Shown: one piece after another, positions 1 through 64,000 of the stretch | Layout of the letters: the number at the start of each line of letters is the position of its first letter | How positions within the stretch are numbered: position 1 is the stretch's first letter | Origin: Candidatus Magasanikbacteria bacterium CG10_big_fil_rev_8_21_14_0_10_36_32 | GTDB taxonomy: Bacteria; Patescibacteriota; Patescibacteriia; Magasanikbacterales; GWA2-37-8 | DNA length: 64,000 nt | Assembly (NCBI GenBank): GCA_002778465.1 | Contig: PFBV01000003.1 | Span: 303,766 to 367,765 of the forward strand | Direction: 5' to 3' | Made by a program: the position numbers and the translations under genes | The notes under the pieces: generated by a model | What the model was told of the DNA's origin: nothing | Databases searched by the model: none | The model's input: only the letters and a program-made list of their open reading frames with translations

Positions 1-416
1 GCCAAAGGCAGCAGTTCTTCAATTTTTGCGATAACAACCTTACCTTTTTTTGTGTCGGACATGATTATTTCGATATTTTGATTGGAAATTTGTGCCGCTT
101 CAAAAATCATTTGTCGGCAGGCGCCGCAAGGGCCGGTTATTTTTTCCGCCGTTTGTCCGACAATGGCGATTTTTTTAATTAGTCTAATTCCTTCAGCGTT
201 AGCTCTAACCAAAGCGGAACGTTCGGCGCAAATAGTTAAACCGTAAGAAGCGTTTTCCACATTAGAGCCGGTGATGATTTTATTGTTGCTAGACAAAAGC
301 GCTGCCCCAACAGCAAAATGGGAATAAGGATTGTAAGCGGTTGGCAACATTTTTATGGCACTGCACACTAGTTTTTTTTGAATTTGATTTAATTTTTTAT
401 AAACAGTTTTTTTCAT
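1..416 (-). CDS. cdd: cytidine deaminase (about 138 aa from ATG at 416; the stop is not seen before the window edge; absent from the supplied ORF track)
   Basis: Manual minus-strand translation from ATG at 416 gives MKKTVYKKLNQ...NPYSHFAVGAALL...CAERSALVRA...GPCGACRQMIFE. The CAE and PCGxCRQ zinc-ligand motifs match the cytidine/dCMP deaminase family. Confidence 0.7.
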   Translation of the reverse strand, partial: MKKTVYKKLNQIQKKLVCSAIKMLPTAYNPYSHFAVGAALLSSNNKIITGSNVENASYGLTICAERSALVRANAEGIRLIKKIAIVGQTAEKITGPCGACRQMIFEAAQISNQNIEIIMSDTKKGKVVIAKIEELLPL

Positions 417-425
417 AAGATTTAT

Positions 426-1502
426 TTATTCTTCTAAATTTGGTCCATCAATCAGCATTGGTTCTATTTTTTTATCACCATCGGTAATCCTAACCACATC
501 TTTATCAATTTTGTTTAATTCTTTATAAGCGACATTGTAGGATTTTGCGGTTGTTTCAATATTCTTTCCCAGTTTTTTAAAGTACTCATCATAAGCGGAA
601 ATGTGTTTACCAAGCTCCTCTACTCTTTGGCGGATTTCTTTAGCTGACTCCTCTATTTTTAAAGCTCTCAAACCCTGCATAACTGTTTGTAAATAAGCCA
701 AAAATGAGGTTGGTGACACAATAATCACGTGTTTTTGTTTAAAGGCATATTCAATTAAATCATGAGTATTGGTTTTTATTGCTCCAACCTTATTAATTAA
801 TAGATCGTAATAAATTCCTTCAGCCGGAAGAAACATAAACGCAAAATCCATCGTACCTTCCTTCGGCTTTATGTATTTACTGGTTTCATCAATTCGTTTT
901 TTCAGGTCGCTTTTAAAAGCTGCTTCTAATTCTTCTTTTCGTGTTTGATCCTTCTCTTGTATTAGTCGGTTATAATTTTCCAAACTGAATTTGGAGTCAA
1001 TTGGTATGATTTTATCTTTGACTTTTACTACCGCATCAACAATGTCGCCATCGGAAAATTTATATTGCATTTCATAACTGCCCGGCGGCAGAACGTTTTT
1101 TAAAACAGTTTCCAAATAATATTCACCGAGGATGCCACGGTGTTTAGGGTTTTGCAAAGTTTCTTGTAGAATTTGCAGTTGGTTGGTAAAACCCATCACC
1201 TGTTTATTAGTTTCATCCAGTTTGGTTAGTTTTTCCGTTACGTCGGTAATAATTTTTATGCTTTGTCCGAACTGTCCTTGAATAGTTTTATTAATATTGT
1301 CCTGATTATCACTCATTAGTTTGTGTGTGTCGCTCATTTTTTGATCCATTGACTTGTTCAGTTCATTGATTTGATTTTGCAACATCAAGAAAAGGTTTTG
1401 TTCACCATCTTTTGGTTTAGTTTGAATTTTTTTAATCATTATAACCAGTAAAATTATAATGGCAGCCAGACCGGCAATGATGATATAATAAATTGGATTC
1501 AT
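426..1502 (-). CDS. rmuC: DNA recombination protein RmuC (N-terminal TM helix, coiled-coil, RmuC C-domain)
   Basis: 358-aa ORF with N-terminal membrane anchor IIIAGLAAIIILLVIMI, a long coiled-coil middle and a C-terminal region typical of RmuC. Confidence 0.75.
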   Translation of the reverse strand: MNPIYYIIIAGLAAIIILLVIMIKKIQTKPKDGEQNLFLMLQNQINELNKSMDQKMSDTHKLMSDNQDNINKTIQGQFGQSIKIITDVTEKLTKLDETNKQVMGFTNQLQILQETLQNPKHRGILGEYYLETVLKNVLPPGSYEMQYKFSDGDIVDAVVKVKDKIIPIDSKFSLENYNRLIQEKDQTRKEELEAAFKSDLKKRIDETSKYIKPKEGTMDFAFMFLPAEGIYYDLLINKVGAIKTNTHDLIEYAFKQKHVIIVSPTSFLAYLQTVMQGLRALKIEESAKEIRQRVEELGKHISAYDEYFKKLGKNIETTAKSYNVAYKELNKIDKDVVRITDGDKKIEPMLIDGPNLEE

Positions 1503-1684
1503 AAAAAAATTTCAATTGTAATGACGGTATTATATCATTGAAAATCTGAAAGTCAAAGAATAATGAAATTAAAATATAAAAAGTTTTGCTCTTGCCAAAA
1601 GTAAAAAATTAGTATATTGTGTGTGCGGTGGTTAAATGTTTTTAAATAGCGTGCCACGCATGGCTGACACAAGGATATTTGTAT

Positions 1685-1756
1685 GCCCCTGTAGTTCAAT
1701 GGATAGAACAAGACACTCCTAACGTCTAGATCCATGTTCGACTCATGGTGGGGGCA
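1685..1756 (+). tRNA. tRNA-Arg (anticodon CCT)
   Basis: Cloverleaf with acceptor GCCCCTG/TGGGGGC, D-arm GTTC-AATGGATA-GAAC, anticodon loop CTCCTAA and T-arm CCATG-TTCGACT-CATGG. There is one A-C mismatch in the anticodon stem and no encoded CCA. Confidence 0.8.
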
Positions 1757-1826
1757 CAGACGATTAACTGATAAACAGATAAGATATCAATCTAAAAAGT
1801 TTTTGGAGTAATTAGACCGCAAAGAT

Positions 1827-1959
1827 AATTGTTTCACGTGAAACAATTATATGAGAAACAAGGTTTCATGTGAAACAATGTTAGAATAGCGTAATTTATT
1901 AGAGTTATTTACTAAAGAAATAAATTAGGATTAAAAAAGACAAGGTTTCATGTGAAACA
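1827..1959. repeat. Three copies of a 14-bp palindrome GTTTCA(C/T)GTGAAAC at 1831-1844, 1864-1877 and 1946-1959. The first sits inside a perfect 22-bp palindrome AATTGTTTCACGTGAAACAATT
   Basis: Read directly from the sequence. Copies 2 and 3 share the extended ACAAGGTTTCATGTGAAACAAT, and copy 3 ends 8 bp before tRNA-Ala. Confidence 0.6.
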
Positions 1960-1967
1960 ATTCAAAT

Positions 1968-2040
1968 GGGCCTGTAGCTCATCTGGTAGAGCGCAGCATT
2001 CGCATTGCTGAGGTAAGGGGTTCGAGTCCCCTCAGGTCCA
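1968..2040 (+). tRNA. tRNA-Ala (anticodon CGC)
   Basis: Acceptor GGGCCTG/CAGGTCC with the G3:U70 alanine identity pair, D-arm GCTC-ATCTGGTA-GAGC, anticodon loop TTCGCAT, T-arm AGGGG-TTCGAGT-CCCCT and discriminator A. Confidence 0.85.
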
Positions 2041-2189
2041 CTATTTTTTCTTGTTATTGATAGGAAATTTATAAGGCAGGACAATATAAAATTTCGGCGA
2101 AAGTTTATATTTTTAGTTAATATTTCAGATTTGGTTGTAGTTATATTTTTTTAAAAAATATTTTGTCTAATTTTGTTAAAATATTGTCA

Positions 2190-2222
2190 AAACTCCTTTA
2201 AATAAGGAGTTTTTTATTGTTT
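2190..2222 (+). terminator. Rho-independent terminator-like hairpin after the tRNA pair
   Basis: AAAACTCCTT-taaat-AAGGAGTTTT followed by a T-rich tract. Confidence 0.45.
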
Positions 2223-2592
2223 TGAGTAGTTTTTAATAAATGGTGAGGTGTGGATGAATCTGTGCATAACTTGGGCTAAAGGGGGATAGATGTATAGAGC
2301 AGTGTATACAAATCTCACAATTCACATGGTGTTATTAACGGTGTTTTTAGTTTAGTAAAAGTGTTTTTTGTTGTTTTTTATTAAGAAAGTGGTAGAAATA
2401 AACATTGATTCTTATATTTGCGGGGGGGGTAGTGTGGAAAATCAAAGTGGATCAAAATCAGGATGTTTTGAAGGGTTGACAAAATTTCAAAAATATATTA
2501 TACATAATTTATACAATTTAAAATCCTGTTCAGTTTGAACAGGTCTCTGGCCCGGAGTTAGGGCAAAAGGAGCGGGTGATAACAAGCCCGAA

Positions 2593-3324
2593 GTGAATAT
2601 GATGGCGAATCCGTTGGAAGAGTTTAAAGATGTGCCATACGGCCGATGGGCCGCATTGGGACATAAACTTGGAGGTTTGAAGGCAATTGAGGTTATACTC
2701 AAAGACGATGAATTGGCGCGACGAATCAGAAAGCAGATTGCTGATGTTAATGTTACCACTATTATTCTGTCCGACGAGCGGACCCGCTTCTACAAGGAAG
2801 TCTTCGGTCTGACCGTGGATCTCTCCAAGGTGAGGCTCCCGCCCGAAACCGAAGGTTTCGGCTGGACGCTGACCATCGCCAAGGAGCTCGGTGACAAGCC
2901 ACTCGCCACAGTCATGGCCGCCTGTCGGAAGCTGTTCAAGGGCAATGTCTGGCAGTACGCCGACGACCTGGACAATTCCGTCCCGACCAACGACCGCGAC
3001 CCCCGACGCGACGGTTCCTACATCATCCGCGTCAGAGACAGAGTGGAAGCCGACGAGGAGAACAAGAATCTCTCGGCCGACACAGTCAAGTCGCGCAACA
3101 TGGTCACCCTGACACTGTTGGAGCGCATCGTCCTGGAGCTATTCTGCTTCTGGAAGACCGGCAAGCACCTGGACATCCAGAACACCACCCTTTGCTCCGG
3201 TTCGCGCAACTTCGATGGCGGTGTTCCGGGTTGTTGCTTGCGCGGCGGCGAGTTCGAGGTTTGCTGGCGCGGCTCGTCCAGTTGCCGCGGCGCTCTCCGC
3301 GCTCGCGAAGCAGTTTTGACCTAA
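2593..3324 (+). CDS. Conserved hypothetical protein, paralog 1 of 3 in this window. The first ATG is at 2599. The gene lies in a GC-rich island
   Basis: Shares FYKEVFGLTV...GDKPL...NDRDP...GSYIIRVRD..EADEENKNLSAD...TLTLLERIVLELFCFWKTGKHLD...TLCSGSR with ORFs 14464-15051 and 38361-39230. Upstream promoter-like TTGACA (2476-2481), 16-nt spacer, TATATT. GC rises to about 60% from about 2775 onward. Confidence 0.6.
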   Translation: MNMMANPLEEFKDVPYGRWAALGHKLGGLKAIEVILKDDELARRIRKQIADVNVTTIILSDERTRFYKEVFGLTVDLSKVRLPPETEGFGWTLTIAKELGDKPLATVMAACRKLFKGNVWQYADDLDNSVPTNDRDPRRDGSYIIRVRDRVEADEENKNLSADTVKSRNMVTLTLLERIVLELFCFWKTGKHLDIQNTTLCSGSRNFDGGVPGCCLRGGEFEVCWRGSSSCRGALRAREAVLT

Positions 3325-3337
3325 CCCTTTTTCCTTC

Positions 3338-3385
3338 GTTCTTTAATTCTTCGCCCCCTTGCGTCTTGCACAAGGGGGTTTTTTG
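3338..3385 (+). terminator. Rho-independent terminator
   Basis: GCCCCCTTG-cgtcttgc-ACAAGGGGG followed by TTTTTT. Confidence 0.7.
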
Positions 3386-3556
3386 TTGGCTAATTTTAGC
3401 CATCAAAATCATTTATTTTTTGAGGTTTTTAAAAGAGATGAGTTATCCCGAAGTTATACACAGTCTATTGTTCAGAGCATATCAAATTTATGCTATAATA
3501 TAGTATAGTAATTTTTAAAATAAAAATTTATTTAATTTTAATTTAATTTATTCTTT

Positions 3557-5863
3557 ATGTTCAGCAATATCATGGCGAATGTAAACAACCAAAAAATATT
3601 TAAGTTTTTGGATGTTTTTTCTTATGTCATCCTTTTGGTTAATGTGGTGGCAATTCCTCTATTCGTTGATAAAAATTTAATTAATTTTTATATCATACCA
3701 AAGCAGTATGTATTTATTGGTTTGGTTTTGATTAATGTGGTTTTGTTTGCGGTAAAAATTGTTTTATCAAAAAAGTTGACATATCGCCGTTCAGTAATGG
3801 ACTTGCCTATTTTAGGTCTTCTGCTAATTAGTTTGGCGGTTTCTATTTTTTCCGTTAATACTTTTGATTCATTTTTAGGACGAGGAGAATATTTTGTTTT
3901 AAATTTCTTCCTCCTTATATTCTTAGCCACTTTTTATTTTCTGTTGGTTAATATTCTAACAACTCAATCGCGCTGGCTTGGAATGGTTGATGCGTTATTG
4001 TATACCGGTGGAGCGACAGCACTTTTATTTTTGTTAAAAGCGATTTTTAAATTGGATATTATTTCTTATATTGCACCTTCAGCCATGAATACGATTGATA
4101 AGGTAAATATGGGCTTTGGTATTTGGTTAATAATGATTTTCTTGTTAGCTGCCGGAAAATTGATTAAGAAAAATATTACTGTTGGCAAGTCATTATCATA
4201 TTTCTTTGTCGCCTTATTAGCTTTTGTATCATTGGTAATGTTGAGCTTTAATATTTTCTGGTGGATTATATTGGCCGGTTTAGTATTGTTGTTGATGATT
4301 GGCATTAGTTTTGTTAAAGATTCAAGATTGGGTTGGGTTTCCGCTTTGTTTGCCATGACTATTTTAGTAGTGGTATTTATTGCTTTTGGAACACCGCGTT
4401 ATTTGCAGGCGGTGGTACCGGCGGAAGTTTCGTTAGGCTTTAAACCGTCTTGGTCAATTTCTGCGGACACGTTGTTTTCTGGGGCTAAGAATTTTATTTT
4501 AGGCAGTGGTTTAGGCACCTTTAATGTTGATTATTCTAAATTCAGATCAGTTGATTTCAACACAGATTCCATGGCTTGGTCATTAAGATTCAGTCAGCCG
4601 GCCAGTTCATTCTTTTCTTTGTTGGCTGAGGGTGGTATTGTCTTTACTTTGGCTTTGATATTTTTGATTATCTACAGTTTGGGACACGTTTTTAATATCT
4701 GGGTTAAAAAAGGCGCGCCGACTTTGGCACAAAAAGTTGTTGACGGTTTGGGTGATAGTGGAGATTTTAAAATTGATGTTTTCTTGATAACAGTTGCTTG
4801 GTTGGTTTTGAGCGGTGTTATGTGTGTGGTTTATTACGGTTTAGTGTTGTGGTGGTTGTGGTGGCTGTTGCTCGGTTTGATTATTACAGCCGTATCATTT
4901 ATTAATGCTGATGTAATTAAAACTAAAGTTTGGGAAGTTGATGATACCCCGCAGTATAGTTTAACTTTTTCGTTTGTTATGATTGTTGTGACAGCCGGTT
5001 TAGTAATGATTGGTGTTTGGGGAGGACGATTATATATGGCTGAGCGTGCTTACGCCAGCGCTTTAAAAAGTTCTGACTACGAAACAGTTGAAAGTAATTT
5101 AAAAACAGCTCTGTTTCATCGGCAAAATACCGATGTTTATCATGTTGCTTTGGCTCAAGTTTATTTGTTAAGAGCATCTGAAATGGTGCAAGGTGGTTCG
5201 CAAGATGTTCAAACAATTAGTAATTATTTGGCGCAAGCTGTGAATGAGGCTAGAACCGCCACTGATATTTCTCCAAGATCAGTAGCTATTTGGGAAAATT
5301 TAGCTGTGATGTATGAAAATGCCGCGGTCTTAGTTCCTGAGGCCGGAGAGTGGGCAATAAAAACATGGCAAAAAGCTAAAGAGTTGGAACCGACTAATCC
5401 GATATTGTCTTGGCGGTTAGGCAATAACTATGCTGTCGCCGGAAACTGGGAAGAGTCAGTAAAAAATTATCAAGAGGCTATTACATTAAAAAAAGATTAT
5501 CTTGATAGTTATATTAGTTTAGGTCGCGCCTTTGAACAACAAAATAAAGTTGAAGATGCGGTAAATATTTTTAAAGAAGGACTGTCTTACGGTGGAAATA
5601 GTAATTCCGCATTTCTCTTTGATTTTGGACGGTTGTTATACAACAGAAATAAAGGTTCAGATCGCTCTGATGCGGAACAGTTATGGTTGGCAGCTGTTAA
5701 ATTACAACCAAATTATTCCAACGCCCTATATAGTTTAGGTTTGTTGTATGAGAATAAAGACGATAAAGCCGCCGCTTTGCAATATTATTATAAAGTCAAG
5801 GATTTAAATCCGGACAATAAAGACATAACAACAAAAATTAAATCCTTGGTTGGTGGTGAATAA
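3557..5863 (+). CDS. Polytopic membrane protein, O-antigen ligase/polymerase-like domain with C-terminal TPR repeats
   Basis: 768 aa with at least 10 predicted TM helices in the first 470 aa. The C-terminal region has TPR-like helical repeats (YQEAITLKKDYLDSYISLGRAFEQQNK..., ALYSLGLLYENKDDKAAALQYYYKV). Confidence 0.55.
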   Translation: MFSNIMANVNNQKIFKFLDVFSYVILLVNVVAIPLFVDKNLINFYIIPKQYVFIGLVLINVVLFAVKIVLSKKLTYRRSVMDLPILGLLLISLAVSIFSVNTFDSFLGRGEYFVLNFFLLIFLATFYFLLVNILTTQSRWLGMVDALLYTGGATALLFLLKAIFKLDIISYIAPSAMNTIDKVNMGFGIWLIMIFLLAAGKLIKKNITVGKSLSYFFVALLAFVSLVMLSFNIFWWIILAGLVLLLMIGISFVKDSRLGWVSALFAMTILVVVFIAFGTPRYLQAVVPAEVSLGFKPSWSISADTLFSGAKNFILGSGLGTFNVDYSKFRSVDFNTDSMAWSLRFSQPASSFFSLLAEGGIVFTLALIFLIIYSLGHVFNIWVKKGAPTLAQKVVDGLGDSGDFKIDVFLITVAWLVLSGVMCVVYYGLVLWWLWWLLLGLIITAVSFINADVIKTKVWEVDDTPQYSLTFSFVMIVVTAGLVMIGVWGGRLYMAERAYASALKSSDYETVESNLKTALFHRQNTDVYHVALAQVYLLRASEMVQGGSQDVQTISNYLAQAVNEARTATDISPRSVAIWENLAVMYENAAVLVPEAGEWAIKTWQKAKELEPTNPILSWRLGNNYAVAGNWEESVKNYQEAITLKKDYLDSYISLGRAFEQQNKVEDAVNIFKEGLSYGGNSNSAFLFDFGRLLYNRNKGSDRSDAEQLWLAAVKLQPNYSNALYSLGLLYENKDDKAAALQYYYKVKDLNPDNKDITTKIKSLVGGE

Positions 5864-5936
5864 GGAGTAATAAATTTTTGAATAGCCACGGATATCCACT
5901 CTTTAAAAGCGGGCGGTCGTCAGATAAAAAGTTACT

Positions 5937-6563
5937 ATGAAAAAAACCGCCATTGCAGTCATACTTGTTATAAATTTATTTTTTCCTCTAAATTCTTTTG
6001 GGGCGATGTCTTCAACTAATTATTCAATTTACGCCGATGCTATAGATTCGGGCGGTAATTTAAGTACGGGAGGAATTTACAGTTTGGAAGATACGATTGG
6101 AGAATCGCCGGTTGGTTTTACTACTAGTACATGGTATGAAATTCGTGCCGGCTATCAAGCTATGGAGCGAGGTTATATTACTATGACTATTGATAATTCA
6201 ACTTTGAATTTGGGCAGTTTGAGTCAAATTGCTGTTAATTCAGCTTCTGCCAATGTGACAGTCAGCACAGATTCGGCTTCTGGTTATATTCTTTCTATTC
6301 AAAGCGTGAGTGGCACAGGATTGACCGCAGTAAGTGATGGTGAGGTGACGGTCGGGAGCGAAGAGTATGGTGTTTCTACTTCCGGCAGTGAAAGTGTGGT
6401 TAGTGGTGATGTGGGAGTGGAGGGCGGAACTTTTTTGGCAGAATCCATTTCAGCTATTGATAACAGCGTGACACAACTTACTTTTAAAGCTTCAATAAAT
6501 GCCGCTTCAGTTGTTGGAAGTTATAATCAAACAGTTACATTATCTGCTTCGGCAAATTGGTAA
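5937..6563 (+). CDS. Secreted Ser/Thr/Gly-rich hypothetical protein (signal peptide)
   Basis: N-terminal MKKTAIAVILVINLFFPLNSFGA signal. First gene of four tightly packed co-directional genes. Confidence 0.5.
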   Translation: MKKTAIAVILVINLFFPLNSFGAMSSTNYSIYADAIDSGGNLSTGGIYSLEDTIGESPVGFTTSTWYEIRAGYQAMERGYITMTIDNSTLNLGSLSQIAVNSASANVTVSTDSASGYILSIQSVSGTGLTAVSDGEVTVGSEEYGVSTSGSESVVSGDVGVEGGTFLAESISAIDNSVTQLTFKASINAASVVGSYNQTVTLSASANW

Positions 6564-7459
6564 ATTTTATGTTTAAAAAATTTTTATTTGTTTTGTTAAT
6601 TTGTTTTTTATGGGTTGGAAAAGCGGAAGCTTTTTCGATTAGTCCTTTAAAATATGTGGTTACCGTATCTCCGCGATCAAGCGAAGAGGTAGAAATAAAA
6701 ATTAAAAACGACCAATTAGTTAGCCAGAGATATGTTTTAAAGGTATTAGGAACGAAACAGAACAATCAAGGAGAATTAATTTTTTCAGAAGGTGTCAATC
6801 AAGCTGAAAATTGGGTTAAGCCAGAGAAAAATGTTGTACAAATTGATCCTGGCGAAGAAGTCACGGTTAATTTTTTTATAAAAACTGATTCTTTGGCTGA
6901 GTCTGGCTCATATTTTTTAGGTTTAGCAGCGGAGAATGTTGATTTAGGAGAACGGGAGGTTGGATTATCCGGAGAGTTAGTTTGTTTATTGTTATTACAA
7001 GTGTCTGGTCAGGTGCAGGAAAATTTATCGGTAACAAATTGGCAAACGGAAAATATAACTATAAATAAAATTTGGAACTTTGATCTATCAATTAAAAATA
7101 CATCTGCAGTTGAATTGCCAATTCAGTCAGAATTAATTATAAGAAATTGGCGTAATAAAATTATTTATAGAGAGTTGAATGATTTGGGATTATTGTTGCC
7201 ACAGGCAGACAGAATTTTTCAACAAAAAATTGACATGGTCGGACAAACATTTTTTTCAGGAAGTTATTCCGCGACCTTAAATATAATTTATGGACGAACC
7301 AATCAAATAAAAACTTTGGTTAAAAATTTTTGGAGAATATCTCCTGTTTGGATAATAATTTTAAGTGTAGTTGCAGTTGGAATAATAACTTTATTATATA
7401 GAATAAAAAAGAGAATGGTTGTTAAATTAAAAAAATATATTGAAAATTTTCAAGCATAA
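6557..7459 (+). CDS. Secreted hypothetical protein with C-terminal TM anchor
   Basis: Signal peptide LLICFLWVGKAEA; C-terminal WIIILSVVAVGIITLLYRIKKR anchor; overlaps the upstream gene by 7 nt. Confidence 0.5.
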   Translation: MVNFMFKKFLFVLLICFLWVGKAEAFSISPLKYVVTVSPRSSEEVEIKIKNDQLVSQRYVLKVLGTKQNNQGELIFSEGVNQAENWVKPEKNVVQIDPGEEVTVNFFIKTDSLAESGSYFLGLAAENVDLGEREVGLSGELVCLLLLQVSGQVQENLSVTNWQTENITINKIWNFDLSIKNTSAVELPIQSELIIRNWRNKIIYRELNDLGLLLPQADRIFQQKIDMVGQTFFSGSYSATLNIIYGRTNQIKTLVKNFWRISPVWIIILSVVAVGIITLLYRIKKRMVVKLKKYIENFQA

Positions 7460-7462
7460 AGT

Positions 7463-8398
7463 ATGAGAATAGGATTTAAAAAATTAATAATGGTTGTTTT
7501 GTTGATGTTGGGCTTGTTTAGTTTTTCAAATTTTGTTTATGGCAGTAGTGAAAGTAGTAATATAAATATACAAATGACCGTGCCAACGCCAGTGGTGGAA
7601 CCTGGCGATCCTGGCCCCGGAGGCAGTGATTCGGCACCGGTAATTTCAAATGTTGTAACAAGCACTTCGGCCAACAGCGCTGTTATTACTTGGATAGTAA
7701 CCGACGACAAAGGTTTAAGTAGTGTAAATTTTTATTATAGCGCGGACATGTCTTATGGTTTAACAACCACTACTATTGGAGCCTACCAAGTTAATTTAAG
7801 TAATTTGACGGAAGATACAATTTATTATTTTAAAATAGTCGCCACAGATATTGCCTCTAATGTAACTGAATACGCCGGGACACTTAAAACTTCCCTTGAT
7901 TCCGTTAAAAGTTTGAAAATATATGCGAAAGCAGAAAAACGAGTTCCCAAGATCGGAGGAAATCTGGCTTTGTTTACGACGGTCATTTTGTATGATCCAT
8001 CAGGTTTTTATTTGCCTTACAGTTTAAATGTTTCTTTGGATAAAACCGGTTCGTCTACTTTGTATAATGTCATAGTCCCAAACGGAACTAATTTAGAGGC
8101 AGTAATAAAAGGCCAGTCTCATTTAGCCAGGAAAATTATTGGCGTAAATATTCAAAATGGACAAGATATTTTTTTGGATTTTAGTGAAGCTGATTCGGTG
8201 GAATTATTGGCTGGAGATGTGCAAGGAACTGGATTAAAAGATAATTTTGTAGACATTCTCGATGTTTCAGCCGAGAATGTTAATTATAATAATATAGGAT
8301 TGAATGAAGATTTAAATCGTGATGGCGTAGTGGATATTTTGGATATGAGTATTGTATTAACCAATTTTAATTTAGCCGGTGTTCTGATTCCTTCATAA
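7463..8398 (+). CDS. Secreted protein with fibronectin-III-like region and C-terminal dockerin-like Ca-binding repeats
   Basis: Signal peptide; DILDVSAENVNYNNIGLNEDLNRDGVVDILDMSIVLTNFN matches the duplicated D-x-N-x-D-G-x-V-x-x-x-D dockerin type I pattern. Confidence 0.5.
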   Translation: MRIGFKKLIMVVLLMLGLFSFSNFVYGSSESSNINIQMTVPTPVVEPGDPGPGGSDSAPVISNVVTSTSANSAVITWIVTDDKGLSSVNFYYSADMSYGLTTTTIGAYQVNLSNLTEDTIYYFKIVATDIASNVTEYAGTLKTSLDSVKSLKIYAKAEKRVPKIGGNLALFTTVILYDPSGFYLPYSLNVSLDKTGSSTLYNVIVPNGTNLEAVIKGQSHLARKIIGVNIQNGQDIFLDFSEADSVELLAGDVQGTGLKDNFVDILDVSAENVNYNNIGLNEDLNRDGVVDILDMSIVLTNFNLAGVLIPS

Positions 8399-8402
8399 AA
8401 TT

Positions 8403-11288
8403 ATGACTAAAGCATTTCGTACAATTGTATTTTTTTTAGCGGCAGCGGCATTGTTGGCAACAGTCAGCATTGTTCAGGCGGCTACTTTTTCTTTAGAACC
8501 GGCTTCTGGAACTTTAATTAAAGGATGTCCGGCTTCTATTAATGTTAAATTAAATACTGGTAGCCAGTCGTCAAACGGCGCTCAAATTTATGTTGATTAT
8601 ACTGGTGTGAGCAGTGCCAACATGTCAGGCACGGGTTTATTTACGAGTTACGGTTTACCGCCGGGCTTGCCGGCCGGCACAGCTGGTTTGTATGGTTATG
8701 GAGGAGTGGTTTCTGGGGCATCTTTAAATTTTGGTCGCATTAATTTTACTGCTGGCGCACTGGGCACAGTTGGTTTAACTATTCGTTTTGGAGGCACAGA
8801 CAGTCTTGTTAGTAAAGTCGCAGCTTATCCTACCAGTGAAAATATACTTACCAGTGTTGTTTCTGGTTCATATACCATAGTCAATGGTTATTGTGAAACG
8901 GCTCCGCCGTATTTGGTTAATTTGATTCCGGCACCAGGAACGCCGAATCATCCGATTGATGAAAATATAAAGTTTGACATTAAAGATGATGGTTCCGGAG
9001 TGAATATATCTTCGTTGGTGGTTACGGTACAACAAAACGAAACAGATGTTCCTTTTAATATATCCACTGTTTTAAAAAGCACAACACAAGGTTGGTATTC
9101 AGTTGATATTGATCCGATTAATAACTTAATCCCAGAATTAAAAGTGGTTGTGACAGTAAATGTCTCAGATAATGCCGGCAATGCTTTATCCCGTTCCTAT
9201 TATTTTAATGATCTAACTTGCTCACAATTGGGTTGCGCGGTTGGGGGAGCGGTAGCTCAGTGTAATGATGGTATTGATAATGAGGGAGATGGAAGTGTTG
9301 ATTTTCCTAGCGATTCTGGTTGTGATAGTGTTGATGATAATAGTGAATATGTGTTGGGTGACATAGTTTGTACACAAGTTATTTCAACATCCACTTCGCC
9401 GGTTTGTCCATCACCGATTTGTGTTTCCGGCATATCGTCACAATGTAATGATGGTGTAGACAATGACAATGATAATTTGATTGACATGGCCGATCCAGGT
9501 TGTGATAGCGGAGATGATAACAATGAGTATGTTTTCGGTGAAGTTAAATGTCCAATTTGCCCATCTATAATTACCACTCCAACCATTACTCCTCCATTTA
9601 TTTCACCAACCACCACCCAACAGATTTTTGATGTGGGTGATTTAAAATTTTTCTTGGCTAGCCGAACAGTAGAAACAAAAGCCAGTAATTTAAGTGTGGT
9701 TGAAGATTTAGTGGGGATGAGTTTTGCGGTAGGAGCTAACATTAAAGATGTACAAGGTCCAATTACCGGAGTTTATTTAGTTTTGGGCGGAAAAACTTAT
9801 TCAATGTATTTTGATAATGGTTTAAAAATGTATGTCGCGGATGTGTTAGATTTAAACGAGGTGGAAATTTTAAACGGTATTGTTAGTGTTAAACATGGAA
9901 CCAATCAAGAAGATACCGCACAGTTTGTTTTATCTGTTTTAACATCAGGCATTGTTAGCAGTAAAGATCAAGATGGAAAAATCAATCCTTTGCCCGGTGC
10001 AACAGTTGTTTTAGAACAATTATCTTCTGCTAATAAATATATACAAATTAAAACAGCCATAACTAATAATCGCGGAGAATATGGATTTGTTTTGCCAAAT
10101 GGCAGTTATCGATTAAAAATTGATTCTGAAGGATATAAAAATCAAATTACCAGTGGTTTTACAATTACCAACCACATTATTAATCGGTTTTTCGTAATGT
10201 TCCCAAAGGTAGATTTGCTTTCGCCAGATGTTTCTTTGGGTGAGAAAATTACTTATATAGGAGATGTTGCGGGGGAGCAAACGAATAAAATTATTGAGAG
10301 TGTTAATGATCCAATAGTTGAACAAACAGCCAAAACAACCGTTGCCCCAATAGCTTTGGGCGCGGCCGTGGCAGCCACTGTTCCGGCTTTGTCATTTTTA
10401 AATTTAATTTCTTATTTAAGATTTTTATTTTTACAGCCAGTTTTCTTGTTTGGGCGCAAAAAAAGAAAGAAATGGGGAATTGTTTATAATGCGCTTACCA
10501 AAATGCCGATTGATTTGGCGTTGATTAGACTGTTAGATGTTAAGACAAACAAAGTAATTCAATCTCGTGTTACCGACACAGAAGGTCGTTATGCATTTTT
10601 TGTTGATCCCGGTTTGTACCGTCTTGAAGTGGTTAAACAAAGTTTGATGTTCCCGACTAAAATTTTACAGGATTTTAAAGAAGATACGACATTTTTGGAT
10701 ATTTATCATGGTGAGGCGATTCATGTGGATGAAAAATACACTGCCATTGCCGCTAACATCCCCATGGATCCGGTAGGTGTGGAAGAAAAAACACCACGTC
10801 GCATTATTTGGAGTCAGCGTTTGAGAGATTTACAAAGTTTTATTGCTTCATTGAGTATTGTTGCTGGTTTGGTTGCTTTAATAATTTCACCAACTTGGTG
10901 GACAATTGGATTATTTGTTTTCCAAATCGCAATTTATTATTTATTCAAACGTTTATCATCTGCTAAAAAACCAAAGAGTTGGGGTATTGTTTATGAAAAA
11001 ACGAATAATCAACCAGTCGACCGAGCGATGGCAAGATTATTTAGTAAGCAATTTAATAAATTAGTTGCTTCTGAATTGACTGATAATAACGGTCGTTATG
11101 CTTTCATGGTTGGACCAAATGATTATTATATAACTTTTGAAAAAACAGGTTACCAGAAAAAAACTACACCTGATATTAAAATTAAAGAACGGAATGAAAT
11201 TATTAAAGTCAATGTTGCTATGGATCGAGATGAATCATCAAAACCAATTTCAACCACTTCTAATCCTGTTCCGCCGGTTAAAAATTAA
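8403..11288 (+). CDS. Large (961 aa) surface protein. Modules: N-terminal cohesin-like beta domain, two Cys-rich CNDG(I/V)DN-type repeats, three CarboxypepD_reg-like domains, and internal TM segments
   Basis: Signal peptide FFLAAAALLATVSIVQA. Repeats QCNDGIDNEGDGSVDFPSDSGCDSVDDNSEY and QCNDGVDNDNDNLIDMADPGCDSGDDNNEY. Repeated KKWGIVYNALTKMPID...TDTEGRYAF and KSWGIVYEKTNNQPVD...TDNNGRYAF modules. Confidence 0.55.
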   Translation: MTKAFRTIVFFLAAAALLATVSIVQAATFSLEPASGTLIKGCPASINVKLNTGSQSSNGAQIYVDYTGVSSANMSGTGLFTSYGLPPGLPAGTAGLYGYGGVVSGASLNFGRINFTAGALGTVGLTIRFGGTDSLVSKVAAYPTSENILTSVVSGSYTIVNGYCETAPPYLVNLIPAPGTPNHPIDENIKFDIKDDGSGVNISSLVVTVQQNETDVPFNISTVLKSTTQGWYSVDIDPINNLIPELKVVVTVNVSDNAGNALSRSYYFNDLTCSQLGCAVGGAVAQCNDGIDNEGDGSVDFPSDSGCDSVDDNSEYVLGDIVCTQVISTSTSPVCPSPICVSGISSQCNDGVDNDNDNLIDMADPGCDSGDDNNEYVFGEVKCPICPSIITTPTITPPFISPTTTQQIFDVGDLKFFLASRTVETKASNLSVVEDLVGMSFAVGANIKDVQGPITGVYLVLGGKTYSMYFDNGLKMYVADVLDLNEVEILNGIVSVKHGTNQEDTAQFVLSVLTSGIVSSKDQDGKINPLPGATVVLEQLSSANKYIQIKTAITNNRGEYGFVLPNGSYRLKIDSEGYKNQITSGFTITNHIINRFFVMFPKVDLLSPDVSLGEKITYIGDVAGEQTNKIIESVNDPIVEQTAKTTVAPIALGAAVAATVPALSFLNLISYLRFLFLQPVFLFGRKKRKKWGIVYNALTKMPIDLALIRLLDVKTNKVIQSRVTDTEGRYAFFVDPGLYRLEVVKQSLMFPTKILQDFKEDTTFLDIYHGEAIHVDEKYTAIAANIPMDPVGVEEKTPRRIIWSQRLRDLQSFIASLSIVAGLVALIISPTWWTIGLFVFQIAIYYLFKRLSSAKKPKSWGIVYEKTNNQPVDRAMARLFSKQFNKLVASELTDNNGRYAFMVGPNDYYITFEKTGYQKKTTPDIKIKERNEIIKVNVAMDRDESSKPISTTSNPVPPVKN

Positions 11289-11344
11289 ATTTTCTTAGTT
11301 TAAATTTTAAATTGGTTATCTGATTAAAAGATTAAAATTAATTT

Positions 11345-12088
11345 ATGGACATATTGCGGCATCAGCAAGAAATTATTCGCAATCAGGGTTTGTTGGCAAA
11401 AAAACCTATTTTACAGAAAATCTATCGTGATTTTTATGTAGAAATTGCCAAACATGTATCTAATCTGCCGGATAAAAAAATAGTTGAATTAGGTTCTGGA
11501 ATTGGCAATATTAAAGAAATTATTCCAAATTGTCTTCGGACGGATTTGTTTCCTAATCCATGGCTTGATCAAACCGAAAATGCTTATCGGCTTAGTTTTG
11601 ACGATGAAACTGTAAGCGACCTTATTTTATTTGATGTATTTCATCACTTGCGTTATCCGGGCACGGCCTTGAAAGAATTTGAGCGGGTTTTGCGTCCTAA
11701 CGGACGGGTAATTATTTTTGATCCATATATTAGTTTGTTGGGTAGAATTGTTTATGGTTTTTTTCATTCGGAACCGATTGCCTGGAGAAATAAAATCGTT
11801 TGGAATGCATCAGAAAATTGGAATGCCGAACAGATTGATTATTATGCCGCTCAAGGTAATGTTACACGTATTTTTTTTGGAAATAAATTTCAAACATTAT
11901 TACAAAATTGGAGTGTAATTTCTCGGTCGCGTTTGTCAGCCTTTTCTTATGTTGCCAGTGGGGGCTATTCGGGACCTCAAATATATCCGAATTGTTTATA
12001 TCCGTTAGCGCATTCATTTGATAAAGTTTTTGATTTTTTACCGGCTGTATTTGCTACTCGAGCATTAGTTGTTTTGAAGAAAAAATAG
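11345..12088 (+). CDS. Class I SAM-dependent methyltransferase
   Basis: Motif I VELGSGIGN and an acidic motif after a beta strand (LILFDVFHHL). Confidence 0.55.
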   Translation: MDILRHQQEIIRNQGLLAKKPILQKIYRDFYVEIAKHVSNLPDKKIVELGSGIGNIKEIIPNCLRTDLFPNPWLDQTENAYRLSFDDETVSDLILFDVFHHLRYPGTALKEFERVLRPNGRVIIFDPYISLLGRIVYGFFHSEPIAWRNKIVWNASENWNAEQIDYYAAQGNVTRIFFGNKFQTLLQNWSVISRSRLSAFSYVASGGYSGPQIYPNCLYPLAHSFDKVFDFLPAVFATRALVVLKKK

Positions 12089-12160
12089 AAATATTTTTTA
12101 AATTTTAAAAAAGACGCTTGACAATAATTTTTTTTTCAGGCATAATAATTTTTGTTTTAA

Positions 12161-12237
12161 GGGCCTTTAGCTCAGCTGGCTAGAGCGCTTCCATGGCATG
12201 GAAGAGGTCAAGGGTTCAAATCCCTTAAGGTCCACCA
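12161..12237 (+). tRNA. tRNA-Ala (anticodon GGC), CCA encoded
   Basis: GGGCCTT...AAGGTCC acceptor with G3:U70, anticodon loop ATGGCAT, T-arm AGGGTTCAAATCCCT, 3' ACCA. Upstream TTGACA-17-CATAAT promoter. Confidence 0.85.
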
Positions 12238-12345
12238 AAGAATTCTTTAAACAGGAATTCTTTTATTATATATTAGTTCTTGACATTTTTTATAAAAATT
12301 GTTAAGTTTTAAACAGTTCTTTAAACAAAAAAATCAAGGAGATAA

Positions 12346-13066
12346 CATGCCTAAAAAATACTTGGGTTGCGTAGTTTTTGATGGTGACAATACACTTTGG
12401 TATAATAGTCATAAATACAACGAACCAGCGCTCAAATGTGCGGAAATCATTTGTAAAGAATTCAAGGAAGAATCTCCATATTATTTGGATATTCTTAAAA
12501 GGTTTGATGAAATTGATCAGGCCGGTGTCAAACAGTTTGGTTTCGGAAAGGAAAGGTTTCCTTCTAGCTGGGTACAAACCTACCAAGAATTTTGCCAGAA
12601 GGTTGGTAAAATTCCTTTGCGACGGACAGAAAAGCTTCTGTATATAGAAGCAAGTAAATTTTGGCAACCGCCATTTCCGATGAAGAAGAAGGCGCGAATG
12701 GTTTTGCGGAAACTTAAGGCCCTCGGTTTTTATTTGGTACTGCTCACTGGCGGAGACCCAGAAGTTCAGCAAATGAAGATACAAGCCAACGATATTAAGA
12801 AATATTTTAATGAAATAAAAATCGTTGGTACTGATAAGACCAAAGAGTTGGAAAGTCTGGCTTCCCAGTTCGGTTATAACAATGTTTGGATGGTGGGTGA
12901 TTCTAAGAAGTCAGACATATCAAAAGCCATTAAAGCCAAAGTTAAAGCATTTTATATTCCTAGTGTCAACTGGGATTATGAAAATTGGGTTTGTAACGAC
13001 CCCGAGACTTATTGCAGATTTGTTATTGAATTGAAGGACATCAAGGAAATTTTAGCTTATTTTTAG
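12346..13066 (+). CDS. HAD-superfamily hydrolase (start refined to the ATG after AAGGAG)
   Basis: MPKKYLGCVVFDGDNTLW contains the HAD motif I DxDxT. The SD AAGGAG lies 7 nt upstream of the ATG at 12346. Confidence 0.65.
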
Positions 13067-13081
13067 CAAAAAAGTTCATTT

Positions 13082-13112
13082 GCCCCGGCTTTTAGCCGGG
13101 GTTTTTATTTTT
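13082..13112 (+). terminator. Rho-independent terminator
   Basis: GCCCCGGCTTTTAGCCGGGG followed by a T-run. Confidence 0.65.
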
Positions 13113-13217
13113 TTATCAGATTAGCCTTGAAAAAAAAAATTAGATAGGTTAATATTAGATAAATTAAAAAATAAATATTTGTATTCTTATTTTTGATTTT
13201 TGAATTTATTATTTTTT

Positions 13218-14294
13218 ATGTCATTATCAATTGGAATTGTCGGTTTACCAAATGTCGGCAAATCAACATTGTTTAATGCTTTAACCAGAAGCAAGCAAGC
13301 TAATGCGCAGAATTATCCTTTTTGTACTATTGATCCCAATGTTGGTGTGGTTGAAGTCCCCGATGATCGGCTGATAAAGTTAGCCGAGGTTTCAAAGTCA
13401 CAAAAAATTATTCCAACCACAATAAAATTTGTTGATATTGCTGGTTTAGTAGCGGGAGCTTCGAAAGGAGAAGGTTTGGGAAATCAATTTTTGTCCCATA
13501 TTCGTGAAGTAGATGCTATTGTGCAGGTAGTTCGGGCTTTTAAAGATAGTAATGTTATTCACGTCAACAACCGTGTTGATCCAAAAGACGACGCAGCGGT
13601 TATAAATTTAGAATTGGTTTTAGCTGATTTACAAACTGTGACAAAAAGATTAGAAACTGTTAAAAAGAATGCCAAGGGATTGGCGGTCAAAGATTCAAAA
13701 AAAACCATTGAATTATTAGATAAGATTTATAATCAACTGGAATCAGGGCGTCTGGCTAGAAGTTTGGAATATACCCAGGAAGAATTAGTTAATTTGGAAG
13801 ATTTACATTTGTTGACAATGAAGCCAATGTTGTATGTGATTAATGTGGATGAAAAATCGGAAGAAGAAATGTTAGAGCAAGTTTCTCCAGATGCCAGTCA
13901 AATAGTTATTTGCGCCAAATTGGAAGAAGAATTGGCTGAATTATCATCAGAAGAAGCTGTTGCTTATTTAAAAGAATTAGGAATTAAAGAATCAGGATTA
14001 GATAAATTAATTAAATCAGGTTACAAACTTTTAAATTTAATAACTTTTTTAACTAGTGGTGAACCAGAAACACGAGCTTGGACCGTTCGTTGTGGAGCAA
14101 AGGCGCCGGAAGCGGCTGGAGTAATTCATACGGATTTTGTTAAGGGGTTTATCAAGGCTGACGTGGTTAATTGTGAGGATTTTATTACTTGTGGCGGTTG
14201 GAACAAAATAAAAGAAACCGGCAAGATGCGGATGGAAGGAAAAGATTATGTGGTAAGAGACGGGGATGTGGTTTATTTTCATGTTAGTACGTAA
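13218..14294 (+). CDS. ychF: Ribosome-binding ATPase YchF (Obg-like GTPase family)
   Basis: [24 protein letters not shown]1 motif, [11 protein letters not shown]3 motif and a C-terminal TGS domain. Confidence 0.85.
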
Positions 14295-14328
14295 AACAAT
14301 TGTATTTAATTTTTTTAAATTAATCATT

Positions 14329-14351
14329 AAAAGGCCACGTGGCCTTTTTTT
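14329..14351 (+). terminator. Rho-independent terminator
   Basis: AAAAGGCCACGTGGCCTTTTTTT perfect palindromic hairpin plus T-run. Confidence 0.7.
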
Positions 14352-14463
14352 GATTTTATACCCTTGATATTTTGTTTAAAATTTGCTATAGTTTATAGTG
14401 TTCTTTACAAAACAATAAAATTGTATCAATAAGAGAAACAGACCAAACGGACGGAGACATAAA

Positions 14464-15051
14464 ATGTCCCATAATCAAAAATTAAATAAAAATTCTGTCT
14501 GGGTTAAGGAATGGATTAAATTTTATAAAGAAATTTTTGGCTTGGCTATTAATGTTTCAAACATTTTTATTCCGCCCAAAATCAAAGGTTTCAACCGACC
14601 AATGATTATTGCTCGTGAGATTGGTGATTCTCCGTTGGAAATGACAATGGTTACTTGTCAAAGATTATTTTCTTACATCAGTTATATTGGTGATAATCCA
14701 GATGAACTAATTTCAGTTACTAATCGTAACCCGCGATATAAAGGTTCCTATGCCATTCGTGTTCGTGACGGAATAGAAGCTGATGAGGAGAACAAAAATC
14801 TTTCGGCTGATGATATTAGATCTCAAAGTATGATTACAATGACTTTGTTGGAACGCATTATTTTAGAGTTGTTTTATTTTTGGAAGACAGGACAACATCT
14901 AGATAATCAACATTGGACTCTTTGTTCCGGCCCACGCAACAAGGCAGGGCAAATTCCATGCTGTTATTGGTACAAAAATATATTTTGGATATTTTGGTAT
15001 AATTCTGCCAATGCAATTGGCGATTTTCGCGCTCGTTCCGTGATTGTTTAA
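14464..15051 (+). CDS. Conserved hypothetical protein, paralog 2 of 3
   Basis: FYKEIFGLAINVS...GDSPL...NRNPRYKGSYAIRVRDGIEADEENKNLSADDI...TMTLLERIILELFYFWKTGQHLD...TLCSGPRN. Own TTGATA-17-TATAGT promoter upstream. Confidence 0.6.
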   Translation: MSHNQKLNKNSVWVKEWIKFYKEIFGLAINVSNIFIPPKIKGFNRPMIIAREIGDSPLEMTMVTCQRLFSYISYIGDNPDELISVTNRNPRYKGSYAIRVRDGIEADEENKNLSADDIRSQSMITMTLLERIILELFYFWKTGQHLDNQHWTLCSGPRNKAGQIPCCYWYKNIFWIFWYNSANAIGDFRARSVIV

Positions 15052-15072
15052 TTTTCTAATTTGTTCTTTTTT

Positions 15073-15100
15073 CACCCGCCCCAAAGGGCGGGTGTTTTTA
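15073..15100 (+). terminator. Rho-independent terminator
   Basis: CACCCGCCCCAAAGGGCGGGTG followed by TTTTTA. Confidence 0.7.
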
Positions 15101-15110
15101 TTAAAACAAA

Positions 15111-15136
15111 AAAACTCGCAGGAAAGCGAGTTTTTA
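15111..15136 (-). terminator. Terminator hairpin for the minus-strand pil operon
   Basis: AAAAACTCGCaggaaaGCGAGTTTTT reads as a hairpin plus U-run on the minus strand. Confidence 0.55.
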
Positions 15137-15141
15137 TAATT

Positions 15142-16308
15142 TTAATTTTTTTTAAATTTCCAAATTTCTCGACCAAGATGTTGATTGTCGCGCCAATAAA
15201 GCAGAGAGAAATATTTTTCATTTTTAAACTTAATTAATGATTCGGTTGAAAAACCAATTTTTTCAATTTCTTTTTGACAATCAATTTTAATCCATTCATT
15301 TCTAAATTTAAATCGGGGAATGATAAAAATTATTGTTCCGTTTTGTTTTAATATTTTTTTAAAAATTTCAAAAGCTGATAAATATATTTTTTTCAGTTCA
15401 TCCGTTTGTTTTTCTAAAATTTGTTTTACCTCATTTCCTCGAAGAGGTTGTCCCAAGTACGGTTCGGTAACAATTGTGTCTACCGAGGCTGGCTTAATAT
15501 GCTTAGTCAAATCATTAACATCAGCCACAAAGATTTTTGTTTCATTATTTGGTTTTAACCAAGCGATATTTTTATGTGTATCAATTATGGCTTGATTTGA
15601 GATATCTGAGCCGATAATTTTTTTGTAATCCATTAACAACGCCTCAGTAACAATTGTTCCTGAACCGCAAAACGGATCTAGAAGTGTTTTGTTAGCAGAC
15701 ATATTTGATAAATTAATCAGCATCATTGCTAGTTTGGGAGGTAACATTCCACTGCGACTGTTACGACCTGGTCGTCCAAAATCTCGCCGTCCAAGCTCTT
15801 CAAACGGCTGAACCGTTAGGGTTTTAGCAATAGAATAAAGATTGTCGGTATTTTTAATTATCAAAAATTCAGCACCTTTTTCTATTAAATTATTTTTATC
15901 TACTGTTACTGATGATAAAACCGATTCATTTTTAAAGACAAAACGAACGGATCGTCCGACCGCAGTCATTTCTTTTTTTATTTCTTTCGCCCAATTTTTT
16001 ATTTTATTTAAGTCTATGTTGCCGTAAACACTTAGTCCGAAATGAATTTTGCCTGTTTTTTCTAATAATTCTGCGATCGCTGTTTCTAACATTTGTTTTT
16101 CGGTCAGTTTAGATTTTAATTCTTGTCCAATTTTGATTGTACCACCAATTTGTTTAATAATTTTTTTTGCTTCAAAATTTTCCCGTACCTTTAATATGGG
16201 AGTTTCCAATTGCCATTTACTTGTTTGTTCGGACAAAGACAAAACCGCCAAAACCTCGGCGGCTGAAAGAATGGGAAAATTTCCCAAAATAAACCAGTGT
16301 GTCATCAT
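15142..16308 (-). CDS. THUMP-domain class I SAM-dependent RNA (N6-adenine/guanine-N2 type) methyltransferase
   Basis: DPFCGSGT (motif I) followed by TEPYLG (motif IV, DPPY-like); the N-terminal ~160 aa is THUMP-like. Confidence 0.6.
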   Translation of the reverse strand: MMTHWFILGNFPILSAAEVLAVLSLSEQTSKWQLETPILKVRENFEAKKIIKQIGGTIKIGQELKSKLTEKQMLETAIAELLEKTGKIHFGLSVYGNIDLNKIKNWAKEIKKEMTAVGRSVRFVFKNESVLSSVTVDKNNLIEKGAEFLIIKNTDNLYSIAKTLTVQPFEELGRRDFGRPGRNSRSGMLPPKLAMMLINLSNMSANKTLLDPFCGSGTIVTEALLMDYKKIIGSDISNQAIIDTHKNIAWLKPNNETKIFVADVNDLTKHIKPASVDTIVTEPYLGQPLRGNEVKQILEKQTDELKKIYLSAFEIFKKILKQNGTIIFIIPRFKFRNEWIKIDCQKEIEKIGFSTESLIKFKNEKYFSLLYWRDNQHLGREIWKFKKN

Positions 16309-16667
16309 AGTTTTTCTCCTGTTTTAGACTGTATTTGTTCCCCGCCAAGGAAAGCGTTAAACAAGAAAGGGTTGCGCAACGGTTTTGGTAATTGAACAGC
16401 TTTTTGTTTGTAAGTAATAATCATCTCAGCTTTTTGAAAAGATTCAATGTCGACATTATCAATTACAATACCTGTTTTTGTCAACATTATTTCACTGGTG
16501 GTGTTTAAGATTTCACTGGTTTCATCAAATTTCTTTAAGGCATAAATATTAGCCCCAATCAGCATGGCTATCAAAATTATAATAATTATTATTTCCCAAA
16601 TAAAATATTCGCACCGTTTTTTTATCCAGGATCCAATATTAATTTTTAAAAAATTATTGAATTGCAT
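16305..16667 (-). CDS. Small membrane-anchored protein at the pil operon end (PilP-like position)
   Basis: Single N-terminal TM helix IIIIIILIAMLIGANIYAL; translationally coupled to the upstream gene by a 14-nt overlap. Confidence 0.35.
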   Translation of the reverse strand: MQFNNFLKINIGSWIKKRCEYFIWEIIIIIILIAMLIGANIYALKKFDETSEILNTTSEIMLTKTGIVIDNVDIESFQKAEMIITYKQKAVQLPKPLRNPFLFNAFLGGEQIQSKTGEKL

Positions 16668-17196
16668 ATAAATTAATATGTATCCTTAAATTAACAGGTG
16701 AAGACAATCCCATTTCTTTAGTTGGTTCTCCTGTTGGATAAAGTTCAAGATTTTCTACTGATAGAAAATAAGGGTGACGTTCCACGGCCAGAAGATATTT
16801 TAGCGCATTTTCATATGTGCCGCTAATATCCAATGTCATTTGAAGCGAATCGCCGGAAGCGCTGTCTAGGTTTGAATTAATGATGTTTTGTGAGACATTA
16901 TTTTTTAGGGCAATATTTTCTAAATCAGTAATTAATTGAAGTTCATTGCCTTTTTTAAATAAGAACGAATTATATTGTTCTACTTTTTTTTGTGTATCGC
17001 GAATTTTTGCTAGGGCCGAGCGCAAATCCTCATTTCGGCAACTTTTGTTTTCTAAAGATAATAAAAATTCATTAATTTGTTTTTCCGTGTTTTTTATTTT
17101 TAAATTTAGTAAAACTATGCCAATTATTAGTAAGACAACCACTGTCACAAGTGACAAAAGAGTGATTAATATTTTTTTTCTGATATTTGTTTTCAT
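16654..17196 (-). CDS. pilO: Type IV pilus assembly protein PilO-like
   Basis: Bitopic protein with N-terminal TM, a coiled-coil and a C-terminal domain, immediately downstream of a PilN-like gene. Confidence 0.5.
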   Translation of the reverse strand: MKTNIRKKILITLLSLVTVVVLLIIGIVLLNLKIKNTEKQINEFLLSLENKSCRNEDLRSALAKIRDTQKKVEQYNSFLFKKGNELQLITDLENIALKNNVSQNIINSNLDSASGDSLQMTLDISGTYENALKYLLAVERHPYFLSVENLELYPTGEPTKEMGLSSPVNLRIHINLYAIQ

Positions 17197-17198
17197 AT

Positions 17199-17753
17199 TT
17201 ACTGGCAGTTTTCTTCAATTTTTGGCAATGTAATTTTTAATTTGATTTGAAAAGGCACATCCTTTTTTTGTAATAATTGAGATTTGGGTAAGTCAATATT
17301 TTCTACCCAAGTAGTTTTTTTAAGAATTTGTTCATAGTTTAACAGCGCTTCTCTGGTTAGGGCGGTGCCAGGTAATGCTAATTCAGTGCTGGTTAAATTT
17401 AAAGTTATATATTTAAGTTGAATGTCCGGCGGGGTGGTATTGATAATTTCTAAAAGCCGCGGGGTTAGTAAACTGAATTGTCCACCGGCCAAGTTAATGT
17501 TTTTGATTTTTGTATTGATTTCTAAAACGCGATGATTATAAGTTCCGTGTCCACTGCCAATTAATGAGGAATTACCGACTAAATTATTTAGTTGTTCAGA
17601 CAATAGGAGATTAATTAGCGGTAAGAACAATAACAGCAAAATAAGAATTAAGGCGGCATAAATCAAAAGAGTTTTTAAAACACCTAATCGCGCAAAAAGG
17701 CATATTTCTTTTTTTCTGGATTCCGAAAGTAAATTGAGATTTAATATCATCAT
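17199..17753 (-). CDS. pilN: Type IV pilus assembly protein PilN-like
   Basis: N-terminal ILNLNLL (INLLP-like) motif followed by a TM helix, directly after pilM. Confidence 0.55.
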   Translation of the reverse strand: MMILNLNLLSESRKKEICLFARLGVLKTLLIYAALILILLLLFLPLINLLLSEQLNNLVGNSSLIGSGHGTYNHRVLEINTKIKNINLAGGQFSLLTPRLLEIINTTPPDIQLKYITLNLTSTELALPGTALTREALLNYEQILKKTTWVENIDLPKSQLLQKKDVPFQIKLKITLPKIEENCQ

Positions 17754-17759
17754 AATTTT

Positions 17760-18863
17760 TTATCCCTTTTTAAACCAACCGGCTTCGGTGGCGCGTAAGG
17801 CCAATCCGATGGCCGCGGCAAAGGGCAGTCCTTTAACTCGGTCATCTTCATTAAATTTTTTATTAAATAAATTTTTCCAAGCATTGCCGGGCGCCGTCTC
17901 AACCCGTAATTTTTTGCTTAGCAGTTTGTCTAAATTTTTCATAGCGGATAACCCGCCTGACATAGTAATGTGAGTTACCGGGTTAGGATTGTTAAAATGA
18001 TTTTTATAAAAAATTAAAATATTTTTTATTTCTTCAATTAAATTATCAATCGCGTCGTTTACGACTTTTAAATAAAGAGGGTGATTTAAATCATAAGTTA
18101 ATCCATTTTTATCTTTTAGTTTTGTGGCGGTTTCACGATCAATTTTAAGCCGTTGAGTAAGGGTTGTGTCTATTAAGTCACCGCAAACATTAATTAAAGA
18201 GCTGAATTGTATACTACCCTTATCATAAATTATAATGCTGGAACGGGAAGACCCGATGTCTAAAATTGCTCGAGCTTCATTTTGATAAGTTTTTTTTGCG
18301 GTAATCATAGAGCGGGCAATTGATAGATCTTCAATTTCTAGAGCTAAAGGATAAAGTCCAGCGTCTTCAATTACAGACAGATAAGAATCGGCAATATTTT
18401 TTGGTGCGGCACCGATTAATACTTTTGTAAAACCGTTTGGTTTTTCGTTATCAGTAATTATTTGCCAATCAATAGCCACATCTTTTGTGTCAAAAGGCAA
18501 ATGTTTGGCTGCTTCAAAATATACGGCTTCAGTGGTGATTAATTCTGGTTGAGATTTAATGCGAATTAATTTAAGAAAAGTTTTGGAAACAGGTAAATTT
18601 ACCACTACCCAAGGAGATTTGATTGGTTTTTTTCCACCCTCCTTAGAAATTAGCAGTTTAATTTTTTGACTGACTAGCTCTTTTTGTTGAATTTCTCCAT
18701 TAGCAATACAACCGGTCGGCAATGAAGTTTTTCTTATATCAACCACATCAAAATAATCACCATTTTTTGGGTGCCATTTTTTTTGAAGGCGCACCAGTTT
18801 AATTACTGAATCGCACAAATGCAGACCAAAAGCGCCAGAGAATGGATTTTGTAAAAAAGGCAT
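17760..18863 (-). CDS. pilM: Type IV pilus assembly ATPase-fold protein PilM
   Basis: 367 aa with an actin/FtsA-like fold; the PilM position between pilC and pilN. Confidence 0.75.
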   Translation of the reverse strand: MPFLQNPFSGAFGLHLCDSVIKLVRLQKKWHPKNGDYFDVVDIRKTSLPTGCIANGEIQQKELVSQKIKLLISKEGGKKPIKSPWVVVNLPVSKTFLKLIRIKSQPELITTEAVYFEAAKHLPFDTKDVAIDWQIITDNEKPNGFTKVLIGAAPKNIADSYLSVIEDAGLYPLALEIEDLSIARSMITAKKTYQNEARAILDIGSSRSSIIIYDKGSIQFSSLINVCGDLIDTTLTQRLKIDRETATKLKDKNGLTYDLNHPLYLKVVNDAIDNLIEEIKNILIFYKNHFNNPNPVTHITMSGGLSAMKNLDKLLSKKLRVETAPGNAWKNLFNKKFNEDDRVKGLPFAAAIGLALRATEAGWFKKG

Positions 18864-18867
18864 AAAA

Positions 18868-20013
18868 TTAAACGTTTTGTGCCAATGAATACATCGGCAT
18901 TATAACTGCCACAGCGATGCCAGCTACACCTAGACCGAGAGCCAAGATGATTACCGGCTCAATAATGGTAGTGAAATTGTTCATTGTATTTTCCACCTCA
19001 TTATTAAAATATTCAGCTAGTTCGCTTAACATTTTTTCAGTATTTCCCGACTGTTCACCAACCATAATCATTTCAGTTACCATCGGTGGAAAAGTTTCCG
19101 GATAACGCATTAAGATAGTCGACAATGATTCGCCTTGTTTCAGAGATTCAGCAGTTGCCATTACATTTTCTTTAAAGATTACATTGCCGAGAACTTGTGC
19201 GGCAATGCGGGTGGCTTCAATGATTGGAATAGTACTAGCCAACAAAGAAGACAGGGTCAAGGTAAATCTTGCTAAGTTTATTTTTTTAGCCACTGGTCCA
19301 AAAATTGGAATTTTTAAATTTAAAGAATGAATAAATTTTTTAAATTTAGCAAGCTTCATTAAACGGTTGCCCAAAATAATTAATCCAGCAATAATTATAA
19401 TTACCAACCACCAATAATGTTGACCAAATTTTGTTACTCCCATTAAAACTCTGGTGGAAAGCGGCAGATCAACTTTAACTTCTTCAAACATTACCATGAT
19501 TTTTGGTAAAATATAAAAAACCACAAAGATGGCGATACCTACCATAGCGGTTAAAATCACCGATGGATAAATCATGGCACCGCGGATTTTTGAAGTTAAG
19601 CGCTGACTTTTGTTCATTTGATTAGCTACTTGTGTGAGCGCATCCTCCATTTTACCAGCCGATTCACCGGCAGCAATCATACTGACATAAATTGGTGGAA
19701 AAATACTTGGATATTTTGCTAAAACATCGCTAAATTGTTGACCGGACTCAATATCATTTTTTACTTGTTCAATGACATTTCGTAATTTTTTATTTTCTAC
19801 TTCATGAGCTAAAATATTCAGAGACGCAACAATAGACAAGCCGGCCTTAGTCATTATTTGTAAATGATGAATGAAAAGATATTTTTGCATGAAAGGCACC
19901 CTGGTTAGGTGATTTTCTATCCAAGTATTTAGTTTTTGTATAGAACTAACAGAAGCGGCTGGTGCCGTTGTTGGTTCTGTTGTGGTGGAAATTGTATTTT
20001 GTTCATCGGGCAT
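18868..20013 (-). CDS. pilC: Type IV pilus inner-membrane platform protein PilC (GspF family)
   Basis: Duplicated GspF domain architecture (KAGLSIVASL..., EATRIAAQVLGN...) with 3 TM helices. Confidence 0.85.
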   Translation of the reverse strand: MPDEQNTISTTTEPTTAPAASVSSIQKLNTWIENHLTRVPFMQKYLFIHHLQIMTKAGLSIVASLNILAHEVENKKLRNVIEQVKNDIESGQQFSDVLAKYPSIFPPIYVSMIAAGESAGKMEDALTQVANQMNKSQRLTSKIRGAMIYPSVILTAMVGIAIFVVFYILPKIMVMFEEVKVDLPLSTRVLMGVTKFGQHYWWLVIIIIAGLIILGNRLMKLAKFKKFIHSLNLKIPIFGPVAKKINLARFTLTLSSLLASTIPIIEATRIAAQVLGNVIFKENVMATAESLKQGESLSTILMRYPETFPPMVTEMIMVGEQSGNTEKMLSELAEYFNNEVENTMNNFTTIIEPVIILALGLGVAGIAVAVIMPMYSLAQNV

Positions 20014-20015
20014 AA

Positions 20016-21746
20016 CTAATCTTTAGTTACTCTTAGAATCTCACTAATAGAAGTGATACCCATTTTGGCTTTTATTAAACCATCTTCTGACATTGTCAGC
20101 ATGCCTTTTGAGCGAGCGTGAGCTTTGATATCGTTGGCAGTTGCATGTTCGTTAACTTTTTTGATTAATTCTTGGTCCATTTCTAAAACCTCATAAATAC
20201 CCATACGGCCTTTAAATCCAGTTTGTTTACATTGTGAACAACCTTCGCCTTTATAAAAGGTAATTTGGTCAAACTTTTTTTCTTTGACACTTAAATTCGC
20301 ATATTGTTTAAACAGTGGCAATATTTTTTCAATATCAAAAACTTTGGCCAACTCATCAGCTGAAGCTTTGTCTAAATTAAACTCTTTTTTGCAGTTTTGA
20401 CAGATTTTTCTGACGAGACGCTGAGCAATAATGATATTTACTGTATAAGCAACTAAAAATGGCGGTACACCCATATCAGTTAAACGCGGCAGAGTAGTTG
20501 GTGCGTCGTTGGTGTGAAGAGTGGAAAGTACCAAGTGTCCAGTCATGGCGGCATGGATGGCAATTTCAGCGGTTTCTTGATCGCGGATTTCTCCGACCAT
20601 GATAATATTTGGATCTTGGCGTAGAAAAGCGCGCAGTCCGGAAGCAAAAGTAAATCCAACTTTTGGATTAATTTGGCTTTGATTGATGCCGGCAATATGA
20701 TATTCAATTGGATCTTCAATGGTTGAAATATTTACACCCGGCTGGTTAACCATACCCAAAATTGAATATAAGGTAGTGGTTTTACCTGAACCGGTCGGAC
20801 CAGTAACAAGAATCATTCCTGTTGGTTTTTTAATAGCTGATTCAATAATTGGTTGAACAGCCGGTTGGAAACCCAGTTGTTCTAAAGTTAAAGGTTTTGC
20901 CCCTTCTGGCAAAAGACGCATAACTATTTTTTCTCCATCAAATACAGGGATAATAGAGACACGGAAAGCCACTTTGTCTTCCTGAACTTGGATTTTAAAG
21001 CGTCCGTCTTGGGGAATCATATGTTCATCAAGTTTTAGGTTGGACAAGACTTTGATTCTGGCCACAATGCCGTTTTGTAGATTTTTTGGCAGAGTCATTA
21101 CTGGTCGTAAAATTCCATCAATTCGGTATCGAATATTTAATTCTTTTTCTACGGGTTCAATATGAATATCAGAAGCGCCTTCAAAAATCGCGTGTTCTAA
21201 AATACTGTTAACCACATTAACAATTGGTAATTCTTCAGCAACTTTTTTTAAATCATCACCGCCGCTTCCGCCGGATTTTTCTTGAATTATTTTTAATTCT
21301 TCTTCTAAACCGACACGGTAATGATGAAGGGTGTCGCTTAAATCAGCCGGAGTAGTAATAAAAATTTTTGGTTCTAAACCGGTTTTACGTCGGATAAATT
21401 CAGTTGTTTCCATATCGGTCGGATCAATCATGGCCAACATTATTTCTGAGTTATTTTTATCAAAAGCTACCACATTATGAGTAACTGCCACCGGGTTGGG
21501 GATTAAATCAAAAATATCATGACGGATATCCTTTCCTTTTAAAGCCACAAATTCAGTATCTAGAAATTCGCCGATTTTTTGATAAAGCGATGTTTCGTCA
21601 ATAATGTTTTTATTTATTAGCAATTGAGATAAATTGACGCCAGTTTTTTGTACTTCGTCTTGAATAGCCTTCCATTTTTCCGCATCTGGGCAAATTTTAA
21701 ATTTTGTGACTATTTTTTCCAGTATTTTATTCGGAATCATACGCAA
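20016..21746 (-). CDS. pilB: Type IV pilus assembly ATPase PilB (GspE family)
   Basis: Walker A GPTGSGKTTTLYS, Asp box, Walker B, His box, and a tetracysteine motif CQNC...CSQC. Confidence 0.9.
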   Translation of the reverse strand: MRMIPNKILEKIVTKFKICPDAEKWKAIQDEVQKTGVNLSQLLINKNIIDETSLYQKIGEFLDTEFVALKGKDIRHDIFDLIPNPVAVTHNVVAFDKNNSEIMLAMIDPTDMETTEFIRRKTGLEPKIFITTPADLSDTLHHYRVGLEEELKIIQEKSGGSGGDDLKKVAEELPIVNVVNSILEHAIFEGASDIHIEPVEKELNIRYRIDGILRPVMTLPKNLQNGIVARIKVLSNLKLDEHMIPQDGRFKIQVQEDKVAFRVSIIPVFDGEKIVMRLLPEGAKPLTLEQLGFQPAVQPIIESAIKKPTGMILVTGPTGSGKTTTLYSILGMVNQPGVNISTIEDPIEYHIAGINQSQINPKVGFTFASGLRAFLRQDPNIIMVGEIRDQETAEIAIHAAMTGHLVLSTLHTNDAPTTLPRLTDMGVPPFLVAYTVNIIIAQRLVRKICQNCKKEFNLDKASADELAKVFDIEKILPLFKQYANLSVKEKKFDQITFYKGEGCSQCKQTGFKGRMGIYEVLEMDQELIKKVNEHATANDIKAHARSKGMLTMSEDGLIKAKMGITSISEILRVTKD

Positions 21747-21904
21747 AAAATTGACTTAGGGATTATTAAGACTCTTACTATAATTATATCATAACCTTAG
21801 GTTTTTGGCGACAATAGCGGATTAAATGGCCTTGACTTATTTTTACTTTGTGCTATTATATGCATATCTTAAATAATAATAACCAAAAGTAATTAAATTT
21901 ATCT

Positions 21905-22474
21905 ATGAAGAAATACGAATTATTGCTTATTTTACCGGGCACTTTTGATGAACAAGAGGCCAAAAATAAGGTTGAAGAAATTGTTAATATGTTAAAAGAA
22001 TATGCTCAAGATGTGGAAATTAATTCTTTGGGCAAGAATCGTTTAGCTTATCCAATTAGACAAATTAGGTATGGATATTTTTATACCGCGATTTTTAATG
22101 CTGAAATTGATAAATTGTCGGTTATTTATGAAAAATTAAATTTAATGAGAGAATTGTTGCGAGCAATGGTGACACATTTTAATACTAAAGCGGTTGGTAA
22201 TCAAAAAATCACTTATTTTATGGAAGAGGGTGGAATAACTCGCCGTGACGATGAAGAAAGAAAACCAAGAGTTATTATGGATAGAGCAGTAGCATTGGAA
22301 CAGGTCGAAGAACAGGTTGTTGTTCCGACAAAAGAAGAAAATACCGCTCAAGAAGTTGTTGTGGAAGAAGTGAAATTTCCAAAGGTTGCGGCCAACGAAA
22401 AACAAGTTGATTTAAAAGAAATTGATAAAAAATTGGACGAAATTTTATCAGATTCCAGTTCGTTGGATATTTAA
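21905..22474 (+). CDS. rpsF: 30S ribosomal protein S6 with C-terminal extension
   Basis: MKKYELLLILPG...GKNRLAYPIRQIRYGYFY matches the S6 N-terminal domain; followed by ssb and rpsR in canonical order. Confidence 0.8.
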   Translation: MKKYELLLILPGTFDEQEAKNKVEEIVNMLKEYAQDVEINSLGKNRLAYPIRQIRYGYFYTAIFNAEIDKLSVIYEKLNLMRELLRAMVTHFNTKAVGNQKITYFMEEGGITRRDDEERKPRVIMDRAVALEQVEEQVVVPTKEENTAQEVVVEEVKFPKVAANEKQVDLKEIDKKLDEILSDSSSLDI

Positions 22475-22495
22475 TTAAAAAAATAATTTTTATCT

Positions 22496-22945
22496 ATGGA
22501 TTTAAATCGTATCACAATAATTGGCAACATGACACGTGACCCGGAAGTTCGTACCACTCCAAATGGAAAATCTGTTGCTTCTTTTTCTGTCGCCACCAAT
22601 CGTTATTGGACAGACCAAAATGGACAAAAACAAAAAGAAACCGAATTTCACAATGTCGTGTTATGGACTAAGTTGGCTGATGTAGCAGGACAATATTTAC
22701 ACAAAGGCAATAAAATTTATATTGAAGGACGCTTAAGAACTCGTGAATGGACGGCGCAAGACGGAACCAAAAGAACACGAACTGAAATTATCGGAGAAAA
22801 TATGATTATGTTGGGCGGTCGCCCGAGTGGTGCGGTCGGTTCCACTGTCGATTCAAACGGACAAATTCAATCTGCCACCACAAGTGAAAGTGGCCCACAG
22901 GAAGTGATTGAAGAAGAAATAAAAGTTGAAGATATACCTTTTTAA
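22496..22945 (+). CDS. ssb: Single-stranded DNA-binding protein
   Basis: OB-fold MDLNRITIIGNMTRDPEVRTTPNGKSVASFSVATNRYW and a C-terminal acidic tail EEEIKVEDIPF. Confidence 0.85.
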   Translation: MDLNRITIIGNMTRDPEVRTTPNGKSVASFSVATNRYWTDQNGQKQKETEFHNVVLWTKLADVAGQYLHKGNKIYIEGRLRTREWTAQDGTKRTRTEIIGENMIMLGGRPSGAVGSTVDSNGQIQSATTSESGPQEVIEEEIKVEDIPF

Positions 22946-22959
22946 AAAAATAATTATCT

Positions 22960-23187
22960 ATGTTAAACAAAACAAAAAATACAAAAGCAAAAGGCTGTCA
23001 TTATTGCATTAATAATAAAGTGGCAGTTGATTATAAAGACATTAATAGTTTGCGTCGATTTGTTTCTTCATATATGAAGATTGCGCCGCGTCGCCGCAGC
23101 GGCTTGTGTGCCAAACATCAACGTCAAGTGTCTTCGGCCATTAAACGAGCCAGACAAGCGGCTTTAATGCCATTTATACCAAAGTAA
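22960..23187 (+). CDS. rpsR: 30S ribosomal protein S18
   Basis: [50 protein letters not shown]. Confidence 0.85.
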
Positions 23188-23265
23188 TTTGTGGTTTAAT
23201 TGCAAATAAAATCAAACGCGGTACACCGAAAGGTGTATCGTGTGTTGTTTAAACAAGGAATTTAT

Positions 23266-24306
23266 ATGTCTCAATGGTTGGATTTTAAAAAAAATTCACG
23301 CTTGCGTGAGATTTATGAAAAAAGATTGCAAATAACGCGTTTAATTCGCGAATTTTTTTGGGCGCAAAATTTTCAAGAAGTGGAAACTCCAATTGCTCTT
23401 AAAAAACCGGGTCAGGAGCCATATTTAAATCCTATTACAACTTTATTTCATAATCCGCTCGGCAAAAAGCATAAGTTTTATTTACAAACTTCACCAGAGT
23501 TTGCTATGAAAAAATTATTAGCGGCCGGTTGGACAAAAATTTTTCAAATCTGTAAATGTTTTCGTGATTTTGAATCTTTTGGCGGAATTCATAATACCGA
23601 GTTTACTATGATTGAATGGTATAGGTCGCCAGGGAAATTAGAAGATATTATGAATGACATTGAAAAACTTTTTAAATTTATTGCCGGTCAATTGAATATA
23701 CAAGAAGTTGAATATAAAAATAAAAAAATAAATGTAATTGGCGAATGGGAGAGATTGTCTATGCGCGAAGTTTGGCAAAAATTTTTAAATGTGGAATTAA
23801 ATAATTATTTAACCATTGAATCAATTTTAAAATTGGTTCAAAGTCGAGATTGGCAAATTTCTGAAAATGACGCATATGAAGATTTGTTTTATAAAATATT
23901 TTTAAATGAAATTGAACCAAAGTTGGGTTTTGAAAAACCGGTAATGATTTATGATTATCCGGAACAGATGACTTCACTTTCTTGTTTATCAGAAGAAGAT
24001 TCGCGTTATGCCGAGCGTTTTGAATTATATATTGGCGGATTGGAATTGGCCAATGCTTTTGGCGAGTTAACTGATGCTGCTGAACAAAAGAAGCGTTTAG
24101 AAGCCGATAAAGAAAAAAGAAAACAATTGAATAAAGAAATTTGGCCAGTTGATTCTGATTTTATTTTTGCTTTAGAATCTGGAATTCCAAAAGCCGGAGG
24201 AATAGCTTTGGGTGTTGATCGTTTAGTAATGCTTTTTACCGGCGCAAAAGATATTAATGAGGTGATTTTTCAGGCAGTCGGGGACCAGCTTGACCCTATA
24301 AAGTAG
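23266..24306 (+). CDS. epmA: EF-P-lysine lysyltransferase EpmA (PoxA/GenX, truncated class II LysRS paralog). Start chosen at the ATG after AAGGAA; the ORF track extends to 23200
   Basis: Class II aaRS motifs: FQICKCFRDFE (motif 2 region), TEFTMIEWY, GGLELANAFGELTD and GIALGVDRLVML (motif 3). No anticodon-binding domain. Confidence 0.75.
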   Translation: MSQWLDFKKNSRLREIYEKRLQITRLIREFFWAQNFQEVETPIALKKPGQEPYLNPITTLFHNPLGKKHKFYLQTSPEFAMKKLLAAGWTKIFQICKCFRDFESFGGIHNTEFTMIEWYRSPGKLEDIMNDIEKLFKFIAGQLNIQEVEYKNKKINVIGEWERLSMREVWQKFLNVELNNYLTIESILKLVQSRDWQISENDAYEDLFYKIFLNEIEPKLGFEKPVMIYDYPEQMTSLSCLSEEDSRYAERFELYIGGLELANAFGELTDAAEQKKRLEADKEKRKQLNKEIWPVDSDFIFALESGIPKAGGIALGVDRLVMLFTGAKDINEVIFQAVGDQLDPIK

Positions 24307-24377
24307 AACTTCGTTCATTTCAGCGTTGACAGAATCATTAAAAAATGTTATCTATTAAACATAGTTCATTAAAATAT

Positions 24378-24430
24378 ATTCCCGGCCTTCGTTGGGTTTT
24401 GTTAGAAACAGATTCCAACGAAGGCCGGGA
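24378..24430. repeat. 17-bp perfect inverted repeat (GC-rich hairpin) at the left edge of GC-rich island 2
   Basis: TTCCCGGCCTTCGTTGG, 19-nt loop, CCAACGAAGGCCGGGAA. Confidence 0.6.
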
Positions 24431-24462
24431 ATTGTCCCGTCTTCCTTCTGTCCGCGGAGCGG

Positions 24463-25107
24463 TTGGAAGTACTCCCTTTTTGGGAGAAGGACTTTGTGGC
24501 CGGTTTGGTTCGCGCGGCCGTGGAGAACACGTTTTTCACCGCCATCTCGGACAAGGACGCTCCGGCTCGTTTCGCCGACGCAGTCGCCAAGTGGCGCAAG
24601 CTCGCCAGCGACCTCGGCTACACCGGCCCGGTGCTCTGGCAGGTGAAGGCAGGATTCACTCTGAAGAAGCACGCCCCGCTTGCCGGTCCTTGCTATAAGC
24701 GGTTCGGCTATCTGCAGAACTGCTGGTCGCTTCAGAACGACGAGCCGACGGTTGGCTCTATGGTATTCTATATCCCGCGCATCGTCGCGACGGAGAAGAA
24801 CACCGAAGAACAGAAGCAGGCGCTGGCTAAGCTTCGCAAGAAGTACGGCCTGCCCGAGAGCCATCTGTCCTCGTTCGGTTCGGCTGCCTTGGTTTCCGGT
24901 CTTATTCTGGCGCATTTCAAGCGCACGGGCGAGCGCGCTCCGTTCAACAGAAATTGGGTTCGCACCGATACCCTGCGCACGGATGACTACCGGCTCGGTC
25001 TCGGCGACTTTGATGAGGACGGGCTCTACTGCGACCACTGCCGCTGGGGTGACGGCTGCGGCGTTAGTCTCGGGGTCTTTCCTTTGGGGGTGGAGCTGGG
25101 TTTCTAG
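24463..25107 (+). CDS. GC-rich (about 60% GC, high GC3) foreign ORF of unknown function. It has no in-frame ATG start (TTG at 24463) and is possibly a gene remnant
   Basis: Coherent high-GC3 codon usage in this frame only. The minus-strand 227-aa ORF is Arg/Leu/Ala-rich antisense noise. The first in-frame ATG is near 24760. Confidence 0.4.
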   Translation: MEVLPFWEKDFVAGLVRAAVENTFFTAISDKDAPARFADAVAKWRKLASDLGYTGPVLWQVKAGFTLKKHAPLAGPCYKRFGYLQNCWSLQNDEPTVGSMVFYIPRIVATEKNTEEQKQALAKLRKKYGLPESHLSSFGSAALVSGLILAHFKRTGERAPFNRNWVRTDTLRTDDYRLGLGDFDEDGLYCDHCRWGDGCGVSLGVFPLGVELGF

Positions 25108-25278
25108 GTCGCTTAGTTCTTTTTGTTAGTTCTTGGGTCCTTGGCGTTTTGGCGCTTAGGATCCTTTTTTATTTCATTTTTGCGGAGTATAATAGCAGTC
25201 TGTTCATTAATTTTATCTATGGTAAATTTGCGCGAAAAAATCAGCGGGCTTAATTTGTCCGTTGTGGAAGAAGGAGTT

Positions 25279-25752
25279 ATGTATTTTTTTATTTACGGTT
25301 TAATCGGCTGGCTGATTGACACTGTTTTTGAATCAATGATTTTTGACCAATTGTTACCCGGTGGAATGTTCCAAAGTTTCCGGCTGCCGATTCCATTTGC
25401 CCCGATTTACGGCTTTGGTGCTTTGGCAATTATTTATCTGACCAAGCGGTTATGGAATAAATCTTTAATATTATCCGTTCCGTTGGCCGGGATTATAGCG
25501 ACGGCGGTAGAATATTTTGGAGGAATAATAACGGTTGCTTTATTTGGACATCGCGCATGGGATTACAGCGGGAGTTTTTTAAATTTACACGGGCACACTA
25601 ATTTATTTTATGCTATTGCCTGGACATTTCTTGGCTGGAGTTTTATTAAGTTCATTCATCCGCCGGTAGAAAAAATAGTAAAAGTTTTTTTAATGCGTCT
25701 GCGTAAAAATATTGATACGGATATTCTTGACAAGGAAATTAAAATTCGTTAA
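25279..25752 (+). CDS. Small polytopic membrane protein, 'putative ABC-transporter type IV' (CmpB-like) family. Start refined to the ATG after GAAGGAG
   Basis: MYFFIYGLIGWLIDTVFE...RLPIPFAPIYGFGALAI is the characteristic motif of this family. A strong SD lies 7 nt upstream of 25279. Confidence 0.5.
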   Translation: MYFFIYGLIGWLIDTVFESMIFDQLLPGGMFQSFRLPIPFAPIYGFGALAIIYLTKRLWNKSLILSVPLAGIIATAVEYFGGIITVALFGHRAWDYSGSFLNLHGHTNLFYAIAWTFLGWSFIKFIHPPVEKIVKVFLMRLRKNIDTDILDKEIKIR

Positions 25753-25786
25753 AATCATATTGCTTTATTATTTAAAATTTTTATTT

Positions 25787-26347
25787 ATGGCTTCTACATC
25801 TGATATCCGCAAAGGAGCGGTGATAAAAAATCAAAATGATTTATATGTAGTGGTTGATTTTCAACATGTAAATCCGGGCAAGGGCGCGGCTTTTGTTCGT
25901 ACTCGTATGAAATCTTTAGCCAATGGAAAAGTAATTGAAAATACTTATAAAAGCGGAGAAAGTTTAGATATTGTTAGTGTTCAGTTTCAGACTATGCAAT
26001 ATTTATACAAAACCGATGGACGCTATGCTTTTATGAATAACCAAACCTATGAACAGATTGAAATGGATGCCGATTTAATTGGTGATGATGCAAAATATTT
26101 AAAAGAAGGGTTAGAATTGGTTGTTGGTTTATATGGAGAACGTCCAGTCAGTGTGCAATTACCGAAAAAAATTCAGTATAAAGTAGTGGAAGCTCCACCG
26201 GCCGTAAAAGGTGACAGCGCTTCCGGCAATGTAACCAAGGAAATTGTTTTAGAAAATGGGTTGCATATTCAAGCACCGATATTTATTAAAGAAGGAGAAG
26301 AAATCTTGGTTAATACGGAAACGGGAGATTATTCCACTAGAGCGTAA
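25787..26347 (+). CDS. efp: Translation elongation factor P (start refined to MASTSDIRKG)
   Basis: MASTSDIRKGAVI...HVNPGKGAAFVRTRMKSL with the conserved lysine in the PGKG loop (the EpmA-type modification site). Confidence 0.9.
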   Translation: MASTSDIRKGAVIKNQNDLYVVVDFQHVNPGKGAAFVRTRMKSLANGKVIENTYKSGESLDIVSVQFQTMQYLYKTDGRYAFMNNQTYEQIEMDADLIGDDAKYLKEGLELVVGLYGERPVSVQLPKKIQYKVVEAPPAVKGDSASGNVTKEIVLENGLHIQAPIFIKEGEEILVNTETGDYSTRA

Positions 26348-26378
26348 AAAAATCCCGACTTTGTGTCGGGATTTTTTT
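26346..26378 (+). terminator. Rho-independent terminator
   Basis: AAAAAATCCCGACtttgtGTCGGGATTTTTTT. Confidence 0.75.
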
Positions 26379-26503
26379 ATTCATCCTCAGAATTGTCTTT
26401 GTCAGGATTTTCTTCCTCATCGTTAACCAAATGAAAACCTTCCATTTCATTTTCTTCTTCTTTTTCATCTTCAAAGTTATCGTTGGAATTCGTTGGGTCA
26501 TCA

Positions 26504-26806
26504 TTAAATTGCATAATGTGTGATTAAAAAATATACTAAAGTTATTTGTAAAATTAAAATTATCGCCAGCCAAGCCAAAAAACTATTCTTTTGTGTTTTG
26601 TGCCGAAAAAGTTTGATTCCAGTCATGGCGCCGATTGATCCTCCGACCAAAGCCATTATCAAAAGTGTTCGTTCGCTAATTCGCCAAGCTTTGGCGGCAG
26701 ATTTTGCTTTATCCACACCGTAAAAAAAGAAAGTCAGAAAATTAATTACTAGCAAATACCAAGCCAAAACGATGTGTTGTTGATATAACTCTTTAAGATA
26801 TTCCAT
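26504..26806 (-). CDS. DUF1294-family small membrane protein
   Basis: 100 aa with two TM helices and FFFYGVDKAKSAAKAWRISERTLL typical of DUF1294. Confidence 0.5.
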   Translation of the reverse strand: MEYLKELYQQHIVLAWYLLVINFLTFFFYGVDKAKSAAKAWRISERTLLIMALVGGSIGAMTGIKLFRHKTQKNSFLAWLAIILILQITLVYFLITHYAI

Positions 26807-26989
26807 ATAGATTAAGTATACTAAAATACAAAATAAATCTCAACAGCCATTGACTTTTTTATAAAAACCTATTACAATGTTTATTGTTTTGTGGATATCA
26901 TATATTCAATTACGGGTATTACATATGGCATGGCATATAATACCCCTCGTTCGGAAAAGTGATAGTTTTACTCTCCCTTTTCGCTCACT

Positions 26990-27061
26990 GCGGGTATCAT
27001 ATAACGGCTATTATCCCAGTTTTCCAAACTGGTGACACGGGTTCGACTCCCGTTACCCGCT
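26990..27061 (+). tRNA. tRNA-Gly (anticodon TCC)
   Basis: Acceptor GCGGGTA/TACCCGC, anticodon stem-loop CCAGT-TTTCCAA-ACTGG and T-arm ACGGG-TTCGACT-CCCGT. It overlaps the artefactual 5' part of ORF 27032-27493. Confidence 0.8.
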
Positions 27062-27181
27062 CAAGTTTTAAAAGCAGAGTTCATACTCTGTTTTTTGTAT
27101 TTTAGATTAACGAAGATATATCCGCAGATAAATGATAATTTGACAAGATATAGTTATGGGTGTATACTCATAACAGGTAAT

Positions 27182-27493
27182 ATGAAAAAGGTCGGATTAC
27201 CAGTTATTATTAAAATAATGATGAATAAATATATGCCGAGTATGAATAAAACAGGTCCAATGGGGCGGGGTGCTATGACTGGTCGTGGTTTAGGTCCCTG
27301 CGGCGGAGGAATGACTTGTGTCCGTCGGAGAAGTGGCTGTGGATTAGGCTGGAGAAAATTTTGGGGATATGATTTTACTCCGATTCTTTCCAAAAAAGAT
27401 GAAACTGAAATGCTTTCAGAAGAAACGAAAATATTGGAAGAAGAACTGAAGAATATCAAATCTCGCTTAGCCGAAATTAAGGATCAAAAATAA
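27182..27493 (+). CDS. DUF5320-family protein (Gly-rich N-terminus with Cys pair, C-terminal coiled-coil). Start placed after the tRNA
   Basis: MNKTGPMGRGAMTGRGLGPCGGGMTC plus C-terminal EETKILEEELKNIKSRLAEIKDQK. The family often co-occurs with DUF134/NifX-like genes. Confidence 0.45.
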   Translation: MKKVGLPVIIKIMMNKYMPSMNKTGPMGRGAMTGRGLGPCGGGMTCVRRRSGCGLGWRKFWGYDFTPILSKKDETEMLSEETKILEEELKNIKSRLAEIKDQK

Positions 27494-27561
27494 AAAGTTA
27501 AGTGTCACTCGTATCATTTGGTATAAGTGATATTTAATTTAATATTAATAAAAATAATAAT

Positions 27562-27846
27562 ATGTTGTCAAAAATACCAATAAATTTAGATGGTATTGAT
27601 AAAAAAATTTTAGACATAGAAATATTAAGAGTTGGAATAATAGCGGAATTAGATGCAATAAATTTGTATGAGCAAATGGCTGTAATGGCGCAAGATAAAA
27701 ATATTAAAATAATGCTTTTGAATATTGCTAAAGAGGAAAAAACTCATGTAGGAGAGTTTCAGACATTGTTGTTGAATAGAGACAAAGAACAAACCATTGA
27801 AATGGAAACCGGTAAAGAGGAAGTTAAAAAAGAGGTTGGTGAATAA
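27562..27846 (+). CDS. Encapsulated-ferritin-like (EncFtn/half-ferritin) protein
   Basis: ELDAINLYEQM...D...LLNIAKEEKTHVGEFQTLLLNRD aligns with the EncFtn E-x-x-A-x-D-x-Y..EEKEH..L...D signature. Confidence 0.5.
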   Translation: MLSKIPINLDGIDKKILDIEILRVGIIAELDAINLYEQMAVMAQDKNIKIMLLNIAKEEKTHVGEFQTLLLNRDKEQTIEMETGKEEVKKEVGE

Positions 27847-27887
27847 ATTAAAATATATTTTTTATAATTAAAATTTAATAATAAATT

Positions 27888-28613
27888 ATGAGTTTAAATA
27901 ACAAAGTTGTTATTGTAACCGGATCGACATTGGGTATTGGCAAAGGAATTGCCGAAAAATTTATTGATGCCGGCGCAAAAGTTGTTTTTTCCGATATAAA
28001 TGGCGATGATTCTTTAGTTTCAAAATTTGGGAAAAATGCCATATTTGTAAAATGCGACGTATCCAAAAAAGAAGAAGTTGATAATTTAATCAATCAAGCC
28101 GTTACACATTTTGGACAGTTGGATATATTAGTTAATAATGCTGGTATTTATCCCTTTGTTTCTTTTGTGAAAATGACTGAAGTTGATTGGGATCGGGTCA
28201 TGTCTGTTAATTTAAAAAGCATTTTTTTATGTTCTCAAGCCGCAATTAAAGCAATGCCGGAAGGTGGAAGAATAATTAATATTTCTTCAATTGCGTCCTT
28301 TGTTGGTTTTGCCGGTTTAGTTCATTACTGCGCTTCAAAAGGCGGAATCAGTGCTATGATTAGAGCATTAGCTTTGGAGTTGGCAGATAGAAGAATTACG
28401 GTTAATGCCGTTGCTCCAGGCGCGATTGAAACTCCGGGTGCCAGTCAATTCATAACTGATGAATCAAAAAAACAAACCATAGCTATGATACCGTTATTGC
28501 GCATGGGACAGCCGGAAGACATTGTTGGAGCAGTTATTTTTTTGGCTTCTGATCAAGCTGGTTATATTACCGGCCAGACTATCATAGTTGATGGCGGATG
28601 GACATTAAGATAA
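27888..28613 (+). CDS. SDR-family oxidoreductase (3-oxoacyl-ACP reductase-like)
   Basis: TGSTLGIGKGIA Rossmann motif, NNAG, catalytic S...YCASKGG (YxxxK) and PGAIETP. Confidence 0.85.
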   Translation: MSLNNKVVIVTGSTLGIGKGIAEKFIDAGAKVVFSDINGDDSLVSKFGKNAIFVKCDVSKKEEVDNLINQAVTHFGQLDILVNNAGIYPFVSFVKMTEVDWDRVMSVNLKSIFLCSQAAIKAMPEGGRIINISSIASFVGFAGLVHYCASKGGISAMIRALALELADRRITVNAVAPGAIETPGASQFITDESKKQTIAMIPLLRMGQPEDIVGAVIFLASDQAGYITGQTIIVDGGWTLR

Positions 28614-28649
28614 TCTTGATTTTTTTAATTTAAAATAATTAATAAAAAT

Positions 28650-28982
28650 ATGAAAATAGCAATAAGTTCTACCGGAAAAAATATTGATAGCAATATTTCA
28701 GATATTTTTGGCAGATGCCCATATTTTATTATTGTTGAAATTAAAAACGGAAAAACAGGAAAGGTTGAGGTAATAAAAAATAATAACGCTGATCATGTAA
28801 GTGGAGCCGGTATTTTTGTCGCGCAATTATTGGCGGAAAAAAATGTTAATGCGGTAATAACAGGTAATGTAGGGCCGAGAGCTGTGGATATTTTAAAACA
28901 GTTTAATATTGATGTGTATAATGAAAAAGGTGTGGTCAAAAGTATTTTGCAAGAATTTATTAATAAAAAATTTAAACAATAA
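28650..28982 (+). CDS. NifX/NifB-C-type 'dinitrogenase FeMo-cofactor biosynthesis' family small protein (copy 1)
   Basis: MKIAISSTGKNIDSNISDIFGRCPYFIIVE...AVITGNVGPRAVDILKQFNIDVY matches the FGRAPYF...GGIG..A...L...GI.V pattern. Confidence 0.75.
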   Translation: MKIAISSTGKNIDSNISDIFGRCPYFIIVEIKNGKTGKVEVIKNNNADHVSGAGIFVAQLLAEKNVNAVITGNVGPRAVDILKQFNIDVYNEKGVVKSILQEFINKKFKQ

Positions 28983-28987
28983 ATTAT

Positions 28988-29347
28988 ATGAAAATAGTTA
29001 TTCCAACAAATGATAAAAAGGGATTGGAAGATAAAGTTGCAGAACATTTTGGCCGTTGTTTGACTTATACCTTTCTTAATGAAAAAGGCGAAGTTATTGA
29101 AATTATAGATAATATCAGTGAACATATGGGTGGTATAGGTTTACCCCCGGAATTAATGAAGAAACATGAAGCGAATGTTTTGCTTTGTAAAGGTCTTGGT
29201 CCAAGAGCTCTTAATTTGTGTAAAGAATTGGGAATAGAAATATATGTTTGTCAAACGGAAACAGTTAAAGAGATTTTTGAGATGTGGAAAAATAATAAAA
29301 TTAAAAAAGCAGATTTGAAAGATGTCTGTGAAGAACATAAAATATGA
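28988..29347 (+). CDS. NifX/NifB-C-type FeMo-co family small protein (copy 2)
   Basis: MKIVIPTNDKKGLEDKVAEHFGRCLTYTF...LLCKGLGPRALNLCKELGIEIY. Confidence 0.7.
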   Translation: MKIVIPTNDKKGLEDKVAEHFGRCLTYTFLNEKGEVIEIIDNISEHMGGIGLPPELMKKHEANVLLCKGLGPRALNLCKELGIEIYVCQTETVKEIFEMWKNNKIKKADLKDVCEEHKI

Positions 29348-30240
29348 AACAGATAAATTGTTCAAAATTAAAAATAGCAATTACCGGCGGTAAGGGCGGT
29401 ACAGGTAAATCAATGGTGGCAACTTCGTTGGCTGTTGAATTTGCTCGAAACAAAAAAACACTTTTGATTGATGTTGATACTGAATGTCCCAATGATCATC
29501 TTTTGCTTTCCGTTATAATAAAAAAATCTTCAATAGTTACCCAATCAATTCCTAAATGGAATTTTAGGAAATGTGTTAAATGTGGTCAATGTGCTTTGGT
29601 TTGTCAGAAAAATGCTATTATTTTCGTCAAAGGCAAATATCCTGTTTTTGTAAAAGATATTTGTATTGGCTGTAAAGCATGTGTTGCCACTTGTCCTGTG
29701 GGGGCAATATCTGAAGATAAAAAAGAAATTGGTAAAATTTATACCGGAAAAAATTATCAAGTTAATTTAATTTCTGGAGAACTTAAACTCGGAGAATTGG
29801 CATCTGGCGAGGTGGTGACTGAGGTAAGAAAATATGCGGAAAAAATTAATGCGCGGTTAAAGGCGGATATAATCTTGATAGATTCCGCAGCTGGAGTTGG
29901 TTGTCCTGTAATAGCTTCATTGGTAGGGACTGATTATGTTGTAGCTGTAACCGAACCAACACCCGCTGCTTTGCATGATTTAAAACGAGTATTATATTTG
30001 GCGAATCATTTTAAAATAAAACATGGTATTATCATTAATAAATATGATTTGTCGAAAAATTTTTGTTTAAAAATAGAAAAATTTGCTAAGAAAAATAATA
30101 TTTTAATTATTGGCAAGATTCCTTATAAAAAAGAGTTTGTTGATTCAAACATAAAGATGAAGCCGGTAGTTGAAATAAATCCAATTTATCAGGAAGTGTT
30201 TCAAAAAATTATTAAACAGATAAAAATTGCAATAAAATAA
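29344..30240 (+). CDS. ParA/MinD/Mrp-like P-loop ATPase with inserted 2x[4Fe-4S] ferredoxin domain
   Basis: Deviant Walker A ITGGKGGTGKS plus CVKCGQCALVC and CIGCKACVATCP. The ATGA start overlaps the upstream stop. Confidence 0.8.
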   Translation: MKQINCSKLKIAITGGKGGTGKSMVATSLAVEFARNKKTLLIDVDTECPNDHLLLSVIIKKSSIVTQSIPKWNFRKCVKCGQCALVCQKNAIIFVKGKYPVFVKDICIGCKACVATCPVGAISEDKKEIGKIYTGKNYQVNLISGELKLGELASGEVVTEVRKYAEKINARLKADIILIDSAAGVGCPVIASLVGTDYVVAVTEPTPAALHDLKRVLYLANHFKIKHGIIINKYDLSKNFCLKIEKFAKKNNILIIGKIPYKKEFVDSNIKMKPVVEINPIYQEVFQKIIKQIKIAIK

Positions 30241-30352
30241 AAAAAGATTGTAATATTTTTAATATTAGTCAATATAATTTTTGGATTGAACATAAAATTA
30301 TTACCACTATCTTAATGTTTAAACTGTAAAATTAATTTAAATATAAAATAAT

Positions 30353-30631
30353 ATGCCAAGACCAAAACTTTGTAGAAAAATTAGAATTAATCCAAATATA
30401 ACATATTTTAAACCGCAGGGTGTGCCGATGTCTGTTTTAGAAATTGTAAATTTAACAATTGAAGAATTAGAAGCGTTGCGACTCCATAATATTAAAGATT
30501 TAGACCAAAGCAAATGTGCGAAAATGATGAATACTTCTCAGAGTACACTTCAAAGGATTTTGGAGTCAGCTTATAAAAAAATAACTGATGCGCTGGTAAA
30601 CGGTAAAGCCATTGAAATAATTAAACAGTAA
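30353..30631 (+). CDS. DUF134 (UPF0251) family predicted DNA-binding protein
   Basis: MPRPKLCRKIRINPNITYFKPQGVP...LTIEELEALRLHNIKDLDQSKCAKMMNTSQSTLQRILESAYKKITDALVNGKAIEI follows the DUF134 consensus closely. Confidence 0.75.
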   Translation: MPRPKLCRKIRINPNITYFKPQGVPMSVLEIVNLTIEELEALRLHNIKDLDQSKCAKMMNTSQSTLQRILESAYKKITDALVNGKAIEIIKQ

Positions 30632-30695
30632 AATTATATTATTTAATTCTTTTGGAAATAAACACACTTATTTATTTTTTTTATTCGTTCTAATT

Positions 30696-30965
30696 ATGAA
30701 AGTATTAAAGTTTGGCGCTGTTTGGTGTCCGGGTTGCTTAATTATGAAACCAAGGTGGGAAGAAATTGAAACAGAAAATTCATGGTTGCAAACCGAATAT
30801 CATGATTTTGACAATGAAAAAGAAATTGTAAATAAATATCAAATTGACAACATTTTGCCAGTTTTTATTTTTTTAGATAAAGATGATAAAGAATTTTTGC
30901 GTTTTAATGGCGAAATGTCCAAAGAAGAATTACTTAAAATTATTAATGAAAATAAAGATAAATAA
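30696..30965 (+). CDS. Small thioredoxin-fold protein
   Basis: FGAVWCPGCLIMKP contains the W-C-x-x-C active site. Confidence 0.65.
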   Translation: MKVLKFGAVWCPGCLIMKPRWEEIETENSWLQTEYHDFDNEKEIVNKYQIDNILPVFIFLDKDDKEFLRFNGEMSKEELLKIINENKDK

Positions 30966-30971
30966 AGTTTT

Positions 30972-32171
30972 GTGACTAAAATAAATTTTTTTATTATTTT
31001 TTTATTCTCTGCTTGTTTTTTATTTTTCTATCCAGTGCAAGCGGAAAATAAGATAAATGTGTATTTTTTCTGGGGTGAAGGATGTCCTCATTGTGCCAAG
31101 GAAAAAGAACTTTTGGATTACTACACCAGTAAATATCCATATGTTCAGATTTTTGATTTTGAATTGTATCATAATTATTCAAATGGTCAAATTTTGTCAG
31201 AGGTGGCTTCAATTTTAAATATTAGAGTGGATGGTATTCCCTTTACAGTTATTGGAGATAAATATTTTTCTGGATATTCAGAAGCTGTATCACCTGATCA
31301 AATTTTGGAAAGGATAGAGTATTGTTATAAAAATAATTGTTCTGATAGTTTATCTCAATTTTTTCAAATTGGATTAAATAATCCTGTTGTAGATGTCTCA
31401 AAATTAAAAGAATCAGAAGAAAATAAAAAAATTATCAAGATTCCAGGTTTGGGAGAAATTAATGCTGTTAATGTTTCCCTCCCCTTAGTTGCAACTGTCA
31501 TGGGAATTTTGGACGGATTTAATCCGTGTGCTTTGTGGACGCTTTTGTTTTTGATTAGTTTGCTTTTGGGAATGAAAAACAAAAAACGGATGTGGATTTT
31601 AGGCAGTGCTTTTATTGTTGCTTCCGCTTCTATTTATTTTCTATTCATGGCTGCTTGGTTAAATTTTATTTTATTTATTGGTTTTGTAATTTGGGTTAGG
31701 TTTTTAATTGGCGGCATCGCTTTTTTGGGCGGCTCGTATAATTTGAAAGAATTTTTCTTTAATCCAAATAGTGGATGCAAAGTAGCTAATGATGAAAAAA
31801 GACAAAAAGTATTTGCTCGTTTAAAACAAATAATCCAAAGAAAGAGTTTCTTAATTTCTTTTTTGGGAATTATTCTTTTAGCTTTTGCGATAAATTTAGT
31901 TGAATTAGTTTGTAGTGCTGGGTTGCCGGCCGTTTATGTACAAATATTGGCACTTAATAATCTTAGTGGTTGGCAATACTACATGTATATTTTGCTTTAC
32001 ATTCTTTTCTTTATGATTGATGATTTGTTTATATTTTTTGTTGCAATGCTTACATTGCAAATGACTGGAATTTCCACTAAGTATTCTCGTTATTCCAAAT
32101 TGATCGGCGGAATAATAATGGTAATAGTTAGTATTTTACTCATTTTTAAACCGGAGTGGTTGATGTTTTGA
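30972..32171 (+). CDS. Thiol:disulfide interchange protein: periplasmic thioredoxin domain (CPHC) fused to a DsbD/CcdA-like membrane domain. GTG start
   Basis: Signal peptide, then FFWGEGCPHCAKEKELL. The membrane part has GFNPCALWTLLFLISLLLG (CcdA/DsbD-type Cys in TM). Confidence 0.6.
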   Translation: MTKINFFIIFLFSACFLFFYPVQAENKINVYFFWGEGCPHCAKEKELLDYYTSKYPYVQIFDFELYHNYSNGQILSEVASILNIRVDGIPFTVIGDKYFSGYSEAVSPDQILERIEYCYKNNCSDSLSQFFQIGLNNPVVDVSKLKESEENKKIIKIPGLGEINAVNVSLPLVATVMGILDGFNPCALWTLLFLISLLLGMKNKKRMWILGSAFIVASASIYFLFMAAWLNFILFIGFVIWVRFLIGGIAFLGGSYNLKEFFFNPNSGCKVANDEKRQKVFARLKQIIQRKSFLISFLGIILLAFAINLVELVCSAGLPAVYVQILALNNLSGWQYYMYILLYILFFMIDDLFIFFVAMLTLQMTGISTKYSRYSKLIGGIIMVIVSILLIFKPEWLMF

Positions 32172-32258
32172 TAATTGATTTATGTAAAGAAATAGTTTGT
32201 TTGATTCAGTCTATGACACATCCCCAATAATTTTTAGTTTATATTTATTATATTAAGT

Positions 32259-33383
32259 ATGATAAAAAAAACAATAATAACAGTTTTTTCTTTGTTGCTG
32301 TTTTTTCCAATTTTAGTTTGTGCTCAAGAAGATATCAATTTGCAGCCAAACAATGATCGTGTTTTTAAGGCCAAAGTAATACAGGTTATAGAAGAAAAAA
32401 TAATAGAAAGAGAAAATGGTTCAGAAGCTTTGCAGCAGGATTTGCGTTTACTTGGTTTAGAAAAAGAATGGAAAAACAAAGAATTTGAACACAAAGGAAT
32501 CTCTGAAATTGATGTGGCCAGTGCTAATACTTATAAAGTTGGTGATAAGGTTTTAGTTAGTGAGGTAAAAAATATTGATGGTGTAATTGATTATTATGTA
32601 ATTGATTTAGTCCGTAGCGGTTATTTATTTTGGTTAGCATTAATTTTTGCCACTGTCACTATAATTATTGGAAAAAAGAAAGGCATTAAGTCCTTAATAA
32701 GTTTAATGGTGAGTTTTTTTGTAATCATTAAATTCATTGTTCCTAAAATAATAAGTGGTAGTAGTCCATTATTTGTTGGGGTATTAGGTGCATTGATAAT
32801 TTTGGCAATTATTATCTATTTAACTGAGGGTTGGAATAGAAAATCACATATTGCCGTAGTTAGCGTTTTTCTTTCTTTGGTTGCCACTTTTATTTTATCT
32901 TGGATTTTTACTCATTTAACTCGTCTCACTGGTTTGGCACAAGAAGAAACGACTTTTTTGCTTAGTGCGAATAACGGCGCAATAGATTTTAGAGGCCTAC
33001 TTTTAACTGGAATTTTAATCGGCACGATTGGTGTTTTAGACGATGTCGTTGTTGGACAAGTAGAATCAGTTAGACAAATCAGAAAAGCTAATCCACATCT
33101 TACTAATGTTCAGGTGTATAAAGCAGTCTACGAAGTAGGAAATTCTCATTTGGGCGCGATAGTAAATACTTTGTTTTTGACTTATACCGGTGCCAGCTTG
33201 CCACTTCTTTTACTTTTTTATTTCAATCCGATGGGAGTAATAAGTTTTACTCAAGTTATAAATAATGAAATAATCGCCACAGAAATTGTACGCGCGCTTG
33301 TTGGTAGTATTGGTGTGGCTTTATCTATGCCCATATCAACTTTTTTAGCTACGATTTGGTTAAGAAATAATAGGAACATATGA
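32259..33383 (+). CDS. YibE/F-family membrane protein
   Basis: Signal peptide plus a soluble about 110-aa domain, then 8 TM helices. Overall YibE/F-like organisation. Confidence 0.55.
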   Translation: MIKKTIITVFSLLLFFPILVCAQEDINLQPNNDRVFKAKVIQVIEEKIIERENGSEALQQDLRLLGLEKEWKNKEFEHKGISEIDVASANTYKVGDKVLVSEVKNIDGVIDYYVIDLVRSGYLFWLALIFATVTIIIGKKKGIKSLISLMVSFFVIIKFIVPKIISGSSPLFVGVLGALIILAIIIYLTEGWNRKSHIAVVSVFLSLVATFILSWIFTHLTRLTGLAQEETTFLLSANNGAIDFRGLLLTGILIGTIGVLDDVVVGQVESVRQIRKANPHLTNVQVYKAVYEVGNSHLGAIVNTLFLTYTGASLPLLLLFYFNPMGVISFTQVINNEIIATEIVRALVGSIGVALSMPISTFLATIWLRNNRNI

Positions 33384-33837
33384 TATTGGTTTTGTTTTAA
33401 GAGCAGGATTATTTATTATTGTTTGTGTGGATTAAAGTTGTCAATAAAGGACGAATTTAAAACTTTTTTTAGTATTCATCACCAAAGAGGATAAATTATT
33501 AATGTAGTAATTTTTTAAAAATCGTTTCATTAAAAAATTAACGGTTTTTGATTCAAGTATTTGTCAAATATAAAAAATATACTACTTATCACATAGTAAT
33601 ATTATTTTGTACACCTTTACCGATTTTTCTATGTTGCTGCGGACAATTAAATTTTTTGTTCGCCCTGTGTCCAAAAAGTGATAAAAATTGAGTAAAATTG
33701 ATAATAGATGATAACGAATGAGAAACTACCGCTCTATGAATTTTTTTCTATACTGAGCTATGATGAGCACATTATGTGGCGTTTATTAAAATGGTTTGAT
33801 AAACACCTTGGTGTCTTTGGTTCCTATTATTCGCTCT

Positions 33838-33868
33838 AAATCCAGACTATATATAGTCTGGATTTTTT
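33838..33868. terminator. Perfect palindromic hairpin plus T-run in a 600-bp non-coding region
   Basis: AATCCAGACTATA-TATAGTCTGGATT followed by TTTTT. Confidence 0.5.
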
Positions 33869-33907
33869 GGTAAGACAAAAGTGTATTTGATTAAAAAATT
33901 AAAATTA

Positions 33908-33936
33908 TTTGATAACCTTGACAAAATTTTAATTTT
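33908..33936 (+). promoter_or_regulatory. Consensus sigma-70-type promoter for the small acidic protein gene
   Basis: TTGACA (33908-33913), 17-nt spacer, TATACT (33931-33936). Confidence 0.55.
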
Positions 33937-33988
33937 GTGATATACTGCAACACAATGTCGGCTACCCATAGTTGGCAACTATTCTTAA

Positions 33989-34204
33989 ATGTTAGACACT
34001 ATGATGTCCAACGATTTAACAGGGGATCAGAACGCCACACAGATTCCTGCTACCGATGAAAACGTGGTAATCCCAGCCGAGGGCAACGAAGTCGCTCCTC
34101 AAGAAGAAGCTGCTACAGAAGCTCCTACAGAAGAAGCCACACAAGAAGAGGCTCCTACAGAAGCTGCTACAGAAGCTCCTGCAGAAGAAGCTCCTCAAGC
34201 CTAA
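33989..34204 (+). CDS. Small acidic low-complexity protein (71 aa) with EEA(P/A)TEA repeats
   Basis: The ORF is bracketed by a consensus promoter and a terminator. Nucleotide repeats GAAGCTCCTACAGAAGAAG encode the peptide repeats. Confidence 0.45.
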   Translation: MLDTMMSNDLTGDQNATQIPATDENVVIPAEGNEVAPQEEAATEAPTEEATQEEAPTEAATEAPAEEAPQA

Positions 34205-34214
34205 ACTGTTTGAA

Positions 34215-34251
34215 ATTCATCCGCCACAATGTGTGGTGGGTGAATTTTTTT
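34215..34251 (+). terminator. Rho-independent terminator (with G-U pairs)
   Basis: ATTCATCCGCCACA-atgt-GTGGTGGGTGAAT followed by TTTTTTT. Confidence 0.6.
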
Positions 34252-34382
34252 ATCTAAAAATTAAAGGGATTTATTAAACAATCACACTGGGTTGACAAAA
34301 ATCAAATTTATCCTTATTCTAACAATAATTGTTCTTTAACAACTTTCCGGAATTTATATTCCATAATACAAGGAAAAAATAG

Positions 34383-35177
34383 ATGAAAAAGGTAGTTTGT
34401 TATTGTTTGGTCTTTATCTCGTTTATGTTTATGTTTGGTTGCGGAAACATTGTTTTTCTACCTGGTTTTTCTCCGTTAACACCTCAAATTCAATTGGAAA
34501 AGGACTTAATGTCCGCCACAGTAGTTATTTATGGTGTTCGAGTTAAAGATATACAAAACAAATATGAAGTAGAAGGTTACGATGTCTGTACAGCCACCGC
34601 CTTTGAACGTAGAGGCGATGATTATTTTTTTGTTACCGCTGCCCATTGTTTCAATCCTGACTATGCCAATGTTTGGTGTTTGTCTTTGGACGAAATGGCG
34701 CCACTGAAAAAGCCTGACGAAAAAAAATTGTTTACCGTTACGCCGTTGGTGGTGGGTAATCAATATTTGGGACAAGATTTAGCTGTAGTTGCGTCAAAAT
34801 TAATCGGGGTAAATTTACCTACTATGCCGTTGGCATCTTCTGACCCAACAGTCGGCGACAATGTGATTAATGTTGCTGCCCCTAAATTTAGGGATAAGCA
34901 ATTATATCGCGGTGTAATTAAAACAACTAACTTTTATCGGACGATTTTTTCTACCAGAGGCGCAAATTGGCAAAGTGCGACATTAATCGCATTAAGTGAA
35001 GGGTCTGCACAAAAAGGATCATCCGGTTCGTCTGTGGTCAGTGGAAGTGCGGGCGGTATTGTGGCAATTTTGGTTGGTAATTCTTATTGGGAAAAAGCGG
35101 CAATTACTTTGCCAATCAGCCAATTTAAAAAGTTTTGGAAAGATTTTTTATCAGATATGGATAATTGTGATTCGTGA
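34383..35177 (+). CDS. Trypsin-like (S1 family) serine protease, probable lipoprotein
   Basis: Lipobox MFMFGCGN; histidine motif FFVTAAHCF; Asp region; serine motif KGSSGSSVV (GDSGGP-like). Confidence 0.65.
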   Translation: MKKVVCYCLVFISFMFMFGCGNIVFLPGFSPLTPQIQLEKDLMSATVVIYGVRVKDIQNKYEVEGYDVCTATAFERRGDDYFFVTAAHCFNPDYANVWCLSLDEMAPLKKPDEKKLFTVTPLVVGNQYLGQDLAVVASKLIGVNLPTMPLASSDPTVGDNVINVAAPKFRDKQLYRGVIKTTNFYRTIFSTRGANWQSATLIALSEGSAQKGSSGSSVVSGSAGGIVAILVGNSYWEKAAITLPISQFKKFWKDFLSDMDNCDS

Positions 35178-35268
35178 AGATAAATTTTACCCTCGCTGTA
35201 TGCGGGGGTTTTTAACAATATAAACTTGACAGCCTCTGACGGTTTTGATACAATGAGTGCTGTAAATT

Positions 35269-35342
35269 GCGGTAGTAGTTCAGTTGGCTAGAACGTCTCC
35301 TTGCCAAGGAGAAGGTCGCCGGTTCGAATCCGGTCTACCGCT
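35269..35342 (+). tRNA. tRNA-Gly (anticodon GCC)
   Basis: Acceptor GCGGTAG/CTACCGC, anticodon loop TTGCCAA and T-arm CGCCGGTTCGAATCCGGT. Confidence 0.85.
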
Positions 35343-35367
35343 CTGTTTAGTCTTCTGATTGTATATA

Positions 35368-35439
35368 GCGGGGTAGAGCAATTGGCAGCTCGCCAGGCCC
35401 ATAACCTGGAGGTTCTCGGTTCAAGTCCGAGCCCCGCAA
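35368..35439 (+). tRNA. tRNA-Met (anticodon CAT). Initiator versus elongator versus Ile-lysidine not resolved
   Basis: Anticodon stem-loop CCAGG-CCCATAA-CCTGG, D-arm GAGC-AATTGGCA-GCTC and T-arm CTCGG-TTCAAGT-CCGAG. The acceptor end pairing is ambiguous by 1 nt. Confidence 0.7.
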
Positions 35440-35533
35440 CAAAGTTGAAAAGGACGGCCAAAGTGGTCGTTTTTTTCTTTTGTCATGAGAGTAATTATTT
35501 TTTATAAAAAAGACAATTGATTGAAAATAATTT

Positions 35534-35562
35534 AAAACCCCCCGATTAAATCGGGGGGTTTT
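35534..35562. terminator. Bidirectional terminator hairpin between the tRNAs and the AI-2E transporter
   Basis: AAAACCCCCCGATTAAATCGGGGGGTTTT. Confidence 0.6.
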
Positions 35563-35575
35563 AAATTTGATTTGT

Positions 35576-36631
35576 TTATTCATTATGTTCCAATTCGGTT
35601 TGGTAATACTGATCATACATTTCCCAAAAGGAAACAAGAAGAGCGGAAATAATGGGGCCGATGATAAATCCTGAAATTCCAAATAAAATAAAACCACCAA
35701 GCATTGAAAATAAAATTAACAGTGGATGGAGTTGGGTATCATTTCCGATGATAATTGGTCTAAGAAAATTATCAATTGTACTGATTAAAATTAAACCAAC
35801 TAAAATTATTACAATACCTTGCCAAATATGTCCTGTGACCAACATAATAATGCCGGTTGGAAACCAAACAATAGCCGAGCTGAAACTGGGAATGACACTT
35901 AAAACCAACATTACCACACCCCAAATTAAAGCGCCTTGCACACCAGTTAAGAGAAAAAGAATTGTGCCCAAACTGGCTTGGATTGCCCCAATAATTAAAA
36001 TTCCTTTCAGTGTAGCGTAAGTTGTTTTTGTAAATTTATTATAAAGAGTTTTTTCTTTTTGGTCGCCTAACGGACAAAGGTGCATTAATTTTTTTAAAAG
36101 TTTTTCTCCGTCTCTGATAAAATAGAATAGTGTGTAAAGCATGATGATAAACATCACTACGAAAGTTAAAGAGTTTTGAGTAACGGATTTGATTCCTTTA
36201 AAAACAAAACCGGATACAGACTGTGTAACCTCAGAAATTTTTGCCGTCCAAAAAGCTTCGTCTATATTTAATTTTACTACAACTGAATTATGTTTAATCC
36301 AGTCGGAAGTTTGGCGTACCGCTTCTCCGATTTTAGTTTGGTTATTGTCTAAGGAAGAGTACAAGTCAACTGATTGTTTAACCAACAATGTTCCAATTAA
36401 GCCTATCGGAATAATAATACAAATAACCACACCAATCAGCACAATTAAAGAGCTGAGATTGCGTGATTTAAGTTTTTGATTCAGCCATTTATAAATCGGG
36501 TAACAGATGCCAGCAATTACCGCTGCCCAAAAGATTGGATACGCGAACGGTTTAATAACATAAAAAAACCCGATTGTTACAATGGCTAATAGGGCAAAGA
36601 AAAGTATATAGCGAATTTTTGCAAAATCCAT
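35576..36631 (-). CDS. AI-2E (PerM/YhhT) family transporter
   Basis: 351 aa with 8 TM helices; the N-terminal region IFWAAVIAGICYPIYKWL and overall pattern fit AI-2E. Confidence 0.7.
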   Translation of the reverse strand: MDFAKIRYILFFALLAIVTIGFFYVIKPFAYPIFWAAVIAGICYPIYKWLNQKLKSRNLSSLIVLIGVVICIIIPIGLIGTLLVKQSVDLYSSLDNNQTKIGEAVRQTSDWIKHNSVVVKLNIDEAFWTAKISEVTQSVSGFVFKGIKSVTQNSLTFVVMFIIMLYTLFYFIRDGEKLLKKLMHLCPLGDQKEKTLYNKFTKTTYATLKGILIIGAIQASLGTILFLLTGVQGALIWGVVMLVLSVIPSFSSAIVWFPTGIIMLVTGHIWQGIVIILVGLILISTIDNFLRPIIIGNDTQLHPLLILFSMLGGFILFGISGFIIGPIISALLVSFWEMYDQYYQTELEHNE

Positions 36632-36670
36632 ATATTAATAGATTAATAAATATTGATTATGAATATTATA

Positions 36671-38110
36671 TCAGTTTTGCCGGTTTTCAGCAATTTTGTT
36701 TTTGTTTGATGAAAAAATTTCTTTTAAAGTTTGAGGAGAAAAAAACCGTAAAACAATGGCTAAAATGGCATAAATAAAAGTACCGACAAAAATAGACAAA
36801 ATAATATTAAGCGGTTGTAACCAATAAACAACTAAAGCCATAACCAAACTTGATATTAATATTTTAAACAGTGTAAACAATTGCGGGCGAAACCCGGAAT
36901 AGTGTATAACCAGCCATGCCAGAAAAAAACCAGCGTAAAGTTCAGAAAAAATTGTTACATAAGCTGCGCCATAAATTCCGTAACGGGGAATGAAAATTAA
37001 ATAGCCGGCTAAACTTAAAATAGCATCGGTAATATAAATCCACAGAGCATTTTTTTGTCGGTCAATAGACAAAGCCATGTGTCCGAATACCATACCGAAA
37101 CTGACTCCGATAACGGAGATAATTAAAATACGCAGGATATTTCCGGATATGGCAAAATTTTCTCCGGCAATGAAATTCATAAGTGGTACAGCTAAAACAA
37201 AAATACCGGCAATCATTGGGATTAAAAGAAGTGACATTAAATCAAAACTGCGTTGGCATTGTTTTTCAAATTCTGGTTTAAGATTTCTTGACCAGCCAAA
37301 AGTAATCAGAGGCATCATAATACCCATAATCATAGCCGCTACTTGAATAGCAATATCTAATACACGATAAGCTGCGCCATAAAAACCGACATCGGTTTGA
37401 GAAACAAAAAGAGGTAAAATAAAGCGGTCACCTTGTAAATAAATACAATTAAAAATTACTGCCAAAGCCGTTGGCCATATTTTTTTTAAAATAGCGAAAG
37501 TAATATCCTTGTTAGTTTGTAAACGAATTGGTTCACTTTTCCACCATAAGTATCCGGTATTAAAAAATGCCGCTAAAGCGACAGCCCCCATTATTGGTAA
37601 AAATCCTAAATGTCCGACTGACATTAAAGCAATACCTGTCACTAATACCATCCGACTGATAACTTCAGCGATAGCTTGGATATGTGTTTGTAGTCGAGTT
37701 TGATAAAAAGCGATAAAAATCTGATTAAGAGAAGCGCTGATATAAGATATGGATAAAATAGCCACCGCTAATTTAATTTGCGGCGGATAAGGAAAAAGTA
37801 AAATAGTAAGAGGTCCAATTCCTTGAAATATTATAGTGGTAACAAACCGCCAAGTAAATAAATTGTTCAAAAGTTTTTTTTTATCAAAAGCCGGCTCAGA
37901 AAGCATTTTGGCTGAAGTGACAGTAAAACCAAAATCGCTTAAGATTCCAATGAATTGTAAAAAACCAATAGCAGTGGCATACCAGCCGAATTGTTCAACA
38001 CCGAGTGAGCGGGTCATTATAGCTATGGCCACTAAACCCAAAATTGTACTGATGGCTTTGCCAGCAATTTGAGCAAAAGTATTGTGAGCGATTTGTTTAG
38101 TTTGAGACAT
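36671..38110 (-). CDS. MOP-superfamily polysaccharide/oligosaccharide flippase (Wzx-like)
   Basis: 479 aa with 12-14 TM helices; N-terminal MSQTKQIAHNTFAQIAGKAISTILGLVAIAIMTRSLGVEQFG is typical of Wzx/polysaccharide biosynthesis protein. Confidence 0.65.
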   Translation of the reverse strand: MSQTKQIAHNTFAQIAGKAISTILGLVAIAIMTRSLGVEQFGWYATAIGFLQFIGILSDFGFTVTSAKMLSEPAFDKKKLLNNLFTWRFVTTIIFQGIGPLTILLFPYPPQIKLAVAILSISYISASLNQIFIAFYQTRLQTHIQAIAEVISRMVLVTGIALMSVGHLGFLPIMGAVALAAFFNTGYLWWKSEPIRLQTNKDITFAILKKIWPTALAVIFNCIYLQGDRFILPLFVSQTDVGFYGAAYRVLDIAIQVAAMIMGIMMPLITFGWSRNLKPEFEKQCQRSFDLMSLLLIPMIAGIFVLAVPLMNFIAGENFAISGNILRILIISVIGVSFGMVFGHMALSIDRQKNALWIYITDAILSLAGYLIFIPRYGIYGAAYVTIFSELYAGFFLAWLVIHYSGFRPQLFTLFKILISSLVMALVVYWLQPLNIILSIFVGTFIYAILAIVLRFFSPQTLKEIFSSNKNKIAENRQN

Positions 38111-38235
38111 AAAAAAGTCAGCCGATACCTGTAATCAAAATTAAACAGATATAGGCGAATTATATCATATTTTTATAAATTCAGACAAAACAGTAAGGTT
38201 TGACAAATCAGGTAAAATGTGTTATTTCTATTATT

Positions 38236-38293
38236 AAGCGAAGTGAGTGAAATAAAAACTTGTTTTTATTTCCGAACGAGCGCAGATAAAGTG
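38236..38293 (+). promoter_or_regulatory. Conserved 5' leader element, copy A (hairpin 38249-38272), upstream of paralog 3
   Basis: AAGCGAAGTGAGTGAAATAAAAACttGTTTTTATTTCCGAACGAGCGCAGATAAAGTG. The same element with compensatory changes occurs at 63579-63640 before rpsO. Confidence 0.5.
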
Positions 38294-38360
38294 GACTCGC
38301 CTTTTATTATTGTTCTTTAACAAGATTTCCATTTTTAATGGATAAAACAAAAGAGGAAAA

Positions 38361-39230
38361 ATGGCAGCGGAAGATTATTTGGATATTGTTGAATTTGCGA
38401 CTTTAAAAAAGTTGTTGTTAAAAATCGGTTGTGAACTTAGGGCATTTGGAGTAGTTAAGCGAGTTGGACCGGGAGCAAAAATAACTCAAGCGGAATTGAT
38501 GAAGTTGAGAAGTTTGGCTTCCGCCTGTGGAATTATGGCCAATGTTCAAAAGGCACTTTTAACACCGTGGCCGGGACAAAACAATGTTATTCCAAATATT
38601 GAAATTCCACCAGCGATTAATTCGGCTAATAAACCTAACAGTCAGACGAATTTACCGTTTGTTCCAATCGGTTTGATTAATATTTGGAGCAGATTTTATA
38701 AAGAAGTGTTTGGTTTGACAGTTAATATGTCAAAAGTTAAGTTTCCGGTTAGAGTGGAACATTTCGGCTGGACAGTGGTGGTGGCCGAAGAGCTTGGTGA
38801 TAAAACGCTTAATACGGTTATTGAAGTCTGTAAAAAAATGTTTTTGGTTCGGACCTATATTCGTAATGATAATTTGCAGTCAGTTGTAACTTTTAATGAT
38901 CGTGACCCGCAAGTTATTGGTTCTTACGCTGTTTATCCGCGCGCCAATCTCATGGCAGATATTGAAAATCTTAATCTTTCAGCCAATGAAATTAAATTAC
39001 GCAGTATTATAACCATGACTCTTTTGGAACGTTTGATTGTGGAAGTTTTTATTTTTTGGAGCCGCAATAAACATTTGGATGAAAAGACATTTACTTTGTG
39101 TTGCGGTTCACGCGATCTGTGGGATGATGTCCCTGTTTGCGGTTATTTGTCTGGTGCGGTATTTCAAATTACAAGCCGTGTTGCAGGTAATTATGATACT
39201 TATTATCGCGCTCGGACTGTAATTTTTTAA
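38361..39230 (+). CDS. Conserved hypothetical protein, paralog 3 of 3 (longer N-terminal extension)
   Basis: RFYKEVFGLTVNMSKV...GDKTLNTVIEVCKKMF...NDRDPQVIGSYAVYPRA...NLNLSANEI...TMTLLERLIVEVFIFWSRNKHLDE...TLCCGSRD. Confidence 0.6.
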   Translation: MAAEDYLDIVEFATLKKLLLKIGCELRAFGVVKRVGPGAKITQAELMKLRSLASACGIMANVQKALLTPWPGQNNVIPNIEIPPAINSANKPNSQTNLPFVPIGLINIWSRFYKEVFGLTVNMSKVKFPVRVEHFGWTVVVAEELGDKTLNTVIEVCKKMFLVRTYIRNDNLQSVVTFNDRDPQVIGSYAVYPRANLMADIENLNLSANEIKLRSIITMTLLERLIVEVFIFWSRNKHLDEKTFTLCCGSRDLWDDVPVCGYLSGAVFQITSRVAGNYDTYYRARTVIF

Positions 39231-39266
39231 ATTTGTTATTTAAATCTTCGTGTTCCTTTGACTTTT

Positions 39267-39295
39267 CGACCCCGCATAAATGCGGGGTCTTTTTT
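39267..39295 (+). terminator. Rho-independent terminator
   Basis: GACCCCGCAtaaaTGCGGGGTC followed by TTTTTTATTTT. Confidence 0.7.
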
Positions 39296-39328
39296 ATTTT
39301 ATGTGATATAATATAAACAATACTATTT

Positions 39329-41485
39329 ATGATAAAATTTTGCAGGTATTCTAAAATTATTTCATTTTTCGCCATTATTGGCGGTGTTTTGTTTTTTTTA
39401 ATGCCGGTAAAAGCGTTGGATTTTACCATTCCTCCATTTCGTGATTTAAATTATCTTGGATCTTACGTTTCCCAATCAGTTAACGATCCAATTACTATTA
39501 AAGTCGGTGAAACCAAAGAAGTAATTGTTAAAATAAAAAATACGGGTAAGACAATTTGGTATCCGACCGGTGTTAATTTTGTTTCCGCTTACACGGTTGA
39601 TCCGAATTATCGCGAAAGTGTTTTTGTTTCCGCTAATTGGATTAAAAAAAATCAACCGGCAAAAATTACGGCTGTAACTAAGCCAAGTGATATTGCAGAA
39701 ATAAAAATTAATTTGACCGCTCCAAGCAAAACCGGTGATTATGTTGAAAAATTTTATTTGGCAGCGGAAAATTTAACTTGGATTAAATCCAGTTATTTTT
39801 ATTTAAAAATTAAAGTGATTGATGTTGGTGTTTCTGTTGTTCAAGCGCAGCCCAGTGTTTATAAATTTACTCGAGATCTTGAAGCGGGCATCGTAGGAAA
39901 CGATGTTAAAGAATTACAAAAATACCTGAATAATAATGGATTTATTGTTTCCGTTTCCGGTGTAGGTTCGGTCGGTAAAGAAACAACTTTGTTTGGTGCT
40001 CTAACTAAAAATGCTCTCATAAAATTTCAAATAGCTAATAAAATTTCTCCAGCTATTGGATATTTTGGTCCCCTAACAAGAAACATGGTTAACAAAAAAA
40101 TAGCCACTCCCGTAACAGTTGTGTCGGAAAGTGAAGAAAATCCAGTCGGCAATTCAGCTTTGGGCGGTCAGGATGTGGCTCAAGAAATTAATACTGAATA
40201 TCAAGCTAATTTAGCAGTAATGTCGGCACGTAATATACAAACAAATGGTGGTGATTTAATACGTTTTTCTGTTCGTTATATCAATGATGGTACAGAAACT
40301 TGGAATAATTATTTGTGGCAAGAAGCCGGTAGTTCCAAAGATGATAGTTCAACTTCTTCTGAAAAAATAATTGTGGCTGATCCATCTTGGTTAACTGAAA
40401 ATAAAATTTTTACAAAAAATGAAGCAGTGTTACCGAAACAACCCATGCAAGTTGATTTTTATTTTCGCGCGCCGATTACAAAAGGAAAGTATACAGTTAG
40501 ATTTCAGTTGACTGCTAACGGACATACTTTGGATGGCGGTACATTAGAATTGCCGGTAGAGGTTTTAATTGATGCGCCTGCCGGTTATCAAATGCCGATT
40601 TTTTCTTCAGCTCGAAAATTAATTGATGAACCGAGAATACGCGTCGGTTTATATAAAGCGGATGTTCCTGTGGAGTTCCGATCATCCTTTGCTTATCAGG
40701 TTTATGCCGGTGAAATTTTAAAAGGGGTTTTGTTTCCAAATGAATTAGTAACTCTTCAATACGCTGATGGTCTCTATGCTTTTTTAGGAGGTAATTTGGA
40801 TTTTAATGTTCGTGAAGCTATTCGGATGGTTCCTTTAGAAACTGATAATTATTTTGAATTGGTTAATTACAGTCGAAAGGTTAGTTGGAAAGGCAGTAAA
40901 AATTTTAATTTATATCGCGGTGTGATGGAGTATAAATATTCTCCCAAAAGCGACGTGCCGTGGGTGGTAAATGAATTACAACTGGATGATTATATTGCTG
41001 GCATTGGTGAAACTTCAAATGGGGCAGCTATGGAATATATTAAAGCAATTTTAGTGGCGGCTCGTTCTTATGCTTATTATCATATTAATAATGGTGTTCC
41101 AGCCGATCAGAGAACTTTTGATGTTTATGCCACTACCGCTGACCAACTTTATTTGGGATATAATTCTGAAGTAATCGGTCCGCGGATTGTACAGGCAGAA
41201 CGGGCAACTCGCGGTGAAATGGTAACTTATAATAATCAACCAGTGGTGACACCTTATTTTGGACATTCTGATGGTAGGACAAGAATATGGAGTCAGGTTT
41301 GGGGAGGGGCGGATAAGCCTTGGCTACAAAGTGTTGTTTGTAAATATGATTCTGGCGCAATGTTTGGACACGGAGTTGGTATGAGTGCTGGGGACGCGGC
41401 CAGTCGAGCTGACAAAGACGGTTGGACATATGATCAATTATTAAAATATTATTATACTGGAGTGCAAGTTGATAAAATTTATTAG
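39329..41485 (+). CDS. SpoIID/LytB-domain protein with a peptidoglycan-binding (PG_binding_1-like) domain
   Basis: The C-terminal 300 aa has YIAGIGETSNGAAMEYIKAILVAARSYAYYH...GHGVGMSAGDA typical of SpoIID/LytB. The middle has GNDVKELQKYLNNNGF...TKNALIKFQ, which is PG-binding-like. Signal/TM at the N-terminus. Confidence 0.65.
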   Translation: MIKFCRYSKIISFFAIIGGVLFFLMPVKALDFTIPPFRDLNYLGSYVSQSVNDPITIKVGETKEVIVKIKNTGKTIWYPTGVNFVSAYTVDPNYRESVFVSANWIKKNQPAKITAVTKPSDIAEIKINLTAPSKTGDYVEKFYLAAENLTWIKSSYFYLKIKVIDVGVSVVQAQPSVYKFTRDLEAGIVGNDVKELQKYLNNNGFIVSVSGVGSVGKETTLFGALTKNALIKFQIANKISPAIGYFGPLTRNMVNKKIATPVTVVSESEENPVGNSALGGQDVAQEINTEYQANLAVMSARNIQTNGGDLIRFSVRYINDGTETWNNYLWQEAGSSKDDSSTSSEKIIVADPSWLTENKIFTKNEAVLPKQPMQVDFYFRAPITKGKYTVRFQLTANGHTLDGGTLELPVEVLIDAPAGYQMPIFSSARKLIDEPRIRVGLYKADVPVEFRSSFAYQVYAGEILKGVLFPNELVTLQYADGLYAFLGGNLDFNVREAIRMVPLETDNYFELVNYSRKVSWKGSKNFNLYRGVMEYKYSPKSDVPWVVNELQLDDYIAGIGETSNGAAMEYIKAILVAARSYAYYHINNGVPADQRTFDVYATTADQLYLGYNSEVIGPRIVQAERATRGEMVTYNNQPVVTPYFGHSDGRTRIWSQVWGGADKPWLQSVVCKYDSGAMFGHGVGMSAGDAASRADKDGWTYDQLLKYYYTGVQVDKIY

Positions 41486-41646
41486 TTTGAAAAGTAATAT
41501 AAAAAAAGGCCTGGCGGCTTTTTTTTATTATTTAAGAGATGGTCAAAATGATTTTCTTGACAAATCACACTAAACATGTTAAAATGTTGTGTTCTTTGAA
41601 AAAATGAGTGGATGCTAAGCGTCCCCCCTAAAAAAGGAGAAGAGAA

Positions 41647-42246
41647 ATGAGTAAGATGATTTTGCCGATTTTTTTTACCACCGTATCAGGCATAGTTGTT
41701 TTTGGATGGACAGTGACATTGATAGATGTGGTTGTGGTGTTAAGTTGGTTATCCTATGTGTTGTTTTGGGTGGTTTTGACTTTGATTCGTCTTTATACAG
41801 AGCGTGTTGACCAAGAGAAGTTTGTAGCCTTTGTCAATTTTCGGACAGATAATTCCAAAGTGAAATTTTCTTGCATTAGCGAAAAATTCAAAACATGGTT
41901 TTATGGTAAAATTGAGAAAGTGAAAGATGCGACGATTCCGCAATCTTACCACGATTTGCGCCAGGAAGCGTCGGACAATGAAATTATTACTAATCTTGGT
42001 AATAAAATCCAAGTTGAAACAACTCTGGTCGGCATATATAAACTGATGAGAAACCAGAGAAAAGGCGAAGAGGGTATTTTGCTTGTAGATGGTTTTGCGA
42101 ATATTTTTTATATTCGTGACATTAGCGGTGTTTTGCGTGCGGTAAGCCTCAGCTGGTGTCGGTATGGTTGGGCGGTAGTTGCCAGTCAGACCGATTATCC
42201 GATTAGATGGAACGTTGGCAGTCGTGTTTTTTTTCTTGATTCTTAG
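41647..42246 (+). CDS. Hypothetical membrane protein
   Basis: Two N-terminal TM helices; no recognisable motifs. Confidence 0.4.
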   Translation: MSKMILPIFFTTVSGIVVFGWTVTLIDVVVVLSWLSYVLFWVVLTLIRLYTERVDQEKFVAFVNFRTDNSKVKFSCISEKFKTWFYGKIEKVKDATIPQSYHDLRQEASDNEIITNLGNKIQVETTLVGIYKLMRNQRKGEEGILLVDGFANIFYIRDISGVLRAVSLSWCRYGWAVVASQTDYPIRWNVGSRVFFLDS

Positions 42247-42404
42247 ATAATTATTTTTTTGATATTAATGTGTCCGACCGTTTTTGGCGGCAGGATATGT
42301 GATGTTTATCAAATTATTTTGTAAGGAATTAGCTATATTTTTTTTACTCCTTTATTTATTGGGCCCTTCTGTTTTTCTTTTTGAATGCGTTGGGCCTTTT
42401 TTAT

Positions 42405-42944
42405 TTAATTTTTTTCATGATATTTTCTGTCTTCAAGCGCTAAATCCAAAAGTTTTTTTCTTAGTTCATGAGGGTGAGCCACATTGTGAAGCGTACAGCG
42501 TGGCATAGACCCAGCTGTTTGCACCATCACATTTCCATAGTCAAATATTGAAGGAAAAAACCCTTTTATTTCAGATGTGGCATCTTGTATTAAATATAAG
42601 TCTACCTCAGCGATAGTGCGAGAAAATAATCCATTTTGATTAATATCAACCAATCGGTCGTTGGTAATTATAGTTAAATTTAAATAAAATGTGACAAAAT
42701 AAGTATAAAAATATAAAACTACAAATAAGTAGTAGATGCTGGCAAAAAGAATTAACAAAGGTAAACCAACCGGACTTTCCAACCATGGTGTAAAATTTCT
42801 ATTGATGATCCAATATAATCCCAATGGCAATGTCATAACAAAAAACATCAAAATCAATGCGGGAACAAAAGTAAAAGGATGTTGTCTTAATTTATAAACA
42901 ACCCTTTCATAAATTTTTTGGCGGATTAATTTAATAATACCCAT
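42405..42944 (-). CDS. Membrane protein with bacterial PH (bPH_2/YdbT-like) domain
   Basis: Two TM helices followed by about 80 aa resembling DUF304/bPH_2 (IITNDRLVDINQNGLFSRTIAEVDLYLIQD). Confidence 0.4.
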   Translation of the reverse strand: MGIIKLIRQKIYERVVYKLRQHPFTFVPALILMFFVMTLPLGLYWIINRNFTPWLESPVGLPLLILFASIYYLFVVLYFYTYFVTFYLNLTIITNDRLVDINQNGLFSRTIAEVDLYLIQDATSEIKGFFPSIFDYGNVMVQTAGSMPRCTLHNVAHPHELRKKLLDLALEDRKYHEKN

Positions 42945-42945
42945 A

Positions 42946-43218
42946 TTACATTAATTGTCTTGGAATAAATAAACCAACAAACCATTCTTTATTAAAAATA
43001 ATAACTTCGTATTGCCATTGTGTTCCTTCTAATAAATTCATGGTGGCGTAGATTAAAAGCGTAACCGAAGCAAAGAAAATAAAAGTAACTACAAAACTGA
43101 CAAAAGTTAATGAACTCGTTTGTACCAAGTGAGCGATATTAATAATAAAAAATAATGTAAAAATTCCTAACAAGAGCAGGTAAAGTCCGAGAAATGTATA
43201 TAAAGGAATAGCTATCAT
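42946..43218 (-). CDS. Small membrane protein (start trimmed to avoid the ruvB overlap)
   Basis: Three hydrophobic helices; internal Met at 43218 chosen. Confidence 0.3.
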   Translation of the reverse strand: MIAIPLYTFLGLYLLLLGIFTLFFIINIAHLVQTSSLTFVSFVVTFIFFASVTLLIYATMNLLEGTQWQYEVIIFNKEWFVGLFIPRQLM

Positions 43219-43225
43219 AAAAACA

Positions 43226-44263
43226 TTATAATAATGTTTGATCTTTTGGTTTTTCAAAACCAAGATGCAGATAAGCGTTATTGGTGGCACGTCGGCCTCG
43301 CGGAGTGCGTTCTAAAAATCCAGTTTGCATTAAAAATGGTTCGTAAATTGTTTCTATTGTGTCCATTTCCTCTGAAATAGCTGCCGCTAGAGTATTTAAA
43401 CCGACTGGTCCGCCATTGAATTTAGTAATCATTGTTTCTAATAATCGGCGGTCAATATCGTCTAATCCGAATTCATCAATCATTAACATTGATAAAGCCT
43501 GTTTTGCAACTGATGTATCAATTTGTCCGCCATGATGCACTTCCGCAAAATCACGAACCCGCTTTAATAATCGGTTGGCGATGCGCGGCGTTCGGCGTGC
43601 TCGTTGTGCAATAATTGAACCCGCCTCCTGGTGAAATTGAACACCAAGAATTTTTGCGCTTCGCGCTAAAATTTTTTCAATGTCTTCGTTTTCGTAAAAG
43701 TTTAAATGGAAACTGTGCCCAAAACGATCACGTAACGGTCCTGATAATAAGCTCATTTTAGTGGTGGCGCCGATCAAAGTAAATTTATTAAGTGGCATAC
43801 GGATAGTTCGAGCGGCTGGACCACTGCCAATAATAATATCTAAAGAATAATCTTCCAGTGCTGGATACAAAATTTCCTCAATACTTTTATTTAACCGATG
43901 AATTTCATCAATGAAGAGAACCTCGTTTTCTTCCAAGTTGGAAAGAATAGCCGCCAAATCACCAATTTTTTCCAACGCTGGACCCGAAGTAATTTTAATA
44001 TTAGCGTTCATTTCTTTAGCAATGATGTGTGCCAGAGTAGTTTTGCCCAAACCCGGGTTACCATACAACAAAACATGTTCTAATGGTTCAGAACGTTGTT
44101 TGGCCGCCTTAATGGAAATATTTAGATTTTGTTTTAGCGGTTCTTGTCCAACAAAATCAGACAGTTGCTGTGGACGCAGAGTATTTTCTAAAACCGCTTC
44201 CTCAACCATGTTTTCATTTTCCGGCGCAGTTAAACGTTGATTTTTTAGTGTATTCTTAGCCAT
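43226..44263 (-). CDS. ruvB: Holliday junction branch migration ATPase RuvB
   Basis: Walker [12 protein letters not shown]; Walker [10 protein letters not shown]; sensor motifs; winged-helix C-terminus. Confidence 0.9.
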
Positions 44264-44516
44264 ATGCTTATATTTTACTATAAATAAGCGTTAAAGTCCA
44301 TTGATATTTAGACAATTAAATTATTAGTTGGGATTAAGTTGTGGATAAGGTTTTTAAAAGCTGTTATTTAAGGCAAAATAATGACTGTTGGCGAGGACTT
44401 GGTTAAATGGTATAATATAAATAGTTATAATACAAGATATTGTGGCTTGATAAGAATTGCATAACTACTGGTTGTATTATTTGCTAAAACAATAATTTAT
44501 TAATTTTTTATATTTT

Positions 44517-46652
44517 ATGTTCAAAAAAATAAAAAAGCGTGATGGTAAAATAGTTAAATTTGATTTGGAAAAAATTTGCCAAGCCATAACTAAGGCTGGG
44601 CAAGCTACCGGTGAATTTGATGATAAAATGGCTAAAAAATTAGCTAGCAAAGTATTGATGTTGGCAGAAAATATTTTGGGAAATAAAGTTCCGGAAGTGG
44701 AAGAAATTCAAGATATTGTTGAAGATGTTTTACTAAATTCAATGTATAAAAAAACCGCCAAAGCTTTTGTTGTTTATCGTGATCAGCATAATCAAATTCG
44801 TGATTTGAATGACACGGCCAACGTGGGTTTAATGGATCAATATTTAGATAAGTTGGATTGGCAAGTGAATGAAAATAGCAATATGACTTTTTCTTTGCAA
44901 GGATTGAATCATTATGTTTCATCAGAAATCAGCAAAGTATATTGGTTGAATAAAATTTATCCAAAAGATATTCGCCAAGCTTATTTGGAAGGTGATTTTC
45001 ACATTCATGATTTATTTAGTTTGTCGGTTTATTGTGTTGGTTGGGATTTACAGGATTTACTAACTGTCGGCTGGGGCGGTGTATCCAGTAAAATAGAAAG
45101 TCGTCCGCCAAAACGATTTCGTAGCGCTTTGGGACAAATTACAAACTTTTTTTATACAATGGCAGGCGAAGCGGCCGGTGCCCAAGCTTTTTCTAATTTT
45201 GATACATTGTTGGCGCCATTTATCAGATATTCAAAATTAACTTACGAAGAAGTAAAATTGGCGCTTCAGGAATTTATGTTTAATATGAATGTGCCGACTC
45301 GAGTTGGTTTTCAAACTCCGTTTACCAACGTTACTTTTGATTTAATGGTGCCCAGCACTTTTAAAGATCAGCCGGTGATAATTGGCGGTAAACAACAAAA
45401 AGAAACATACGGCGAGTTTCAGAAAGAAATGGATATATTAAATAAAGCGTTTTTTGAAGTGGTGACTGAAGGAGACGCAAAGGGAAGAGTTTTTTCTTGG
45501 CCGATTCCGACTTATAATATCTATAAAGGTTTTGATTGGAACAATAAACGATTTGATGGAATTTGGGAAATGGCGGCTAAATATGGTATTCCTTATTTTT
45601 CTAATTTTATAAATTCTGACATGAAACCGGAAGACGCTCGATCTATGTGTTGCCGGTTACGGATTGATAATCGTCAATTGGAAAAACGTGGTGGCGGTTT
45701 ATTTGGCGCAAATCCATTGACTGGTTCAGTGGGGGTGGTGACAATTAATTTGCCAAGAATTGGTTATTTAGCCAAAAATGAAAAAGATTTTTTTGCTCGA
45801 TTAGAAAATTTGATGGTGTTGGCAAAAAATAGTTTGGAAATAAAACGTAAAGTGTTAGAAAAATTTACTGATAAAAATTTATATCCTTACGCTAAATATT
45901 ATTTGCGCAACATGAAAGCGCGGCATGGTCAATATTGGAAAAATCATTTTGCCACCGTTGGCATTGTTGGAATGAATGAAGCGTTGTTAAATTTATTGGG
46001 TGAAGATATTGGAAGTAAAAAAGGCCGAGAGTTTTCTTTGAAAGTTATGGATTTTATGCGTGATAAATTAGTAAAATTTCAAAAGGAAACAGGAAATAAT
46101 TATAATTTGGAAGCAACACCGGCTGAAGGTACTGCTTACCGCCTGGCTTTGAAAGATAAGGAATTATATCCGAAGATTATTTGTGCCAATGAAAAAGATT
46201 ATAAAAAATTAAAAGCCGCGCCTTATTATACAAATTCCACGCAATTACCGGTTAATTATACCGATGATATGTTTGAAGCGCTTGATTTACAAGAGGAGTT
46301 ACAAGTTAAATATACGGGCGGTACCGTGGTGCACTTATTTTTAGGAGAACGAATAGATAATCCACAATCGGCTAAACAAATGGTTAAAAAAATTTGTGAA
46401 GGATATCGTTTGCCATATTTTACTTTTTCTCCGACATTTAGCGTTTGCCGAACGCATGGATATTTATCAGGTGAACATTTTGAGTGTCCCAAGTGTGGTG
46501 ATCAATGTGAAGTTTACGCTCGGGTGGTTGGTTATTTAAGTCCGGTTAGACAGTGGCACAAAGGAAAACGCGAGGAGTTTAATAATCGCAAGATGTTTAA
46601 TTTGCCAAATCTGCAAGCGTGTTCTGGAGATAAAATTTCCAAGAAAAAATAA
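44517..46652 (+). CDS. nrdD: Anaerobic ribonucleoside-triphosphate reductase (class III RNR)
   Basis: N-terminal ATP-cone; C-terminal CPKCGDQCEVYARVVGYLSP (Zn-ribbon plus glycyl radical RVxGY). Confidence 0.9.
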   Translation: MFKKIKKRDGKIVKFDLEKICQAITKAGQATGEFDDKMAKKLASKVLMLAENILGNKVPEVEEIQDIVEDVLLNSMYKKTAKAFVVYRDQHNQIRDLNDTANVGLMDQYLDKLDWQVNENSNMTFSLQGLNHYVSSEISKVYWLNKIYPKDIRQAYLEGDFHIHDLFSLSVYCVGWDLQDLLTVGWGGVSSKIESRPPKRFRSALGQITNFFYTMAGEAAGAQAFSNFDTLLAPFIRYSKLTYEEVKLALQEFMFNMNVPTRVGFQTPFTNVTFDLMVPSTFKDQPVIIGGKQQKETYGEFQKEMDILNKAFFEVVTEGDAKGRVFSWPIPTYNIYKGFDWNNKRFDGIWEMAAKYGIPYFSNFINSDMKPEDARSMCCRLRIDNRQLEKRGGGLFGANPLTGSVGVVTINLPRIGYLAKNEKDFFARLENLMVLAKNSLEIKRKVLEKFTDKNLYPYAKYYLRNMKARHGQYWKNHFATVGIVGMNEALLNLLGEDIGSKKGREFSLKVMDFMRDKLVKFQKETGNNYNLEATPAEGTAYRLALKDKELYPKIICANEKDYKKLKAAPYYTNSTQLPVNYTDDMFEALDLQEELQVKYTGGTVVHLFLGERIDNPQSAKQMVKKICEGYRLPYFTFSPTFSVCRTHGYLSGEHFECPKCGDQCEVYARVVGYLSPVRQWHKGKREEFNNRKMFNLPNLQACSGDKISKKK

Positions 46653-46674
46653 AATAAATTTATTTTTACGAGAT

Positions 46675-47364
46675 ATGATAATAGGCGGTTGGCAAAAATT
46701 TTCTCTAATTGATTATCCGGGCAAAGTTAGCGCTGTAATTTTTACTCAGGGCTGCCGGTTTCGTTGTCCATTTTGTCATAATCCGGAATTAGTTGTGCCG
46801 GAAAAATTTACCGAGTCGGTTTCAATTGAAGAAGTTTTAAATTTTCTTAATTCAAGAAAAAATCAGTTAGATGGAATTGTAATTAGTGGGGGTGAACCGA
46901 CAGTACATTCGGATTTGCCGGATTTTATTAGTCAAATAAAAAAATTAGGTTTTTTGGTTAAAATAGACACCAATGGAAGTTGTCCGGATAATTTAGAATA
47001 TTTGATTAAGCATCATTTGGTTGATTATGTAGCAATGGATATTAAATCACCGCTGTTTAAGTACAAGGCTCATACCAATTCAAACATAAATGAAGAACAT
47101 ATAAAAAAAAGTATTGAAATGGTGAAAAATTCCGGATTGGATTATGAATTCCGCACCACGGTGGTCAAAGAACAATTGTCGCCGGAAGATTTGTTTGCCA
47201 TCGGTCAAACTTTGTCCGGTTCAAAAAGATATATTTTGCAAAAATTTATTCCCAGAAAAACTTTGAATGAAGATTTTATGAAAGCGGAAACTTATACCGA
47301 CGAAGAATTTGATGATTTTTGTTTGAAGTTAAAAACATTGGTGGAAGAATGTTTTTGGCGATGA
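46675..47364 (+). CDS. nrdG: Anaerobic RNR activating enzyme (radical SAM)
   Basis: GCRFRCPFCHN (CxxxCxxC) near the N-terminus, then GGEPT. Confidence 0.85.
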   Translation: MIIGGWQKFSLIDYPGKVSAVIFTQGCRFRCPFCHNPELVVPEKFTESVSIEEVLNFLNSRKNQLDGIVISGGEPTVHSDLPDFISQIKKLGFLVKIDTNGSCPDNLEYLIKHHLVDYVAMDIKSPLFKYKAHTNSNINEEHIKKSIEMVKNSGLDYEFRTTVVKEQLSPEDLFAIGQTLSGSKRYILQKFIPRKTLNEDFMKAETYTDEEFDDFCLKLKTLVEECFWR

Positions 47365-47493
47365 TAATTGATTGAAAAATAATTTACACAGATAAAATAA
47401 AAATTGCCTTGACAATAAGGCTTTTTTGTTTTTTAATATCAAATAGATCCTTAAAATCAAAAGTATTTTAGCAAATACAGAAGGGACACGGTC

Positions 47494-48156
47494 ATGGGAA
47501 TTTCACGTCGGAAAAGGGGTTCGCATATTAATCCCCAATCCACACCTCAAATTGGCAAAGGTTCATTAATTTGTACGTTAAATAAAAATTGGATTGATCC
47601 CGAGTGGGACGATTGGGCGGTACACCCAAATGGTAATGTTATTTTGCGGCGTGGTCGGTTGTTTACTTTGAATGGTGTGACAAAATTATACCATGGTTAT
47701 TACGACGATTGGCGTCCGCATTATGAACATTCGTTGGTAATTCGCATTGGTAATTATTTTTTCCTTCCTAACGCTCGGCGAGTATTTTATAATGGTCCAT
47801 GGGACGATTGGCGTCCGCATCCAAATGGCGTGGTAATTCGTCTGAATAACCAATTTCTTTTGAATGGAAAAGATGAACTTTACAGAGGTCTTTGGGATGA
47901 GTGGGATGTACAACCCTACACAGGTAATATATATATCCGTTTGGGATTTCGGTTTTTTAATGACGAAGATGAAATTTACGCTGGTCCATGGGACGGCTGG
48001 GATGTGTCTCGCAGGGGATTGGTAATTCGTTGTGATGATTATTTTCGTTTAGACGGAAACAAACTGCTTTACTGTGGGCAGTGGGATGGTTGGCGCGCTC
48101 ACGTCAAAGGCGTTATTATTCGACGAAATAATAATTGGCGTGCCTACACCGGCTAA
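47494..48156 (+). CDS. Tandem-repeat protein with about six copies of a roughly 30-aa W-D-x-W...G-x-V-I-R...F-x-L-x-G...L-Y-x-G motif
   Basis: Repeats include WDDWRPHPNGVVIRLNNQFLLNGKDELYRGL, WDEWDVQPYTGNIYIRLGFRFFNDEDEIYAGP and WDGWDVSRRGLVIRCDDYFRLDGNKLLYCGQ. Confidence 0.5.
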   Translation: MGISRRKRGSHINPQSTPQIGKGSLICTLNKNWIDPEWDDWAVHPNGNVILRRGRLFTLNGVTKLYHGYYDDWRPHYEHSLVIRIGNYFFLPNARRVFYNGPWDDWRPHPNGVVIRLNNQFLLNGKDELYRGLWDEWDVQPYTGNIYIRLGFRFFNDEDEIYAGPWDGWDVSRRGLVIRCDDYFRLDGNKLLYCGQWDGWRAHVKGVIIRRNNNWRAYTG

Positions 48157-48177
48157 AATTATTTTTTGTTATTTTTT

Positions 48178-48204
48178 ACCCCGACTTCGGTCGGGGTTTT
48201 TTTA
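48178..48204 (+). terminator. Rho-independent terminator
   Basis: ACCCCGACttcgGTCGGGGT followed by TTTTTTT. Confidence 0.7.
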
Positions 48205-48281
48205 TTGTTCGCACAAGACTGTTCAGAAAATATAAATTAGGATAAAATACAAAGTGTAGAAAATAAAATTTAAAATAATTT

Positions 48282-48854
48282 ATGACTGAAATAAATAAAG
48301 TGAATGATAAAAACGGTTTTGTTCCAAAAGCATTTTGTGATGGAACAGAAGTATTTTTTTCATTTAAAAAGAAAACAGTGGAGCATACTGTCGGTTATTT
48401 TATTTTAGCGCCGTCAGGAGCGGGTAAAACACATTTTGTAAAAAACCAAAAAGAAAATCATTGGATTGACGGCGATCATCTTTGGATAGCGACAAACGCG
48501 CATCCGGATAGAGAATGGTGGCTTGAAAGCACAGTTTCCATGGACGAGATAGATCAGATGAGTGATATTATAACCATGCAAGCCAAAAAAATTGGATTAT
48601 GGGTTACCGGAGCTTCAAATAATTGGCTTCCACCAGATGCTGTTGTTTTACCGGATTGGAGAACGCACAAATCTTTCATTGTTAAACGCGAAAAAGAAAA
48701 TTATGACGGGGGAGCTAAAAGCAGTGATTTTAAGCAGGTTTTAGGTCACAGGGCTTATATTAAAAAAATAGCCCGGAAACACAAAACTCCGATTTTTAAA
48801 TCTATGGAAGACGCCGCAAATTATTTACAAAATAAATATAAAGAAAAACTATAG
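48282..48854 (+). CDS. Hypothetical P-loop NTPase (kinase-like)
   Basis: Walker A LAPSGAGKTHF about 40 aa from the N-terminus. Confidence 0.4.
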   Translation: MTEINKVNDKNGFVPKAFCDGTEVFFSFKKKTVEHTVGYFILAPSGAGKTHFVKNQKENHWIDGDHLWIATNAHPDREWWLESTVSMDEIDQMSDIITMQAKKIGLWVTGASNNWLPPDAVVLPDWRTHKSFIVKREKENYDGGAKSSDFKQVLGHRAYIKKIARKHKTPIFKSMEDAANYLQNKYKEKL

Positions 48855-49700
48855 TTCCAGTTTGAATTCTTTTCCTTCAGTATTAACAGTTGCATTTCCA
48901 TCCGAATCTAAGTCTATAGATAATCCCGCTCCGTATTCCACGGGCAGATATGTTTCCGGTAAAGACTTATTCAAAACATATTTTTTTGTCCAGGGACTTA
49001 TCGTATCATAATGAGAAACACACCAAATAGCCAGTCGGCTGTTTGGTTTTTCTTTGTGAAACAAAGAGGAATATCTTTTTAAAACTTCAAGAAATTTTTC
49101 TATTCGGTCAGCCATTTCTTCCGGTCCTTCAGCGCCCATTTTTTCTCTGGTTTCTTTTTCAGTCTCAGTTTCAAAAGCTACCCAAAAATCCTTAAAATCA
49201 GGATACTTTTCTTTTAAAAATTTAACGAAATCAGGAGATTGTTCAAACATATGAGGTTCACGAAGTTTTACAACAGGTTTGGGTCCGCCTTTTTCCGCTC
49301 CGCGATAATCTCTGGAGAGATTAAGTAAGTTTTTTTCGCTGATGCCGTTTTCTACCAATAATTTTTTAATTTTTTTGGCTATTATATCTGCTGTTTCCAT
49401 TGACCTTGCCCCATTGCCATTGTAGACAGTATCGCTCGCCAAAACCAGAAAGAATAAATTATTTCGTTCTTGGGGTGGAACTCGTTCAATTAAATTTTTG
49501 ATTCGTTGTTCACTTTCTTTGGTACCAGTTTCTTTCCCTTTGGCTGTTAAATGACCTGCCTCTGTAGAATTTGTATCTCTGACAAATTCTTCATGTCTCT
49601 GTAATAATATTCTAGTTTCTCCCATATCCAACGGTCCGGCTTCAATACTTTTATTTGTTATTTTTTCGATAGATGTGTTGAAAGTTTCGTGTTGTTTCAT
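48849..49700 (-). CDS. Histidine-phosphatase-superfamily (PGAM-like) protein
   Basis: LLQRHEE (RHG-like) near the N-terminus and CVSHYDTI (second catalytic His) near the C-terminus. Confidence 0.4.
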   Translation of the reverse strand: MKQHETFNTSIEKITNKSIEAGPLDMGETRILLQRHEEFVRDTNSTEAGHLTAKGKETGTKESEQRIKNLIERVPPQERNNLFFLVLASDTVYNGNGARSMETADIIAKKIKKLLVENGISEKNLLNLSRDYRGAEKGGPKPVVKLREPHMFEQSPDFVKFLKEKYPDFKDFWVAFETETEKETREKMGAEGPEEMADRIEKFLEVLKRYSSLFHKEKPNSRLAIWCVSHYDTISPWTKKYVLNKSLPETYLPVEYGAGLSIDLDSDGNATVNTEGKEFKLEL

Positions 49701-49825
49701 ATAATTTAAATTTATTTTTTTAAGATAAGTAGATTATAAAGTATAATTCAATTTTATTCCAGATAGCTCGGAATTGCAAGATGATTTTATATAAACAAAA
49801 CGACACAAATTATTGTGTCGTTTTG

Positions 49826-49847
49826 TTTTTGTGCCGCGAGTGGGAAT
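49826..49847. repeat. 22-bp direct repeat of the tRNA-Leu 3' end (second copy 50042-50063): att-site-like duplication
   Basis: TTTTTGTGCCGCGAGTGGGAAT is identical at both positions. The intervening roughly 195 bp are GC-rich. Confidence 0.6.
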
Positions 49848-49896
49848 TCCTCGTCGTCTCGCCGACCGCAACCGGCTCAACTCCTTGACCTGGGCA

Positions 49897-49928
49897 GCGT
49901 CGGACTTTCACTGAAAGTCCTCCGACGC
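49897..49928. repeat. Long GC-rich hairpin inside the GC-rich fragment next to tRNA-Leu
   Basis: GCGTCGGA-CTTTCAcTGAAAG-TCCTCCGACGC, nested inverted repeats. Confidence 0.5.
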
Positions 49929-50047
49929 TCCTCGCCTCATTTTTTCTTCCGAAAAAACTTCGGGCGTCGTTTCTGCCCGTTCGATTCCTTCTGTTCATGA
50001 TATATAAATAAAAACACCCCACGTATTGTGGAGTATTTTTATTTTTG

Positions 50048-50129
50048 TGCCGCGAGTGGGAATCGAACCCACACGACCGAAGCCGCAGGATTTTAAGTCC
50101 TGTGCGTCTACCAATTCCGCCATCGCGGC
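50048..50129 (-). tRNA. tRNA-Leu (anticodon TAA), class II with long variable arm
   Basis: Reverse complement GCCGCGATGGCGGAATTGGTAGACGCACAGGACTTAAAATCCTG-CGGCTTCGGTCGTG-TGGGTTCGATTCCCACTCGCGGCA. Confidence 0.85.
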
Positions 50130-50221
50130 TTAAAACAAAAAAATAATATCATAATTCCAATAAAAAATCAAGAGCTTATTATATTATATATAGATAGCAG
50201 AGGAGGTTGATTCGTGGTATA

Positions 50222-52015
50222 ATGATTTATATGAGACCAATAAATAATCAAATGGTTGGTTTTACGTTAATTGAAGTTATTGTCGCGATAGCTATTTTTG
50301 CGTTATTTTCTTTTGGGGTTTTTGAAGGAGTGAGATTTATTTATAAAGTAGTTTATGTTTCACGTATTAGAATTTTGGAAACAGCCTTATTAAGTGAAGA
50401 ATTAGAAATAGTTCGCAATGTATCATATGGTGATGTTGGTATTTCAGGTGGTGTACCGTCTGGAATTTTAGAACATGAAAAAACTGTTACTAAAAATGGT
50501 ATTAATTTTAATTTAATAACGACCGTAAGAAATATTGATGATAGTTTTGATGGTACGATTGGTGGTGAACCCAATGATGTTTCTCCGGCTGATTATAAGT
50601 TGGTTGAAATTTCAGCTATTTGTTCAAACTGTGAGCAGAAAGAACCTGTCATTGTCAGTGCCAGAGTTTCCCCCAAACAACTTGAAGGTGCCAGTGATAA
50701 TGGTGCTTTATTTATTCAAGTATTTGATGCTAATGGTTTACCCGTTGAAGGAGCCAATGTTTATGTAATAAACACTTCAACTTCGCCGGATACTATTATA
50801 GATGACACAACCGATTCAACTGGTTTTCTTCGTATTATTGATACGCCAACAGGTACTTTAAGTTATAATATTTTAGTTACCAAAGATGGTTATTCTTCTG
50901 ATTATACGGTTACATCTTCAGTTGCCAATCCTAATCCTATAATACCCCCAGCCACTGTGATTAGTCAGTCTATTACTGATGTTAGTTTTTCAATTGATAG
51001 GTTGAGTTCAATGGATATTTCAACAGTCAATCAAGGTTGTGCAGCTGTTGGCAGTGTAAAGGTTTTTATGTATGGTGATAAAATTTTAGGAACCGATCCG
51101 TCAATTTATAAATATTCAAGTGGTTTCTATACTGATGGTAGCGGTAACTATAGTTTTCCATCATTGGAATGGGATAAGTATTTTATTGTGGTTACCACCA
51201 CCTATGATGTGGCCGGTTCAATTCCTCTTTTACCTGTTAATTTGACACCAGGTTTACATCAAGAAGCAACATTGGTTTTGCGAACCCACACAACCAATTC
51301 TTTGTTGGTGCAAGTTAAAGATGCTGGTACCGGATTGCCGCTGTCTGACACTAGTGTGCGTTTATATAAAACCGGGTATGATTCAACATTGGTTACGGGT
51401 TTTGGTTATGTTAGACAGACTGATTGGGGCGGTGGCAGCGGACAAACTTTGTTTATTAATGAAACAAAATATTGGACTGACAATGGAAATATTTCAGCTT
51501 CTTCTGGAGATGTTAAGTTAAAAAAATCAGGCAGTCATTACGCGACCAGCGGTTGGTTAGAATCGTCAACTTTTGATTTGGGAACAGTGGTTGATTTTAG
51601 TAATATAGTTATTTCCGGCAATCAACCGGCGCAAACCGGAGTTAATTCATTAAAATTTTATATTGCTACCAGTAATTCAAGTACACCGGTCAGTTGGAAT
51701 TTTGTTGGTCCCGATGGTACGGCAGGAACTTATTATACGGTGACCAGTACATTGATTAATAGCATGCATGATGACCAGCGTTATTTGCGTTATCGCGCGT
51801 TTTTAACTACTACTGACAACCATTATACGCCGACATTGTCTGAATTGGCTTTTACTTTTACTACCGGTTGTACGCCGCCGGGTCAAGTATTTTTTTATTC
51901 TTTATCCGCCGATGATTATGTTTGCGAACTAACTCGTAGTGGTTATGCTTCGTCCAGTAGCACAATAACTATTTCGGGCAACAATACTTTAACCGCTTTT
52001 ATGTCACCAGAATAA
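50222..52015 (+). CDS. Large (about 600 aa) protein with type IV prepilin N-terminal cleavage/methylation motif. Start uncertain (ORF track 50207 TTG; ATG at 50222 or 50231)
   Basis: ...NNQMVG|FTLIEVIVAIAIFALFSF is the classic G/FTLIE prepilin signature plus hydrophobic helix. AGGAGG at 50201-50206. Confidence 0.6.
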   Translation: MIYMRPINNQMVGFTLIEVIVAIAIFALFSFGVFEGVRFIYKVVYVSRIRILETALLSEELEIVRNVSYGDVGISGGVPSGILEHEKTVTKNGINFNLITTVRNIDDSFDGTIGGEPNDVSPADYKLVEISAICSNCEQKEPVIVSARVSPKQLEGASDNGALFIQVFDANGLPVEGANVYVINTSTSPDTIIDDTTDSTGFLRIIDTPTGTLSYNILVTKDGYSSDYTVTSSVANPNPIIPPATVISQSITDVSFSIDRLSSMDISTVNQGCAAVGSVKVFMYGDKILGTDPSIYKYSSGFYTDGSGNYSFPSLEWDKYFIVVTTTYDVAGSIPLLPVNLTPGLHQEATLVLRTHTTNSLLVQVKDAGTGLPLSDTSVRLYKTGYDSTLVTGFGYVRQTDWGGGSGQTLFINETKYWTDNGNISASSGDVKLKKSGSHYATSGWLESSTFDLGTVVDFSNIVISGNQPAQTGVNSLKFYIATSNSSTPVSWNFVGPDGTAGTYYTVTSTLINSMHDDQRYLRYRAFLTTTDNHYTPTLSELAFTFTTGCTPPGQVFFYSLSADDYVCELTRSGYASSSSTITISGNNTLTAFMSPE

Positions 52016-52017
52016 TT

Positions 52018-52635
52018 ATGAAATTATTTTGTCAAGACAAACGAGGATTAACTTTGATAGAACTTTTAGTTAGTATTGGTATTTTTGTTTTGGTATCTGC
52101 CGCTCTAGCTTCTATTTTAAGTGTTGTGTTTCAAGCCAGAACAATTATTTGGGAACAATTATCTACTCAAAAAGAAGGTCGTCAGATTGTGCAAGATTTT
52201 ACCAATGAATTGCGTAGTGCGACTGCGTCGTCAATCGGTGCTTATTCTTTGGAATCAGCACAAAATGATGAAATTATTTTTTACAGCAATATAGACAGCG
52301 ATAGTTGGAGAGAACGAATTAGATATTTTTTGTCAGATGGAATATTACAAAAAGGAATTACAAAACCTAGTGGCACCCCTTTGGGTTACTCTACCTCAAC
52401 CGACGAAGTTATTACGGAGATGATACATGATGTTATTAATGGAACCACTACGCCAGTTTTTTATTACTATGATGAAAACTACACTGGTTCGGAGAACCCG
52501 ATGACGTTGCCAATTGTATTGTCAGAGGTTAGGGTGGTCGGTATAAAATTAATTTTGGAGGAAAATCCGCGGATGTCGCCAGCGCCATTGCAAGTTGAAA
52601 CTAAAGCGCAAATTAGAAATCTAAAAAGCAATTGA
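52018..52635 (+). CDS. Type IV pilin/pseudopilin-like protein
   Basis: KRG|LTLIELLVSIGIFVLVSAALASIL prepilin motif. Confidence 0.6.
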   Translation: MKLFCQDKRGLTLIELLVSIGIFVLVSAALASILSVVFQARTIIWEQLSTQKEGRQIVQDFTNELRSATASSIGAYSLESAQNDEIIFYSNIDSDSWRERIRYFLSDGILQKGITKPSGTPLGYSTSTDEVITEMIHDVINGTTTPVFYYYDENYTGSENPMTLPIVLSEVRVVGIKLILEENPRMSPAPLQVETKAQIRNLKSN

Positions 52636-52645
52636 TTGTATTGTT

Positions 52646-54037
52646 ATGATTAAAATTAGTTTTTTTAAAAATTCGTTTAAATTTGATTGTCGTGGCAATA
52701 TTATGATATTTGCAGTAATTTTTGGTGTAATTGCCACATCAGTTGTGACCATAGCCATCTCTAGTTATGCAATTTTTGAAAATCGTGCTTCTCTTAGTAA
52801 ACATAATCGCGAACAAGCCTTTCAAATTGCTGAGGCGGGAATTGATTATTACCGTTGGCATTTAGCTCACGATAAAGCCGATTATTATGATGGTAATAGT
52901 AGTTCTACACCCGGACCGTATGTTCATGAATATCAGGATAAAGATGGTAATCCAATAGGATATTTTTCTCTAGTTATTACTCCGCCAGTATCAACCTCAA
53001 CTATTATTTTAATAGAATCAACCGGTTGGGTGAATGATCAGCCGAATAGTCGCAGAACCATAAAAGCACGGTTGGGTTTTCCGGCCATGACTGATTATTC
53101 TTTTTTAACTAAAACAGATGTTTGGATTGGCGATACGGAAGTGACTCACGGAAAGTTTCATGCTAATGGCGGTATTAGATTTGATGGAACCGGTGATGCG
53201 CCAATTACCAGTGCTGTGGAAACCTATATTTGTAAAGCTCATCATGGTTGCGGTTGGGTATCAAAACCTGGAATTTGGGGAACGGGTGGTCCGACATTGT
53301 ATTGGGAATACCCTGTGCCGGCAGTCGATTTTAATATTGTCACTGCTAAGTTGGCCAATATTAAGTATACAGCCGATTCAGATGAAGGATTGTATTTAAC
53401 TTCATCCGGACAACAGGGTTATCGTTTACAATTTACTGCCGATGGTCAAATTAATGTTAATAAAGTTTTAACCACTGATTGTCATGATGGTTATGATGTA
53501 GACGCCAGTCATAAGACACTTTTTTGCATTGATGCCAAAACTTTTGACACCACCACAACTTATAATATGCCGACTAATGGTTATATATATGTTGATGATA
53601 CAGTTTGGGTTAATGGAATAGTTAATGGGCGAGCTACCATAGGCACAGCCGAAGACAAAGATATTATCATTAATGATGATATTATTTATGTTGCCAAAGA
53701 CGGTAATCATGTTTTGGGTTTAATTTCAGAACAAAATATTTTATTACCTTATCATTCCCCGGAAGATTTAGAAGTTGATGCGGCAATTTTGGCGCAAAAT
53801 GGCGCGGCTAAACGTTATTATTATTCAGGTAATACAAAAGACAGTTTGTTGATTTATGGTTGTGTTATTTCTAACGGAACATGGACTTGGAGTTGGGTGT
53901 CTGGTGGCGGTTCAATTGTTTCCGGTTATGAATATACCAATTCTACTTATGATGCTAATCTAACTTATAGCCCGCCACCCGGTTTTCCGGTAGGTTCGGA
54001 ATACAATATTATCAGCTGGGAAGAAATCAAGCCTTAA
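52646..54037 (+). CDS. PilX-N-like minor pilin / pilus-associated protein
   Basis: N-terminal hydrophobic helix then NREQAFQIAEAGIDYYRWHL resembling the PilX N-terminal domain (QAFYAAEAG). Confidence 0.4.
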   Translation: MIKISFFKNSFKFDCRGNIMIFAVIFGVIATSVVTIAISSYAIFENRASLSKHNREQAFQIAEAGIDYYRWHLAHDKADYYDGNSSSTPGPYVHEYQDKDGNPIGYFSLVITPPVSTSTIILIESTGWVNDQPNSRRTIKARLGFPAMTDYSFLTKTDVWIGDTEVTHGKFHANGGIRFDGTGDAPITSAVETYICKAHHGCGWVSKPGIWGTGGPTLYWEYPVPAVDFNIVTAKLANIKYTADSDEGLYLTSSGQQGYRLQFTADGQINVNKVLTTDCHDGYDVDASHKTLFCIDAKTFDTTTTYNMPTNGYIYVDDTVWVNGIVNGRATIGTAEDKDIIINDDIIYVAKDGNHVLGLISEQNILLPYHSPEDLEVDAAILAQNGAAKRYYYSGNTKDSLLIYGCVISNGTWTWSWVSGGGSIVSGYEYTNSTYDANLTYSPPPGFPVGSEYNIISWEEIKP

Positions 54038-54120
54038 TTAAAAATCTTGCTGAATGTTGCGAAAAAAAAGGCGGTTTGATATACTATTTTTAAAATAAGG
54101 CAGTTAATTTTTTAATTTTT

Positions 54121-54969
54121 ATGACAAAACAAATAGTTACAAAAGGAGTTATTACTGTCGCGGGTTTGGGAACGAGATTTTTACCGGTCACAAAAGCTAT
54201 GCCGAAAGAAATGTTGCCGGTTTTAGACAAACCAGTTGTACAGTATATTGTGGAAGAAATGGCTGCCAGTGGTATAAAAGAAATTATTTTTGTTACCAGC
54301 TCGCAGAAACGTGCCATTGAAGATCATTTTGATCATGATAGACAGTTAGAAAGTGTTTTAAAAGAAAAAGGTAAATACGACAGTATTAAACCGCTAGTGG
54401 AATTAATTGATAAATTACGTTTTTTTTATACTCGTCAATCAGAACCTTTGGGAAACGGGCACGCTTTATTGTGTGCCAAAGAATTTATTGGCGATGAACC
54501 GTTTGTTTTTTCAGATGGCGACAGTATTATTGACAGTCAGGTGCCGGTTATTAAACAACTATTAGATATTTATTATAAAAAAAACGCATCGGTCATTGGA
54601 GTACAAAGTATAGATAATAAAACGGATATGACTAAGTATGGCAATGTGTATGGTACAAAAACCGATGAGCCAAAAATTTATAAAGTAGAAAAATTTTTAG
54701 AAAAACCTTCAATTGAGGAGGTTTCCCCGCTTGGTTTGATTGTGGGTGGCATGAGATATGTTTTTACCAAGGATATTTGGCCTTTATTAGAAAAACAAGG
54801 CAGAGGAAGCGGTGGAGAAATTTGGTTGGCTGACGCAGCTAATCAGTTGTCTCAAGAAAAACCTTTTTATGCTTGTGAATATGAAGGAAAATATTTTGAT
54901 ACAGGTAATAAGTTGGCATTACTTAAAACAGCTATGTATTTTGCCAAGAAGGAAGGTTTGTTAGATTAA
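54121..54969 (+). CDS. galU: UTP--glucose-1-phosphate uridylyltransferase
   Basis: VITVAGLGTRFLPVTKAMPKEMLPVLDKPVVQYIVEE signature. Confidence 0.85.
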   Translation: MTKQIVTKGVITVAGLGTRFLPVTKAMPKEMLPVLDKPVVQYIVEEMAASGIKEIIFVTSSQKRAIEDHFDHDRQLESVLKEKGKYDSIKPLVELIDKLRFFYTRQSEPLGNGHALLCAKEFIGDEPFVFSDGDSIIDSQVPVIKQLLDIYYKKNASVIGVQSIDNKTDMTKYGNVYGTKTDEPKIYKVEKFLEKPSIEEVSPLGLIVGGMRYVFTKDIWPLLEKQGRGSGGEIWLADAANQLSQEKPFYACEYEGKYFDTGNKLALLKTAMYFAKKEGLLD

Positions 54970-55022
54970 TGATATTTTTTGTGTTATAATACTTCGGCAT
55001 TAAGATACAATTATCAAATCGT

Positions 55023-56423
55023 ATGATTAAAATTACAAAGAAATTTTATCCCCTATTTTTAGTAGTGGTTTTTTTATTATTTTCAGGTTTTGGCTGTAAA
55101 GGATTATCACAAACTGAATTGCAAGCTACAAAATCTGTGGAATTGGAATACTGGACAGTTTATGATGATGTTGATGCAATGCAAGCTCAAATTAATAATT
55201 ATCGAGCGCAAAGACCGTATTTGACTGTAACAATAAGACAATTGCGAGCTGATGAGTTATATCCGCGTTTGATTGAAGCTTTAGCGGAAGATAAGGGTCC
55301 TGATATTGTTTCGGTTCAGGCAAAAAATATTCGCAGTTTTCAAAGTAAATTGGCAACCATGCCATCCAGTGTAAAAGACACTACAATTACAGTTCAAAAA
55401 AATGTGGTTGGTACAGAAACAATAGTTAATACCGCTTCAATAAATTTACCCTCGGTTAGTCAGATTGACAGAGAATATGTTCAAACAGTTAAAAAGGATG
55501 TAATTGTTGATAACAAAATTTATGGTTTGCCAATGTCTTTAGATACTATGGCAATTTATTATAATAAAGATCTATTAGATCGTTCCGGCGTGCCGGAACC
55601 GCCAACAAATTGGAACGATTTTCAGGCGGCGGTTAGAAAGATTACAAAATACAACAAAGAAACAGGACAACTTATTCAGTCCGGTGCGGCTTTGGGCAGT
55701 AGTGCGAATATAGAAAATTTTGATGATATTTTATATATTCTTTTTAAACAAAGCGATGTGGATTTTATAGATAGAAATGGCCGGGTCGCCTTTCATGTTG
55801 TGCCAAGTAATTTAAAAAGTTCCGAGTCACCGTCTACAGGAGTGATGAGTTTTTATACCGATTTTGCTAATTCTGCTCGCGATACATATACTTGGAATTC
55901 CCAAATGGAAAATTCTTTAGACAGTTTTACCAAAGGGAAAGTCGCTTTCTTTTTTGGGTATAGTTATCATAATGGTATAATTAAGACTCGCGCTCCGCAA
56001 CTTAATTATGGCGTTACTCCGATGATTCAGCTTAATGCTGAAAAACCAGTTAACGCGGCGGATTATTGGATTCAAGCGGTGGTGCAGAAATCAAAAAAAC
56101 AAAATGAAGCATGGGGTTTGATAAATTATTTAACTCACAGTTCAAAAGCGGTTGAAGAATATTTAACTGCCACCAAGCGACCTGCCGCTATGCGTTCATT
56201 AATTAATAAACAAAAAGAAGATGTTGATTTGTCTCCATTTGCCGGGCAATTACTTATCGCTGAAAATTGGTATCGTGGTAAAAATTATGATGGTGCCTCG
56301 CAAGCTCTTGGCGCTATGGTTGAAGAATGGTTAAATACACCGATTACCGATGCCAGTCGAGTAGCTCAGTGGCAACAAGATGTTTTGAATCGCGCCGCTT
56401 CGAAAGTTAATCAAACTTTTTAG
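55023..56423 (+). CDS. Extracellular solute-binding lipoprotein (ABC transporter SBP family 1-like)
   Basis: Lipobox LFSGFGC; size and pattern are consistent with a sugar-type SBP. Confidence 0.45.
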   Translation: MIKITKKFYPLFLVVVFLLFSGFGCKGLSQTELQATKSVELEYWTVYDDVDAMQAQINNYRAQRPYLTVTIRQLRADELYPRLIEALAEDKGPDIVSVQAKNIRSFQSKLATMPSSVKDTTITVQKNVVGTETIVNTASINLPSVSQIDREYVQTVKKDVIVDNKIYGLPMSLDTMAIYYNKDLLDRSGVPEPPTNWNDFQAAVRKITKYNKETGQLIQSGAALGSSANIENFDDILYILFKQSDVDFIDRNGRVAFHVVPSNLKSSESPSTGVMSFYTDFANSARDTYTWNSQMENSLDSFTKGKVAFFFGYSYHNGIIKTRAPQLNYGVTPMIQLNAEKPVNAADYWIQAVVQKSKKQNEAWGLINYLTHSSKAVEEYLTATKRPAAMRSLINKQKEDVDLSPFAGQLLIAENWYRGKNYDGASQALGAMVEEWLNTPITDASRVAQWQQDVLNRAASKVNQTF

Positions 56424-56424
56424 T

Positions 56425-56865
56425 ATGAAATCCATTTTAAAATTAATTGTTATTTTAATTTGTTTACAGTTTTTATTGTTACCGTCGGATGCGGTTTTTG
56501 CTCAAGAAACAAGCGCTCAGTCGTCTGGTTTTCTTCCGGAATGTATATTAAACGGGGATATTAGCGGGGGACAATGCGGTGACAGTGCGGATATATTTTT
56601 ATGGTTAGCAATTAATGTTGGACGCTATTTGTTTTCGTTTATTGGAGCTTTGGCTTTATTATTTTTTGTTTATGGTGGTGTAATTTTAATTACCTCTCAA
56701 GGTAATCGTGAAAATGTCAGCAAGGGAACCAAAGCAATGGTGGCCGCCGTTACAGGTTTGGTGATTGCTTTTAGTGGTTATGCTTTAATTACTTTCCTTA
56801 GTCAATCGGTTGGAGTTAAATCTGAATTTTTATTAACTCCACAAAATACTGCTACTAAAAAATAA
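56425..56865 (+). CDS. Pilin-like array member 1: secreted two-helix protein (VirB2/TrbC-like topology)
   Basis: Signal peptide ...DAVFA|QE. Helix 1 LFSFIGALALLFFVYGGVILITSQGNRENVSKGTK, then helix 2 AMVAAVTGLVIAFSGYALITF. Confidence 0.5.
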   Translation: MKSILKLIVILICLQFLLLPSDAVFAQETSAQSSGFLPECILNGDISGGQCGDSADIFLWLAINVGRYLFSFIGALALLFFVYGGVILITSQGNRENVSKGTKAMVAAVTGLVIAFSGYALITFLSQSVGVKSEFLLTPQNTATKK

Positions 56866-56869
56866 ATTT

Positions 56870-57346
56870 ATGAAATTTTTAAGAGTTAAAATTTTAATTT
56901 GTTTGTTGGTTAGTTTATTTTTGGTTGCCAGTGTAAAAGCTGAAGAATGTGACCCTCTTTATCAATCATGTGAAGGACAGTCAGTTGAATCTGCTGAACA
57001 AGAATTGCAAGATATTTTGGGTGAATCACAATCGGTTCAAGAACCAAGCACTCAAGCAGAAGTGTATGAATTTAAAAATATTAAAAAACAAGCGGCCAGT
57101 TTGAATCCGTTGAATATTTCTGGTCCGTCTGATTTGTTTGCTAATGCTATAAATTTAATGATGGCCTTTATTGGTTCAATCGCCATCCTTTTATATATTT
57201 ACGCTGGATTTTTGTGGATGTCTGCCGCTGGTAATTCTGAACGGGTCGGTAAAGCTAAAACTATTCTTATTTGGACTACTTTAGGTGCGGTTGCTATGGG
57301 TGCCAGTTATATGATAGTTAAAACCGTGCTTGAGAAAGTGGGTTAA
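56870..57346 (+). CDS. Pilin-like array member 2
   Basis: Signal ...VKA|EE; IAILLYIYAGFLWMSAAGNSERVGKAKTILIWTTLGAVAMGASYMIV. Confidence 0.55.
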   Translation: MKFLRVKILICLLVSLFLVASVKAEECDPLYQSCEGQSVESAEQELQDILGESQSVQEPSTQAEVYEFKNIKKQAASLNPLNISGPSDLFANAINLMMAFIGSIAILLYIYAGFLWMSAAGNSERVGKAKTILIWTTLGAVAMGASYMIVKTVLEKVG

Positions 57347-57356
57347 TTATTATTTT

Positions 57357-57719
57357 ATGAAAAAAATAATATTATTTTTGACAATAGTTAGCTGTATATG
57401 GACAGCGATGCCTTTGAGCACAACCACAGTTAATGCGGCTGAACCAGAAACCGTGAAATTAGAAAATCCTTTAACAGTTGATGCTAATCCGTCGTCAATA
57501 ATTGGTTTGTTTATCAAAGCAATCTTAGGAATAGTTGGTGGGTTGGCTTTGGTTATGGCTGTGTATGGCGGTTTTCAATGGCTGACGGCCGCAGGCAACA
57601 AAGAAAAGATAGATAGTGGTAGTAAAACTATGCTTTGGGCGGTGGTTGGTTTGATACTTACTCTAAGCAGTTATTTATTGGTGGATACTTTCTTGAATTT
57701 TTTAAAGGGTGGCAGATAA
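57357..57719 (+). CDS. Pilin-like array member 3 (start refined)
   Basis: Signal ...VNA|AE; ILGIVGGLALVMAVYGGFQWLTAAGNKEKIDSGSKTMLWAVVGLILTLSSYLLV. Confidence 0.55.
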   Translation: MKKIILFLTIVSCIWTAMPLSTTTVNAAEPETVKLENPLTVDANPSSIIGLFIKAILGIVGGLALVMAVYGGFQWLTAAGNKEKIDSGSKTMLWAVVGLILTLSSYLLVDTFLNFLKGGR

Positions 57720-57805
57720 AAATTAAGATTGTGCGATGTTTCGTTTATTGTTATAATAAATATAAGTTAAAATATGATAAATTTTACTGGAAAGGGGGTG
57801 ACAAT

Positions 57806-58195
57806 ATGAGCAAATTATCAGTATATATAGCGTTTATTTTGGTTGCAGCTTGTGCTATGTTTGTTTTGACGCCAGTTTTAGCCGCTGATCCTATTACTGC
57901 AGGAGATCTTGGTTTAAGTTATGGCGCGGAAACAGGTTTGGGTACCAAAGATATCCGTACCACCGTTGCGCAGGTAATCAAAGTGGCGATGGGTTTATTG
58001 GGTATCGTGGCTGTCGTTATAATTTTAATCGGCGGTTTCACTTGGATGACTGCCGGTGGTAATGAAGATAAGGTCTCCGAAGCGAAGAAATGGATTTTCT
58101 CCGGTGTTATCGGTTTGGCTATTATCTTGTCGGCTTATGCTTTAACCAGCTTTATTATCAATCAGTTGGTCAACGCTACTACTAGTACGATATAA
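57806..58195 (+). CDS. Pilin-like array member 4 (start refined to the ATG after the AAAGGGGGTG SD)
   Basis: Signal ...VLA|ADP; GLLGIVAVVIILIGGFTWMTAGGNEDKVSEAKKWIFSGVIGLAIILSAYALTSF. Confidence 0.6.
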   Translation: MSKLSVYIAFILVAACAMFVLTPVLAADPITAGDLGLSYGAETGLGTKDIRTTVAQVIKVAMGLLGIVAVVIILIGGFTWMTAGGNEDKVSEAKKWIFSGVIGLAIILSAYALTSFIINQLVNATTSTI

Positions 58196-58204
58196 ACTTT
58201 TTTT

Positions 58205-58235
58205 ATCAGGGGGTTCGCGCGCGCAACCCCCTGAT
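58205..58235. terminator. Palindromic GC hairpin flanked by a T-run and an A-run (bidirectional terminator-like) splitting the array
   Basis: ATCAGGGGGTTGCGCGCGCAACCCCCTGAT-type palindrome (ATCAGGGGGTTCGCGCGCGCAACCCCCTGAT) with TTTTTTTT before and AAAAAA after. Confidence 0.5.
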
Positions 58236-58289
58236 AAAAAATTGGATTATGAACTTTTTAATGAAGATTTCATAATCCAGTTAAATCCT

Positions 58290-58712
58290 ATGAGTTTAAA
58301 CCGGAAAATTTTTTTATTCATTATTGTGACGGCCATCAGTGTCGGTTTTTTGTTGAATGTCAGAATGGTAAGGGGAGCGGATGATTATGGATTTGAACAA
58401 ACCGCACAAGGAACTGACTTGCCGGCTTTATCAATCAGTAAAGGTACACCAGAATCATTGGCTGAAATAATTGTAAAGCGAGTTTTATTTTTTGTTGGAA
58501 CAATTTTCTTTTTATTGATTCTTTATGCGGGAATAAGTTGGATGACTGCTGCTGGTTCCACTGAAAAAGTTAATACTGCTAAAACTATTTTAGAAACAGC
58601 TATTATTGGTTTGTTGGTTATTACCGCTTCCTATGCGATTTCTAATTATATTTTTGAAAAATTTACCGGTGTAAACAAAACTTCTACAGATATTCCCACT
58701 GCCACAGAATAA
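58290..58712 (+). CDS. Pilin-like array member 5 (start refined)
   Basis: Signal ...VRGA|DD; FFVGTIFFLLILYAGISWMTAAGSTEKVNTAKTILETAIIGLLVITASYAISNY. Confidence 0.55.
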   Translation: MSLNRKIFLFIIVTAISVGFLLNVRMVRGADDYGFEQTAQGTDLPALSISKGTPESLAEIIVKRVLFFVGTIFFLLILYAGISWMTAAGSTEKVNTAKTILETAIIGLLVITASYAISNYIFEKFTGVNKTSTDIPTATE

Positions 58713-58727
58713 TAATCATTAAAATTT

Positions 58728-59753
58728 ATGAGTTTTGGTTTTAAAGTTAAATTAACGATGTTGTTGGCAGCTGTTGGTATAATGACAGCTTCTGTTTTTT
58801 GTTATGCTGCAGATTTTGGTTTAGGAGAAGCCGGTTCTGTTTCTGGGCTGACAAAAAATAAAATTACCGAAGCTGGCAGTATTCCCGCTGTTTTGGGTGA
58901 TTTGGTTGGTATAGCGCTTTCATTATTAGGAATTTTTTTCTTTATTTTAGTTTTGTATGCCGGTTTTATTTGGATGACCGCCGCCGGTTCTGGTGAACAG
59001 GTTGATAAAGCAAAAAAGATTTTAATGTCTGGCGCTATTGGTTTGGTAATAGTTTTATCAGCTTATACAATTACCAGTTATGTTTTTACGGAATTTTTAG
59101 CTGGCGCGCCGACCGGACAAACAGGTGGTGATGTTTGCAAAACAGGGGCAGATGGACAAGATTGTGGTGATAATTCTCTTTGTTTGAATAAAAAATGTGT
59201 TTCGGAGTGTGTCTATACATATGGAACAAATGCTAAATGCAAAGCGGCAGGCAGTTGTGCGGGTGTGGAATTAACTGGTTTTTGTCCGGGCGGAACTAAT
59301 AATAAATGTTGCGTGCCTCAGTATGATTATGATTTTGTGCACAAAGTTAGTGGAGGAACATCTGATACCGGATCAGTAATGATATTTGAATCATGTTCAA
59401 CTAAAGGTGGTTATTGTATTAAGCAAGGTGATGCTGGTTGTGGAACATATCCTGGTTATAGTGAAATTCCTGGAAATTTTTCTGATTGTTCAGGTGAAAC
59501 TTCATCTTGTTGTGTTAACAGTTGTCGCACAAAAGGCGGTATGTGTCTCAGTGCCAATGAATGCAGTAATGCGTCAGGAAAAGAAGAGGCTGAATCTTGT
59601 GGAGATGGACAAGTTTGTTGTGTAACCTGCGTATCTCAAGGTGGAAGTTGTTTTTTTTCTGGTAGTGAATCTTGCAGTGGCAAAGTATTGAGTGGTTCTA
59701 AAAATGGTTGTGGTACCGGTTTAAGTTGTTGTATAGGCGGATTTTTACAATAA
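58728..59753 (+). CDS. Pilin-like array member 6 with long Cys-rich C-terminal extension (about 3.5 tandem roughly 38-aa CC-containing repeats)
   Basis: ILVLYAGFIWMTAAGSGEQVDKAKKILMSGAIGLVIVLSAYTITSY, then CCVPQ...KGGYCIKQGDAGCG, SSCCVNSCRTKGGMCLSANECSNASG, CCVTCVSQGGSCFFSGSESCSG and CCIGG. Confidence 0.6.
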   Translation: MSFGFKVKLTMLLAAVGIMTASVFCYAADFGLGEAGSVSGLTKNKITEAGSIPAVLGDLVGIALSLLGIFFFILVLYAGFIWMTAAGSGEQVDKAKKILMSGAIGLVIVLSAYTITSYVFTEFLAGAPTGQTGGDVCKTGADGQDCGDNSLCLNKKCVSECVYTYGTNAKCKAAGSCAGVELTGFCPGGTNNKCCVPQYDYDFVHKVSGGTSDTGSVMIFESCSTKGGYCIKQGDAGCGTYPGYSEIPGNFSDCSGETSSCCVNSCRTKGGMCLSANECSNASGKEEAESCGDGQVCCVTCVSQGGSCFFSGSESCSGKVLSGSKNGCGTGLSCCIGGFLQ

Positions 59754-59781
59754 TGTTTTTAAACTTCTTTTTAAATAATTT

Positions 59782-60276
59782 ATGAAAAAACTTTTTGTTC
59801 AATTACTCATTGTCACTTGTTTATTTATACCGACCATGGCATTAGCTGATACTTTTGGTTCAGGCTTATTAAGTCAATCGGTTCAAGGTGTTGGTTTAGA
59901 ACAGAATTTAGAAAATAGCGTGGCCAATGTCATTAGTACAGTTTCAACCGTGGTCGGCACGATATTTTTAATCTTGACTGTGGTGGCAGGAATTATGTGG
60001 ATGACCGCCGCTGGCAATGAAGATAAAATTTCTAAAGCTAAACAAATGTTGGCCGCCGCCGCCGTCGGTTTATTTATTGTTATGTCGGCTTACACAATTA
60101 CTTATTTTGTCACCAAAAAAGTTGGTAATGCTTCTGGTGGTGGCACAGGAGAAACGACTTGTAGTTGCGCCGGATGTTATTGTTCCACAGTGACAGCGTG
60201 TACAAGTGATGTGGGTACAGCATTGACAGGTACTACTTGTTCAGGAGTGTGTTGTCAACCAACTTTTGCTGATTAA
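59782..60276 (+). CDS. Pilin-like array member 7 with short Cys-rich tail
   Basis: Signal ...ALA|DT; IFLILTVVAGIMWMTAAGNEDKISKAKQMLAAAAVGLFIVMSAYTITYF, then TCSCAGCYCSTVTACTSD...CSGVCCQP. Confidence 0.6.
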   Translation: MKKLFVQLLIVTCLFIPTMALADTFGSGLLSQSVQGVGLEQNLENSVANVISTVSTVVGTIFLILTVVAGIMWMTAAGNEDKISKAKQMLAAAAVGLFIVMSAYTITYFVTKKVGNASGGGTGETTCSCAGCYCSTVTACTSDVGTALTGTTCSGVCCQPTFAD

Positions 60277-60283
60277 ATTTTTT

Positions 60284-60652
60284 ATGAAGAAATTTATTGT
60301 TTTATTTATCGCTATATTGTTACTGTTGTCGCCGGCTATGTCGGCTGCTGAGGGTTTGGGTGATGCCGCAGGAAAACTTGGTTCGTTTCAGACAGGTGGA
60401 TTAAGCAGTGATTTGGGTGGCACGGCGCAAAATGTGGTTAAGGCCATATTTTGGGTGGTTGGCACAACTTTTCTTTTATTATCAGTTTATGGTGGTATTG
60501 TTTGGATTAAAGCGGCTGGCCGAGAGGAAGAAGTAAATCGCGCTAAAAAAATTATTGTTGCTGCTGTTATAGGATTAGTCGTTGTTTTTGCGTCTTATGC
60601 AATAACAAATTTTGTAATGAACAGGGTACAAGGAATTGAAACTACAGAATAA
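60284..60652 (+). CDS. Pilin-like array member 8 (start refined)
   Basis: Signal ...MSA|AEG; FLLLSVYGGIVWIKAAGREEEVNRAKKIIVAAVIGLVVVFASYAITNF. Confidence 0.55.
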   Translation: MKKFIVLFIAILLLLSPAMSAAEGLGDAAGKLGSFQTGGLSSDLGGTAQNVVKAIFWVVGTTFLLLSVYGGIVWIKAAGREEEVNRAKKIIVAAVIGLVVVFASYAITNFVMNRVQGIETTE

Positions 60653-60681
60653 AATTTTTTAAAGTAATTAAATTTATTTTT

Positions 60682-61095
60682 ATGAAAAAAGTTTTGATTT
60701 TATTGGCTATGTGGCTGATTAGCGGAATACTATGTTGTAATATGACAATGGCGGCAGATGGAGGAATGGCGGAGCGTATAGCGGAAAAAGCTGGTTATAC
60801 TACCGAAGGAATAACTGAATATAGTTTATCTCAAAACATTGGTGTGATAATTCGGAGTGTTTTGTCAGTTCTCGGTGTAATATTTTTAGTTTTGACTATA
60901 TATGCCGGAATTTTATGGGGAACAGCTGCTGGTAATGAAGATAAGGTTGATAAAGCCAAAAAAATTCTGATTTCCGCATTTATTGGTTTGGTAATTGTTG
61001 GAGCCGCTTACGGAATTACCTCTTTAGTCTTTTATTTTCTTGGAGTTGGTTCGGCGCCGTCAACCGATGTTGATGTACCGTGGTCTCAACAATAA
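60682..61095 (+). CDS. Pilin-like array member 9
   Basis: Signal ...TMA|AD; IFLVLTIYAGILWGTAAGNEDKVDKAKKILISAFIGLVIVGAAYGITSL. Confidence 0.55.
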   Translation: MKKVLILLAMWLISGILCCNMTMAADGGMAERIAEKAGYTTEGITEYSLSQNIGVIIRSVLSVLGVIFLVLTIYAGILWGTAAGNEDKVDKAKKILISAFIGLVIVGAAYGITSLVFYFLGVGSAPSTDVDVPWSQQ

Positions 61096-61107
61096 TTATT
61101 ATAAAAT

Positions 61108-61566
61108 ATGAAAAATATTTCTAAGACAAAGTTTATTTTAACCGTAATAAGCATACTGACTATAACAGGAACTATTTTAGCGTTTGTTCCTGATTTTGCG
61201 AGTTCGGCCAATTTAAGTACGGAAATGGAAGCTCAATTAAAATCCGCGGCGGAAAGTGGTGCTGGTTATGGCGCGCCGACAGATCCTCGCACTACAGCCA
61301 GTGTGATCATTCGTTCATTACTTGGAGTGGTAGGAATAGTGATGGTTTGTTTGATGATTTATGCCGGTTTTATTTGGATGACCGCTGCCGGCAATGAAGA
61401 TAAAGTGGCGACGGCAAAAAAAATAATTGCCTCGGCGGCAATTGGTTTTATTATTGTGCTGACAGCATATTCAATTACTTGGTTCCTGACATATACGGCT
61501 TTTGGCGGCAGAAGTACACAATTTCCTCAAGATACATCAGAAGACCCATGGGGAAGCACTGATTAA
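61108..61566 (+). CDS. Pilin-like array member 10
   Basis: VMVCLMIYAGFIWMTAAGNEDKVATAKKIIASAAIGFIIVLTAYSITWF. Confidence 0.55.
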   Translation: MKNISKTKFILTVISILTITGTILAFVPDFASSANLSTEMEAQLKSAAESGAGYGAPTDPRTTASVIIRSLLGVVGIVMVCLMIYAGFIWMTAAGNEDKVATAKKIIASAAIGFIIVLTAYSITWFLTYTAFGGRSTQFPQDTSEDPWGSTD

Positions 61567-62645
61567 GAAAAAATTTGTTTCAGAATTTTTTCATTAACCA
61601 ATTTTGAAAGATTGGGTTTGGTAAAAATATCAGGCCGACGGATTATTTCTTGTAATGCGTCGGTTATTTTGTTTAATTCTGGAATTTGCCGTCCATAATT
61701 ATTTTTTTCGACAAATCGTACATTGGCTTCTTCTTGTCCGGGAATAGGCATAGACAGAAGAGCTGGTTTTTGAAGGAATAAAGTTTCAGTAACACTTAAT
61801 CCGCCTGGTTTGGTTAGAATCACGTCAGCCAAACGCATTAGTTCATCTATTTTGGTAGTATAGGTAATTACTCGATAATTTATTGAATTTAATTGAAATT
61901 TATTTAATTCTTTAAATATTTTTTTATTATTTTTTCCTACCACTATAATTAAGTTTATATTTTTAAAATCATTTATTATTTCTTTGACAAATGGGACAGG
62001 ATCAATCAAACCAATGCCACCGGTTAAAATTAGAATTGTCGGCCAGTCATTGTTAATGCGCCATTTATTTTTTAATTCATTTATATTTTTTTCTTTTAGA
62101 AATTCAGGATGTATCGGAATGCCGGTATAAAAAGCTTGCCGACCCATTTGTTTCAGTTCATCGCAAATATCATTACTCGGAGTAAAAAAATAACGAATTT
62201 GCGGAGCTAAACAAACTTTGTTGATTTCATAATCGGTAATCAAAAAATCAATAGGTATTTTGTCGGCGTATTGATTAGCAAAAGCTGAGGCAAGAAAATG
62301 GGTGCAAAATATTTGATCTGGTTGATATTCTTTAATAAATTTATTAAATTTCCGCAAATTTATTTTTAAGAGCAAACTTATTTTGTTTAAAACATCCGGA
62401 CTTTTTGAAAAATCAAACATTTGATAAAGCAGCCCGTAAATATTAGGCAGATGGCGTGCTAAAAAATGATACGATGAAGTAATGCTTTTTCCGAATAAGC
62501 CGCCAGAATAATCCATAATATCAATATGCGCGGATTTGATTTGAGGATATTTCGTCCGACAAGTTAGATATAACGCTTCAGCAGCACGGACATGTCCGGT
62601 GCCGGCTGAGCAGGAAAGAAATAATATTTTTTTTGGTTGAGACAT
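61563..62645 (-). CDS. GT28-family glycosyltransferase (MGDG synthase / processive diacylglycerol glycosyltransferase-like)
   Basis: N-terminal ILFLSCSAGTGHVRAAEAL (G-rich loop with His); C-terminal LTKPGGLSVTE motif of the GT-B MurG/MGD family. Confidence 0.55.
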   Translation of the reverse strand: MSQPKKILFLSCSAGTGHVRAAEALYLTCRTKYPQIKSAHIDIMDYSGGLFGKSITSSYHFLARHLPNIYGLLYQMFDFSKSPDVLNKISLLLKINLRKFNKFIKEYQPDQIFCTHFLASAFANQYADKIPIDFLITDYEINKVCLAPQIRYFFTPSNDICDELKQMGRQAFYTGIPIHPEFLKEKNINELKNKWRINNDWPTILILTGGIGLIDPVPFVKEIINDFKNINLIIVVGKNNKKIFKELNKFQLNSINYRVITYTTKIDELMRLADVILTKPGGLSVTETLFLQKPALLSMPIPGQEEANVRFVEKNNYGRQIPELNKITDALQEIIRRPDIFTKPNLSKLVNEKILKQIFS

Positions 62646-62708
62646 AAAATGTTATTATTTAAATAATAACAATAAAGAGTATTTTTGACAATAAAAAAAG
62701 CACAAAGG

Positions 62709-62780
62709 GGTGACCAGAGGGAGTTGAACCCTCGCTAGCGGGACCACAACCCGCTGTTCTACCGTTGAACTATGGCCACC
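62709..62780 (-). tRNA. tRNA-His (anticodon GTG) with encoded G-1
   Basis: Reverse complement G-GTGGCCATAGTTCAACGGTAGAACAGCGGGTTGTGGTCCCGCTAGCGAGGGTTCAACTCCCTCTGGTCACC-C; extra 5' G pairing with the discriminator C. Confidence 0.85.
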
Positions 62781-62847
62781 CTTTTATGCTCTTAAATATG
62801 AGAAATTGTAACAGGTTTGAAAGAAAAAATCAAGTTGAAGTATCTTT

Positions 62848-62922
62848 TGGTGACCTCGCTAGGAATCGAACCTAGGTCCAGAGCTTAGAAGGCTCTTGTT
62901 CTATCCATTGAACTACGAGGCC
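62848..62922 (-). tRNA. tRNA-Arg (anticodon TCT), CCA encoded
   Basis: Reverse complement GGCCTCGTAGTTCAATGGATAGAACAAGAGCCTTCTAAGCTCTGGACCTAGGTTCGATTCCTAGCGAGGTCACCA. Confidence 0.85.
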
Positions 62923-63019
62923 GCTTAGAAAATGACAATTTACATTCTATCATATTTTGTTGGAAAAATCAAGGTGTGATATAATATATATAATAAACCT
63001 TAAAATCTTAATTTTTAAT

Positions 63020-63505
63020 ATGCGTAAAATTTTAATAGTTTTTATTTTGATGTTTTCAATATTGTTTATCGCCACCCCGGCTCAAGCTGCTTTTGGTTTG
63101 GAACAAACTGCGCAAAAAGCTGGTTATAATTTAGGCGCTACCAGCCCGGCCACCACGGTTAAAACAGTGGTGACAGTAGTTTTAGGATTTGTTGCTTTGA
63201 TATTTTTTGCTTTAACATTATATGCCGGCATAATTTGGATGACTGCCCGCGGAAAAGAAGACAAAGTGGAATCAGCCAAAAATATTATAGAATCGGCGAT
63301 ACTTGGTTTAATAATTGTTGGAGCCGCTTATGCCATTACGACTTTTGTTTTAAGCCGATTGGGGAGTAGTGGAACAACCGAAGGTTGTTGTATTCAATAT
63401 AATGAAGACTCTACCACAAAAGGTTCGGTTGAAGGGGTGCTTAATGATGAATGTTTGAATGAGGGTGGTGTTTGGTTTGAGGGAAAATGTCCATCAATAC
63501 AATAA
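63020..63505 (+). CDS. Pilin-like array member 11 (detached copy) with Cys-rich tail (start refined)
   Basis: Signal ...AQA|AFG; IFFALTLYAGIIWMTARGKEDKVESAKNIIESAILGLIIVGAAYAITTF, then GCCIQYNEDSTTKGSVEGVLNDECLNEGGVWFEGKCP. Confidence 0.6.
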   Translation: MRKILIVFILMFSILFIATPAQAAFGLEQTAQKAGYNLGATSPATTVKTVVTVVLGFVALIFFALTLYAGIIWMTARGKEDKVESAKNIIESAILGLIIVGAAYAITTFVLSRLGSSGTTEGCCIQYNEDSTTKGSVEGVLNDECLNEGGVWFEGKCPSIQ

Positions 63506-63545
63506 CTATAAATTTATAGAATTTAAAAGGTTTTTTGCATTACCC

Positions 63546-63577
63546 TTGACATAAAAGCCTTTTTTTGATACTATTAT
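63546..63577 (+). promoter_or_regulatory. Sigma-70-type promoter for rpsO
   Basis: TTGACA (63546-63551), 17-nt spacer, TACTAT/TATTAT. Confidence 0.5.
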
Positions 63578-63578
63578 C

Positions 63579-63640
63579 AAGCGAAGTGAGTGAAATGAAA
63601 ATTTATTTTCATTTCCAAACGAAACGCAGATAAAATGAGT
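63579..63640 (+). promoter_or_regulatory. Conserved 5' leader element, copy B (hairpin 63592-63615), upstream of rpsO
   Basis: AAGCGAAGTGAGTGAAATGAAAATttATTTTCATTTCCAAACGAAACGCAGATAAAATG. The hairpin arms differ from copy A at two positions with compensatory changes. Confidence 0.5.
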
Positions 63641-63741
63641 TTACTCTCTTTTAGGCACTTAATTTAATAAGCAAACATAAAGGTTTGTCCCGAACTGTCA
63701 GGAACATGCTCTTGATTAGCTCGGTAAAATATAAGGCATGT

Positions 63742-64000
63742 ATGTTAGACATAAAAAAGAAGCAGCAAATTATTAAAAAATTTGCTATTCACGCCGGCGA
63801 TACCGGTTCCAGCGAAGTTCAAATTGCTATTTTGACCGCTGAGATTGACGAATTAATTCAACACCTCAAACAGCATCCGAAGGATCATTCTTCACGTCGC
63901 GGTTTGCTCCGCAAAGTCAGCGGGCGTCGTCGTTTAATGCGTTATTTGAAGAAAGAAAATGAAAAGTCTTATGAGGAGTTGATGAAAAAATTAAAAATCA
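63742..64000 (+). CDS. rpsO: 30S ribosomal protein S15 (3' end truncated by the window edge)
   Basis: MLDIKKKQQIIKKFAIHAGDTGSSEVQIAILTAEIDELIQHLKQHPKDHSSRRGLLRKVSGRRRLMRYLKK... Confidence 0.85.
   Translation, partial: MLDIKKKQQIIKKFAIHAGDTGSSEVQIAILTAEIDELIQHLKQHPKDHSSRRGLLRKVSGRRRLMRYLKKENEKSYEELMKKLKI

Follow-up and report, generated by a model that had tools for sequence, protein, structure and literature searches.

The closest described counterparts of the locus presented here are the tRNA islands, which by the Islander definition consist of an intact tRNA gene with a co-oriented cognate 3' fragment downstream and a tyrosine integrase gene inside, have a length of 2-200 kb, and may have their crossover in the T-loop, a known crossover sublocation (PMC4383910), as well as the CIMEs, which by definition keep attL and attR and have lost the integration genes (PMC5704250). 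In both of these the insertion occupies the 3' portion of a tRNA gene, the incoming sequence makes the tRNA whole again, the former 3' end comes to lie downstream in unchanged orientation, the block of identity starts in the T-loop, and tandem accretion is possible. Small and protein-less elements are known as Correia- or NEMIS-type MITEs, in which inverted repeats pair in RNA and terminators may be present. Folded single-stranded DNA attachment sites have their precedents in the CTX-phage attP(+) hairpin and the integron attC site, and in integrons and CTX/IMEX attP systems arrayed units are split by imperfect palindromes of about 80 nt with inverted repeats as outer arms, the hairpin stem can reproduce the target duplex, and insertion beside a fixed site is polar and repeated. 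The TnpB omega-RNA, the IS110 bridge RNA (seekRNA) and TIGR-Tas resemble our element in having a structured noncoding scaffold of about 130-150 nt which ends in a 16-20-nt segment matching flanking or target DNA. TIGR systems occur in CPR bacteria and match both strands of the target, as bridge RNAs do (PMC12045711). Finally, R2/SIDE elements are inserted site-specifically into a structural RNA gene, that of rRNA, are co-transcribed with the host RNA, have a structured RNA with host-gene sequence at its ends, and have short non-autonomous derivatives (PMC3414825).

The window analysed here is a stretch of 64,000 nucleotides (64 kb) from a Candidatus Magasanikbacteria genome, and the features of its tRNA-Leu locus are listed in Table 1. 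A first-pass annotation of the window had reported a 22-bp duplication of the 3' end of this tRNA flanking a GC-rich fragment, and this duplication is real: the 22-mer TTTTTGTGCCGCGAGTGGGAAT has exactly two matches in the window with up to three mismatches allowed, while none are expected by chance based on shuffles. As had been claimed, it comprises the last 16 nt of tRNA-Leu(TAA) and six further nucleotides, which in tRNA sense read ATT (positions 58-60), CCCAC (61-65), TCGCGGC (66-72) and A73, followed by CAAAAA, and the identity block begins in the T-loop. The two copies are 194 bp apart (repeat spacing 216 bp), and the arrangement of the locus is not an assembly artefact, since it is base-for-base the same in two independent assemblies (ENA ERZ27293412 and Logan SRR6240789). 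The displaced copy contains a tRNA-Leu fragment (49832-49847, minus strand) which is downstream of the intact tRNA and co-oriented with it, as in the Islander definition, and this combination marks an insertion by which the tRNA was made whole; the 194-bp interval has no integrase, and 216 bp is below the Islander length range. Beyond each 22-mer copy the repeat extends through the terminator hairpin with 27 of 45 positions matching, which may reflect shared design rather than homology, because all terminators of this layout are 45-69% alike. With terminators alike to this degree, the similarity of T1 to the terminator upstream of copy E2 in the related lineage L025 was not relied on as a sign that the terminator travels with the element. 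The terminator T2 is probably the original terminator of tRNA-Leu.

Table 1. Features of the tRNA-Leu locus, with positions in the window
Feature	Position	Strand	Basis or remark
Promoter-like site for tRNA-Leu: TTGATT, 17-nt spacer, TATTAT, TG extension	50143..50171	-	sequence kept in relative L009
tRNA-Leu(TAA), intact	50047..50129	-	ARAGORN; Rfam tRNA 63.9 bits
Proximal direct copy D0, last 16 nt of tRNA-Leu	50047/8-50063	-	
Proximal 22-mer copy, tRNA positions 58-73 + CAAAAA	50042..50063	-	
Terminator module T1 between tRNA and element: A-tract, hairpin CUCCAC/GUGGGG, U-tract UGUUUUUAUUUAU	50006..50044	-	
Inverted tRNA-derived repeat I, degenerate in the window: AGAAGGAAUCGAAC	49979..49992	-	
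Structured core, type 2	49848..49978	-	model R1 alignments, covariation, homologues in L019, L025, L043
Core helix P2	49973-49978 with 49892-49897	-	
Core helix P3a	49963-49966 with 49933-49936	-	
Core helix P3, GGAA loop cap	49951-49957 with 49940-49946	-	
Core helix P4, CAGUG loop (hairpin of the first-pass annotation)	49914-49924 with 49898-49908	-	
Core helix P5	49872-49876 with 49861-49865	-	
Distal, displaced 22-mer copy D1	49826..49847	-	
Terminator T2 following D1: perfect 16-bp hairpin, then U-tract	49793..49828	-	kept in L019
Promoter-like site of the 283-aa gene at 48849-49700, end of locus: TTGCAA, 17-nt spacer, TAAAAT	49751..49779	-	

Most of the interval between the repeats is a stretch of 149 nt (49848-49996) with 56% G+C, compared with about 35% in the window and 25-30% in the adjoining spacers. 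Its G+C richness had been pointed out correctly, as had the long nested hairpin (49898-49924) and the lack of an intact gene, with only ORFs of 61-70 aa present in the interval, which had no Pfam match and no codon-position G+C signal. A remnant of a GC-rich coding gene was considered and rejected, as G+C is flat over the codon positions in all six frames (versus a GC3 of 0.71-0.76 in two other GC-rich stretches of the window, islands 1 and 2), substitutions relative to L019 are not coding-like, and Pfam gave no match. The rest of the tRNA has no significant similarity to the fragment, which led to rejection of a decayed second tRNA-Leu gene, and a known ncRNA was rejected as well: with Rfam 15 only the tRNA passes the gathering level in the whole window, and searches at E<=10 with the window locus and the intact array of L025 gave only spurious matches far below threshold.

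The GC-rich stretch, together with its flanks, belongs to a family of small structured elements without protein genes, of which it is a partly decayed copy; the elements are located directly 3' of tRNA genes in Candidatus Magasanikbacteria. Family members of 120-150 nt are present behind tRNA-Leu(UAA) in three Magasanikbacteria lineages, with tandem arrays in two of these, and one further copy is located behind tRNA-Met(CAU), the family evidence consisting of only about eight copies from four genomes. In L019, where the neighbouring gene is 95% identical at the amino acid level, the same element is found at 92.6% nucleotide identity, while L025 has three tandem copies behind the syntenic tRNA-Leu, two of them full and one truncated, an array reproduced in the independent assembly L026, and L043 has one copy plus fragments in its array. 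A covariance model (R1) trained only on the copies from the window, L019 and L025-E2 finds three untrained copies: L025-E1 (44 bits, E 1e-9), the copy behind the L025 tRNA-Met (487-620, 28 bits, E 1e-5) and L043-Ea (13.9 bits). These three are type-1 copies, while type-2 cores have one extra enclosing helix. Between the window copy and L025-E2, nucleotide identity is 72.6% over 168 nt with five gaps, and between the corresponding tRNAs it is 72%, hence the element is conserved between genera as much as the tRNA itself; NrdD has 75% amino acid identity in this comparison, and the neighbouring spacer is not alignable. All relatives found for the window element are equally small, and the orientation of the element is always that of the tRNA.

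Read along the tRNA strand, every copy has a tRNA 3' end (either of the live tRNA or the displaced end of the previous copy), which is followed by a terminator (A-tract, hairpin, U-tract), by an inverted copy of the 3' segment of the local tRNA, with its T-loop and T-stem, always ending at tRNA position 53, and, beyond the core, by a second stretch taken from the 3' end of this tRNA, now in direct orientation and with its start in the T-loop, at position 57 or 58. In the core of 120-135 nt, a hairpin with a GNRA cap is joined by a long hairpin and by a short one containing tandem G-A; overall there are four to five helices and many compensatory changes, and the unit size is about 215 bp including a structured core of about 130 nt. 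The inverted repeat at the other end of the element had gone unnoticed in the first-pass annotation. It is a target-specific segment in an internal position, between element-specific parts, and we counted this against an insertion reading.

Both flanking repeats match the local tRNA, for three different tRNA-Leu sequences and one tRNA-Met, and the core is common to these sites. The ideal inverted repeat is the reverse complement of tRNA positions 53-65, with intact versions in L025 (GUGGGAAUCGAAC) and L043 (GUGAGAAUCGAAC, T-stem GUGAG/CUCAC), and reads CUAGGACUUGAAC behind tRNA-Met; the terminus of the direct repeat is UCGCGGCAC in the window, CCGGACCAC in L025 and AGUCCUAGCCCCGCAAC behind tRNA-Met. 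The target-derived terminal segments are 16-20 nt of the local tRNA end on the 3' side and 10-20 nt of its complement on the 5' side. While the inverted repeat spans the junction with bottom-strand sequence of the target (53-65 and beyond), the direct repeat starts only at 57/58, and the complement of T-loop positions 53-57 within the inverted repeat has its pairing partner in the real tRNA and none in the 3' end of the unit itself. The first 8 nt of D1 are able to pair with the inverted repeat, which closes the element (helix P1, 49984-49991 with 49840-49847, with two mismatches in the window copy). The cores behind tRNA-Leu and tRNA-Met in L025 are identical at 70 of 75 positions, and four of the five differences represent two compensatory double changes. 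Copies next to the tRNA are intact, and those farther away are truncated.

With an alignment based on the covariance model, and hence biased towards the model's own structure, 92% of the pair cells are paired versus 66% in shuffles, 25 pairs are changed on both sides (15.1 +/- 2.1 in shuffles), and the covariation score of 0.422 (versus 0.143) was reached by none of 500 shuffles; slid controls had 33-51% paired, and a cleaned recount agrees with the covariation result. GNRA loops are present in all six copies, P5 has tandem G-A, G-U cells outnumber A-C cells (6 vs 2), and a U-tract terminator follows every unit; the element probably carries a functional RNA. Intact copies fold at z = -7.5, -6.0 and -5.9 versus shuffled sequence. 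The window copy, at z = -1.3 (-56 kcal/mol, with -77 kcal/mol for L025-E2), folds no better than shuffled sequence and is therefore an old, decaying copy. The junction hairpins formed by direct repeat, terminator and inverted repeat are near-perfect over 35-40 bp (-41 to -53 kcal/mol, z = -9 to -11). The junction hairpin was first spotted through a spurious Rfam match. Selection on the hairpins could have acted on single-stranded DNA instead of RNA. No promoter was found between the upstream terminator and the element, hence transcription of the element would need read-through.

No Rfam family or known class of mobile elements fits this element. Compared with tRNA islands of 2-200 kb with an integrase, its units are about 215 bp and have no genes at all, and in contrast to both islands and CIMEs it has a conserved structured core rather than arbitrary remnants, an additional inverted copy of the tRNA 3' segment, and flanking repeats which change with the tRNA species while the core stays constant. 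The window copy does have the direct repeats without genes of a CIME, with putative att sites, but a full-length relative sharing these ends was not found in the limited search space of IMG/VR, phages and plasmids. The junction hairpins are imperfect palindromes between units as with attC sites, whereas the arms are tRNA-derived and vary with the tRNA, do not match the R'' (RYYYAAC), R' (GTTRRRY) or dif consensus, no integrase (intI) is present in the window ORFs tested, and the cargo consists of homologous structured units, not of diverse ORFs. With regard to the guide RNAs, those of TnpB (IS200/IS605) and IS110 are encoded beside or within the tnpB or recombinase gene of their own element, whereas no copy has a tnpB or IS110 gene beside or around it, and the resemblance of its 3' and 5' ends to the guide segments of the TnpB and IS110 RNAs is in sequence only. 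TIGR units are about 36 nt, have two alternating 8-12-nt repeats and 9-nt spacers, and adjoin a tas gene with a Nop domain (PMC12045711), whereas the target-derived segments of the element are terminal, overlapping and mutually complementary; a TIGR array was rejected based on the units of about 215 nt with a 130-nt core, the different repeat structure, and the lack of a tas gene among the neighbours. The inverted repeats of MITEs are owned by the element and the same at every site, and come with a short target-site duplication, whereas here they are copies of the local tRNA, differing between Leu and Met and between hosts, and insertion appears restricted to tRNA T-loops. Finally, R2 belongs to the eukaryotic non-LTR elements and encodes a reverse transcriptase, while none is linked to our element, and the tRNA is restored rather than disrupted.

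Our best explanation, which as a whole has in our view an even chance of being right, is a family of small structured elements with an RNA core, inserted non-autonomously into the T-loop of tRNA genes, of which the window holds a decayed copy. Every insertion would bring a new tRNA 3' end and terminator and displace the old 3' end distally, and repeated insertion would give arrays with the newest and most intact copy beside the tRNA and decayed copies farther off. The core would most likely be made as RNA, by read-through from the tRNA promoter, and because the two ends of the element carry both strands of the target site, it plausibly helps to recognise this site, possibly for an enzyme encoded elsewhere. 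The window copy diverges from that of L019 at about the rate of neutral spacer; it would have been inserted before the split from this sister lineage, and would since then have been left without its closing helix and with most of its folding advantage gone. For a circular form, the predicted junction has the 3' end of the core joined to ATTCCCAC. A more specific version, which we consider speculative and somewhat improbable, is a self-targeting, protein-less mini-element of about 215 bp, with RNA ends corresponding to both T-arm/acceptor strands, an enzyme acting in trans, and T-loop insertion which rebuilds tRNA and terminator; if the flanking repeats were templated anew at each target, it would be understandable that a single core serves both tRNA-Leu and tRNA-Met. 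Gene conversion between old tRNA-specific lineages could mimic such recent movement between Leu and Met.

The first-pass annotation had read the locus as the footprint of a tyrosine-integrase insertion at tRNA-Leu, with the 22-mers as attL and attR; in a fuller form of this view, the locus would be a classical island with the interval as a CIME-like, functionless deletion remnant. The part of this reading that stands is the footprint of an insertion, as the restored tRNA, the co-oriented 3' fragment and the start in the T-loop match the Islander signature (PMC4383910). Also in its favour, loss of integration genes with both att sites kept is what defines a CIME (PMC5704250), and the window copy itself is thermodynamically unremarkable, with its near-neutral divergence from L019. 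What does not stand is the residue of a degraded larger island, as separate deletion events would not have converged on one 130-nt core, complete with compensatory changes, in three lineages and behind two tRNAs, where we find a conserved small family with strong covariation. This reading also does not predict the inverted repeat and its co-variation with the host T-stem, and protein-less units form tandem arrays in L025 and L043; with neither the interval nor any of the 20 window ORFs tested encoding an integrase, and no larger relative of the core in the virus, phage and plasmid collections, we consider it quite unlikely. A chance repeat match or assembly chimera has only the short length of the repeat in its favour, and is refuted by the zero matches expected, the agreement of two assemblies, the conservation in the relative with 95% identity, and the presence of the L025 array in L026.

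A resident, non-mobile ncRNA gene family would account for the GNRA loops, tandem G-A and G-U pairs, the closing helix formed from two ends, the terminator after each unit, the tRNA-like level of conservation and the fixed orientation; its closing helix would be a mimic of the acceptor/T-stem helix in the tRNA next to it, for instance to borrow tRNA end-processing, and arrays would result from local tandem duplication. This is difficult to reconcile with the strong terminator directly upstream of each unit and the lack of a promoter, the patchy presence among close lineages, decay growing with distance from the tRNA, the same core with ends re-tailored to tRNA-Leu and tRNA-Met, and a T-loop complement which pairs with the real tRNA instead of the unit's own 3' end, making this alternative unlikely. 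The annotation had named a conserved ncRNA at this position in all relatives as evidence against an insertion; it is present in some relatives, but not in all. Another possibility is a folded attachment site of single-stranded DNA like attC or the CTX attP(+), made up of direct repeat, terminator and inverted repeat, in which the stem would mimic the duplex of the tRNA gene 3' end; if one strand were exchanged at the T-loop and replication came next, the observed order would result. While the near-perfect junction hairpins, the inverted repeat representing the bottom strand across the junction with the direct repeat starting at 57/58, and the cassette-like arrays with imperfect palindromes between units are all in line with this, we found no recombinase, inspection showed no integron R'/R'' consensus, the cores are mutually homologous unlike integron cassettes, and GNRA loops and U-tract terminators are more naturally features of RNA. 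It would supply a mechanism for our best explanation and not a separate identity of the element. We consider it distinctly improbable as an alternative.

We also searched for empty sites, larger relatives and enzymes. Behind the tRNA-Leu orthologues of L012-14, L015/16 and L017/18 the element is missing, as it is behind the tRNA-Met of the window itself, and this speaks for an insertion rather than a fixed gene; no empty/filled-site polymorphism within a species and no free or circular form was found. A scan of JGI metagenomes with a 20-mer att sequence gave only unrelated tRNAs, one of which is phage-borne, and a GTDB scan with the neighbouring protein gave one relative without conserved synteny; homologues at 66-75% identity were also non-syntenic, and in a relative at 79% the contig ends inside the tRNA. 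In the IMG/VR exact-word scan five of six element segments had no match and the remaining 16-mer only had chance matches in GC-rich phage genes, while blastn against phage and plasmid collections gave only short chance matches. None of the 20 window ORFs of 240-480 aa tested against Pfam encodes an integrase (Phage_integrase), TnpB, IS110 or Tas, contrary to the proposed tyrosine-integrase insertion, and no tnpB or IS110 recombinase gene adjoins any copy (neighbours in the window, L025 and L043); HNH genes were noted beside tRNA-Leu, and no candidate enzyme for movement of the element was found.

If our reading is correct, CPR bacteria harbour at their tRNA genes a class of structured, protein-less and very small insertions that is overlooked by standard tools, as island finders drop candidates below 2 kb or without an integrase, and Rfam has no model for the element. 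With both ends copying the local tRNA, one inverted and one direct, and fixed breakpoints at 53 and 57/58, it would also point to an insertion chemistry or RNA-assisted recognition undescribed for tRNA-targeting elements. The covariance model and clear sequence landmarks are now available for a genome-wide survey. The G+C richness of the element comes from its structure and not from a donor genome, contrary to the foreign origin proposed previously, and in A+T-rich CPR genomes a patch rich in G+C can be a structured element instead of foreign DNA. A single donor for three GC-rich fragments, the element and islands 1 and 2, was rejected as well: blastn found no sequence shared between the element and the islands, the two island proteins are unrelated, and islands 1 and 2 are protein genes of large Patescibacteria families, which are GC-rich in every host examined.

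The 22-mer TTTTTGTGCCGCGAGTGGGAAT has only two matches in the window, even with up to three mismatches allowed, against a chance expectation of 0. ARAGORN and Rfam place the tRNA-Leu(TAA) gene such that the 22-mer covers, in the tRNA sense, T-loop A58-U60, the 3' strands of the T-stem and acceptor, A73 and six trailer bases; the first-pass annotation, which read the repeat as the tRNA-Leu 3' end plus 6 nt, is exact. The fragment that separates the repeat-plus-terminator blocks (149 nt) contains the hairpin which it described and is GC-rich as claimed (56% G+C vs ~35% for the window). The arrangement of repeat and fragment is identical in an ENA and a Logan assembly, which are independent of each other. 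In two short-read contigs from separate samples (L009 and L002) the break falls within the tRNA-Leu gene, and the contig of the sister-lineage locus L019 begins inside the element, a pattern that fits assembly breaks caused by repeats here.

Positions of features in the window and in loci of relatives or other collections
Feature	Sequence	Position	Strand
22-mer, displaced copy	window	49826-49847	
22-mer, tRNA copy	window	50042-50063	
GC-rich fragment	window	49848-49996	
tRNA-Leu(TAA)	window	50047-50129	-
Island 1	window	2593-3324	+
Direct repeat around island 1	window	2451-2477, 3402-3428	
Island 2	window	24463-25107	+
22-nt motif, three copies	window	1826-1961	+
tRNA-Leu locus, contig broken in gene	L009	1-76	
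tRNA-Leu locus, contig broken in gene	L002	1-60	
Orphan gene	L012	1584-2267	-
HNH endonuclease gene	L012	2401-2877	
HNH endonuclease gene	L014	346-822	
HNH endonuclease gene	L015	1848-2342	
Decayed second unit	L025	640-780	+
Island-2 homologue	L025	6001-6726	
Island-2 homologue	L024	6001-6732	
bAvd and RVT_1 genes	L024	7274-8728	

The fragment matched no family in either Rfam or Pfam. An origin as a decayed tRNA was rejected by tRNA comparison, and a coding remnant was rejected as well, as G+C is flat over the codon positions, vs a GC3 of 0.71-0.76 in the window's two GC-rich genes; substitutions relative to a close relative favour no reading frame. No integrase was found among 20 plausible window ORFs.

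Many Magasanikbacteria have the tRNA-Leu(TAA) gene upstream of, and divergent from, a pilin-like operon, but the DNA behind the tRNA gene varies, being a GC-rich orphan gene (L012-14), a tRNA-Pro gene (L015/16) or a convergent gene (L017/18), and hence the fragment is not universal. L019, where the neighbouring gene is 95% identical to that of the window in amino acids, has both the fragment and the displaced tRNA end, which makes the insertion older than the split between the two. The L019 fragment has 92.6% nucleotide identity to that of the window, with 92% for the adjacent spacer and a third-codon-position divergence of 12.7%, so that the fragment diverges at close to the spacer rate and somewhat below that of third codon positions. 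The syntenic but distant relative L025 (NrdD 75% identical) carries a tandem array behind its tRNA-Leu gene, in the order tRNA, terminator, E1, terminator, E2, terminator, truncated E3, terminator, which was also recovered in an independent assembly. E2 and the window fragment are 72.6% identical over 168 nt with five gaps, on a par with the tRNA (72%), and no alignment is possible for the neighbouring spacer. In the two large hairpins the stem sequences are wholly different with pairing retained. A third lineage (L043/L044) has one further copy plus fragments. The elements, known from about eight copies in four genomes, thus form a patchily distributed family of conserved, structured, protein-less elements, always located 3' of a tRNA gene, and in arrays the copy adjoining the tRNA is intact and the distal ones are truncated.

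Other features of these loci concern the tRNA gene and its surroundings. The orphan gene of L012 (227 aa, 57-59% G+C) lies directly behind the orthologous tRNA-Leu, 47 nt downstream, with no duplicated tRNA end, and the tRNA-Leu 3' flank appears to be a site where atypical DNA lands repeatedly. In two separate Magasanikbacteria lineages, both without the element, tRNA-Leu(TAA) is directly preceded by an HNH endonuclease gene in the same orientation, which possibly encodes a homing endonuclease tied to this locus. The window tRNA-Leu differs in its D-arm (GGCGGAAUUGGUAGACGC) and variable arm from all Magasanikbacteria relatives (L009, L012, L015, L017, L025), and these arms and the whole 3' end resemble the tRNA-Leu of an IMG/VR phage contig (L006/L008); the gene may have been replaced.

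Read on the tRNA strand, each unit starts with the 3' end of the local tRNA, copied in direct orientation (D; the live tRNA in the first unit), followed by a terminator consisting of A-tract, hairpin and U-tract, a copy of the 3' segment of that tRNA in inverted orientation (I), a folded core of 120-135 nt, and the next D, which begins at T-loop position 57 or 58. I always ends at the complement of tRNA position 53 (GUGGGAAUCGAAC for tRNA-Leu) and extends 10-20 nt outward. It can pair with the following D, closing the unit as helix P1, or with the preceding D across the terminator, giving a 35-40 bp hairpin confirmed by folding; an Rfam hit over this hairpin was spurious, although it first revealed it. 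The core contains P3 (7-8 bp, with a GGAA or GGGA cap), P4 (10-12 bp) and P5, a short hairpin with tandem G-A flanks and a 3-bp extension. Type 2 copies (window, L019, E2, E3) have an additional enclosing helix P2 (GGGCAG/CUGCCC), with type 1 comprising E1, the copy behind the L025 tRNA-Met(CAT) and the L043 copy (L043-Ea).

A covariance model trained on three copies (window, L019 and E2), with a structure drawn by hand, recovered three untrained copies, namely E1 (44 bits, E 1e-9), the tRNA-Met copy (28 bits, E 1e-5) and the L043 copy (13.9 bits), and matched nothing further in either the window or ten additional CPR loci. In the resulting alignment, which is fitted to the model, standard pairs make up 92% of pair cells (66% when shuffled), both-side pair changes number 25 (15.1 +/- 2.1 when shuffled), the covariation score is 0.422 (shuffled 0.143; reached by 0/500 shuffles), and slid partners pair at only 33-51%. 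Leaving out two antisense partial rows did not change the picture, with compensated variation in 11/11 P4 and 6/7 P3 pairs. Support independent of this fitting comes from E2, where the minimum-free-energy fold (-77 kcal/mol, z = -7.5) reproduces the hand-drawn structure; E1 and the tRNA-Met copy have z-scores of -6.0 and -5.9, respectively. By comparison, the window copy folds no better than shuffled sequence (-56 kcal/mol, z = -1.3), and has two P1 mismatches and a 2x2 internal loop in P4. These features, along with the spacer-like divergence at which it occurs in L019, indicate an old, decaying copy, and to that extent the earlier term "footprint" is fair.

The flanks come from the local tRNA, with fixed breakpoints. 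At tRNA-Leu the inverted and direct repeats are AGAAGGAAUCGAAC (degenerate, 10/13 positions matching) and ...UCGCGGCAC in the window, and GUGGGAAUCGAAC and ...CCGGACCAC in L025. In L043, where the tRNA-Leu T-stem is GUGAG/CUCAC, they are GGAUCGG-GUGAGAAUCGAAC, complementary to its own tRNA end at 18/20 positions, and GAUUCUC.... At the L025 tRNA-Met they are CUAGGACUUGAAC and AGUCCUAGCCCCGCAAC, while the core is identical to that of E1 at 70/75 positions, with four of the five differences being two compensatory double changes in P4. The core is thus common to the sites and the flanks are site-specific. The tRNA-Met element is followed by the decayed remains of a second unit, in which the core is missing; what is left is a hairpin joined to part of a tRNA-Met end (CTAGCCCCGCAACA), a terminator similar to those in the tRNA-Leu array and an inverted repeat that has degenerated (TTAGGATTTGAAT).

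From this organisation we infer a site-specific insertion into the T-loop, which would bring in the element, restore the tRNA and displace its old 3' end; the insertion at tRNA-Leu proposed in the first-pass annotation is retained in this form. The inserted unit would be only ~215 bp and non-autonomous, and searches gave no within-species empty site, circular form or enzyme. The core is probably a functional RNA, given its GNRA loops and tandem G-A pairs, an excess of G-U over A-C cells (6 vs 2) and terminators with U-tracts. It may instead act as folded single-stranded DNA, in the manner of attC sites or the CTX attP, a role for which the lack of a promoter between the upstream terminator and the element leaves room. 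The two element ends reproduce both target strands, so the element may take part in target recognition, although we consider this less likely than not. The inverted repeat matches each tRNA despite its placement between element-specific parts, for which the candidate origins are fold-back copying primed from the terminator hairpin, or long-separated tRNA-specific lineages with cores homogenised by gene conversion.

With regard to known systems, the locus has the configuration of a tRNA island (PMC4383910) but neither its integrase nor its length, and the CIME definition (PMC5704250), taken literally, covers it, but its content is conserved and no parent element was found. The element is similar to integron attC arrays, CTX-type folded att sites, transposon guide-RNA modules and the TIGR arrays of CPR bacteria and phages (PMC12045711), but lacks the defining features of each. 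We regard it as a new variant among insertion elements that target tRNA genes, and there is a real chance that its mechanism, too, is new.

Finally, the fragment has no similarity to islands 1 and 2, the other GC-rich stretches of the window, which are both protein genes without Pfam match. Island 2 (214-aa ORF, GC3 0.76) is part of a protein family (~240 aa, no Pfam domain) of at least 148 members, most of them from Patescibacteria, and its homologues are GC-rich in every examined host (GC3 0.85-0.91), with 63.6% G+C and GC3 0.855 in a 42% locus, and 65% and 0.91 in a 50% locus. The composition thus travels with the gene family and is no evidence for a recent donor shared with the tRNA-Leu element. 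In L024, from another Patescibacteria genome, the island-2 homologue adjoins genes for bAvd and a reverse transcriptase, the hallmark pair of a diversity-generating retroelement. Island 1 (243-aa ORF, GC3 0.71) is unrelated to island 2, has a family of 1489 cluster representatives (E<=1e-3) in a library of 1.84 billion proteins, and is surrounded by a weak 27-nt direct repeat (70% identity). Between the tRNA-Arg and tRNA-Ala genes of the window, a 22-nt motif that includes the palindrome TTTCAYGTGAAA (ACAAGGTTTCATGTGAAACAAT) occurs three times and looks like an operator.

What the first reader, a model, noticed from the sequence alone, without database searches (positions are those of the whole stretch)
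56425..63505. Tandem array of 11 paralogous secreted two-helix pilin-like proteins with a conserved W-M-T-A-A-G-N-E-D-K loop
Ten consecutive genes (56425-61566) plus an eleventh at 63020-63505 encode 120-340-aa proteins with the same architecture. Each has an SPase-I signal peptide ending in AxA, an about 30-50-aa variable segment, and hydrophobic helix 1 ending in Y-A-G-(F/I)-x-W-M-T-A-A-G. A conserved basic loop N-E-D-K-(V/I)-x-x-A-K-K-x-I follows, then hydrophobic helix 2 (A-x-I-G-L-x-I-V-x-S-A-Y-x-I-T-x-F). The topology is processed leader, helix, short charged loop, helix. This is the topology of conjugative/T4SS pilins (VirB2, TrbC, F-pilin TraA), not of type IV-a pilins. Genes with the G/FTLIE type IV-a prepilin motif are encoded separately at 50.2-52.6 kb. 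No VirB4/VirD4/VirB6 machinery lies in the window. The T4P assembly genes (pilBCMNO) are 35 kb away. A lipoprotein SBP, galU, a PilX-like gene and a GT28 glycosyltransferase flank the array. Eleven divergent copies with hypervariable N-terminal and C-terminal exposed segments around an invariant core suggest a diversified surface filament or adhesin repertoire, possibly for host or partner attachment in an episymbiont. Alternatively this is a novel family of membrane-inserted secreted effectors.
Basis: partly seen in the sequence, partly recalled or inferred. Interest (0 to 1): 0.85.

Follow-up and report, generated by a model that had tools for sequence, protein, structure and literature searches.

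The report
VirB2-like pilin array in a Patescibacterium
The eleven small genes are real and belong to the already described family of conjugation-type (VirB2-like) "T4SS pilins" that candidate-phyla-radiation bacteria carry in tandem arrays, so this is a known kind of locus, with some undescribed local features.

Summary
Exactly eleven + strand genes (56425-61566 and 63020-63505) encode signal peptide, variable segment, helix, short charged turn, helix. All eleven hit Pfam PF18895 (T4SS_pilin), nine above threshold. A profile of the family aligns in register with genuine VirB2/TrbC pilins (hhalign 80%, E 1.4e-5).

The window comes from a Candidatus Magasanikbacteria genome (Patescibacteria, class ABY1). 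Arrays of 2-11 VirB2-like pilin genes in Patescibacteria were published in 2025. A six-gene array is essential in Southlakia epibionticum (2023).

Details not found in the papers checked:
- No T4SS machinery lies within about 80 kb.
- Gene order p1-p11 is collinear across many species. Orthologues are 40-80% identical and paralogues 22-44%, which argues against a fast-varying repertoire.
- p4 alone has its own promoter-like site, a strong ribosome-binding site and a conserved downstream hairpin, so it is probably the major subunit.
- p6 carries a conserved cysteine-rich ectodomain.
- A GalU-like gene, a solute-binding lipoprotein and a glycolipid-synthase-like glycosyltransferase flank the array in most relatives.

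Filament formation remains unproven.

The parts
56425..56865 (+). p1: pilin-domain protein, 146 aa. The most divergent copy (no W-M motif), with an N-terminal Cys pair.
   Evidence: PF18895 28.7 bits. Orthologues in relatives are fused to p2 as roughly 300-aa two-domain proteins.
56870..57346 (+). p2: pilin-domain protein, 158 aa, with a long acidic N-terminal segment and a Cys pair.
   Evidence: PF18895 24.9 bits, below the 26.6 cut-off. Family HMM E 2e-29.
57357..57719 (+). p3: pilin-domain protein, 120 aa.
   Evidence: PF18895 40.3 bits. The start at 57357 agrees with the JGI gene call.
57729..57801 (+). Expression signals of p4: -35-like TTGTGC (57729-57734), extended -10 TGTTATAAT (57749-57757), Shine-Dalgarno GAAAGGGGGTGA (57790-57801).
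   Evidence: Read from the sequence. The same SD, and a TGnTATAAT-like box in some relatives, precede most p4 orthologues. Other array genes have A/T-only upstream sequence.
57806..58195 (+). p4: minimal pilin, 129 aa; proposed major subunit.
   Evidence: PF18895 43.8 bits and the best TrbC/VirB2 hit of the array (22.5 bits). It is the most conserved paralogue: 44-80% to orthologues, core 53-59 of 69 residues identical. It is flanked by 86- and 94-nt spacers.
58197..58245 (+). Stable stem-loop directly after the p4 stop codon. Possible attenuator or 3'-end stabiliser; it has no U-tail.
   Evidence: MFE -28.6 kcal/mol, z = -6.6, 0 of 200 shuffles as stable. The gene followed by the most stable 70 nt of the array is the p4 orthologue (or a duplicated p4-like copy) in 21 of 24 related arrays. 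The 25-nt core is exactly conserved in 7 other species' loci and occurs once in the window.
58290..58712 (+). p5: pilin-domain protein, 140 aa.
   Evidence: PF18895 22.0 bits, below cut-off. Family HMM E 3e-47.
58728..59753 (+). p6: modular pilin, 341 aa. Pilin hairpin (about residues 52-124) plus a C-terminal ectodomain of about 215 aa with 28 of the protein's 29 Cys.
   Evidence: PF18895 35.1 bits. 29 Cys. Orthologues keep an invariant Cys pattern. In the AlphaFold model the beta-rich modules 140-205 and 265-340 have pLDDT about 80. No PDB match.
59782..60276 (+). p7: pilin-domain protein, 164 aa, with a Cys-rich C-terminal tail (9 Cys in the protein).
   Evidence: PF18895 34.8 bits.
60284..60652 (+). 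p8: pilin-domain protein, 122 aa.
   Evidence: PF18895 43.8 bits.
60682..61095 (+). p9: pilin-domain protein, 137 aa.
   Evidence: PF18895 39.1 bits.
61108..61566 (+). p10: pilin-domain protein, 152 aa; last gene of the contiguous run.
   Evidence: PF18895 35.5 bits. AlphaFold hairpin pLDDT about 90.
63020..63505 (+). p11: pilin-domain protein, 161 aa, with a Cys-containing C-tail. Separated from p10 by the glycosyltransferase gene and two tRNA genes, and followed by rpsO.
   Evidence: PF18895 29.5 bits. tRNA-His and tRNA-Arg at 62707-62922. S15 gene downstream.
55023..56423 (+). SBP_bac_1 solute-binding lipoprotein-like gene. Its stop lies 1 nt before the p1 start; likely co-transcribed partner of the array.
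   Evidence: PF01547 89.7 bits. A homologue ends next to the first pilin gene in 28 of 36 related arrays that have enough upstream sequence. Two loci chosen through the SBP show the same layout.
54121..54969 (+). GalU-like nucleotidyl transferase, a conserved upstream neighbour.
   Evidence: PF00483 93.5 bits. Directly upstream of the SBP gene in 22 of 36 related arrays.
61563..62645 (-). MGDG-synthase-like GT28 glycosyltransferase, convergent with p10 and sitting between p10 and p11.
   Evidence: PF06925 61.3 bits plus PF04101 42.5 bits. Present at this position in 21 related arrays. Replaced by a GT2 gene at the same position in L093.
50207..54037 (+). Three co-oriented type IV pilus minor-pilin-like genes (two N_methyl, one PilX_N-like) upstream of galU. 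Context only, not part of the family.
   Evidence: The same genes lie upstream in 10-19 related loci.

Best explanation
This is a chromosomal array of eleven VirB2-like 'T4SS pilins' (Pfam PF18895) of a Candidatus Magasanikbacteria bacterium (Patescibacteria, class ABY1).

Proposed mechanism:
1. Each product is exported by Sec and cut by signal peptidase I.
2. It then sits in the membrane as a helical hairpin. The N- and C-termini face outward and the conserved 'W-M-T-A-A-G-N-E-D-K...A-K-K' turn lies at the cytoplasmic face.
3. As proposed for other Patescibacteria, a Gram-positive-type VirB4 machine encoded elsewhere in the genome uses these hairpins to build a surface filament or conduit needed for life on a host cell.

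The array is not a set of interchangeable variants. It is an old, fixed set of differentiated subunits:
- p4 is the abundant core subunit. It has its own promoter-like site, a strong ribosome-binding site, a conserved downstream hairpin, the most conserved sequence and almost no tails.
- The other ten are low-abundance specialised subunits. Some display extra outward-facing modules: the cysteine-rich domain of p6 and the Cys-containing tails of p7 and p11.

Shown here: family membership, architecture, remote VirB2/TrbC homology, synteny, positional orthology, and the p4 signals.
Inferred: membrane topology, processing, major/minor roles, and dependence on VirB4.
From the literature: essentiality of the homologous array in S. 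epibionticum, and presence of VirB4 in this genome.
Not shown by anyone: that these proteins form a filament.
For: Family and fold:
- PF18895 hits all 11 proteins, 9 above the gathering score.
- NCBIfam 'Mbov_0395 family pilin-like conjugal transfer protein' is the top, sub-threshold, hit for all ten proteins scanned, p1-p10.
- p4 hits TrbC/VirB2 at 22.5 bits.
- hhalign against eight genuine VirB2/TrbC proteins gives 80% probability, E 1.4e-5, with the hairpin in register.
- The AlphaFold hairpin has pLDDT about 90.

Source and literature:
- The source genome is Ca. Magasanikbacteria CG10_big_fil_rev.
- Published arrays hold 2-11 pilins with mean identity 25% and maximum 54%; here the mean is 31% and the maximum 44-55%.
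- Six PF18895 genes, SEML1_0014-0019, are essential in S. epibionticum and sit beside VirB6, PrgI and VirB4.
- Both GC-36% CG10 Magasanikbacteria assemblies are listed as VirB4-positive.

Fixed, differentiated subunits:
- Order p1..p11 is collinear in more than 15 species.
- Orthologue identity is 63% in the core, 39% in the N-terminal part and 28% in the C-tail.

p4 as major subunit.

Outward-facing termini:
- Cys-rich or Ig-like domains are fused C-terminal to the hairpin in p6 and in relatives.
Against: - No T4SS machine gene lies in the 64-kb window, in the 10 kb upstream or in the 8 kb downstream.
- None lies within 10 kb of any of the 86 related loci.
- VirB4 in this genome rests on a published table and on my inference of which assembly the window comes from.
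- The TrbC/VirB2 Pfam model is not reached (22.5 against 27.9 bits), and hhalign at 80% is suggestive, not conclusive.
- Fold searches return only generic helical hairpins, and there is no sequence hit to any solved structure.
- The same module occurs 2-8 times in single polypeptides without internal signal peptides. It also occurs at the N-terminus of proteins of 700 to more than 3000 aa. Both are awkward for a simple polymerising pilin.
- No filament of this family has been observed.
Confidence: 0.6

Rival explanations
1. The two-helix module is a membrane anchor, not a polymerising pilin. The eleven proteins stay in the cytoplasmic membrane as hairpins and present their variable N- and C-terminal segments (cysteine-rich or Ig-like domains) on the cell surface as adhesins or receptors.
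For: - The same module sits at the N-terminus of Big_5/TIG-rich proteins of 593-704 aa and of more than 2285 to more than 3400 aa in related genomes.
- Proteins with 2-8 concatenated hairpins and no internal leaders look like ordinary polytopic membrane proteins.
- There is no assembly ATPase nearby.
- The fold is a generic hairpin.
Against: - The most conserved and apparently most expressed member, p4, has almost no ectodomain: about 25 aa at the N-terminus and 8 aa at the C-terminus. It would therefore anchor nothing.
- The most conserved part of the family is the turn, not the exposed ends.
- There is remote homology to VirB2/TrbC.
- In S. epibionticum the array lies inside the T4SS cluster.
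Confidence: 0.22
2. The array is a repertoire of alternative major pilins used one at a time. This would be antigenic variation or host-range switching, as proposed for the virB2 paralogues of Bartonella and Anaplasma.
For: - There are many divergent copies with faster-evolving exposed ends.
- The published discussion suggests adaptation to different host strains.
Against: - Gene order and one-to-one orthology are conserved across many species. Orthologues are more alike than any two paralogues.
- Only p4 carries its own promoter-like site, SD and hairpin.
- Copies are 60-73% identical at DNA level, with no long identical tracts or invertible or recombination-type repeats.
- All six copies are individually essential in S. 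epibionticum.
Confidence: 0.1
3. The array belongs functionally to the type IV pilus, whose minor-pilin genes lie directly upstream, or to an envelope glycolipid or sugar pathway (GalU, SBP, GT28). In this reading it does not belong to a T4SS.
For: The co-oriented cluster N_methyl x2, PilX-like, GalU, SBP, p1..p10 has short gaps. This block is conserved in many relatives.
Against: - The eleven proteins have SPase-I-type leaders and lack the prepilin-peptidase motif.
- The minor-pilin genes accompany the array in only 10-19 of 86 loci.
- Homologues in Saccharimonadia sit in the T4SS cluster.
Confidence: 0.06
4. They are small secreted membrane-active peptides, such as bacteriocin/immunity, holin-like or effector proteins.
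For: Small size, leader peptides, hydrophobic helices and tandem paralogy.
Against: - No bacteriocin, immunity or holin family is hit in Pfam or NCBIfam.
- The locus is a conserved chromosomal core locus with flat GC content.
Confidence: 0.02

Closest known systems
VirB2-like pilin arrays of Patescibacteria (Quinonero-Coronel et al. 2025, PMC12102498; S. epibionticum SEML1_0014-0019, Wang et al. 2023, PMC10633639)
   Same: - Same Pfam family (PF18895).
- Same architecture.
- Tandem genes, or genes separated by one non-pilin gene.
- Same low paralogue identity.
- Same phylum.
- The array size of 11 equals the published maximum.
   Different: - Here the array is far from any T4SS gene, whereas in S. 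epibionticum it lies inside the cluster.
- Here it is embedded in a conserved GalU, SBP, array, glycosyltransferase, pilin, rpsO block next to type IV pilus minor-pilin genes.
- The paper reports arrays as most abundant in Microgenomatia and Saccharimonadia. It says nothing about solute-binding proteins or glycosyltransferases.
- I did not find the collinear orthology or the p4 signals in the four papers I read.
VirB2/TrbC conjugative pilins (Pfam PF04956; A. tumefaciens T-pilin, RP4 TrbC)
   Same: - Leader peptide, two hydrophobic helices and a short polar turn.
- hhalign 80% probability with the helices in register and a shared G-x-x-W-M motif.
- Some homologues also score on PF04956.
   Different: - Below the PF04956 threshold.
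- The turn is about 7 residues longer.
- The mature N-terminal segment is longer (25-60 aa).
- No adjacent virB1/virB3/virB4, which flank every genuine VirB2/TrbC gene fetched whose record is annotated (seven of eight).
- The host is a monoderm.
- Cyclisation is unknown.
virB2 paralogue arrays of Bartonella and Anaplasma (as cited in PMC12102498)
   Same: Several tandem divergent VirB2 copies in host-dependent bacteria.
   Different: Those are discussed as antigenic or host-range variants. Here the copies are ancient, collinear across species and unequal in expression signals.
Mbov_0395 family pilin-like conjugal transfer protein of Mycoplasma ICEs (NCBIfam NF045849)
   Same: It is the top NCBIfam hit for all ten proteins scanned (p1-p10), over the same hairpin region, and it is also a wall-less or monoderm context.
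   Different: All scores (14.5-35.3 bits) are below the 40-bit cut-off. That family is a single-copy ICE gene, not a chromosomal array.
Modular type IV pilins with bulky C-terminal modules (e.g. Streptococcus sanguinis PilB/PilC). Analogy from my own knowledge, not tested here.
   Same: A polymerisation module carrying an extra outward-facing domain, present as a minor subunit beside a plain major pilin. p6 and the Big_5/TIG fusions look like this.
   Different: Unrelated fold and a different assembly machine.

Membership tests
Pfam PF18895 T4SS_pilin | Score at or above the curated gathering cut-off (26.6 bits) | tested here: met
   Nine of 11 pass (28.7-43.8 bits). p2 (24.9) and p5 (22.0) fall just below but are clear family members by the family HMM, with E 2e-29 and 3e-47.
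Pfam PF18895 T4SS_pilin | Architecture: leader, hydrophobic helix, short polar turn, hydrophobic helix | tested here: met
   Hydropathy, alignment and AlphaFold hairpin with pLDDT about 90.
Patescibacteria VirB2-like pilin array (PMC12102498) | Two or more pilin genes in tandem, or separated by one non-pilin gene | tested here: met
   Ten contiguous genes, plus an eleventh after one protein-coding gene and two tRNA genes.
Patescibacteria VirB2-like pilin array (PMC12102498) | Low identity among copies (published mean 25%, maximum 54%) | tested here: met
   Mean 31%, maximum 44% over the full length; maximum 55% in the core.
Patescibacteria VirB2-like pilin array (PMC12102498) | The genome encodes the Patescibacteria-clade VirB4 machinery | not testable with these tools
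   - Absent from the window and its flanks.
- Published Table S1 lists both candidate assemblies (GCA_002773185.1, GCA_002778465.1) as VirB4-positive.
- I could not obtain a Patescibacteria VirB4 sequence to search with.
VirB2/TrbC pilins (Pfam PF04956) | Score at or above the gathering cut-off (27.9 bits) | tested here: not met
   The best is p4 at 22.5 bits, E 1.3e-4. p3 and p8 score 11-13 bits.
VirB2/TrbC pilins (Pfam PF04956) | Profile-profile homology to genuine VirB2/TrbC | tested here: inconclusive
   hhalign 80.3% probability, E 1.4e-5, 64 columns, both helices in register. This supports a remote relationship but is below the usual 90-95% comfort level.
VirB2/TrbC pilins (Pfam PF04956) | Gene sits in a virB1-virB2-virB3-virB4 type cluster | tested here: not met
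   No such neighbours here or in 86 related loci. Seven of the eight genuine VirB2/TrbC genes fetched have them; the eighth record carries no annotation.
VirB2/TrbC pilins (Pfam PF04956) | Polymerises with lipid into an extracellular pilus | not testable with these tools
   Needs multimer modelling, cryo-ET/EM or biochemistry.
Type IV (class III signal peptide) pilins | N-terminal G/(F,M)TLIE prepilin-peptidase motif (PF07963) | tested here: not met
   Absent from all 11. Present in the separate genes at 50207 and 52018.
Bacteriocin / immunity / holin families | Any Pfam or NCBIfam match to such a family | tested here: not met
   None at E up to 1.

The most novel reading that the evidence does not exclude
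In ABY1 Patescibacteria the VirB2-like pilins have become a separate appendage module, genetically uncoupled from the VirB4 cluster. It would be a heteropolymer with one major subunit (p4) and about ten fixed minor or modular subunits. It would be co-encoded with a dedicated solute-binding-type lipoprotein and with enzymes that make UDP-glucose and a glycolipid (GalU, MGDG-synthase-like GT). That raises the possibility of a pilin-glycolipid filament, by analogy with the pilin-phospholipid lattice of conjugative pili, or of glycosylated pilins. The same hairpin would also serve as a general incorporation or anchor module for giant adhesins.
Probability: 0.15. Interest if true: 0.75.

Novelty: new member of a known kind. 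Interest (0 to 1): 0.35.

Why it matters
Patescibacteria make up a large share of uncultured bacterial diversity and appear to live attached to host cells. Their T4SS and its pilin array are essential in the one species tested, and their role is unknown. This locus adds no new kind of system.

It does give testable hypotheses for that open question:
- which copy is the structural subunit (p4);
- that the copies are non-redundant and anciently fixed rather than variable;
- that some are modular, domain-displaying subunits;
- that a conserved lipoprotein and glycolipid/sugar-nucleotide enzymes travel with the array in one large class.

If a filament is eventually seen, these features say what to look for in it.

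Tried and rejected
- Foldseek search of the p6 model against the PDB. Nothing reaches E <= 0.001, and every hit falls on the hairpin, so the cysteine-rich domain stays unassigned.
- Profile search of the family against PDB sequences: no hit at E up to 10.
- Looking for VirB4 near the array. I scanned 86 related loci (about 1.4 Mb) for 450-1300-aa Walker-A ORFs. The four candidates were Mg-chelatase-like, UvrA-like and DnaA (two loci; one was scanned). The 10 kb upstream and 8 kb downstream of the window are housekeeping genes. I had no Patescibacteria VirB4 sequence to search the big collections with.
- Published Table S3, which would list this genome's T4SS genes, is truncated in the stored copy before it reaches this genome.
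- Rfam finds only tRNAs in the window at gathering thresholds, so the p4 hairpin is not a described RNA family.
- The consensus terminator scan did not flag the p4 hairpin, because it lacks a T-run.
- Recombination-based variation: no long identical repeats between copies.
- The GC-rich stretch at 24.3-25.1 kb gave only chance-level miRNA matches far below threshold.

Full report
**1. What is there**

The ORF list and a family HMM run over all six frames show exactly eleven related genes, all on the + strand. Ten run contiguously from 56425 to 61566. The eleventh is at 63020-63505. A glycosyltransferase gene on the - strand and tRNA-His and tRNA-Arg separate it from the rest.

Two starts differ slightly from the longest ORFs. 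p3 starts at 57357 and p5 at 58290, in agreement with independent gene calls on other assemblies of the same organism.

Each protein has a leader with basic residues, a hydrophobic stretch, and small residues at -3 and -1. After the leader come a variable segment of 20-60 aa and two hydrophobic helices joined by a short polar segment. AlphaFold, given an 85-sequence alignment, models p10 as helix 60-92, turn 93-96, helix 97-132, with pLDDT about 90 in the hairpin.

The exact string occurs only in p7 and p10. Only three Gly and one Tyr are invariant. Paralogues are 22-44% identical overall and 23-55% in the 69-aa core.

**2. What family it is**

All eleven proteins hit Pfam PF18895 'T4SS_pilin', nine of them above the curated cut-off. 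For all ten proteins scanned against NCBIfam (p1-p10), the best hit, sub-threshold, is the Mycoplasma ICE 'pilin-like conjugal transfer protein' family. p4 also hits TrbC/VirB2 (PF04956) at 22.5 bits, below the 27.9 cut-off.

To test the link to true conjugative pilins, I fetched eight annotated VirB2/TrbC genes from plasmids. Seven of them lie between a virB1-type gene (a lytic transglycosylase in six) and virB3; the eighth record carries no annotation. I aligned them and compared the profiles. hhalign gives 80% probability, E 1.4e-5, over 64 columns. Helix 1, turn and helix 2 are in register, and the family's W-M aligns with VirB2 'ISWMFG'. This supports a remote relationship but is not conclusive.

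Fold searches cannot discriminate a two-helix hairpin, and no solved structure matches by sequence. None of the eleven has a prepilin-peptidase motif. That motif is present in the separate genes at 50207 and 52018.

**3. Where it comes from and what is already known**

[quoted passage not shown] The locus tags are COU29_02525-02575, the proteins are PIT88626-PIT88635, the contig is 513 kb, and the annotation is 'hypothetical protein'.

The literature already covers this kind of locus:
- Quinonero-Coronel et al. 2025 searched 3,035 Patescibacteria genomes with PF18895 and PF04956. [quoted passage not shown]
- Their genome table includes both GC-36% CG10 Magasanikbacteria assemblies, assigns them to class ABY1 and marks them VirB4-positive.
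- Wang et al. 2023 showed that in Southlakia epibionticum six tandem PF18895 genes (SEML1_0014-0019) lie beside VirB6-, PrgI- and VirB4-like genes and are essential for epibiotic growth.
- A 2025 review calls this the first potential pilus of a monoderm T4SS.
- A 2024 perspective states that the role of the system is completely unknown.
- NCBI names close homologues 'pilin'.

The family is very large. An exhaustive HMM search finds 83,265 representatives of 50%-identity clusters at E <= 1e-3.

**4. Context**

No window ORF that I scanned is a T4SS machine component. The 10 kb upstream of the window and the 8 kb downstream are housekeeping genes. GC content is flat across the window.

In another Magasanikbacteria genome the whole neighbourhood is collinear. 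The order there is RuvB, two N_methyl genes, a 464-aa gene, GalU, SBP, the pilins, GT28 on the - strand, a pilin, NYN and PNPase.

A scan of species-representative genomes returned 80 loci, and my HMM finds up to 13 pilin ORFs per locus in them. Among the 36 arrays with at least 5 pilins and at least 3 kb of upstream sequence:
- 28 have an SBP_bac_1 homologue ending next to the first pilin gene, usually 2-30 nt away;
- 22 have GalU immediately before that SBP gene.

Across all 57 arrays with at least 5 pilins, 21 have a clear MGDG-synthase-like GT28 between the last two pilins. In a second arrangement one pilin gene precedes the SBP gene, so the SBP lies inside the array.

Two loci picked through the SBP rather than the pilin show the same block. 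In one of them a GT2 replaces the GT28 at the same position. The SBP is better conserved than the pilins, at 54-80% identity. None of these loci contains VirB4. Published Table S3 flags the VirB2 hits of another Magasanikbacteria genome as not near virB4. The 2025 paper does not mention solute-binding proteins or glycosyltransferases.

**5. The copies are old and unequal**

Best-hit mapping shows that the order p1-p2-p3-p4-(p5/p6)-p7-p8-p9-p10-p11 is kept in more than 15 species. Orthologues are 40-80% identical, more than any pair of paralogues. Between orthologues the core is 63% identical, the N-terminal part 39% and the C-tail 28%. At DNA level the copies share only 60-73% over 118 nt, with no long identical tracts. 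This argues against recent amplification or recombination-driven variation and for fixed, non-redundant roles.

p4 stands out in several ways:
- It is the most conserved copy, with 53-59 of 69 core residues identical.
- It has the shortest tails and the best TrbC/VirB2 score.
- It is flanked by 86- and 94-nt spacers, where other gaps are 4-29 nt.
- It is preceded by TTGTGC-17 nt-TGTTATAAT and by GAAAGGGGGTGA.
- It is followed by a hairpin of -28.6 kcal/mol (z = -6.6).

In 21 of 24 related arrays, the gene followed by the most stable 70 nt of the array is the p4 orthologue, or in two cases a duplicated p4-like copy. Most p4 orthologues carry the same Shine-Dalgarno sequence. The 25-nt hairpin core is exactly conserved in seven other species' loci, while other species have different sequences that still form a strong stem. 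I read p4 as the abundant core subunit and the hairpin as an attenuator or 3'-end stabiliser. This is an inference, because no expression data were available.

**6. Modular members**

- p6 (341 aa) carries a C-terminal region of about 215 aa that holds 28 of its 29 Cys. The Cys pattern is invariant in 18 orthologues. It is modelled as two beta-rich modules with pLDDT about 80 and has no PDB match.
- p7 and p11 have shorter Cys-containing tails.
- p1 and p2 are fused into one two-hairpin protein in close relatives.
- Elsewhere in related genomes the same hairpin heads Big_5/TIG proteins of 700 to more than 3000 aa. These lie next to a signal peptidase I gene.
- Single polypeptides with 2-8 hairpins and no internal leaders exist.

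Cysteine-rich and Ig-like domains placed C-terminal to the hairpin fit a topology with both termini outside and the conserved turn inside. These fusions are also the main support for the rival view that the module is simply a membrane anchor.

**7. Verdict**

The most likely reading (0.6) is a VirB2-like pilin set that serves the Patescibacteria T4SS encoded elsewhere, with p4 as major subunit and ten specialised subunits. The main rival (0.22) is a non-polymerising anchor for surface domains. Variation-repertoire, T4P-linked and bacteriocin readings are unlikely.

The kind of locus is already published and has a Pfam family, so novelty is low. I did not find the ABY1-specific block (GalU, SBP, glycosyltransferase), the collinear orthology or the p4 signals in the four papers I read. 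They are worth a short follow-up. Filament formation, the link to VirB4 in this genome and any role of glycolipid remain untested.

Noticed in passing
window 57729-58282: p4 has its own promoter-like site, a strong Shine-Dalgarno sequence and a very stable downstream hairpin whose 25-nt core, AGGGGGTTCGCGCGCGCAACCCCCT, is identical in seven other species' loci. A second, weaker inverted repeat follows at 58240-58282.
   Followed up: yes
window 54121-56423 and 61563-62645; L005, L092, L093 and about 30 other loci: GalU-like, SBP_bac_1 lipoprotein-like and MGDG-synthase-like glycosyltransferase genes flank or interrupt the pilin array in most ABY1 relatives. In L093 a GT2 gene replaces the GT28 at the same position. 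The SBP has no ABC permease nearby.
   Followed up: partly
window 56425-57346; P0002, P0004, P0007: p1 and p2 are separate genes here, and p2 has its own leader. In close relatives they form one protein of about 300 aa with two hairpins and no internal leader. This is a gene split or a gene fusion.
   Followed up: partly
L040, L042, L077, L080, L051, L024, L075: Genomes that also carry a big array have a second locus: signal peptidase I, HisRS, a pilin-plus-Big_5 protein of about 700 aa, then a giant protein (more than 2285 to more than 3400 aa, TIG/Big_5) with the same pilin hairpin at its N-terminus. Signal peptidase I and HisRS were Pfam-checked only in L042; the other loci were matched by ORF sizes.
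   Followed up: partly
P0242-P0285: Many family members are single polypeptides with 2-8 tandem pilin hairpins (for example 552 aa with 6, 820 aa with 8) and no internal signal peptides.
   Followed up: partly
window 63020-64000; S. epibionticum SEML1_0024-0025: A solitary pilin gene lies next to rpsO (ribosomal protein S15) both here (p11) and in S. epibionticum. There that pilin is non-essential, unlike the six in the T4SS cluster.
   Followed up: no
window 24300-25130: GC-rich stretch (0.45 against about 0.35) with overlapping ORFs in several frames. It has no Pfam hit for 24463-25107 and only chance-level Rfam matches. Nature unknown.
   Followed up: partly
window 47494-48156: A 220-aa protein built of about six repeats of a 'W-D-D/E-W...H-P-N-G-x-V-I-R...F-x-L-N-G' unit, with no Pfam match.
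   Followed up: no
window 3557-11288: Co-oriented block of a 768-aa TPR protein, three ORFs without Pfam hits (a fourth weakly DUF7743) and a 961-aa CarboxypepD_reg/Big_5 protein. It may be another surface-protein operon.
   Followed up: no
L013, L016, L018, L020-L023 and many others: Many species-representative MAGs that carry typical Patescibacteria pilin arrays are titled 'uncultured Gammaproteobacteria bacterium', and one is titled 'Acutalibacteraceae'. These look like submission-label artefacts.
   Followed up: no
L076, L078: In some relatives a six-gene pilin array lies within about 5 kb of dnaA. This echoes the published remark that Patescibacteria T4SS genes often sit near the replication origin.
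   Followed up: no

Follow-up and report, generated by a model that had tools for sequence, protein, structure and literature searches.

The window analysed here, a stretch of 64,000 nucleotides from a Candidatus Magasanikbacteria contig, carries an array of ten head-to-tail genes for VirB2-like pilin paralogs (m1 to m10). A minus-strand glycosyltransferase gene, found at the syntenic position in L001 and L002, splits the array from member 11 (m11, 63020-63505), giving eleven small pilin-like membrane proteins in total. Proteins m1 to m10 share one build: behind a signal peptide and an N-terminal stretch on the outer side, a W-M-T-A-A-G-N-E-x-K loop connects two hydrophobic helices, and a short or long tail forms the C-terminus. 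The original prediction singled out members 6, 7 and 11 as pilin-like proteins with cysteine-rich tails, and the open reading frames and translations of these three genes match its description. All array paralogs match Pfam PF18895 (T4SS_pilin, VirB2/TrbC-like), and the three tail carriers exceed the curated gathering cut-off of 26.6 bits (m6 35.1, m7 34.8 and m11 29.1 bits), which confirms their pilin-like nature. Members m2 (24.9 bits) and m5 (21.6 bits) fall below the cut-off and still have the same architecture. On contigs identical to this stretch, the called array genes likewise carry PF18895.

Tandem arrays of 2-11 divergent PF18895 pilins have been described in Patescibacteria (Microb Genom 2025, PMC12102498). 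The present array resembles them in Pfam family, in tandem arrangement and in the low pairwise identity of its paralogs (23-51% in the core alignment). Unlike those arrays, it does not adjoin virB4: no VirB4 or VirB6 gene was found in the window (64 kb) or in the 8 kb downstream of it. The published study also does not describe cysteine-rich C-terminal appendages such as that of member 6. The features of the locus are listed in the table.

Table. Features of the pilin array and of its cysteine-rich tails (positions within the window).
Feature	Position	Strand	Score or remark
Ten head-to-tail VirB2-like pilin paralogs, m1-m10	56425..61566	+	PF18895 hits, core alignment
Member 6, pilin with long Cys-rich tail, 341 aa	58728..59753	+	PF18895 35.1 bits
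Member 6, predicted Sec signal peptide, aa 1-27, ending CYA|AD	58728..58808	+	hydrophobic segment aa 9-27
Member 6, pilin core: helix 1, loop WMTAAGSGEQVDKAKK, helix 2	58878..59099	+	
Member 6, 4-Cys prelude hairpin CKTGADGQDCGDNSLCLNKKC	59136..59198	+	pLDDT ~95, beta-strands
Member 6, unit R1, canonical rusticalin-type cysteine-rich repeat	59208..59312	+	39.4 bits, pLDDT ~95
Member 6, flexible linker, poorly conserved	59313..59393	+	28% identity to ortholog
Member 6, unit R2, divergent 6-Cys	59394..59513	+	Cx6Cx7Cx15Cx6CC, pLDDT 75-80
Member 6, unit R3, divergent 6-Cys	59523..59621	+	Cx6Cx5Cx11Cx5CC, pLDDT 85-91
Member 6, unit R4, divergent 6-Cys, then short end I-G-G-F-L-Q	59628..59732	+	Cx6Cx7Cx11Cx5CC, pLDDT 84-89
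Member 7 tail, 48 aa, 8 Cys	60130..60273	+	Gly-rich spacer, then TCSCAGCYCS...CSGVCCQP
MGDG-synthase/GT28-like glycosyltransferase, splits pilin array	61563..62645	-	
Member 11 tail, 45 aa, 4 Cys, starts G-C-C	63368..63502	+	

The Pfam match makes member 6 a type IV secretion pilin of the VirB2/TrbC-like kind, in an ultra-small (CPR) bacterium. It is identical (100%) to the NCBI entry 'hypothetical protein COU29_02555' from Candidatus Magasanikbacteria, and all other contigs carrying it, which come from several metagenomes, encode the same sequence. Its pilin core is 82% identical to that of the L001 ortholog, and cleavage of its signal peptide is predicted from an A-x-A-like motif. Related PF18895 pilins are typically 99-140 aa long, and the median length of their tails is 7 aa; a long cysteine-rich tail is found in only 1 of 120 of them. 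The tail of member 6 spans 217 aa (aa 125-341, nt 59100-59750).

The cysteine-rich tails were proposed to follow the second hydrophobic helix and to be extracellular. By hydropathy, m7, m8 and m11 each have three hydrophobic segments together with K/R-rich loops, a layout that alignment extends to m6; the tails do follow the second helix and contain no further hydrophobic segment. An outside location agrees with the signal peptide, with the K/R-rich loop between the helices, with the disulfide-rich character of the tail and with related pilin-like proteins, in which the repeat module lies on the N-terminal side, after the signal peptide. The extracellular location of the member 6 tail is therefore well supported by these sequence features. 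Following Sec export and cleavage of the signal peptide, member 6 would reside in the membrane as a two-helix hairpin with its lysine-rich loop in the cytoplasm and both termini facing outward, so that the tail would, under this predicted topology, fold in the oxidising exterior.

The tail contains exactly 28 cysteines, in line with the original count of about 28; cysteine makes up 12.9% of its residues, against 0.84% over the other 27 genes in the window (binomial P = 2e-24). These cysteines had been assigned to about 3.5 repeats. They form instead a 4-Cys hairpin that we call the prelude (C137, C146, C152 and C157) and four complete 6-Cys units, R1 to R4 (aa 161-195, 223-262, 266-298 and 301-335), each ending in a CC pair and all sharing the framework C-x6-9-C-x5-7-C-x8-15-C-x5-7-CC. 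The motif first proposed for the repeat (CC-V-x-x-C-x-x-K/Q-G-G-x-C...) fits the R2/R3 and R3/R4 junctions approximately; it spans the unit boundary and fits nowhere else. The C-terminal extension is a modular stalk composed of a 10-Cys unit (the prelude together with R1), a flexible linker of ~27 aa and three back-to-back 6-Cys units. No tandem repeat was found at the DNA level in the tail, and the copies are therefore old.

The isolated tails gave no match in Pfam or NCBIfam, even at E <= 10. The original prediction did not recognise the repeat as a named domain. It is absent from Pfam but has been published under the name rusticalin-type cysteine-rich repeat (CRR) and is a beta-defensin-like module (Daugavet et al., 2019, 2020; PMC6339383, PMC7379824). 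The published spacing is Cx6Cx6-7Cx8Cx7CC (PMC6339383). Units R1 to R4 have this framework with loops partly outside the published ranges. The tail shares with the published repeat six cysteines at nearly the same spacing, conserved Gly and Pro next to the fourth cysteine (G-L/F-C-P-G) and copies in tandem.

Unit R1 (C-x9-C-x5-C-x8-C-x7-CC, with the motif G-F-C-P-G-G-x-N-N-K-C-C-V-P) scores 39.4 bits (E = 2.6e-14) against a profile built from non-CPR repeats only. Cys-preserving shuffles of R1 reach 4.2+-5.0 bits with a maximum of 25.9, which places R1 at a z of ~7 above them, and a six-frame scan of the window with the repeat profile recovered R1 as the sole match (E = 2e-9). On these scores R1 is a clear member of the rusticalin-type family. 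Scored singly against the non-CPR profile, R2, R3 and R4 are weak, at 1.0, 8.5 and 8.6 bits (shuffle maxima 18.1, 13.4 and 10.0); an hhalign comparison of a profile of the distal units with the repeat profile gave a probability of 87.7% (E = 3.4e-6). By framework and by this profile comparison, R2 to R4 are divergent copies of the same repeat.

A whole-library HMM search with the member 6 tail yielded 55 hits, and one protein matched by the tail profile, Neocallimastix A0A1Y2ER48, appears in the published CRR dataset (PMC7379824). Word-indexed searches returned a single relative with the tail as query, and only two short unnamed proteins (P0069 and P0070) with the 43-aa repeat profile. The repeat has been reported mostly from fungi and animals, with 374 of 382 proteins eukaryotic (PMC6339383, PMC7379824), and the published table includes proteins from Levybacteria, Parcubacteria and Pacearchaeota (PMC7379824). 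In eukaryotes it is secreted and located N-terminal to wall hydrolases, whereas in member 6 it forms the C-terminus of a bacterial membrane pilin, with the addition of a CPR-specific 4-Cys hairpin before the canonical repeat and three divergent copies after it.

Cysteine spacing is conserved in homologs, as the original prediction required of a genuine domain. A syntenic ortholog of member 6, 63% identical, retains 28 of 28 cysteines, and identity is concentrated in the modules (55-79%, with 76% for the prelude and 79% for R2) compared with 28-33% in the linkers. The architecture recurs in ~12 other pilins. A low-complexity or frame artefact with no real folded domain has practically no chance of being correct: it is refuted by the conserved cysteines, the 55-member family, the confident structural model described below and the identical gene in several metagenomes. 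When orthologous arrays are compared, tails are present in some and missing in others and vary in copy number, as had likewise been predicted. Homologous pilins have zero, two or three distal units, R2 being the one missing where there are only two, and related CPR arrays (L002 and L003) contain repeat modules. Nearly all CPR proteins seen with unit 1 have the prelude ahead of it (14 of the 55 representative hits); 6-Cys units lacking it are found in P0189 and in the pilin-like L033.

We then considered the fold, for which EGF-like, granulin, defensin and chitin-binding candidates had been suggested. Modelling the tail needed a deep alignment: AlphaFold on two sequences gave a pLDDT of 50, and the AF2 model from the deep alignment has a mean pLDDT of 83.8, with values < 50 at tail residues 85-94 in the linker. 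By DSSP, each unit in this model comprises a short helix and three strands; strand 1 contains C2 and strand 3 the CC pair. The modelled secondary structure of every unit fits the beta-defensin fold. Foldseek with the tail model returned hBD-2 as the best PDB match, with platypus defensin-like peptide 1 (DLP-1) also present, at a non-significant E of 3.7. Seven of the eight PDB sequences matched by the distal units at E < 10 are beta-defensin-fold proteins. Beta-defensins, the platypus peptide and the tick carboxypeptidase inhibitor (PDB 1e4q, 1b8w, 1zlh/2k2z) share the framework C..C..C..C..CC, and this class has the helix and three-stranded sheet predicted for the units. Among solved structures, the sequence and fold searches recovered no other class, and all matches are statistically marginal.

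Since the CC pair closes each unit, the defensin framework fits. EGF, granulin and chitin-binding (hevein) folds appeared in none of the sequence or fold searches and were rejected. From the cysteine framework three disulfides per unit are expected, which in the beta-defensin fold (trans-defensin class) are C1-C5, C2-C4 and C3-C6. Published HHpred comparisons link the CRR to beta-defensin and to the tick carboxypeptidase inhibitor (PMC6339383), a remote similarity common to the repeat and to the units of member 6. Of the suggested candidates the defensin is the one that matches, by the published fold of the repeat. The arthropod CLIP domain (PDB 2ike; PF12032) is a regulatory module whose six cysteines have a similar framework. 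It matched the R1-type profile weakly (E = 0.063), and one member of the repeat family gives a faint Pfam CLIP match. The CLIP domain differs in its longer Cys3-Cys4 loop and in its attachment to serine proteases, and its score is not significant.

The likeness to defensins raises the question of an antimicrobial activity, in which the repeats, possibly released by proteolysis, would permeabilise and breach the host envelope. The framework and fold class favour such an activity, and the authors who described the repeat proposed that it acts as an antimicrobial beside lytic enzymes. The tail is acidic, with a net charge of -6 (units R1 to R4: +1, -3, -2 and +1), and membrane-tethered, whereas beta-defensins are cationic free peptides and those active on membranes are strongly cationic. 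Because of this charge we consider an antimicrobial role improbable. No processing site is evident in member 6, and the conserved tandem units with joints of 2-3 residues suggest that the stalk stays intact.

A role as protease inhibitors, shielding the CPR surface or blocking a host enzyme, is suggested by the tandem arrangement, which is that of the two-domain tick carboxypeptidase inhibitor, and by R3, the unit most similar to the C-terminal domain of that inhibitor (2k2z_A, its best PDB sequence match, E = 0.041, marginal). The tick inhibitor acts through C-terminal residues that enter the enzyme. In member 6, however, the corresponding end (IGGFLQ) varies among homologs beyond 'CC-x-G', and the matches are marginal throughout (E = 0.04-1). 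Despite a regulatory role having been raised by the describing authors (PMC6339383), we regard inhibition as highly improbable, and the association of the repeat with wall hydrolases points elsewhere.

This association is seen in both published and present data. Wall hydrolases make up 51% of the annotated proteins in the published CRR set (PMC7379824). Among our 44 non-pilin hits, Pfam identifies Phage_lysozyme (4), Phage_lysozyme2 (4), NLPC_P60 (2) and VanY (2), with Glucosaminidase, GH108, GH25, Muramidase and GH19 found once each. No match to the tail was found by tblastn in phage or plasmid collections, and known endolysins therefore provide no support. Elsewhere the module is a repeated, non-catalytic companion of peptidoglycan hydrolases. 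The idea of an adhesin, put forward in the original prediction, gains indirect support from this habitual company (PMC7379824): because the module accompanies enzymes that degrade bacterial walls in fungi and animals, it probably grips the wall of the host bacterium. An adhesin or wall-binding role of the tail is thus suggested by domain association.

Taken as a whole, the best explanation, to which we assign roughly an even chance, is that member 6 is a VirB2-like pilin whose outward CRR stalk most likely binds a component of a bacterial envelope, for example peptidoglycan or a polymer attached to it. As a specialised adhesin form of the pilin, present in low copy number, member 6 would tether either the CPR cell or the secretion conduit of that cell to the host wall; the tail-less paralogs would be the bulk subunits, and the short tails of members 7 and 11 further surface variants. 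A 217-aa appendage on every subunit is probably unfit for a VirB2-type filament, and the role of minor subunit is therefore assumed. Tip placement, a common polymerising core and a disulfide knot, all named in the original prediction, are putative features of this arrangement. Type IV secretion pili have VirB5/TraC-type adhesins at their tip, and the C-terminus of F-pilin is surface-exposed. The proposed arrangement resembles VirB5/TraC and the display of epitopes at the F-pilin C-terminus in placing a binding function outside or at the tip and in exposing the pilin C-terminus, with no homology implied; VirB5/TraC adhesins differ in being separate proteins not fused to a pilin.

In the sole experiment on the repeat, that of a placozoan lysozyme stabilises the pro-enzyme and is then cleaved off (PMC12855814). 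The repeats of member 6 might by analogy only stabilise or chaperone their own protein and bind no ligand, in agreement with that result. We find this very unlikely, as a pilin core of ~75 aa hardly needs 217 aa for the purpose and 119 of 120 related pilins lack such a tail; in addition, non-Cys residues are 47-76% conserved within the units against 28% in the linkers, which suggests functional surfaces.

Alternatively, the two-helix hairpin may be a membrane anchor only, and member 6 may never polymerise; the tail would then be a rigid, protease-resistant, disulfide-locked surface stalk serving contact, spacing or protection without a pilus. The role of the essential type IV secretion system in CPR bacteria has been called 'completely unknown' (PMC11665869), a pilus of PF18895 proteins has not been demonstrated in these bacteria, and the monoderm systems to which theirs is related have no pilins. 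The machinery genes are absent nearby, a single-pass membrane protein (L010) carries three such repeats, and a large tail would presumably be sterically awkward in a filament. Against this, the core of member 6, including the loop motif, is conserved as strongly as that of the tail-less paralogs, its gene lies inside an array of ten paralogs, and many CPR genomes have pilin arrays near virB4, one of them reported to be essential. We view an anchor without a pilus as the less likely reading.

How CPR bacteria recognise and attach to their hosts is a central open question, and a pilin paralog bearing a hydrolase-associated module is a concrete candidate for recognition of the host wall. Its tail, used for instance as a labelled probe, could help to trace the hosts of uncultivated lineages. 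A repeat regarded as eukaryotic with few exceptions is now placed in bacteria, in a well-defined structural context, and this occurrence bears on the origin of beta-defensin-like domains. More speculatively, beta-defensin-like modules could be a native surface tool of episymbiotic prokaryotes, borne on type IV secretion pilins and wall hydrolases to recognise the host wall. The eukaryotic repeat that goes with antibacterial amidases and lysozymes would then share their ancestry, as might the beta-defensin fold itself, with transfer in either direction, and member 6 would be the first type IV secretion pilin with a built-in wall-binding adhesin. We hold this proposal tentatively and think it rather doubtful. 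A genome scan with a narrow alignment found one CPR locus. A metagenome scan found 3-4 CPR loci only and mostly returned low-G+C single-ORF contigs encoding multi-repeat proteins, which are probably eukaryotic.

Cysteine-rich tandem repeats had originally been ascribed to three paralogs. The ends of members 7 (59782-60276) and 11 read as quoted and are cysteine-rich (P = 7e-9 and P = 6e-4 for enrichment, respectively), but tandem repeats are confined to member 6: with the member 6 repeat profile the m7 and m11 tails score -6.7 and 3.7 bits, both within the shuffle range, and we rejected them as repeats of this type. Their sequences indicate that m7 and m11 carry short, fast-changing cysteine-rich tails of another kind. 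In member 7 orthologs the core is conserved and the tail unalignable; the member 11 ortholog in L002 is without a tail, and the start of the member 11 tail resembles the tails of the member 7 orthologs of L001 and L002.

The final 7.6 kb of the window contains eleven small genes of one shared design (members 1 to 11). All of them match the type IV secretion system pilin family of Pfam (PF18895), and members 6, 7 and 11 exceed the curated cut-off; the assignment of member 4 comes from the gene called on identical contigs. In every member an N-terminus resembling a signal peptide is combined with two helices of strong hydrophobicity, and a short loop rich in lysine carries the motif W-M-T-A-A-G-N-E-x-K. 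A Candidatus Magasanikbacteria genome, within the Candidate Phyla Radiation (CPR), encodes a protein identical to member 6 ('hypothetical protein COU29_02555'), and the member 6 gene occurs unchanged on contigs of several metagenomes. We found no VirB4 or VirB6 gene in the window or in the following 8 kb, which encode S15, an NYN-domain protein and PNPase. In an NCBIfam scan the pilin cores (58728-60652) gave sub-threshold matches to NF045849, 'Mbov_0395 family pilin-like conjugal transfer protein', in keeping with the relationship reported between the CPR secretion system and the conjugation machines of monoderms; NF045849 proteins belong to Mycoplasma integrative conjugative elements.

Features of the window and of the member 6 protein (identity to the ortholog in the syntenic array L001; pLDDT from the AlphaFold model)
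Feature	Position	Strand	Identity	pLDDT	Remark
Type IV pilus system	15142-21746	-			separate system
Type IV pilus system	50207-54037	+			separate system
G+C-rich segment	24001-26000				G+C 0.447
Solute-binding protein (SBP_bac_1)	55023-56423				1-bp gap to array
Members 1-10	56425-61566				consecutive genes
Member 6 pilin core			82%
Member 6 tail	59100-59750 (aa 125-341)
Prelude	C137, C146, C152, C157		76%	about 95	ahead of the units
Unit 1	aa 161-195		55%	about 95	after prelude
Unit 2	aa 223-262		79%	75-80
Unit 3	aa 266-298		67%	84-91
Unit 4	aa 301-335		76%	84-91
Linkers			28-33%	below 50 (linker)
Glycosyltransferase (MGDG synthase/GT28-like)	61563-62645	-			inside array
Two tRNA genes	62709-62779 and 62851-62922	-			between glycosyltransferase and member 11
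Member 11	63020-63505				separated from the other ten by glycosyltransferase and tRNA genes

The tail of member 6 contains exactly 28 cysteines (12.9%, against 0.84% for a background of 27 other window genes; P = 2e-24). They form a 4-Cys hairpin, the prelude, and four 6-Cys units, each spaced C-x6-9-C-x5-7-C-x8-15-C-x5-7-CC. The original prediction, with about 28 cysteines, had the cysteine number and the tandem repeats right; its count of about 3.5 repeats is corrected to four complete units, and both that count and the motif it proposed arose from reading across unit boundaries. No repeat was found in this tail at the DNA level.

The tail lies C-terminal to the second helix and contains no additional hydrophobic segment, and the inter-helix loop of the pilins is rich in Lys and Arg. 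Because these features combine coherently with a cleavable signal peptide, we infer that both pilin ends lie outside the membrane, as had been proposed for the tails. The 14 presumed disulfides would need an oxidising compartment, which agrees with this placement. Independent support comes from two other CPR pilin-like genes, L033 and L025, in which the repeat module lies on the N-terminal side directly past the signal peptide: the motif G-L-C-P-G-G-x-N-N-x-C-C is found in the N-terminal outer region of both (L033 601-1380; L025 3502-4317) and, in L033, at the C-terminus too. In members 1 and 2 (56425-57346) the outer N-terminal stretch past the signal peptide contains a Cys pair (ECILNGDISGGQC and ECDPLYQSC), possibly forming single-disulfide loops on the pilin's other exposed end; the pair of member 1 is kept in L001.

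Pfam and NCBIfam scans of the tails returned no match. We searched a tail profile against 1.84 billion representative proteins (E <= 1e-3) and obtained 55 matches in two classes. About 12 are PF18895 pilins with a like tail, and the remainder are secreted and repeat one unit up to 21 times (consensus C-s-s-q-G-k-s-G-t-C-i-n-t-s-s-C-s-G-t-v-v-s-G-L-C-P-G-G-n-n-i-K-C-C-V-P). In this second class, the few named proteins are from fungi (Neocallimastix, Entomortierella) and one nematode. Two others look bacterial when judged by sequence only: P0023, which has a lipoprotein-type signal peptide, and P0042, which is high in G+C. Against a repeat profile built from non-CPR repeats only, unit 1 scores 39.4 bits (Cys-fixed shuffles, 4.2+-5.0, maximum 25.9), and when all six frames of the whole window are scanned, member 6 is the sole match. 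The cysteine-rich repeat (CRR) of ascidian rusticalin has the motif Cx6Cx6-7Cx8Cx7CC and remote similarity to beta-defensins and tick carboxypeptidase inhibitor (PMC6339383); it is known in 382 proteins, 374 of them eukaryotic, and often adjoins bacterial-wall hydrolases (PMC7379824). The link to this family is explicit because Neocallimastix A0A1Y2ER48, matched by our profile, is tabulated among the CRR proteins of PMC7379824, together with one protein each from Levybacteria, Parcubacteria (this one with a transglycosylase domain) and Pacearchaeota. By sequence comparison, the member 6 repeat is thus a described family that is absent from Pfam. Phage and plasmid collections gave no match to the tail.

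Scored singly against the non-CPR profile, units 2, 3 and 4 match weakly (1.0, 8.5 and 8.6 bits). A profile of these distal units (17 units from seven pilin tails) aligned with the repeat profile in hhalign at a probability of 87.7% (E = 3.4e-6), and on this comparison units 2, 3 and 4 are diverged versions of the unit 1 module. Searched against all PDB sequences, the distal-unit profile matched eight at E < 10, seven of which are beta-defensin-fold proteins: platypus defensin-like peptide 1 (E = 0.021), tick carboxypeptidase inhibitor (three entries, E = 0.1-1), human beta-defensin 1 (two entries) and gallinacin-11. The whole-tail profile matched the tick inhibitor domain alone (E = 0.041), and a unit-1-type profile a CLIP domain (E = 0.063). 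Since single E-values are each marginal, we weighed the fold class by the concordance of matches, which among the folds originally put forward points to the beta-defensin class. AlphaFold modelling from an 85-row alignment of pilin tails and single repeats gave a mean pLDDT of 83.8 for the tail, compared with 50 from an earlier two-sequence input. The tail has a net charge of -6, which speaks against a role as a membrane-active defensin.

In L001, a syntenic array from another metagenome, the member 6 ortholog has a tail 63% identical, with 28/28 cysteines invariant. The modules are conserved and the linkers diverge: the units behave as constrained folded modules joined by free spacers. Across homologous pilins the prelude and unit 1 are constant and the distal units number 0, 2 or 3; L002, a more distant syntenic array from a Patescibacteria genome, has the prelude and unit 1 only. 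With the L002 ortholog of member 11 lacking its tail, the anticipated presence/absence variation between orthologous arrays is borne out. The pilin cores of the window have 756 relatives, of which the best 120 are 99-140 aa long with a median tail of 7 aa; a Cys-rich tail occurs in just one of these 120, again as a single 6-Cys unit with the same framework.

The tails of members 7 (8 Cys in 48 aa) and 11 (4 Cys in 45 aa) are also significantly enriched, and their C-terminal ends had been quoted exactly. Cys-rich tails are therefore present on all three paralogs as claimed, and tandem repeats in member 6 only: the other two tails show no tandem repeat and no match to the member 6 repeat profile. 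The member 7 core is nearly constant between arrays; its tails are unalignable and vary in length and Cys pattern. A 'G-C-C' start is common to the member 7 tails of L001 and L002 and the window's member 11 tail, and such tails with 4-8 Cys recur on different paralogs across genomes (window 63368-63502; L001 5838-6371; L002 1069-1632). Their Cys patterns differ and no known family was matched; these tails seem to represent a second type of Cys-rich appendage, one that evolves fast. In L003, a further, related CPR array, Cys-rich tails of differing kinds are found on three pilins in a row. L003 pilins of 303 and 280 aa (8596-10363) have tails with 20-21 Cys, whose motifs 'C-x3-D-x-D-C...C-x4-C' resemble the member 6 prelude, so the prelude may be an independent module, itself repeatable.

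Where wall hydrolases carry repeated modules without catalytic activity (LysM, SH3b and similar), these usually serve in wall targeting. The Pfam domains recognisable among the 44 non-pilin matches are mostly those of peptidoglycan hydrolases (Phage_lysozyme and Phage_lysozyme2, four each; NLPC_P60 and VanY, two each; Glucosaminidase, GH108, GH25, Muramidase and GH19, one each), in agreement with the 51% share of wall hydrolases among annotated CRR proteins (PMC7379824). Because the CRR accompanies such enzymes, we propose that the member 6 stalk would bind a component of a bacterial envelope, and that member 6 may be a pilin variant acting as an adhesin in host-cell attachment. We reason that this mechanism has about an even chance of being correct. 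The sole experiment on a CRR found a stabilising pro-domain that is cleaved off (PMC12855814), which counts against an established adhesin; no PF18895-type pilin filament has been observed in CPR bacteria, and the lack of a nearby VirB4/VirB6 gene or of a phage or plasmid match likewise speaks against taking the role as shown. The role of the CPR type IV secretion system is itself termed unknown (PMC11665869).

The identity of the parts, pilin and CRR, is well supported, and both are already known, arrays of 2-11 pilin genes having been reported in 383 Patescibacteria assemblies (PMC12102498). Member 6 shares the multi-gene array with VirB2-like PF18895 systems and differs from them by its C-terminal CRR stalk. 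What seems new is the combination: a VirB2-like pilin whose outer C-terminus is extended by a stalk of beta-defensin-like repeats, variable in copy number and headed by a 4-Cys prelude specific to CPR. A full-text literature search found no account of cysteine-rich Patescibacteria pilins.

The glycosyltransferase inside the array occupies an identical position in 3/3 syntenic arrays (window, L001, L002), and this conserved linkage might connect a lipid or glycan modification with the pilins; phospholipid is present in VirB2-type pili. The solute-binding protein lies directly upstream of the array, likewise in L001 (80% identity), with no permease gene adjoining it. Seven further tRNA genes are dispersed over the window. 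The G+C-rich segment (about 0.35 elsewhere) has several overlapping ORFs on both strands and no Rfam family. The separate type IV pilus system encodes a PilB-like ATPase (T2SSE), PilC (T2SSF), PilM and PilN. Further along it includes three proteins that have either prepilin N-methylation motifs or an N-terminus like that of PilX; one of the three (602 aa) carries a CarboxypepD_reg domain. With the PF18895 array, this genome region thus encodes two unrelated kinds of 'pilin'.
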